The translations under genes were made by a program, and so were the position numbers. From a virus (lineage: Duplodnaviria; Heunggongvirae; Uroviricota; Caudoviricetes), in the IMG/VR virus record IMGVR_UViG_2537561992_000019: a stretch of DNA of 17,225 nt; one strand, 5' to 3'. Every line of letters starts with the position of its first letter. Position 1 is the stretch's first letter. Below the pieces are notes generated by a model. That model did no database searches. It saw only the letters and a program-made list of their open reading frames with translations, and was not told where the DNA came from. This document shows, piece by piece, positions 1-17,225 of this stretch.

Positions 1-63
1 CTGGCCGACACAGCCGTACTGCCCTTTGCTCAGGTCTGCCTTCGGATGATTCAGCGTACTCAT
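1..63 (-). CDS. hypothetical protein, N-terminal fragment only (ATG at 63..61; gene runs off the window start)
   Basis: ATG preceded by AGGAT; the 21 codons (MSTLNHPKADLSKGQYGCVGQ) are open to the window edge. Too short to identify. Confidence 0.3.
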   Translation of the reverse strand, partial: MSTLNHPKADLSKGQYGCVGQ

Positions 64-134
64 ATCCTGCACATCATGCAGGCAGTGGTCGGCCGGAATA
101 ATATCGTTATATCTGCAGGCAGCCCCACCCGGCG

Positions 135-446
135 TCACTGTACTGCGGCGCGCCAGCTGTTTAATGCGCGGATCCGGAGCATCGTATGAATCCGGCAGCG
201 GAAGCCCTTCACCGTAAGCCATGGCATGGACTGCCCGGCCAGTACGATGACGTAGTACCACTCCGGCTCAGTTGCACCACTGACCACCACATCACCTTCT
301 GCTGTAATCGCCTGCATCAGGGTATAAGGGGTTATGGCCACCGGACTCCCAAACGGCTGCCAGCCCTCTTTCAGTTTGTGTGTCAGCTTTTCCGCAAGGT
401 CTGACGGCGACGCCGCCCTGACAACATCATAATGTTTAAATGTCAT
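135..446 (-). CDS. small late-region phage protein, 103 aa (possibly YdfR-like)
   Basis: ATG at 446..444 preceded by GGGAGGAA. Family assignment is by position (late operon) and size only. Confidence 0.6.
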   Translation of the reverse strand: MTFKHYDVVRAASPSDLAEKLTHKLKEGWQPFGSPVAITPYTLMQAITAEGDVVVSGATEPEWYYVIVLAGQSMPWLTVKGFRCRIHTMLRIRALNSWRAAVQ

Positions 447-489
447 TATTCCTCCCGGCCGGGATAGTGTATTAAATCAGATATGGAGT

Positions 490-534
490 GGGCTGTAGTC
501 CGGAAGCCTGAATGACACACGGGGACTACAGCCC
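490..534. repeat. 12-bp perfect inverted repeat GGGCTGTAGTCC / GGACTACAGCCC separated by 21 nt
   Basis: Read directly: 490..501 is the exact reverse complement of 523..534. Lies 44-88 nt upstream of the 135..446 gene. Confidence 0.7.
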
Positions 535-630
535 AAGAAATGAAAAAAGGCCACGCAGTTGCGCAGCCTGATAAACCCTGGTTAAAATCCACACGATAAC
601 AACACAACAATATCAGTATCTCATGCTATT

Positions 631-655
631 GCCCGAACCCATTCGGGCATTTTTT
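631..655 (+). terminator. rho-independent terminator-like hairpin (GCCCGAA-CCCA-TTCGGGC followed by T6)
   Basis: GC-rich stem with T-run on the plus strand; forms a back-to-back pair with the minus-strand hairpin at 661..684. Confidence 0.45.
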
Positions 656-660
656 ACCCA

Positions 661-684
661 TAAAAAGCCCCTCCGGAGAGGGGC
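661..684 (-). terminator. rho-independent terminator-like hairpin (GCCCCTC-TCCG-GAGGGGC followed by U5 on the minus strand)
   Basis: A-run 662..666 on plus gives the U-tract on minus; sits downstream of the TerB-like/membrane gene pair. Confidence 0.5.
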
Positions 685-808
685 ATGTTTGCATGCACAT
701 TCTTTTTCTTGTATGGTGCCGGGTGCCTCCCGGTGAATTCAGTATCAGCACCTAAATCCGCGATTATCCCATATACCTGGTTGCTGATCGCCCTCCGCAC
801 AGGGGGAT

Positions 809-1018
809 TCACCATGCAGAAGTGTTTTTAATAAACAGCAAACAAAAAAACCAAGCATTATGCAGGCTGTTTCTTTTTATCACCGGCCACAGCAATACCA
901 CAATGCCGCAGACCAGCACCCCATCCGCCAGCACCGACATGATTCTGCTGGTGAAATCCACCATCACCACCAGAAACAGCAGGAGTGCAGCCACAGCCAG
1001 GCGCAGTTTTACCGTCAC
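809..1018 (-). CDS. small predicted membrane protein, 69 aa, two hydrophobic helices
   Basis: GTG at 1018..1016 overlaps the TerB-like stop (GTGA). Hydrophobic stretches LRLAVAALLLFLVVMV and GVLVCGIVVLLWPVI. Alternative ATG start at 964. Could be a non-coding tail. Confidence 0.35.
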   Translation of the reverse strand: MTVKLRLAVAALLLFLVVMVDFTSRIMSVLADGVLVCGIVVLLWPVIKRNSLHNAWFFCLLFIKNTSAW

Positions 1019-1446
1019 AGGTGATTCTCCAGACGAAGACCCAGAACACCGGCAATCTCTTCCAGCACCTTGCGCTCTTCCGGCTCAATTTCGCCGTCTG
1101 CCTCCGCAATGGCCACCGCCACATCCAGCACATCTTCCGCTTCACGCGCATCGTGTTTCACATCCTCAATCTCGCGTAACGCGGCACGACGACCAATTTT
1201 AAAATTGGTATCCAGCTGACCGATAATAGTTGCGCTAATCGCATTAATTTCCGAGGTAAACGCAGACAACGCAGGCTGATTACGTAAGACCTGTTCGATC
1301 TTCGCTTTCTCGGATGCCTCGCATTCACCATCTGCATAGGCCACCAGGTATGCAGCGTTAATCACCGCCTGTGCCAGATCGCGTTTCTCAAACTTTTTAA
1401 TTTCCGCTGCCGCTCTGCGGGTTTTCTTTTTGAAGATTCCAAACAT
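1015..1446 (-). CDS. TerB-like (tellurite-resistance TerB family) protein, 143 aa
   Basis: True start is ATG at 1446..1444 (MFGIFKKK) with AAGGAA Shine-Dalgarno; the track ORF begins further upstream. Two ADG-x3-E style motifs (AYADGECEASEKAK, AEADGEIEPEERK) typical of TerB domains. Confidence 0.65.
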   Translation of the reverse strand: MFGIFKKKTRRAAAEIKKFEKRDLAQAVINAAYLVAYADGECEASEKAKIEQVLRNQPALSAFTSEINAISATIIGQLDTNFKIGRRAALREIEDVKHDAREAEDVLDVAVAIAEADGEIEPEERKVLEEIAGVLGLRLENHL

Positions 1447-1575
1447 CGTGACGTTCCTTTGGGTGGGTGAGCCAACGCCCGGGAGCGATCTGCCCACAGA
1501 GAAAGTCACACTGACCACTCCGTAAGCTCACCCCCGAAAGGCTCTGTGGTTGATATGCGCCGGGCGTGGCGCAGA

Positions 1576-1602
1576 TACAAAAAAGGCCCGCCGAAGCGAG
1601 CC
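1576..1602 (-). terminator. rho-independent terminator after the tRNA pair
   Basis: Minus-strand RNA GGCUCGC-UUCG-GCGGGCC (7-bp stem with one G-U pair, UUCG tetraloop) followed by U6. Confidence 0.6.
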
Positions 1603-1615
1603 TGGAAAATAAGTG

Positions 1616-1692
1616 TGGCGCGTTGTAGTGGAGTCGAACCACTGACCGATTGCTTAGAAGGCAATTGCTCTGTCCGGCTGAGCTAACAACGC
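1616..1692 (-). tRNA. tRNA-Arg (anticodon UCU), 77 nt, phage-encoded
   Basis: Hand-folded cloverleaf: 7-bp acceptor stem GCGTTGT/ACAACGC, anticodon loop CTTCTAA, T-arm GTGG-TTCGACT-CCAC, encoded CCA end. Confidence 0.9.
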
Positions 1693-1792
1693 AGAATACC
1701 GATAATGGACCGCCATCGGGGACCCGCCCCCGCACCAACAACCCTGTTATGGTGTCGTCTGCTCTTCCTGATAAGCTAATGGCGGTTTGTGA

Positions 1793-1868
1793 TGGTGGCC
1801 CTTGCTGGATTTGAACCAGCGACCTGGCGATTATGAGTCGCTCGCTCTCACCACTGAGCTAAAGGGCC
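1793..1868 (-). tRNA. tRNA with CAU anticodon, 76 nt (Ile2/lysidine type by recalled similarity to E. coli ileX; Met not excluded)
   Basis: Acceptor stem GGCCCTT/AAGGGCC, anticodon loop CTCATAA, T-arm GCTGG-TTCAAAT-CCAGC, encoded CCA end. Confidence 0.85.
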
Positions 1869-1917
1869 GGGAGCAGAATAATAATGGTGCGTAATTAATT
1901 CTGCAATCTCATCCGTT

Positions 1918-2967
1918 TCAAACGATTAAATCCTGAACTTCCCTGACTGTCTGTTCAAAGCGTCCGGTCTCCAGCTCAACACCAATCGCACAACGCCCCA
2001 GTGCCATCGCCGCTTTTACCGTTGAACCTGAACCCATAAAAAAATCTGCAACCAGGTCTCCCGGACGACTGCTCGCGTTGATTATCTGCTGCAGCATTTC
2101 TGCCGGTTTTTCGCACGGATGTTTCCCTGGATAGTACTGCACCGGTTTATGCGTCCAGACATCGGTGTACGGAACCTGCGCCGTCACACCGAAATACCGC
2201 CGCAAATTTTTATATTCACTCAGCAGTTCCGTATACTGCCGGTTCAGCTCACTGTATGTGCTGACCAGCTGGTGGTGTGGCTTTTCCAGTTCCCCGCGCT
2301 GATGTTTTTCTGCCGCAACACGCGCAAACAACGCCTGCAATTTGTTGTAATCACCCTCGTTCGGTAACTGCCACTGACTGATACCAAACCAGTGCGAAGC
2401 CATGTTTTTCTTTCCGGTGGCTTCCGCTATCTGTTTTGACGTTATTCCCAGTGATTTACGCGCATCACGAAAGTAAGAAATCAGCGGGGCCATGACGTGC
2501 TGTTTTAGCTCGCGCCCCTGCTCCACATAGCCATCATCTTTCGGGCGATACGGTCCCTGATAATGTTCTGCAAACAGAATGCGCTCTGTTGCCGGAAAAT
2601 ACGCCCGCAGACTTTCCTTATTGCACCCGTTCCAGCGTCCGGACGGCTTCGCCCAGATAATGTGGTTCAGCACATTAAAGCGCTCACGCATCATGATTTC
2701 GGTGTCAGATGCCAGGCGATGACCACAGAACAGGTAAAGACTTCCGGCAGGCTTCAGTACCCGCCAGAACTGCGCCAGACACTGGTCCAGCCATTTCAGG
2801 TAATCATCGTCGCCCTCCCACTGGTTATCCCAGCCCTCGGGCTTCACTTTAAAGTATGGCGGGTCTGTGACTATCAGATCGACAGAGTTTTCCGGTAAGG
2901 TCTGGATAAATTCCAGGCAATCAGCGTTGATTAACTCACAACTGGATATTTTTACAGTATTAATCAT
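1918..2967 (-). CDS. orphan DNA methyltransferase, beta-class (N6-adenine or N4-cytosine), 349 aa
   Basis: DPPY catalytic motif near the N-terminus (LIVTDPPYF) and AdoMet-binding motif FFMGSGST near the C-terminus. No restriction endonuclease gene adjacent. Confidence 0.85.
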   Translation of the reverse strand: MINTVKISSCELINADCLEFIQTLPENSVDLIVTDPPYFKVKPEGWDNQWEGDDDYLKWLDQCLAQFWRVLKPAGSLYLFCGHRLASDTEIMMRERFNVLNHIIWAKPSGRWNGCNKESLRAYFPATERILFAEHYQGPYRPKDDGYVEQGRELKQHVMAPLISYFRDARKSLGITSKQIAEATGKKNMASHWFGISQWQLPNEGDYNKLQALFARVAAEKHQRGELEKPHHQLVSTYSELNRQYTELLSEYKNLRRYFGVTAQVPYTDVWTHKPVQYYPGKHPCEKPAEMLQQIINASSRPGDLVADFFMGSGSTVKAAMALGRCAIGVELETGRFEQTVREVQDLIV

Positions 2968-3117
2968 AGATCAATAAGCACTTCTCTGATAGGCTCATGC
3001 CGCTTTTGCGCAAAGCAGATGGGCCTGAGGTTTGCTTGTGACCCCAACGCATGAGCAGATGGCTGGCAGGTGCCGCTAACACCCACCAGCCGCCCATTAC
3101 CACAAATTAAAAAGCCT

Positions 3118-3315
3118 TCACTGCGGAAGGCGTCTGTAACAACCGAACTGATAATCTGCCAGACCCGCCATAACAAGCTGAGTCAGTATTAACTGGCAGC
3201 GTTCGCGTGAAAGGTAAGTATTCTGCGCAATTTCCCCGACGGTCGCCGGTTCGGTGACGCTTAATTCATTAAACACCACTCTGGCGGTTTCGGTCATATC
3301 CTGCTGTTTTAGCAT
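3118..3315 (-). CDS. small putative helix-turn-helix DNA-binding protein, 65 aa
   Basis: ATG at 3315..3313 (MLKQQDMTE); HTH-like stretch ATVGEIAQNTYLSRERCQLILTQL. The track ORF starts upstream but runs through the terminator hairpin. Confidence 0.4.
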   Translation of the reverse strand: MLKQQDMTETARVVFNELSVTEPATVGEIAQNTYLSRERCQLILTQLVMAGLADYQFGCYRRLPQ

Positions 3316-3435
3316 GCCTTTTTCCCTTTTCTGGTTAACGTGACATACCAATACCTCTTGTCGAAAAAGCCAGCAAGCTGAAAGACCAGTATTCACAACT
3401 ACCAGCGCGTTTAATGTTCTGTGCCGTTTTTCAGG

Positions 3436-3462
3436 CATAAAAAAACCCGCATAAAGCGGGTT
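3436..3462 (-). terminator. tR'-like rho-independent terminator downstream of the putative Q gene
   Basis: Minus-strand hairpin AACCCGC-UUUAU-GCGGGUU followed by U7; about 190 nt downstream of the Q stop. Confidence 0.6.
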
Positions 3463-3627
3463 CTTTCAGGTGTCCATGTCTGCTATTCGCCTCGCGGTAC
3501 AGCTTTGCGAAGCGTAGCTGGATTGAAACAGTTTATGGCTAAAAATACAAGCTTTTTTTCTAAAACTGCACAAACCTTACTACCAGCCAAAAATCCTCTT
3601 CGTGCAACAACAAACGCCCTCCAGATT

Positions 3628-4182
3628 CTAAGCGTCAGTAAAAGAAAATGCATCTCGCATCAGTGGATACAGAATAAACTCAGCTATTCTCAGCCACATA
3701 TCTATACGATTGCGGCATGTTGCATAGCACCACTCAGGGTGAACCTCATTCAACAATTCAGCCATTTTGCGTTTACTCATCCCCCGCCCTTCGTATCTTT
3801 GCCGCAGGATATCAATCAATCCAGGATAACGTGCAAGCGCTTTACTTATCACCCCATCAATGCGTAACGCCTCTGCATCAGTACAGTGAGACAACCAGCT
3901 CTTCTGTCTGCCAGCGATCATCTCTCGCAAGAATGCTTCCAGCTCTGGTTTATCAATCCCTGACTCCCTGATTCTACGCAGGGCTTCATTGATTGCGGTT
4001 TTTGTCAGTTTTTTGGATGCCAGCAACTGATTGAACATATTTCCTGTTTTGCTACCACCTATATACGACCAACGCCCCCACATCCGTAATTTCCCCTGGA
4101 TCCAGACGGCTTCCAGCGTTTTTAGACGTAAATGCTCGCCGCTTTTGCCTGTAATTTCCGGGTATATCATATTTACGATCAC
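3628..4182 (-). CDS. putative late-gene antiterminator Q, 184 aa (GTG 4182) or 180 aa (ATG 4170)
   Basis: Assigned by position only: directly after rusA and directly before a strong terminator and the late-region island. No motif confirmed. Confidence 0.45.
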   Translation of the reverse strand: MIVNMIYPEITGKSGEHLRLKTLEAVWIQGKLRMWGRWSYIGGSKTGNMFNQLLASKKLTKTAINEALRRIRESGIDKPELEAFLREMIAGRQKSWLSHCTDAEALRIDGVISKALARYPGLIDILRQRYEGRGMSKRKMAELLNEVHPEWCYATCRNRIDMWLRIAEFILYPLMRDAFSFTDA

Positions 4183-4544
4183 TCACTCTCAATTTTGTAA
4201 ATCTTCACGCCCAGCCGCCCACCAGGAACGAGCTGACCGCGCACAATATTGATTTCATCAAACTGCTCGTCGTCTATGAGAAGTCCGGCATGCGTCAACG
4301 CATCCAGTGGTGCTTTCAGGATATTGTCCAGGTCACGGCGGCGCTTATCCGGTGGTTCTGCAATAATTTTTATTGCCAACCTTCCGGACAGGCTTAATTT
4401 CAGCCGCTGCTGGCGAACAATAAGCGCCACTGCCCGGCGATAACGCTCCCCGGCTTTTGATACAAAATATGTGCTGCCACGACGACGCCAGTAAGTGTTC
4501 ACCGTTGGCGGGTAAGGCAAAACAAATTCTATGCGTTCAGTCAT
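4179..4544 (-). CDS. rusA: Holliday-junction resolvase RusA, 121 aa
   Basis: N-terminal FVLPYPPTVNTYWRRRG matches the RusA family signature (recalled); stop overlaps the Q start. Confidence 0.85.
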   Translation of the reverse strand: MTERIEFVLPYPPTVNTYWRRRGSTYFVSKAGERYRRAVALIVRQQRLKLSLSGRLAIKIIAEPPDKRRRDLDNILKAPLDALTHAGLLIDDEQFDEINIVRGQLVPGGRLGVKIYKIESE

Positions 4545-5600
4545 TTATGCTTTCCACTTCAGAACACCCGAATTTCTCGCGTGCATTAAAAAACGAATCA
4601 GCAACAACAGCTGGCTGCCGTGTTTTTCTTCAAAATCTTTTACCCCGGCGTGTAGTTCGCTATGGCATTTACGGCACAGCGGAATAACAAACAAATCATC
4701 AGCCTTTGTTCCCATCCCTCCCAGTCCATGACCAATGATGTGATGCGGATCATCTGCCTGATTACCGCACGTCATGCATTTCTGCGTTTTTACCCAGCGC
4801 GTGTATACAGGCATCTCTTCCCGTTGTGATTTCTGGCGCTGGAGATACTGAGCCGGTGACTCGGGATCAACGGCAATGCTGACCACCGTCTTTTCCTGTG
4901 GCGGGTTTTGCTGGTGGGCGTGAGGCAGCGGCGCAAGATTTTTTGTGCGCTGCTTCAGTATGATGGTGGCGGTCTGCTCTCCCGGTACGATGTCGCTTTC
5001 ACGGTACATTGAGCGGATTTTTTCCGCACGCAACCCCAGCGAACGACGTAATACCGCTTCCGGTAGCGCGTCCGCCACCTGATTGCGGACCGCCCACCAG
5101 GATAATTCAGCCAGCGATAATTCCCGTTCCTGCGAGCCATTCATTGCATGGCGTATGACGTCAATCATCCATGCAGACAGGTTTTGGTGAGCAAGTTGCC
5201 CGAGTGATTCGGAGGTCTGGTCGCGCAGCTGGTTGTCGCAGTGCCAGCACAACACCATTGCGCCGGTACCATAACGGTGAATGACGGTTTCACTGTGGTG
5301 ATAATCACCGTGTGGCCACTGGCAGGATTTAACATGGCGCAGTAACCAGTCAGACAATGCGCCAGCGCCACCAGCAGCACGAATCACTCGTTCGTCGCTG
5401 AAAAATGGCAGTAATGATTTATCCTCCGCCAGCGGCTGGCGAACGGCAGGAACGACCCCGGACGGCAGATTACGCATGCTTTTCGGTTCCGGCTCCACCA
5501 GTACCCGGGTATTGTGGAATACCGGCATGGATTCACGGCCCGGCTTAACGATCACCAGCCCGAGTTCCGGTACCAGAACAGGTCGAAGTAATACCCGCAC
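4545..5600 (-). CDS. ydfU: DUF968-family protein (YdfU-like) with C-terminal HNH/zinc-finger-like motif, about 351 aa
   Basis: C-terminus CMTCGN...HHIIGHG...CRKCH is HNH-like. Size and position match YdfU of Qin (recalled). Start uncertain: GTG 5600 or ATG 5525. Confidence 0.65.
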   Translation of the reverse strand: MRVLLRPVLVPELGLVIVKPGRESMPVFHNTRVLVEPEPKSMRNLPSGVVPAVRQPLAEDKSLLPFFSDERVIRAAGGAGALSDWLLRHVKSCQWPHGDYHHSETVIHRYGTGAMVLCWHCDNQLRDQTSESLGQLAHQNLSAWMIDVIRHAMNGSQERELSLAELSWWAVRNQVADALPEAVLRRSLGLRAEKIRSMYRESDIVPGEQTATIILKQRTKNLAPLPHAHQQNPPQEKTVVSIAVDPESPAQYLQRQKSQREEMPVYTRWVKTQKCMTCGNQADDPHHIIGHGLGGMGTKADDLFVIPLCRKCHSELHAGVKDFEEKHGSQLLLLIRFLMHARNSGVLKWKA

Positions 5601-5601
5601 G

Positions 5602-5880
5602 TTACCTCCAGATGCGTTGCTGGAATGTGCGGGACGGACGCGGTGGTCGTTCGGAGTAAGGAAGCCTGACGGAGATTATCCAGTGACGATAATCGAGGCT
5701 GAGGGCTTTCTTAATCTCGTATCCGTGTCTGCGGTAGCACTGAATTAGCCACTCGGCCTGTTCTTCAGTGCATGGGGGATGCTGGAACCAGTCAGATTTG
5801 AAAGTGCGGGAACGCCGCCCGTGCCTGCTGGCAGGGGCGGCAGAGTTATCCGAATTGTAAAATTTGGTATCGTGCGCCAT
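5602..5880 (-). CDS. rem: Rem-like small protein, 92 aa
   Basis: ATG at 5880..5878 (MAHDTKFYNSDNS); sits between the DUF968 gene and hok as rem does in Qin (recalled). Confidence 0.5.
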   Translation of the reverse strand: MAHDTKFYNSDNSAAPASRHGRRSRTFKSDWFQHPPCTEEQAEWLIQCYRRHGYEIKKALSLDYRHWIISVRLPYSERPPRPSRTFQQRIWR

Positions 5881-5950
5881 CTGTTTTCTCTGCTGGCGCA
5901 GCAGGTGCCAGTTGTTCAGGCTGACGGATGGATTGTAAACCAGAACGACC

Positions 5951-5979
5951 AGAAAAAACAAAACCCGCCGAAGCGGGTT
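5951..5979 (-). terminator. rho-independent terminator at the 3' end of the hok transcript
   Basis: Minus-strand hairpin AACCCGC-UUCG-GCGGGUU followed by UUUGUUUUUUCU. Confidence 0.55.
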
Positions 5980-6047
5980 AAGTGCGGGTGCGTTGAGGAT
6001 GCCTGACACATCAGCGGTGGCGAGGGATTTCTCCCCCGCCTGGTCTC

Positions 6048-6203
6048 TTACTCCTCAGGTTCGTAAGCTGTGAAGACAGCGACCTCCGTCTGGCCGGTTC
6101 GGATTCGTACCTCGCAGAGGTCTTTCCTCGTTACCAGTGCCGTCACTATGACGGTTAAACAGATGACGATCAGGGCGATTAACATCGCCTTTTGCTGCTT
6201 CAT
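6048..6203 (-). CDS. hokD: Hok-family type I toxin, 51 aa
   Basis: MKQQKAMLIALIVICLTVIVTALVTRKDLCEVRIRTGQTEVAVFTAYEPEE matches HokD/RelF as I recall it; ATG at 6203..6201 with AGGAGA Shine-Dalgarno. Confidence 0.9.
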   Translation of the reverse strand: MKQQKAMLIALIVICLTVIVTALVTRKDLCEVRIRTGQTEVAVFTAYEPEE

Positions 6204-6375
6204 AACCTGCTTCTCCTTGCCTTTCGGCGCGTAAGAGGCTAACCTACGTTTGTGAAGCATAGATTGGGCCTCAGATTAATGTTAAGCGTCTTGCAGGACG
6301 CGTAATGTTAACTGGGGCTTTTCTCTGTCTGCCTTACGGTGGCATGCCCGAGGCAGACAGCCTCAAGCACCCGCA
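6204..6375 (-). promoter_or_regulatory. hok mRNA 5' leader, including a mok-like in-frame start at 6260
   Basis: 5' end sequence UGCGGGUGCUUGAGGCUGUCUGCCUC resembles the 5' end of plasmid R1 hok mRNA (recalled) and is complementary to the 3' end at 5983..5998. Confidence 0.5.
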
Positions 6376-6378
6376 GCA

Positions 6379-6406
6379 ATTCTACTTAACTCTCGCTTTA
6401 CAGCAA
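6379..6406 (-). promoter_or_regulatory. candidate sigma-70 promoter of hok mRNA (-35 TTGCTG, 16-nt spacer, -10 TAGAAT)
   Basis: Hexamers read on the minus strand, correctly placed 5-7 nt upstream of the inferred 5' end. Confidence 0.4.
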
Positions 6407-6446
6407 ACCGTTTTGCCCGATATGGGAATTCCCATACGGAATGAAT

Positions 6447-6551
6447 TCAGTTCCCCAGGCGCTCCATCAAAAACACAACCAGGCAGTAAACACCCACAAC
6501 AGCAATAACAGCCAGAGCGCCTTCCATTACCAGTGAAATATCATCCGACAT
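6447..6551 (-). CDS. 34-aa hydrophobic peptide (MSDDISLVMEGALAVIAVVGVYCLVVFLMERLGN)
   Basis: ATG at 6551..6549 preceded by GGGAGGG at ideal spacing; single predicted transmembrane helix. Below the ORF-track size cutoff. Confidence 0.4.
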   Translation of the reverse strand: MSDDISLVMEGALAVIAVVGVYCLVVFLMERLGN

Positions 6552-6660
6552 ATTCCCTCCCTTGGTGTGAATCCCGGCGAACGTTTTTACCCCCACCGAC
6601 AAATAACATATACTAGAAAAGCAATAGCTATAGCAACGCCTGCAAATGCATCTGGCCGGC

Positions 6661-7224
6661 TCATTGGTTCTCCCCCTGTGTCGCTTCTACTGCGATCTGA
6701 CTGGCGTATTCGTTAATGGTAACGATAAGTTCTTGCTCGGCCTCATCCAGACAACTACCGATACCTCGCCTGTCCACTTCAGAAGCATCGAAATCTGCAC
6801 GAAGCCTGGCGACCTTCAGGATTGCGGACAACACCTCATCAGGGATTGCCGGAGAGTTGGTTGACGTTTCCGAGATTATCCGAAAATTATTGGTTGACGA
6901 ACCCTTATTTTCCCGAAAGTTTCCAGCCTGAAGCATGGCGGCGCGGTGACACCAGATAATCCAGCCAAGCGCCATATCCCATGCCATGTATTCTCTATCG
7001 CCATTTTTTGCTCTGCGGCGATCTACAGATTCCCCGAAACGCTTCTCCATAAATAATTCATAGGCTGCCCGTTCATCCGATACTGATGCCAGTGATGCCA
7101 GTGCAATTTTTAATGCGGTAAGCATGTTGTTTTGATCTTCATCGAGTCCGAACGGTATTTCATCCCGTGATGACTCAATTCCGGTAATCGTGTACTGTAG
7201 CCATTCTTTGGTTAATTCAGTCAT
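6661..7224 (-). CDS. hypothetical protein, 187 aa, acidic, predicted helical
   Basis: ATG at 7224..7222; GC hairpin ACCGCCC-TTTC-GGGCGGT at 7234..7251 just upstream. No recognisable motif. Confidence 0.6.
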   Translation of the reverse strand: MTELTKEWLQYTITGIESSRDEIPFGLDEDQNNMLTALKIALASLASVSDERAAYELFMEKRFGESVDRRRAKNGDREYMAWDMALGWIIWCHRAAMLQAGNFRENKGSSTNNFRIISETSTNSPAIPDEVLSAILKVARLRADFDASEVDRRGIGSCLDEAEQELIVTINEYASQIAVEATQGENQ

Positions 7225-7350
7225 TTTTCACTACCGCCCTTTCGGGCGGTCTCCTGATGTTCTGAGGGTGCAGGAATCCCTCCGGTTAAGGATTTAATAA
7301 AAATCATTTCTGATTTAAATTTTCAGTGTTTAGTTGTTGGTTTATAGCCT

Positions 7351-7662
7351 TTATGCTTCGGCCTTATTTCTCAGCCATACACAAACAGGACCATCTTCGG
7401 TGTCATGTATCGAACCGATAAACCATCCCTCACCTTCTGGTCGCTCAGGTTCCCATGCTGAAATATCAGGGCCATCTGCGTCCAGATTAAAATCATCTTC
7501 ATCCATACTACGGATAGCCCACTGAAGATTATTTTTCTCCATCCAGGCGTTAAACTCTTCCGTTGAAATATATTCCCGACCATCACAGAATTTTTCATAT
7601 TCAGGATGCGTCCAGCAGCCATATTCATTACGTTCCACTGGCATTTCTTTAATTGCGCTCAT
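7351..7662 (-). CDS. hypothetical acidic protein, 103 aa
   Basis: ATG at 7662..7660 preceded by AAGGGGGG; ATGA overlap with the upstream gene stop. Confidence 0.6.
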   Translation of the reverse strand: MSAIKEMPVERNEYGCWTHPEYEKFCDGREYISTEEFNAWMEKNNLQWAIRSMDEDDFNLDADGPDISAWEPERPEGEGWFIGSIHDTEDGPVCVWLRNKAEA

Positions 7663-7847
7663 TTACCCCCCTTATTTAATTTTCTACGACACTTTTTACA
7701 ATCATCTGGACTTTCGAATGTATCCGGCTCACGCTCATTGCCAAAATACATCCACCCACCGCAAGTACTTGTTATTTCACCTTCAGCAAAATAATGATGC
7801 TTTTTCGCCATAAGTGGCCTTGCCCAGCCCGGATTCGTTTTACTCAC
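7659..7847 (-). CDS. hypothetical small Cys/His-containing protein, 62 aa (GTG 7847) or 50 aa (ATG 7811)
   Basis: CGG...CKKC plus HH residues suggest possible metal binding; overlaps both neighbours. Confidence 0.5.
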   Translation of the reverse strand: MSKTNPGWARPLMAKKHHYFAEGEITSTCGGWMYFGNEREPDTFESPDDCKKCRRKLNKGGK

Positions 7848-8200
7848 TTGTTGCCTCCTTTGCGAAGCTCTGCGACTAACTCGTCACATATGTGCGTCAA
7901 AGAGCAAAGTTTGATTGCTGGATGTTCGCGCACCATCTCCACACCCTGCGCCCGCAATTCTGCCAGAAAAGCGTAGGGGTCAGTTTTTTCACTGTGGTAC
8001 ATGGCATCATAGATAATCATTGCAGCGACACCTGCCTGTCCTGCATCTGTGACGGATATATGCTCAAGGGCTACGGCCATTGCGTGTTTCAACCTCTCAT
8101 TTTCCACCTCAAGCACCACACGATTAGCCTCCAGCTCTTCTATGCGTTTTTTTGCTGCTCCCAGCTCAACACGCAGCTCCTGATAGTTAATCTCGCTCAT
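7844..8200 (-). CDS. hypothetical protein, 118 aa, N-terminal coiled-coil-like segment
   Basis: ATG at 8200..8198 preceded by GGGAGGAAGGAGA; heptad-like LRVELGAAKKRIEELEANRVVLEVENERLK. Confidence 0.6.
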   Translation of the reverse strand: MSEINYQELRVELGAAKKRIEELEANRVVLEVENERLKHAMAVALEHISVTDAGQAGVAAMIIYDAMYHSEKTDPYAFLAELRAQGVEMVREHPAIKLCSLTHICDELVAELRKGGNK

Positions 8201-8421
8201 TCTCCTTCCTCCCGCACTGCTGTTTTATATGCCCGAAGCACATGCGATGTTTTTCCTGACACAGTGCTTCTCAGAAAGAAAATTCCACTGGTGTTTATTA
8301 CCAGATACGGGTCAGCAAGACGCAGCATATCCAGTATGTGATTATGTTTTCTTGTTTCCAGCACCGTACTGGAAATAAGCATATGTGACACGGGGCCGAA
8401 ATCATGATATCTGATTTTCAT
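8197..8421 (-). CDS. hypothetical protein, 74 aa
   Basis: ATG at 8421..8419; stop overlaps the downstream start (ATGA). No motif recognised. Confidence 0.5.
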   Translation of the reverse strand: MKIRYHDFGPVSHMLISSTVLETRKHNHILDMLRLADPYLVINTSGIFFLRSTVSGKTSHVLRAYKTAVREEGE

Positions 8422-8442
8422 ATCATCACCCTGCTGTAAAAA

Positions 8443-9141
8443 TTACCCGTTATCTCCTGTCGTTATTTTCTGTATGACATCACGATGCTTATTAATTTCC
8501 CGCAGCGCGGCGCATAAGCGCTCCCACTTCTGAACCTGACCTTTTGCCCGGCGCAGCTCGCGGTTAGCCACATGCAGCGATGGTAAAATCAGACCATCCG
8601 GATGCTTTCTGATGAACGACGACTGTGACTGCACTGTGACCGCCACACTTTCAGTTTTAATTTCTTCCTGTGTTTCCGCTTCCCGGACTGGTAACGCAAC
8701 ACCTGCCGGCTGAGGAAAGGCTTTACCATCGGTTTCCGTTACCGATGCAGCTTTCGGCTCTGCCGGTAAATTATCGCCCGGTATGCAGTAACGATATTGA
8801 CCGTCCTGATTTACGCGAATCAGACGACCTTTGCTGACAGCCATCGCCAGTGATGAATTCGCCCGGCGGGAGGTAATCCCGAACATTAACGCCAGTTCGT
8901 CAGCCGACTGAGGACCATGCTGTTCAATCGCGTTAATCAGCATCTCTGCAGTGGTTTTTGGGGCCGCTTCAGTTGCCTCACTCGTCAGCCACCACATCGA
9001 CCCCTTGTTATCAGCTTCGCCACGACGCTTCAGCTTCCAGAGTTCGGTAACAGCATCGTCACGGCTGATTTCAAGACGGGCTGCAATCTCGTGCGACGAG
9101 GCTTTTTTCAGTGCTTTCAGTGCGTCAAAAACGGTTTCCAT
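8443..9141 (-). CDS. hypothetical phage protein, 232 aa, with two winged-helix-like segments (possibly DUF1627-like)
   Basis: ATG at 9141..9139 preceded by GGGAGG; the track ORF starts 22 codons upstream without a Shine-Dalgarno. Confidence 0.6.
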
Positions 9142-9175
9142 TAAATTTTCCTCCCGGTAAAAATTACTTCTCAAC

Positions 9176-9838
9176 TCAGACAAAACCGGCCGCCTTCCGG
9201 CGCTCATATTCCTGTTTCAGCAATTCAATTGGCGTTGGCCCTGGCGGGCGTTTGGGTGCTGCCAGTTGTCGCCGGACTGGCGGAACACTGAGGCCATTAC
9301 CAACATGCTTTGCCCATTTCGTCAGCTGCCTTTCCACAAGCCGTTTTAACTCCCCTTCGGTCATCTGGCGCTCAATCCCCTTTGAACGCATCTCGAGGCA
9401 AATGTGGTACAGCACCGGCTGTGGCCACGGGTATTTATCACTCCCGTCGTACCGCCAGGATTCATTCCTCCAGCGACGGTATTCCTCCATCACGGCATCC
9501 ACCGTCAGGCCAAATGGATTTGCCCCGCTCTCCGAAATCAACGCCACAAACTCAGCCAGATCCGGAGGCCACGTTTCACCCGCCCGGCAGCGGTCCATGC
9601 ACCGACGGCAGATCTGCCGGATTTGCTGTTCAGTCATCGCGCCAATCTGAGCAATCCAGAGTTTCGACGGCGCAGCCCCGTTCTTCTGAGTCCAGCGGTT
9701 CGAATACACCTCCCCCATAAGCTCCCACAGCTTCCAGGCCGTTTCCGTTGCTGATAAATCCGTTTTCACGTTCCCACTGTTCGCGTGCAGCCCGGATTTC
9801 CTGAACTGCCCGTGATGCGGTGCCACCTGGTGCTGCAT
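9176..9838 (-). CDS. replication protein P-like (helicase loader), up to 220 aa
   Basis: C-terminal half resembles lambda P as I recall it ([17 protein letters not shown] vs ESYPWKSNAHYWLVTNLY). ATG 9838 has AGGGGG upstream; alternative starts at 9718 and 9637. Confidence 0.65.
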
Positions 9839-10667
9839 GGCTTACCCCCTTGCTGACTGGTTTTACCTGTGCCCTGACGTGCTGCACGTGGCGGGCAAAT
9901 TTCTGCTCCCACTGAACCTGCGTGAAAACCTTCCCCTCCGCCATCCAGTAATCCCGGAATGCGGCAAGCTCAGCAGGTGTAAACTCAGGCTCAGGCAGAG
10001 CCATACCCCACACTGCTGCCCGCTGTCGAAAATCCGGCGACGGTTGCCAGACTCCAGTCATCGGAAATTTCCCGATCGGTTCGCTCAGGCCGTCCAGGTA
10101 TTCAGGTTCGGCTGTCTGCAACGACGCGTCATTCAACTCACCGGTCGTAGCACTCTCGCGCATGCGCGCGTTATGTGTGGGGTTTAATTCTTTATCTGTA
10201 TCTGTATCTGTCGTGATTTGTCGTGACATATGCGTGACGCGTCGTGACTCATCGTGACAATCAGTGTTCTGCTTCCGCAGTCTTTCCCGCTCCCGCTGCG
10301 CTCTCTTGCGCTCTGCCGGGGATTTTGCGGTTTGCGAAACATTACCGTTATCCTCCTTCATCACCTGGCGTTTTTCCCATCCGGAAATAAGATCACCATC
10401 CAGAACTCGCCCCTGCATTGCATGCAAAATTGAATCAATCACGTCTTCCGTCACATCAAGCGCACTTGCTAAATCTTCCGTCGTGACATCAATGTGACCA
10501 CGTAGTGACACGCCGTGACATGTCGTGACATTTCGTGACGCACTCACCAGAAGGTGGATATACACCGCCATCACTGTTGCGATTGGCTGTCCTGAGACCC
10601 TGGCAATGGTTCGCCATTTGGGATCATTTGGCATGTCATGCCACAATCTGAGCCAGGCATTAGCCAT
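9630..10667 (-). CDS. replication initiator O-like protein, 345 aa, with origin iterons inside the coding sequence
   Basis: ATG at 10667..10665 preceded by GAGGTGA; two internal GTGAC iteron arrays; immediately upstream of the P-like gene. Confidence 0.7.
   Translation of the reverse strand: MANAWLRLWHDMPNDPKWRTIARVSGQPIATVMAVYIHLLVSASRNVTTCHGVSLRGHIDVTTEDLASALDVTEDVIDSILHAMQGRVLDGDLISGWEKRQVMKEDNGNVSQTAKSPAERKRAQRERERLRKQNTDCHDESRRVTHMSRQITTDTDTDKELNPTHNARMRESATTGELNDASLQTAEPEYLDGLSEPIGKFPMTGVWQPSPDFRQRAAVWGMALPEPEFTPAELAAFRDYWMAEGKVFTQVQWEQKFARHVQHVRAQVKPVSKGVSHAAPGGTASRAVQEIRAAREQWERENGFISNGNGLEAVGAYGGGVFEPLDSEERGCAVETLDCSDWRDD
10211..10258. repeat. iteron array A: five (T)CGTGA(C/T) repeats at 10-11 bp spacing, next to an (ATCTGT)x3 tract at 10194..10210
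   Basis: Repeat starts at 10211, 10221, 10232, 10242 and 10252, read directly. Confidence 0.6.
10483..10539. repeat. iteron array B: six GTGAC repeats at 10-11 bp spacing
   Basis: GTGAC at 10483, 10494, 10505, 10515, 10525 and 10535, read directly. Confidence 0.6.
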
Positions 10668-10735
10668 ACTCACCTCATCTGATACCGAACTTTACCCTCG
10701 AACATCCGGAATAAATCCGGCATGAATATTGTTGG

Positions 10736-11161
10736 TCAATGCACGACAACAGCATTACCAGGCTGACCACCACTGTTAGTCAGGGTGCCCCAGGCGATCG
10801 CCGCTGCGACAAAATCATCCACATCTTTCACCAGCCGATCCCTCCGTTCGACGATCTCACGGTAATATTCAGAGCTGTGACTGCGCATACGGGCCACCAG
10901 CAGAGGCGGCATTGCCTTTTCGATCGCCGGTAACAGAGCCTGAATTTTTTCAACAGCATCAGGGGTGTCTTTATCCAGCCAACGGAAAATTTTCTGGGTA
11001 TTACGAGCCAGGGCTTCCGGATGGCTGTCGTCGTACAGTTCCGGGAACGTCATCCCCAGCTCGAAATAAGTCCGGGCTATTTCAGCTGCAGGAACTTTCT
11101 CACCGTCCGGATAGGCCCAGGCATTGATCGCCATGCGGATGTGCTCATGTTTGATTTTCAT
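10736..11161 (-). CDS. YdaT-like protein at the cII position, 141 aa
   Basis: Starts MKIKHEHI...; its ATG overlaps the stop of the cro 3' fragment (ATGA). Family call is from recollection. Confidence 0.5.
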   Translation of the reverse strand: MKIKHEHIRMAINAWAYPDGEKVPAAEIARTYFELGMTFPELYDDSHPEALARNTQKIFRWLDKDTPDAVEKIQALLPAIEKAMPPLLVARMRSHSSEYYREIVERRDRLVKDVDDFVAAAIAWGTLTNSGGQPGNAVVVH

Positions 11162-11307
11162 GAATCCCCCTTTCCTTCGCCCTGAGTGGTATCCTTCTTT
11201 TTGTAAAGTTCTGGGTTCAAAGATAATTTCCCCTTGGAGTATGCAGCAGCTTCCGCAGCCCTCCCCTTCGGAACTATTTCACCAGGACGCTTACGCCACA
11301 TGTAAAT
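11161..11307 (-). pseudogene. cro: cro-like gene, 3' fragment (48 codons plus the duplicated ATT codon)
   Basis: Joins in frame with the 5' fragment at 13535..13615 once the IS and inverted segment are removed. Confidence 0.7.
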
Positions 11308-11350
11308 TGAGGTGTACTGGCAATAGCGGACACTACCATTTGTTCTTTTT

Positions 11351-12255
11351 TTAAGCAGCCATCTGATGATATTTTTCCCTGAAGGCTGCCGGGGAGATAT
11401 TCCCCAGACGAGAGTGACGACGCTGACGATTGTAGAAAATCTCAATGTATTCCCGTATTACTGAGATGGCTTCATCCCGGTTATTAAAACGATAGTGGCT
11501 CAGGCTCTCATTTTTCAGCGTTCCCCAGAAGCTTTCCATCGGAGCGTTGTCGTAACAGTTACCTTTACGCGACATTGATGTTTTCAGACCAAACTGCTCC
11601 TGTATGACCCGGTAATCGTATGCGCAGTACTGTGAACCTCGATCAGAGTGGTGGATTAGCCCGGCAGGTGGGCGCTGGCTCCTGAGCGCCATAAACAGAG
11701 CTTTACCTGTCAGCTCTTTTGTCATGCGCTCTCCCATGGCGTAGCCGACAATTTCGCACGTATAAACATCTTTGATGCCAGCGAGGTACAACCATCCCTC
11801 CTGTGTGGCAACATACGTCAGGTCCGCCACCCAGACCTGATTTGGTGCTGTAGGAGCGAACGTCTGGTTCAGCAGATTTGGCGCAACTGGCAGATTGTGG
11901 TTCGAGTTCGTAGTCGCTCTGAACTTGCGTTTCTGCTTACAGCGTAGCCTTAGCTCCTTACGAAGACGTGCCAGTCGGTCACGACCAACGATGATGCCAT
12001 TCTCTGCCAGCTCCGTCTGGAGCCGCCGGGTTCCATATGTTTCGCGAGTGCGGATATGTGCCACCTTAATCTCCAGTTTTAGCCGCTCATCACTTTGTTT
12101 CTGTCTGAGGGTTCATGCTGTACCCAGTTGTAATAACCGCTCCTGGATACACCAAATACCTGACACATCGCTTCAATGGGAAATTGTTGTCGCCATTGTT
12201 CGATTAACGCGTATTTTTCAGCGACTCCTGTGCAAAATACGCTGTTGCTTTTTTT
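11351..12255 (-). pseudogene. IS3-family transposase orfB, frameshifted by a 1-bp deletion
   Basis: TTT at 12098..12100 where copy 2 has AAAA at 14086..14089, truncating the OrfAB frame. Confidence 0.7.
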
Positions 12256-12506
12256 AATATATCTCGCTCAAGGCGAGCTTCATTTAACGCCTTACGCAGT
12301 TGCAGAATTTCAGATTCCAGTTCAGCCACCGTGCGGGAACCAGGAGTACCGAGCCCTTTTCTGGCGGCGGTAACCCATTGTCCTAAAGTGCCTTCAGGAA
12401 GAGATAATCGGGAAGCGCCTTCACTGATCGAAAGTTGATTTTCAAGAACCGTTCTGACAGCTTCGGCTTTGAACTCTTTAGAGTAACGTTGGGTTTTTCT
12501 GCTCAT
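12204..12506 (-). CDS. IS3-family transposase OrfA, 100 aa
   Basis: Protein identical to OrfA of copy 2; HTH-containing N-terminal transposase part. Confidence 0.85.
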   Translation of the reverse strand: MSRKTQRYSKEFKAEAVRTVLENQLSISEGASRLSLPEGTLGQWVTAARKGLGTPGSRTVAELESEILQLRKALNEARLERDILKKATAYFAQESLKNTR

Positions 12507-12698
12507 TATTAGCTCCTTCTGATGCCATTCTATTTCAGGAAGGAGTGTCCGTTAAACTCAGGCTACCTCACTGTTATACAAAGTGTTCCCGCCGTCATGT
12601 TCATACGCCTCGGGCTGGCTACTTAACCCCTGACCACTGCCGGGTAACTCGAGGTATTGCCCGACGTTCTGTGGGGCGAGGTAGGGTGGTATGTAATA

Positions 12699-12727
12699 AA
12701 TCTAAAAGTATTTAGTTTTTCAGTCAA
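12699..12727 (-). promoter_or_regulatory. candidate PL-like promoter (-35 TTGACT, 17-nt spacer, -10 TAGATT) with overlapping operator 12700..12717
   Basis: Hexamers read on the minus strand; operator ATCTAA-N6-TTAGTT overlaps the -10; palindrome AATCTAGATT at 12732..12741. Confidence 0.4.
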
Positions 12728-12746
12728 GATAAATCTAGATTAATTT

Positions 12747-12772
12747 AAAAAAAAGGTCGGCATTGCCGACCT
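12747..12772 (-). terminator. rho-independent terminator directly after the cI stop
   Basis: Hairpin GGTCGGC-ATT-GCCGACC followed by U8 on the minus strand. Confidence 0.6.
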
Positions 12773-12792
12773 CAAGTAAAGGACGTGGCGGG

Positions 12793-13440
12793 TTATAAGT
12801 TGAACTGTACACCTTTTGCTACGGCAACAATTTTACACTCTGGTGTAAGTAAGGATGACTGATAGCGTGGATTGAGAGGGCTTAAATACACAAGCTTCCC
12901 ATCAATAACTAATTTCTTTATAGTCATAGATGGTTCATTTTTAAGCGGATCCGGAACTATTACAGCGACGATGCTGCCATTTTTATAACTTTCTCCTGGC
13001 CTTAGGATCACAGTAGCACCAACTGGGATACTCGGTGATCCTGATGGGTTATGCATTGTGTCATCAGGCATTGAAACGGCAAAATCACCTTCCTCGACAT
13101 CAAAGAATGTGGTGATCCTATCGACATTTCCCATTGTTTTCTCTCCTTTTAAGATTAGGAAAGAAATCGCCTCACCCCACGAAAGGTAGGGGATCTTGGT
13201 GCCTGAGGTACTTTGTACAAAAGATAATTCAGGAGACGATACTCCATATAGGAGATAGGACTCAGTAGTTCCTAATGCCTGGGCTAACTTACTTAGAGCT
13301 TTGCTACCTGGTTCGTTTAGATCTTTCTCCCAGTACCCTATAGTAACCCCAGTCACGCCTGAAAGCTTACCCAGTTCTACTTGGGTCAGCCCCTTATCTT
13401 TTCTAAGTCTCTTAAGCCTGATGCCAAGGCTTTCCATCAT
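12793..13440 (-). CDS. cI: CI-like prophage repressor, 215 aa (N-terminal HTH, C-terminal LexA-like S24 peptidase)
   Basis: ATG at 13440..13438 preceded by AGGAGAAA. HTH LTQVELGKLSGVTGVTIGYWE; S24 region with Ser in AVSM and Lys in TIKKL, resembling lambda CI (recalled). Confidence 0.85.
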   Translation of the reverse strand: MMESLGIRLKRLRKDKGLTQVELGKLSGVTGVTIGYWEKDLNEPGSKALSKLAQALGTTESYLLYGVSSPELSFVQSTSGTKIPYLSWGEAISFLILKGEKTMGNVDRITTFFDVEEGDFAVSMPDDTMHNPSGSPSIPVGATVILRPGESYKNGSIVAVIVPDPLKNEPSMTIKKLVIDGKLVYLSPLNPRYQSSLLTPECKIVAVAKGVQFNL

Positions 13441-13479
13441 TTTCTCCTGCAAATTGAATATAAATTATTTTAGATTGCA

Positions 13480-13522
13480 TTGACCTAAAAAAAATTATCT
13501 TGTAATCTAAAAATACTTAGAT
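13480..13522 (+). promoter_or_regulatory. candidate PR-like promoter (-35 TTGACC, 17-nt spacer, -10 TAATCT) with perfect operator ATCTAA-N6-TTAGAT at 13505..13522
   Basis: Read directly; drives the cro fragment, which has AGGAGG Shine-Dalgarno and ATG at 13535. Confidence 0.45.
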
Positions 13523-13534
13523 TTAGGAGGTAAA

Positions 13535-13615
13535 ATGCGAGTTGATGAACTTGTCCAGTTTTTTGGTTCTGTTCAGAGGGTTGCCGATTTTTATGGGATA
13601 ACCCGCGAAGCTATT
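13535..13615 (+). pseudogene. cro: cro-like gene, 5' fragment (27 codons), truncated by the IS insertion
   Basis: MRVDELVQFFGSVQRVADFYGITREAI; the next codon is TGA supplied by the first bases of the IS. Confidence 0.7.
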
Positions 13616-13679
13616 TGAGGTAGCCTGAGTTTAACGGACACTCCTTCCTGAAATAGAATGGCATCAGAAGGAGCTAATA

Positions 13680-13982
13680 ATGAGCAGAAAAACCCAACGT
13701 TACTCTAAAGAGTTCAAAGCCGAAGCTGTCAGAACGGTTCTTGAAAATCAACTTTCGATCAGTGAAGGCGCTTCCCGATTATCTCTTCCTGAAGGCACTT
13801 TAGGACAATGGGTTACCGCCGCCAGAAAAGGGCTCGGTACTCCTGGTTCCCGCACGGTGGCTGAACTGGAATCTGAAATTCTGCAACTGCGTAAGGCGTT
13901 AAATGAAGCTCGCCTTGAGCGAGATATATTAAAAAAAGCAACAGCGTATTTTGCACAGGAGTCGCTGAAAAATACGCGTTAA
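13680..13982 (+). CDS. IS3-family transposase OrfA, 100 aa
   Basis: ATG at 13680 after GAAGGAG; contains the A7G run at 13931..13938 near its 3' end. Confidence 0.85.
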   Translation: MSRKTQRYSKEFKAEAVRTVLENQLSISEGASRLSLPEGTLGQWVTAARKGLGTPGSRTVAELESEILQLRKALNEARLERDILKKATAYFAQESLKNTR

Positions 13983-14836
13983 TCGAACAATGGCGACAAC
14001 AATTTCCCATTGAAGCGATGTGTCAGGTATTTGGTGTATCCAGGAGCGGTTATTACAACTGGGTACAGCATGAACCCTCAGACAGAAAACAAAGTGATGA
14101 GCGGCTAAAACTGGAGATTAAGGTGGCACATATCCGCACTCGCGAAACATATGGAACCCGGCGGCTCCAGACGGAGCTGGCAGAGAATGGCATCATCGTT
14201 GGTCGTGACCGACTGGCACGTCTTCGTAAGGAGCTAAGGCTACGCTGTAAGCAGAAACGCAAGTTCAGAGCGACTACGAACTCGAACCACAATCTGCCAG
14301 TTGCGCCAAATCTGCTGAACCAGACGTTCGCTCCTACAGCACCAAATCAGGTCTGGGTGGCGGACCTGACGTATGTTGCCACACAGGAGGGATGGTTGTA
14401 CCTCGCTGGCATCAAAGATGTTTATACGTGCGAAATTGTCGGCTACGCCATGGGAGAGCGCATGACAAAAGAGCTGACAGGTAAAGCTCTGTTTATGGCG
14501 CTCAGGAGCCAGCGCCCACCTGCCGGGCTAATCCACCACTCTGATCGAGGTTCACAGTACTGCGCATACGATTACCGGGTCATACAGGAGCAGTTTGGTC
14601 TGAAAACATCAATGTCGCGTAAAGGTAACTGTTACGACAACGCTCCGATGGAAAGCTTCTGGGGAACGCTGAAAAATGAGAGCCTGAGCCACTATCGTTT
14701 TAATAACCGGGATGAAGCCATCTCAGTAATACGGGAATACATTGAGATTTTCTACAATCGTCAGCGTCGTCACTCTCGTCTGGGGAATATCTCCCCGGCA
14801 GCCTTCAGGGAAAAATATCATCAGATGGCTGCTTAA
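13931..14836 (+). CDS. IS3-family transposase orfB segment, expressed as an OrfAB fusion by programmed -1 frameshift
   Basis: The -1 frame is open from the A7G run to the stop at 14836; first in-frame ATG is at 14018. C-terminal half has the IS3-family catalytic region (HSDRGSQY, MSRKGNCYDNAPMESFW). Confidence 0.8.
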   Translation, partial: KKSNSVFCTGVAEKYALIEQWRQQFPIEAMCQVFGVSRSGYYNWVQHEPSDRKQSDERLKLEIKVAHIRTRETYGTRRLQTELAENGIIVGRDRLARLRKELRLRCKQKRKFRATTNSNHNLPVAPNLLNQTFAPTAPNQVWVADLTYVATQEGWLYLAGIKDVYTCEIVGYAMGERMTKELTGKALFMALRSQRPPAGLIHHSDRGSQYCAYDYRVIQEQFGLKTSMSRKGNCYDNAPMESFWGTLKNESLSHYRFNNRDEAISVIREYIEIFYNRQRRHSRLGNISPAAFREKYHQMAA

Positions 14837-14934
14837 AAAAAGAACAAATGGTAGTGTCCGCTATTGCCAGTACACCTCACAGCGCAGCAGGTTTTTAGTT
14901 CCGCGACCCGGCGTTAAGGGTAAATGAGGTCAAC

Positions 14935-15087
14935 ATGGATATGCTCAATCTTGGCAACAATGAATCTCTGGTGTGCGGAGTATTCCCCAACCACGACGGC
15001 ACGTTTACCGCGATGACGTATACCAGAAGTAAAACGTTTAAAACCGAAGCTGGCGCGCATCGCTGGTTAGCAAGAAACGCTAACTGA
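14935..15087 (+). CDS. ydfA: small protein, 50 aa, YdfA/YdaF-like, first gene of the PL-type operon
   Basis: ATG at 14935 after GAGGT; position before dicF/dicB matches ydfA of Qin (recalled). Confidence 0.55.
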   Translation: MDMLNLGNNESLVCGVFPNHDGTFTAMTYTRSKTFKTEAGAHRWLARNAN

Positions 15088-15349
15088 TTAGCGCCAGTAA
15101 AAACAGGTTTCCACAGGTTAATTTACCCTGAAAAGTCAGGGCATAACACGAAAGCGCACGGCGAGATCCCTTTGCATATAAGTCTTGTCGTTAAATTTCT
15201 TCGACCGTGCGCTTCTGGTTGTGGCAATCCGCGAAATGGCGCGGCGGTAAGTATGGCGGGGTTATTCCTTCCCCCATTGAGGACACCGGGTTGTCAGGTT
15301 GACCATACGCTTAAGTGACAACCCCGCTGCAACGCCCTCTGTTATCAAT

Positions 15350-15407
15350 TTTCTGGTGACGTTTGGCGGTATCAGTTTTACTCCGTGACTGCTCTGCCGC
15401 CCTTTTT
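15350..15407 (+). ncRNA. dicF: DicF small RNA (53 nt, 15350..15402) plus its terminator U-tract
   Basis: TTTCTGGTGACGTTTGGCGGTATCAGTTTTACTCCGTGACTGCTCTGCCGCCC followed by TTTTT matches E. coli DicF as I recall it; lies just upstream of dicB. Confidence 0.8.
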
Positions 15408-15576
15408 AAAGTGAATTTTGTGATGCGGTGAATACGGCTAAGCGCACGCGGAACAGTTAAAACCAAAAACAGTGTTATGGGTGGATTCTCTGTATCCGGC
15501 GTTAATTGTTAACTGGTTAACGTCACCTGGAGGCACCAGGCACTGCATCACAAAATTCATTGTTGAGGACGCGATA

Positions 15577-15765
15577 ATGGAAACGTTATTACCAAACGTT
15601 AATACGTCTGAAGGTTGTTTTGAAATTGGTGTCACTATCAGTAACCCTGTATTTACTGAAGATGCCATTAACAAGAGAAAACACGAACGGGAGTTATTAA
15701 ATAAAATATGCATTCTTTCAATGCTGGCCCGTTTACGTCCGATACAAAAAGGATGCTGGCAATGA
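15577..15765 (+). CDS. dicB: cell-division inhibitor DicB, 62 aa
   Basis: METLLPNVNTSEGCFEIGVTISNPVFTEDAINKRK... matches DicB (recalled); GAGGA Shine-Dalgarno. Confidence 0.9.
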   Translation: METLLPNVNTSEGCFEIGVTISNPVFTEDAINKRKHERELLNKICILSMLARLRPIQKGCWQ

Positions 15766-15953
15766 ATACAGCATTTGCACTTGTTCTGACAGTTTTTCTT
15801 GTTTCCGGAGAGCCAGTTGATATTGCAGTCAGTGTTCACAGGACAATGCAGGAGTGTGTGACTGCAGCAACCGAACAGAAAATTCCCGGTAACTGTTACC
15901 CTGTCGATAAAGTTATTCACCAGGATAATAACGAAATCCCGGCAGGTCTTTAA
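15762..15953 (+). CDS. ydfD: YdfD-like small lysis-associated membrane protein, 63 aa
   Basis: MNTAFALVLTVFLVSGEPVDIAVSVHRTMQEC... matches YdfD (recalled); ATG overlaps the dicB stop (ATGA). Confidence 0.8.
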   Translation: MNTAFALVLTVFLVSGEPVDIAVSVHRTMQECVTAATEQKIPGNCYPVDKVIHQDNNEIPAGL

Positions 15954-16045
15954 AACAGTTCCGTAATAAACATCCGATTTCATTCTTATATGCCAGAAAT
16001 GGCAGGGATTTGTTCACCCTTAAATCTGTAATGAGGTAAAACAAA

Positions 16046-16942
16046 ATGAGTAAAGTCTTTATTTGCGCCGCCATTCCGGACGAACAGGCAATAAAGGAAG
16101 AAGGTGCAGTCGCTGTAGCCACTGCCATTGAAGCCGGTGATGAACGTCGCGCCCGCGCAAAATTTCACTGGCAATTCCTGGAACATTATCCGGCTGCTCA
16201 GGACTGCGCTTATAAATTTCTTGTTTGCGAGGATAAACCCGGTATACCCCGCCCTGCCCTCGATTCCTGGGATGCTGAATATATGCAGGAAAACCGCTGG
16301 GATGAGGAGTCTGCTTCCTTTGTCCCGGTTGAGACTGAATCAGATCCGATGAACGTCACTTTTGACAAGCTGGCCCCTGAAGTACAGAACGCTGTCATGG
16401 TTAAGTTCGACACATGTGAAAACATCACCGTTGATATGGTGATTAGCGCGCAGGAATTGTTGCAGGAAGACATGGCAACATTCGACGGACATATCGTTGA
16501 AGCGTTGATGAAAATGCCAGAAGTTAACGCCATGTATCCGGAGCTTAAGCTGCATGCCATCGGGTGGGTTAAGCATAAATGTAAGCCTGGTGCCAAATGG
16601 CCCGAAATTCAGGCAGAGATGCGCATCTGGAAAAAACGTCGCGAAGGTGAACGCAAGGAAACCGGAAAATACACGTCTGTTGTTGATCTCGCCCGCGCCA
16701 GAGCCAATCAACAGAACACTGAAAATTCAACAGGAAAAATCAGCCCGGTCATTGCTGCCACTCATCGCGAATACAAGCAGACATGGAAAACACTGGATGA
16801 CGAACTGGCCTACGCTCTCTGGCCTGGTGATGTGGATGCCGGAAACATTGACGGCAGCATCCATCGCTGGGCAAAAAAAGAAGTTATCGACAACGACCGC
16901 GAAGACTGGAAGCGCAGTCTCAGCAATGCGCAAACAGCCTGA
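16046..16942 (+). CDS. ydfE: YdfE-like hypothetical protein, 298 aa
   Basis: Long acidic ORF directly after ydfD, as in Qin; family call is from recollection. Confidence 0.6.
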   Translation: MSKVFICAAIPDEQAIKEEGAVAVATAIEAGDERRARAKFHWQFLEHYPAAQDCAYKFLVCEDKPGIPRPALDSWDAEYMQENRWDEESASFVPVETESDPMNVTFDKLAPEVQNAVMVKFDTCENITVDMVISAQELLQEDMATFDGHIVEALMKMPEVNAMYPELKLHAIGWVKHKCKPGAKWPEIQAEMRIWKKRREGERKETGKYTSVVDLARARANQQNTENSTGKISPVIAATHREYKQTWKTLDDELAYALWPGDVDAGNIDGSIHRWAKKEVIDNDREDWKRSLSNAQTA

Positions 16943-17225
16943 TGCCCTTCGCTACGACCGCCAGACTATTTTTGGCCTTGTCCGTGAACGTCCGATCGAC
17001 ATTCACAAAGACCCTGTGGCACTGAACAAATACATTACTGAATACCTGACTACAAAGGGCGTGTTTGAAGATGAAGGAAGAAATCAGAGCGCAACTGATA
17101 CTCTCTCGTCGCCAGTACCAGAAACTGATGCAGTGGAAACGGCAATTCCGGACAACGAAAAACCGAATAGCAAAGTGGAAGTCGAACCATCTGTAGAGCG
17201 TGAAGGGCCGTTCTACTTCCTCTTC
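16926..17225 (+). CDS. hypothetical protein, N-terminal 100 codons, runs off the window end
   Basis: ATG at 16926 overlapping the previous gene by 17 nt; 100 codons with no stop. A competing 40-codon frame from ATG 17071 is less likely. Confidence 0.35.
   Translation, partial: MRKQPDALRYDRQTIFGLVRERPIDIHKDPVALNKYITEYLTTKGVFEDEGRNQSATDTLSSPVPETDAVETAIPDNEKPNSKVEVEPSVEREGPFYFLF

Follow-up and report, generated by a model that had tools for sequence, protein, structure and literature searches.

The interval at positions 15350..15953 spans exactly the distance from the 5' end of the DicF RNA to the stop codon of ydfD. It lies in a window (the whole stretch of DNA that was analysed) whose 17,225 bp make up one entire contig (ADUN01000023.1) of the draft assembly GCA_000188755.2. 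The genes around it follow the order ydfA-dicF-dicB-ydfD-(exonuclease), an arrangement that is the early-left operon of the element, equivalent to the operon served by PL in lambda, and is transcribed away from the immunity region. In the immunity region, a cI-type repressor gene, what is left of cro and two putative early promoters are found between two copies of IS600 (Table 1). The closest complete relative is the prophage adjoining potC in E. coli O26:H11 str. 11368 (NC_013361.1, ~1.472-1.485 Mb; hereafter O26), where the order is ydaT and cro (both leftward), cI, ydfA, dicB, the DUF1482 gene, exonuclease, xis and int. The dicF-dicB-ydfD cassette itself is already known and is among the best-described modules of cryptic prophages; judged from its sequence, the peculiarity of this copy is its wiring, marked by the IS600 insertions, and not the content of the module.

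Table 1. Features of the dicBF-type operon and of the immunity region upstream of it, in window coordinates.
Feature	Position	Strand	Description
IS600 copy A	11308..12570	-	1263 bp; inserted in cro; opposite orientation to copy B
PL-type promoter (putative)	12699..12727	-	TTGACT-17-TAGATT, from promoter scan; operator-like repeats at 12697..12718 and 12729..12747
cI-type repressor gene	12793..13437	-	Intact; Pfam HTH_3 and Peptidase_S24; inverted relative to O26
PR-type promoter (putative)	13480..13508	+	TTGACC-17-TAATCT; overlaps operator-like repeat at 13501..13525
cro remnant	13535..13618	+	27 codons, then TGA from the IS600 end; O26 Cro has 75 aa
IS600 copy B	13616..14879	+	1264 bp; orfA 13680..13982, orfB 14018..14836; from self-BLAST and O26 comparison
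ydfA (DUF1391)	14935..15087	+	50 aa; first gene of the operon; Pfam DUF1391, 98.8 bits
5' arm of long stem bracketing DicF	15200..15232	+	Predicted fold; pairs with 15425..15452
DicF sRNA	15350..15402	+	53 nt; RF00039; terminator hairpin 15365..15401; U5 tract 15403..15407
3' arm of stem bracketing DicF	15425..15452	+	Predicted fold
dicB	15577..15765	+	62 aa; putative MinC-dependent division inhibitor; Pfam DicB (PF05358)
ydfD	15762..15953	+	63 aa; DUF1482; putative lysis protein; start overlaps dicB stop (ATGA)
ydfE/recE-like exonuclease gene	16046..16942	+	Frameshifted after ~codon 290; frame resumes at ~16926 and runs to contig end

The first-pass annotation of this DNA described DicF, DicB and YdfD as all present and apparently intact, and full-length matches to the Rfam and Pfam models, with no frameshift, premature stop or truncation, bear this out at the level of the sequence; for none of the three is chance a credible source of the match. 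In an Rfam scan, the DicF model RF00039 matched positions 15351..15402 of the forward strand from end to end (model positions 1-52 of 52) with 76.7 bits (E = 9.7e-16), above the gathering score of 48, so that the assignment of DicF holds up against the family model. The 53 nt of the RNA are 100% identical to K-12 dicF (b1574) and to the O26:H11 copy, and the terminator hairpin with its U5 tract folds at -22 kcal/mol (z = -3.3 against shuffled sequences). It is known from experiments in K-12 that DicF pairs with ftsZ and other mRNAs. The ftsZ pairing of the K-12 RNA was validated experimentally (PMC5069750), and the RNA encoded here would be expected to pair in the same manner because no nucleotide distinguishes the two.

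In K-12, DicF arises solely by processing of a polycistronic transcript that starts upstream of ydfA and is also the sole source of DicB and the other downstream genes, no internal promoter having been found, and an RNase III substrate yields a 190-nt DicF precursor (PMC10448788). In the window, DicF is embedded between ydfA and dicB, and the gene order together with the K-12 comparison suggests that the flanking RNase III and RNase E determinants have been kept; the sequence from ~15190 to the start of dicB is near-identical to K-12, including the 150 nt upstream and the downstream spacer. The long stem predicted to bracket DicF fits, by analogy, the RNase III substrate from which the K-12 precursor is released. 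The module differs from its O26 copy at only two nucleotides, 15434 and 15440, both G to A and both in the 3' arm of this stem, where each change converts a G-U pair of the predicted structure into an A-U pair. The pair 15216/15440 forms a compensatory series, being U-A here, U-G in O26 and C-G in K-12.

Experiments in K-12 have established that the target of DicB is MinC, which it binds and turns against the FtsZ ring. The dicB product of the window matches the Pfam family along its entire length (residues 1-62 of 62, 127.4 bits, E = 1.7e-37; gathering score 27) and is identical to O26 WP_000449192.1. Inactivating changes were looked for in both dicB and ydfD and none was found, both genes being full-length and identical to the O26:H11 alleles. 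Relative to the K-12 protein, DicB differs at 7 of its 62 residues (K2E, Q36H, V47L, L55P, M56I, P57Q and A61W). Mutagenesis of K-12 DicB has indicated that the substitutions K2A, K2G and K2R keep toxicity, that Leu5 is critical, that an intact N-terminus is required and that the last 8 residues are dispensable (PMC4967827). The N-terminus encoded here reads METLLPNV, with L5 retained, and five of the seven differences are at positions that are tolerant in K-12, because position 2 and the last 8 residues accept change or deletion; the other two, Q36H and V47L, are outside the positions tested in that mutagenesis.

YdfD lyses dividing cells and has been reported to bind IspG, both from experiments with the K-12 protein. 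The ydfD product runs from M1 to L63 with both termini present, matches Pfam DUF1482 (PF07358) over residues 4-61 (88 bits, E = 3.7e-25; gathering score 25) and has the same sequence as O26 WP_001090200.1; compared with YdfD of K-12, 4 of its 63 residues are changed. Lysis by K-12 YdfD needs both termini, a single-residue deletion at either end weakening it, and co-expressed DicB prevents YdfD-induced lysis (PMC8835842). By analogy with the K-12 proteins, we infer that the DicB and YdfD variants are active. The first gene of the operon, ydfA, encodes a protein identical to O26 WP_000367376.1 and has ~85% nucleotide identity to K-12 ydfA.

The module is common. When its 604 bp were searched against 5426 complete E. 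coli genomes, 4638 of them (~85%) gave a match, and the match covers at least 80% of the module in 3779 of those 4638; the number of places per genome has a median of 2 and a maximum of 9, with 7 to 8 in O26-type strains. The exact YdfA, DicB and YdfD proteins are each found on at least 1000 public contigs. This agrees with a published account in which dicBF is widespread among the prophages of pathogenic E. coli and present there in multiple copies (PMC5069750).

The operon follows the configuration of the dicBF operon of the K-12 prophage Qin (ydfABC-dicF-dicB-ydfDE), with the same order, ydfA ... dicF-dicB-ydfD-ydfE, and with the ATGA overlap and the RNase III stem in both; positions 15103..16821 of the window are 94.4% identical to Qin. 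However, Qin has ydfB and ydfC, both of which are absent here as they are in O26. The repressor of Qin is DicA, whereas the window encodes a cI-type repressor with HTH and S24 domains, so that the promoter and operators differ as well, and the Qin operon is not split off from its promoter, whereas here IS600 separates the two. Farther afield, kil of lambda and kilR of Rac are division inhibitors of early-left (PL) operons, located downstream of the repressor, that block the FtsZ ring and cause filamentation on derepression. They share position and outcome with dicB but are unrelated to it in sequence, and Kil acts via ZipA and FtsZ and has no sRNA partner, whereas DicB acts via MinC and is accompanied by DicF.

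With the O26 prophage, the window shares identical YdfA, DicB, YdfD and CI proteins. In the O26 prophage, by contrast, IS600 is missing from both sites, cro (75 aa) and the exonuclease gene (824 aa) are intact, and cI faces the other way. By BLAST, window positions 6347..11307 correspond to O26 locus positions 1..4961 with 100% identity, 12571..13616 to 6004..4958, inverted, with 99.9% identity, and 14879..17225 to 6001..8349 with 99.6% identity. As assembled, therefore, the 1,046-bp segment that holds cI, PL and PR between the two IS600 copies is flipped relative to O26. IS600-B conforms to the element in its length, its terminal inverted repeats, its 3-bp target duplication and its orfA and orfB in successive frames (Pfam HTH_Tnp_1 and rve), and homologous copies are annotated in E. 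coli genomes as IS3-like element IS600 family transposase. In IS600-A, orfB lacks 1 bp of an A-run near 12101 and is frameshifted as a result. IS600-B sits in the PL leader, with 55 nt left between its end and the ydfA ATG.

Two 3-bp target duplications are seen: AAT occupies 11305..11307 and its reverse complement 13613..13615, and CAG occupies 14880..14882 and its reverse complement 12571..12573. This is the pattern to be expected if IS600 inserted twice independently, into cro and into the PL leader, and an inversion followed; recombination between the two IS600 copies would flip the 1,046-bp segment with cI, PL and PR. We regard the two insertions as certain, whereas the flip of the segment is about an even call. 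In their size of 1264 bp, their orfA and orfB and their 3-bp target duplications, they resemble other insertions of IS600 (IS3 family) in prophages of STEC and Shigella, such as those inside ydfD and recE of a different Qin-like prophage in another O26-type genome. What sets the present case apart is that two inverted copies bracket the immunity region and, as assembled, exchange the targets of PL and PR.

When window positions 11000..15400 were searched against complete E. coli genomes, no place was covered to at least 80%. The un-inverted double insertion, which would score ~76% and rank first in that search, is also absent among the complete E. coli genomes. The best match was rejected as a relative of this arrangement, since it belongs to a separate Qin-like prophage in which ydfD and recE are the genes that contain IS600. 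The exact junction of IS600-B with the ydfA leader had no match in a contig collection with one genome per species, a collection that is uninformative on strain-level frequency.

The control region appears to have kept its elements while losing their connection to the module. CI is identical to O26 WP_000444615.1 and is related to P22 C2 in its N-domain and to lambda CI in its C-domain; its sequence shows the S24-type Ser (VSM) and Lys (IKKL) motifs, and its C-domain can be aligned with that of lambda CI, but the canonical Ala-Gly cleavage site was not clearly seen, which leaves inactivation of this CI by SOS putative. Cro, on the other hand, was said in the annotation to be disrupted, and so it is: IS600 at 13616 leaves 27 of 75 codons, the remnant keeping MRVDELVQFFGSVQRVADFYGITREAI before it runs into IS600. 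From its match to the consensus and its position upstream of cro, the sequence at 13480..13508 may be taken as PR. On the same grounds of consensus and position, the PL-type sequence at 12699..12727 is probably the native promoter of the dicBF-type operon; in O26, the PL-type sequence is between cI and ydfA and faces ydfA. Four related operator-like repeats, putative operators, are kept beside the two early promoters.

The claim that the promoter wiring had changed likewise stands, with IS600 lying in the PL leader and the targets of PL and PR exchanged as assembled. In the assembled configuration, the PR-type promoter points through the cro remnant and IS600-B toward ydfA-dicF-dicB-ydfD, and the PL-type promoter points into IS600-A and on toward 'cro-ydaT-O-P. 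A repressor-controlled promoter is not found immediately upstream of ydfA, the PL-type promoter being separated from it by IS600 and, as assembled, facing away. For the module, the change that counts is not that cro is lost but that IS600-B lies 55 nt ahead of ydfA.

We then asked from where the module could be transcribed. At the left end of IS600-B, a promoter-like site with 9/12 matches is present at 13631..13659; from there to dicB, the forward strand contains no further promoter-like site at 9/12 matches, and a relaxed scan of the same stretch returned scattered 8/12 matches only. Neither the standard nor the relaxed scan revealed a hybrid promoter at the right end of IS600-B. No intrinsic terminator was predicted on the forward strand from 13616 to 15350, and the fold of 14830..14940 likewise gave no terminator (z = 0.26). 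The module would thus be transcribed only by read-through across the 1.26-kb IS600, because it has no promoter of its own. The source of such a read-through transcript would be either the weak promoter of the IS600 transposase or a promoter under CI control, which is PR in the assembled orientation and PL in the un-inverted one; that Rho terminates transcription in orfB, which is poorly translated, is plausible and is assumed here. The outcome is the same for either orientation of the segment, since in both an IS600 stands between ydfA and a CI-controlled promoter that points toward it in the sense direction.

To judge from this layout, and given an intact CI, silence or weak expression is the most likely state of the module. 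The annotation had called its repression state uncertain given the loss of cro and the altered promoters. That uncertainty can be narrowed: the intact cI, the four intact operator-like sites and the IS barrier point to silence or weak expression and not to derepression. If CI were inactivated, there would be no Cro to damp the early promoters and some transcript should reach the module; filamentation would then be expected, damped by the IS barrier. Of the consequences that had been proposed for derepression, filamentation or lysis, filamentation would come first; lysis is not expected, since in K-12 DicB blocks the lysis caused by YdfD (PMC8835842). Taken as sequence the module is intact; as an operon it is, on the present reading of the promoters, orphaned.

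How much of the rewiring is real depends on the assembly. It is possible, if somewhat short of an even chance, that the inversion is an artefact, and that the genome has two IS600 insertions with cI, PL and PR in their normal orientation and PL facing the module across IS600. The window is a contig of a draft, and its junctions read alike whichever way the segment lies: because an inversion between inverted repeats leaves all IS-flank junctions unchanged, reads shorter than 1.26 kb do not fix the orientation. Also in keeping with an artefact, the two IS copies differ from each other, and the segment from O26, only by 1-nt homopolymer indels, in the A-run at ~12101 and a T-run at ~12755, and indels of this type are typical of older pyrosequencing data. 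Nevertheless, the assembler joined across both IS copies, which suggests spanning data (mate pairs or long reads), and E. coli and Shigella genomes rich in IS elements commonly undergo homologous recombination across inverted repeats of 1.26 kb. A further reading, that the IS600-flanked 1,046-bp immunity segment is a RecA-driven flip-flop with two wiring states in the population, appears to us very unlikely. If it were true, PL would in one orientation read across an IS600 into the module and PR into the replication genes, and the other orientation would exchange them; with cro destroyed, the CI-controlled PR would in the assembled orientation drive DicF, DicB and YdfD.

The preferred reading, a module silenced or weakly expressed behind IS600, has also to be weighed against two views of what the module does now. 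One is that IS600 turned it into a constitutive and weak cassette that serves the host, providing low steady DicF and some DicB independently of CI. IS600-B is in the sense orientation to the operon and has the 9/12 promoter-like site in its left end, no intrinsic terminator is predicted between that promoter and dicF, and the region for RNase III and RNase E processing appears intact; moreover, K-12 DicB at low level is reported to protect against some phages (PMC6832061; PMC10448788). We nonetheless consider such a cassette unlikely: the ~850 nt of orfB, being poorly translated, speak for termination by Rho, and a hybrid promoter at the right end of the IS is missing from the scans. Promoters of IS3-family transposases are, besides, generally weak and autoregulated, and with 7 to 8 other matching places in O26-type genomes there is little need for this copy.

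The other view takes the module for a decaying remnant with inactive DicB and YdfD variants, heading for loss. The prophage is indeed degrading: cro is split, orfB of IS600-A is frameshifted, and so is the exonuclease gene, where the window is 2 bp shorter than O26 at 16915..16923 and a stop follows at 16942, the O26 homologue having 824 aa. The exact 298-aa exonuclease product is found solely on ADUN01000023.1; its N-terminal ORF gave no family in the Pfam scan, and precomputed matches assign it to YdfE_N and YdfE_C, which are probably newer families. The 7 of 62 residues in DicB and 4 of 63 in YdfD that depart from the tested K-12 proteins could be read in the same sense. Against this, DicB and YdfD are full-length, and the alleles they match exactly are present on at least 1000 contigs; of the seven differences in DicB, five are at tolerant positions; DicF agrees with the functional RNA of K-12 at 100% of its positions; and the only two nucleotide differences from O26 both strengthen pairs of the processing stem. 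Decay of the module itself is thus highly improbable.

We consider it highly probable, then, that 15350..15953 is a standard dicBF-type module of a lambdoid prophage, intact, cut off from its promoter by IS600 and most likely silent or weakly expressed. The apparent rewiring depends on the orientation given by the draft assembly, and short reads cannot establish it. IS-mediated decay of prophages is commonplace in STEC and Shigella, and the significance of the locus is small, as it is one more example of this process. For annotation, the lesson is that an intact sequence is not the same as an expressible gene: DicF and DicB need a promoter upstream, and here that promoter has been severed by IS600.

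The dicF-dicB-ydfD module (604 bp, window 15350..15953) differs from the copy in its closest complete relative, the prophage beside potC of E. coli O26:H11 str. 11368 (O26), at only two positions, both G-to-A changes (15434 and 15440), and has no 100% match among complete E. coli genomes. In a long predicted stem around DicF, position 15434 pairs with 15222 and 15440 with 15216, such that each change converts a G-U pair into A-U. The pair at 15216/15440 is C-G in the dicBF operon of the K-12 Qin prophage, and with the pairs of the window and O26 it forms a compensatory series.

Upstream of the module, window 11308..14879 holds a 1,046-bp segment with cI and the putative early promoters PL and PR, placed between two mutually inverted IS600 copies and oriented in reverse to that of O26. 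The 3-bp target duplications at the IS600 copies (AAT and CAG) are consistent with two insertions followed by an inversion, and the arrangement was absent from all complete E. coli genomes in the collection searched. The window being a contig of a draft assembly, the segment may owe its orientation to a choice made by the assembler. The sole difference between the two IS600 copies is one base in an A-run (12101 vs. 14086), and at 12101 it frameshifts orfB of the copy inserted in cro, leaving an ORF of 237 aa instead of 272 aa; the immunity segment departs from O26 only at 12755, where the cI terminator has lost 1 nt of its T-run. Both indels, at 12101 and at 12755, could be homopolymer sequencing errors.

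The cI-type repressor can be aligned with the C-domain of lambda CI; no Ala-Gly self-cleavage site of the usual kind is evident in it, the local sequence being SWGEAISF, which makes it uncertain whether immunity of this type can be lifted by RecA/SOS induction.

Compared with its O26 counterpart, the recE/ydfE-like exonuclease gene lacks 2 bp, amid a small cluster of substitutions, and its frame shifts past approximately codon 290 (WKR|SLSNAQTA* vs. WKR|ISASMRKQ...). The exact sequence of the 298-aa product is known from this contig only, and the frameshift could reflect a genuine pseudogene or a sequencing error.

Features located in the window
Feature	Position	Strand	Remarks
AgvB (anti-GcvB sRNA), prophage gene	594..655	+	96.5 bits
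STnc100, prophage sRNA gene	656..846	-	125.7 bits
tRNA-Arg (anticodon tct) and tRNA-Met (anticodon cat), phage-borne	1616..1868	-	
DNA methylase-like ORF	1918..2967	-	
Putative Q-type antiterminator ORF	3628..4182	-	By eye, from translation
70-aa ORF	6048..6260	-	Hok-like hydrophobic core; adjoins sok
sok antisense RNA	6198..6372	-	Rfam, 114.9 bits
cI-type repressor	12793..13437	-	S24 Ser (VSM) and Lys (IKKL) motifs
recE/ydfE-like exonuclease gene	16046..17225		Altered stretch 16915..16942

Elsewhere in the window, the AgvB and STnc100 genes adjoin each other (594..846), the two tRNA genes lie downstream of the putative Q-type and DNA methylase-like ORFs, and 6048..6372 (-) constitutes a hok/sok-type toxin-antisense locus.

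In E. coli strain 6883 (NZ_CP074998.1 2633507-2646333), one IS600 copy was found within ydfD and another within recE, in a Qin-like prophage with DicA/DicC immunity that is not the same prophage as that of the window. The neighbourhoods of dicBF are therefore repeated targets of IS600.
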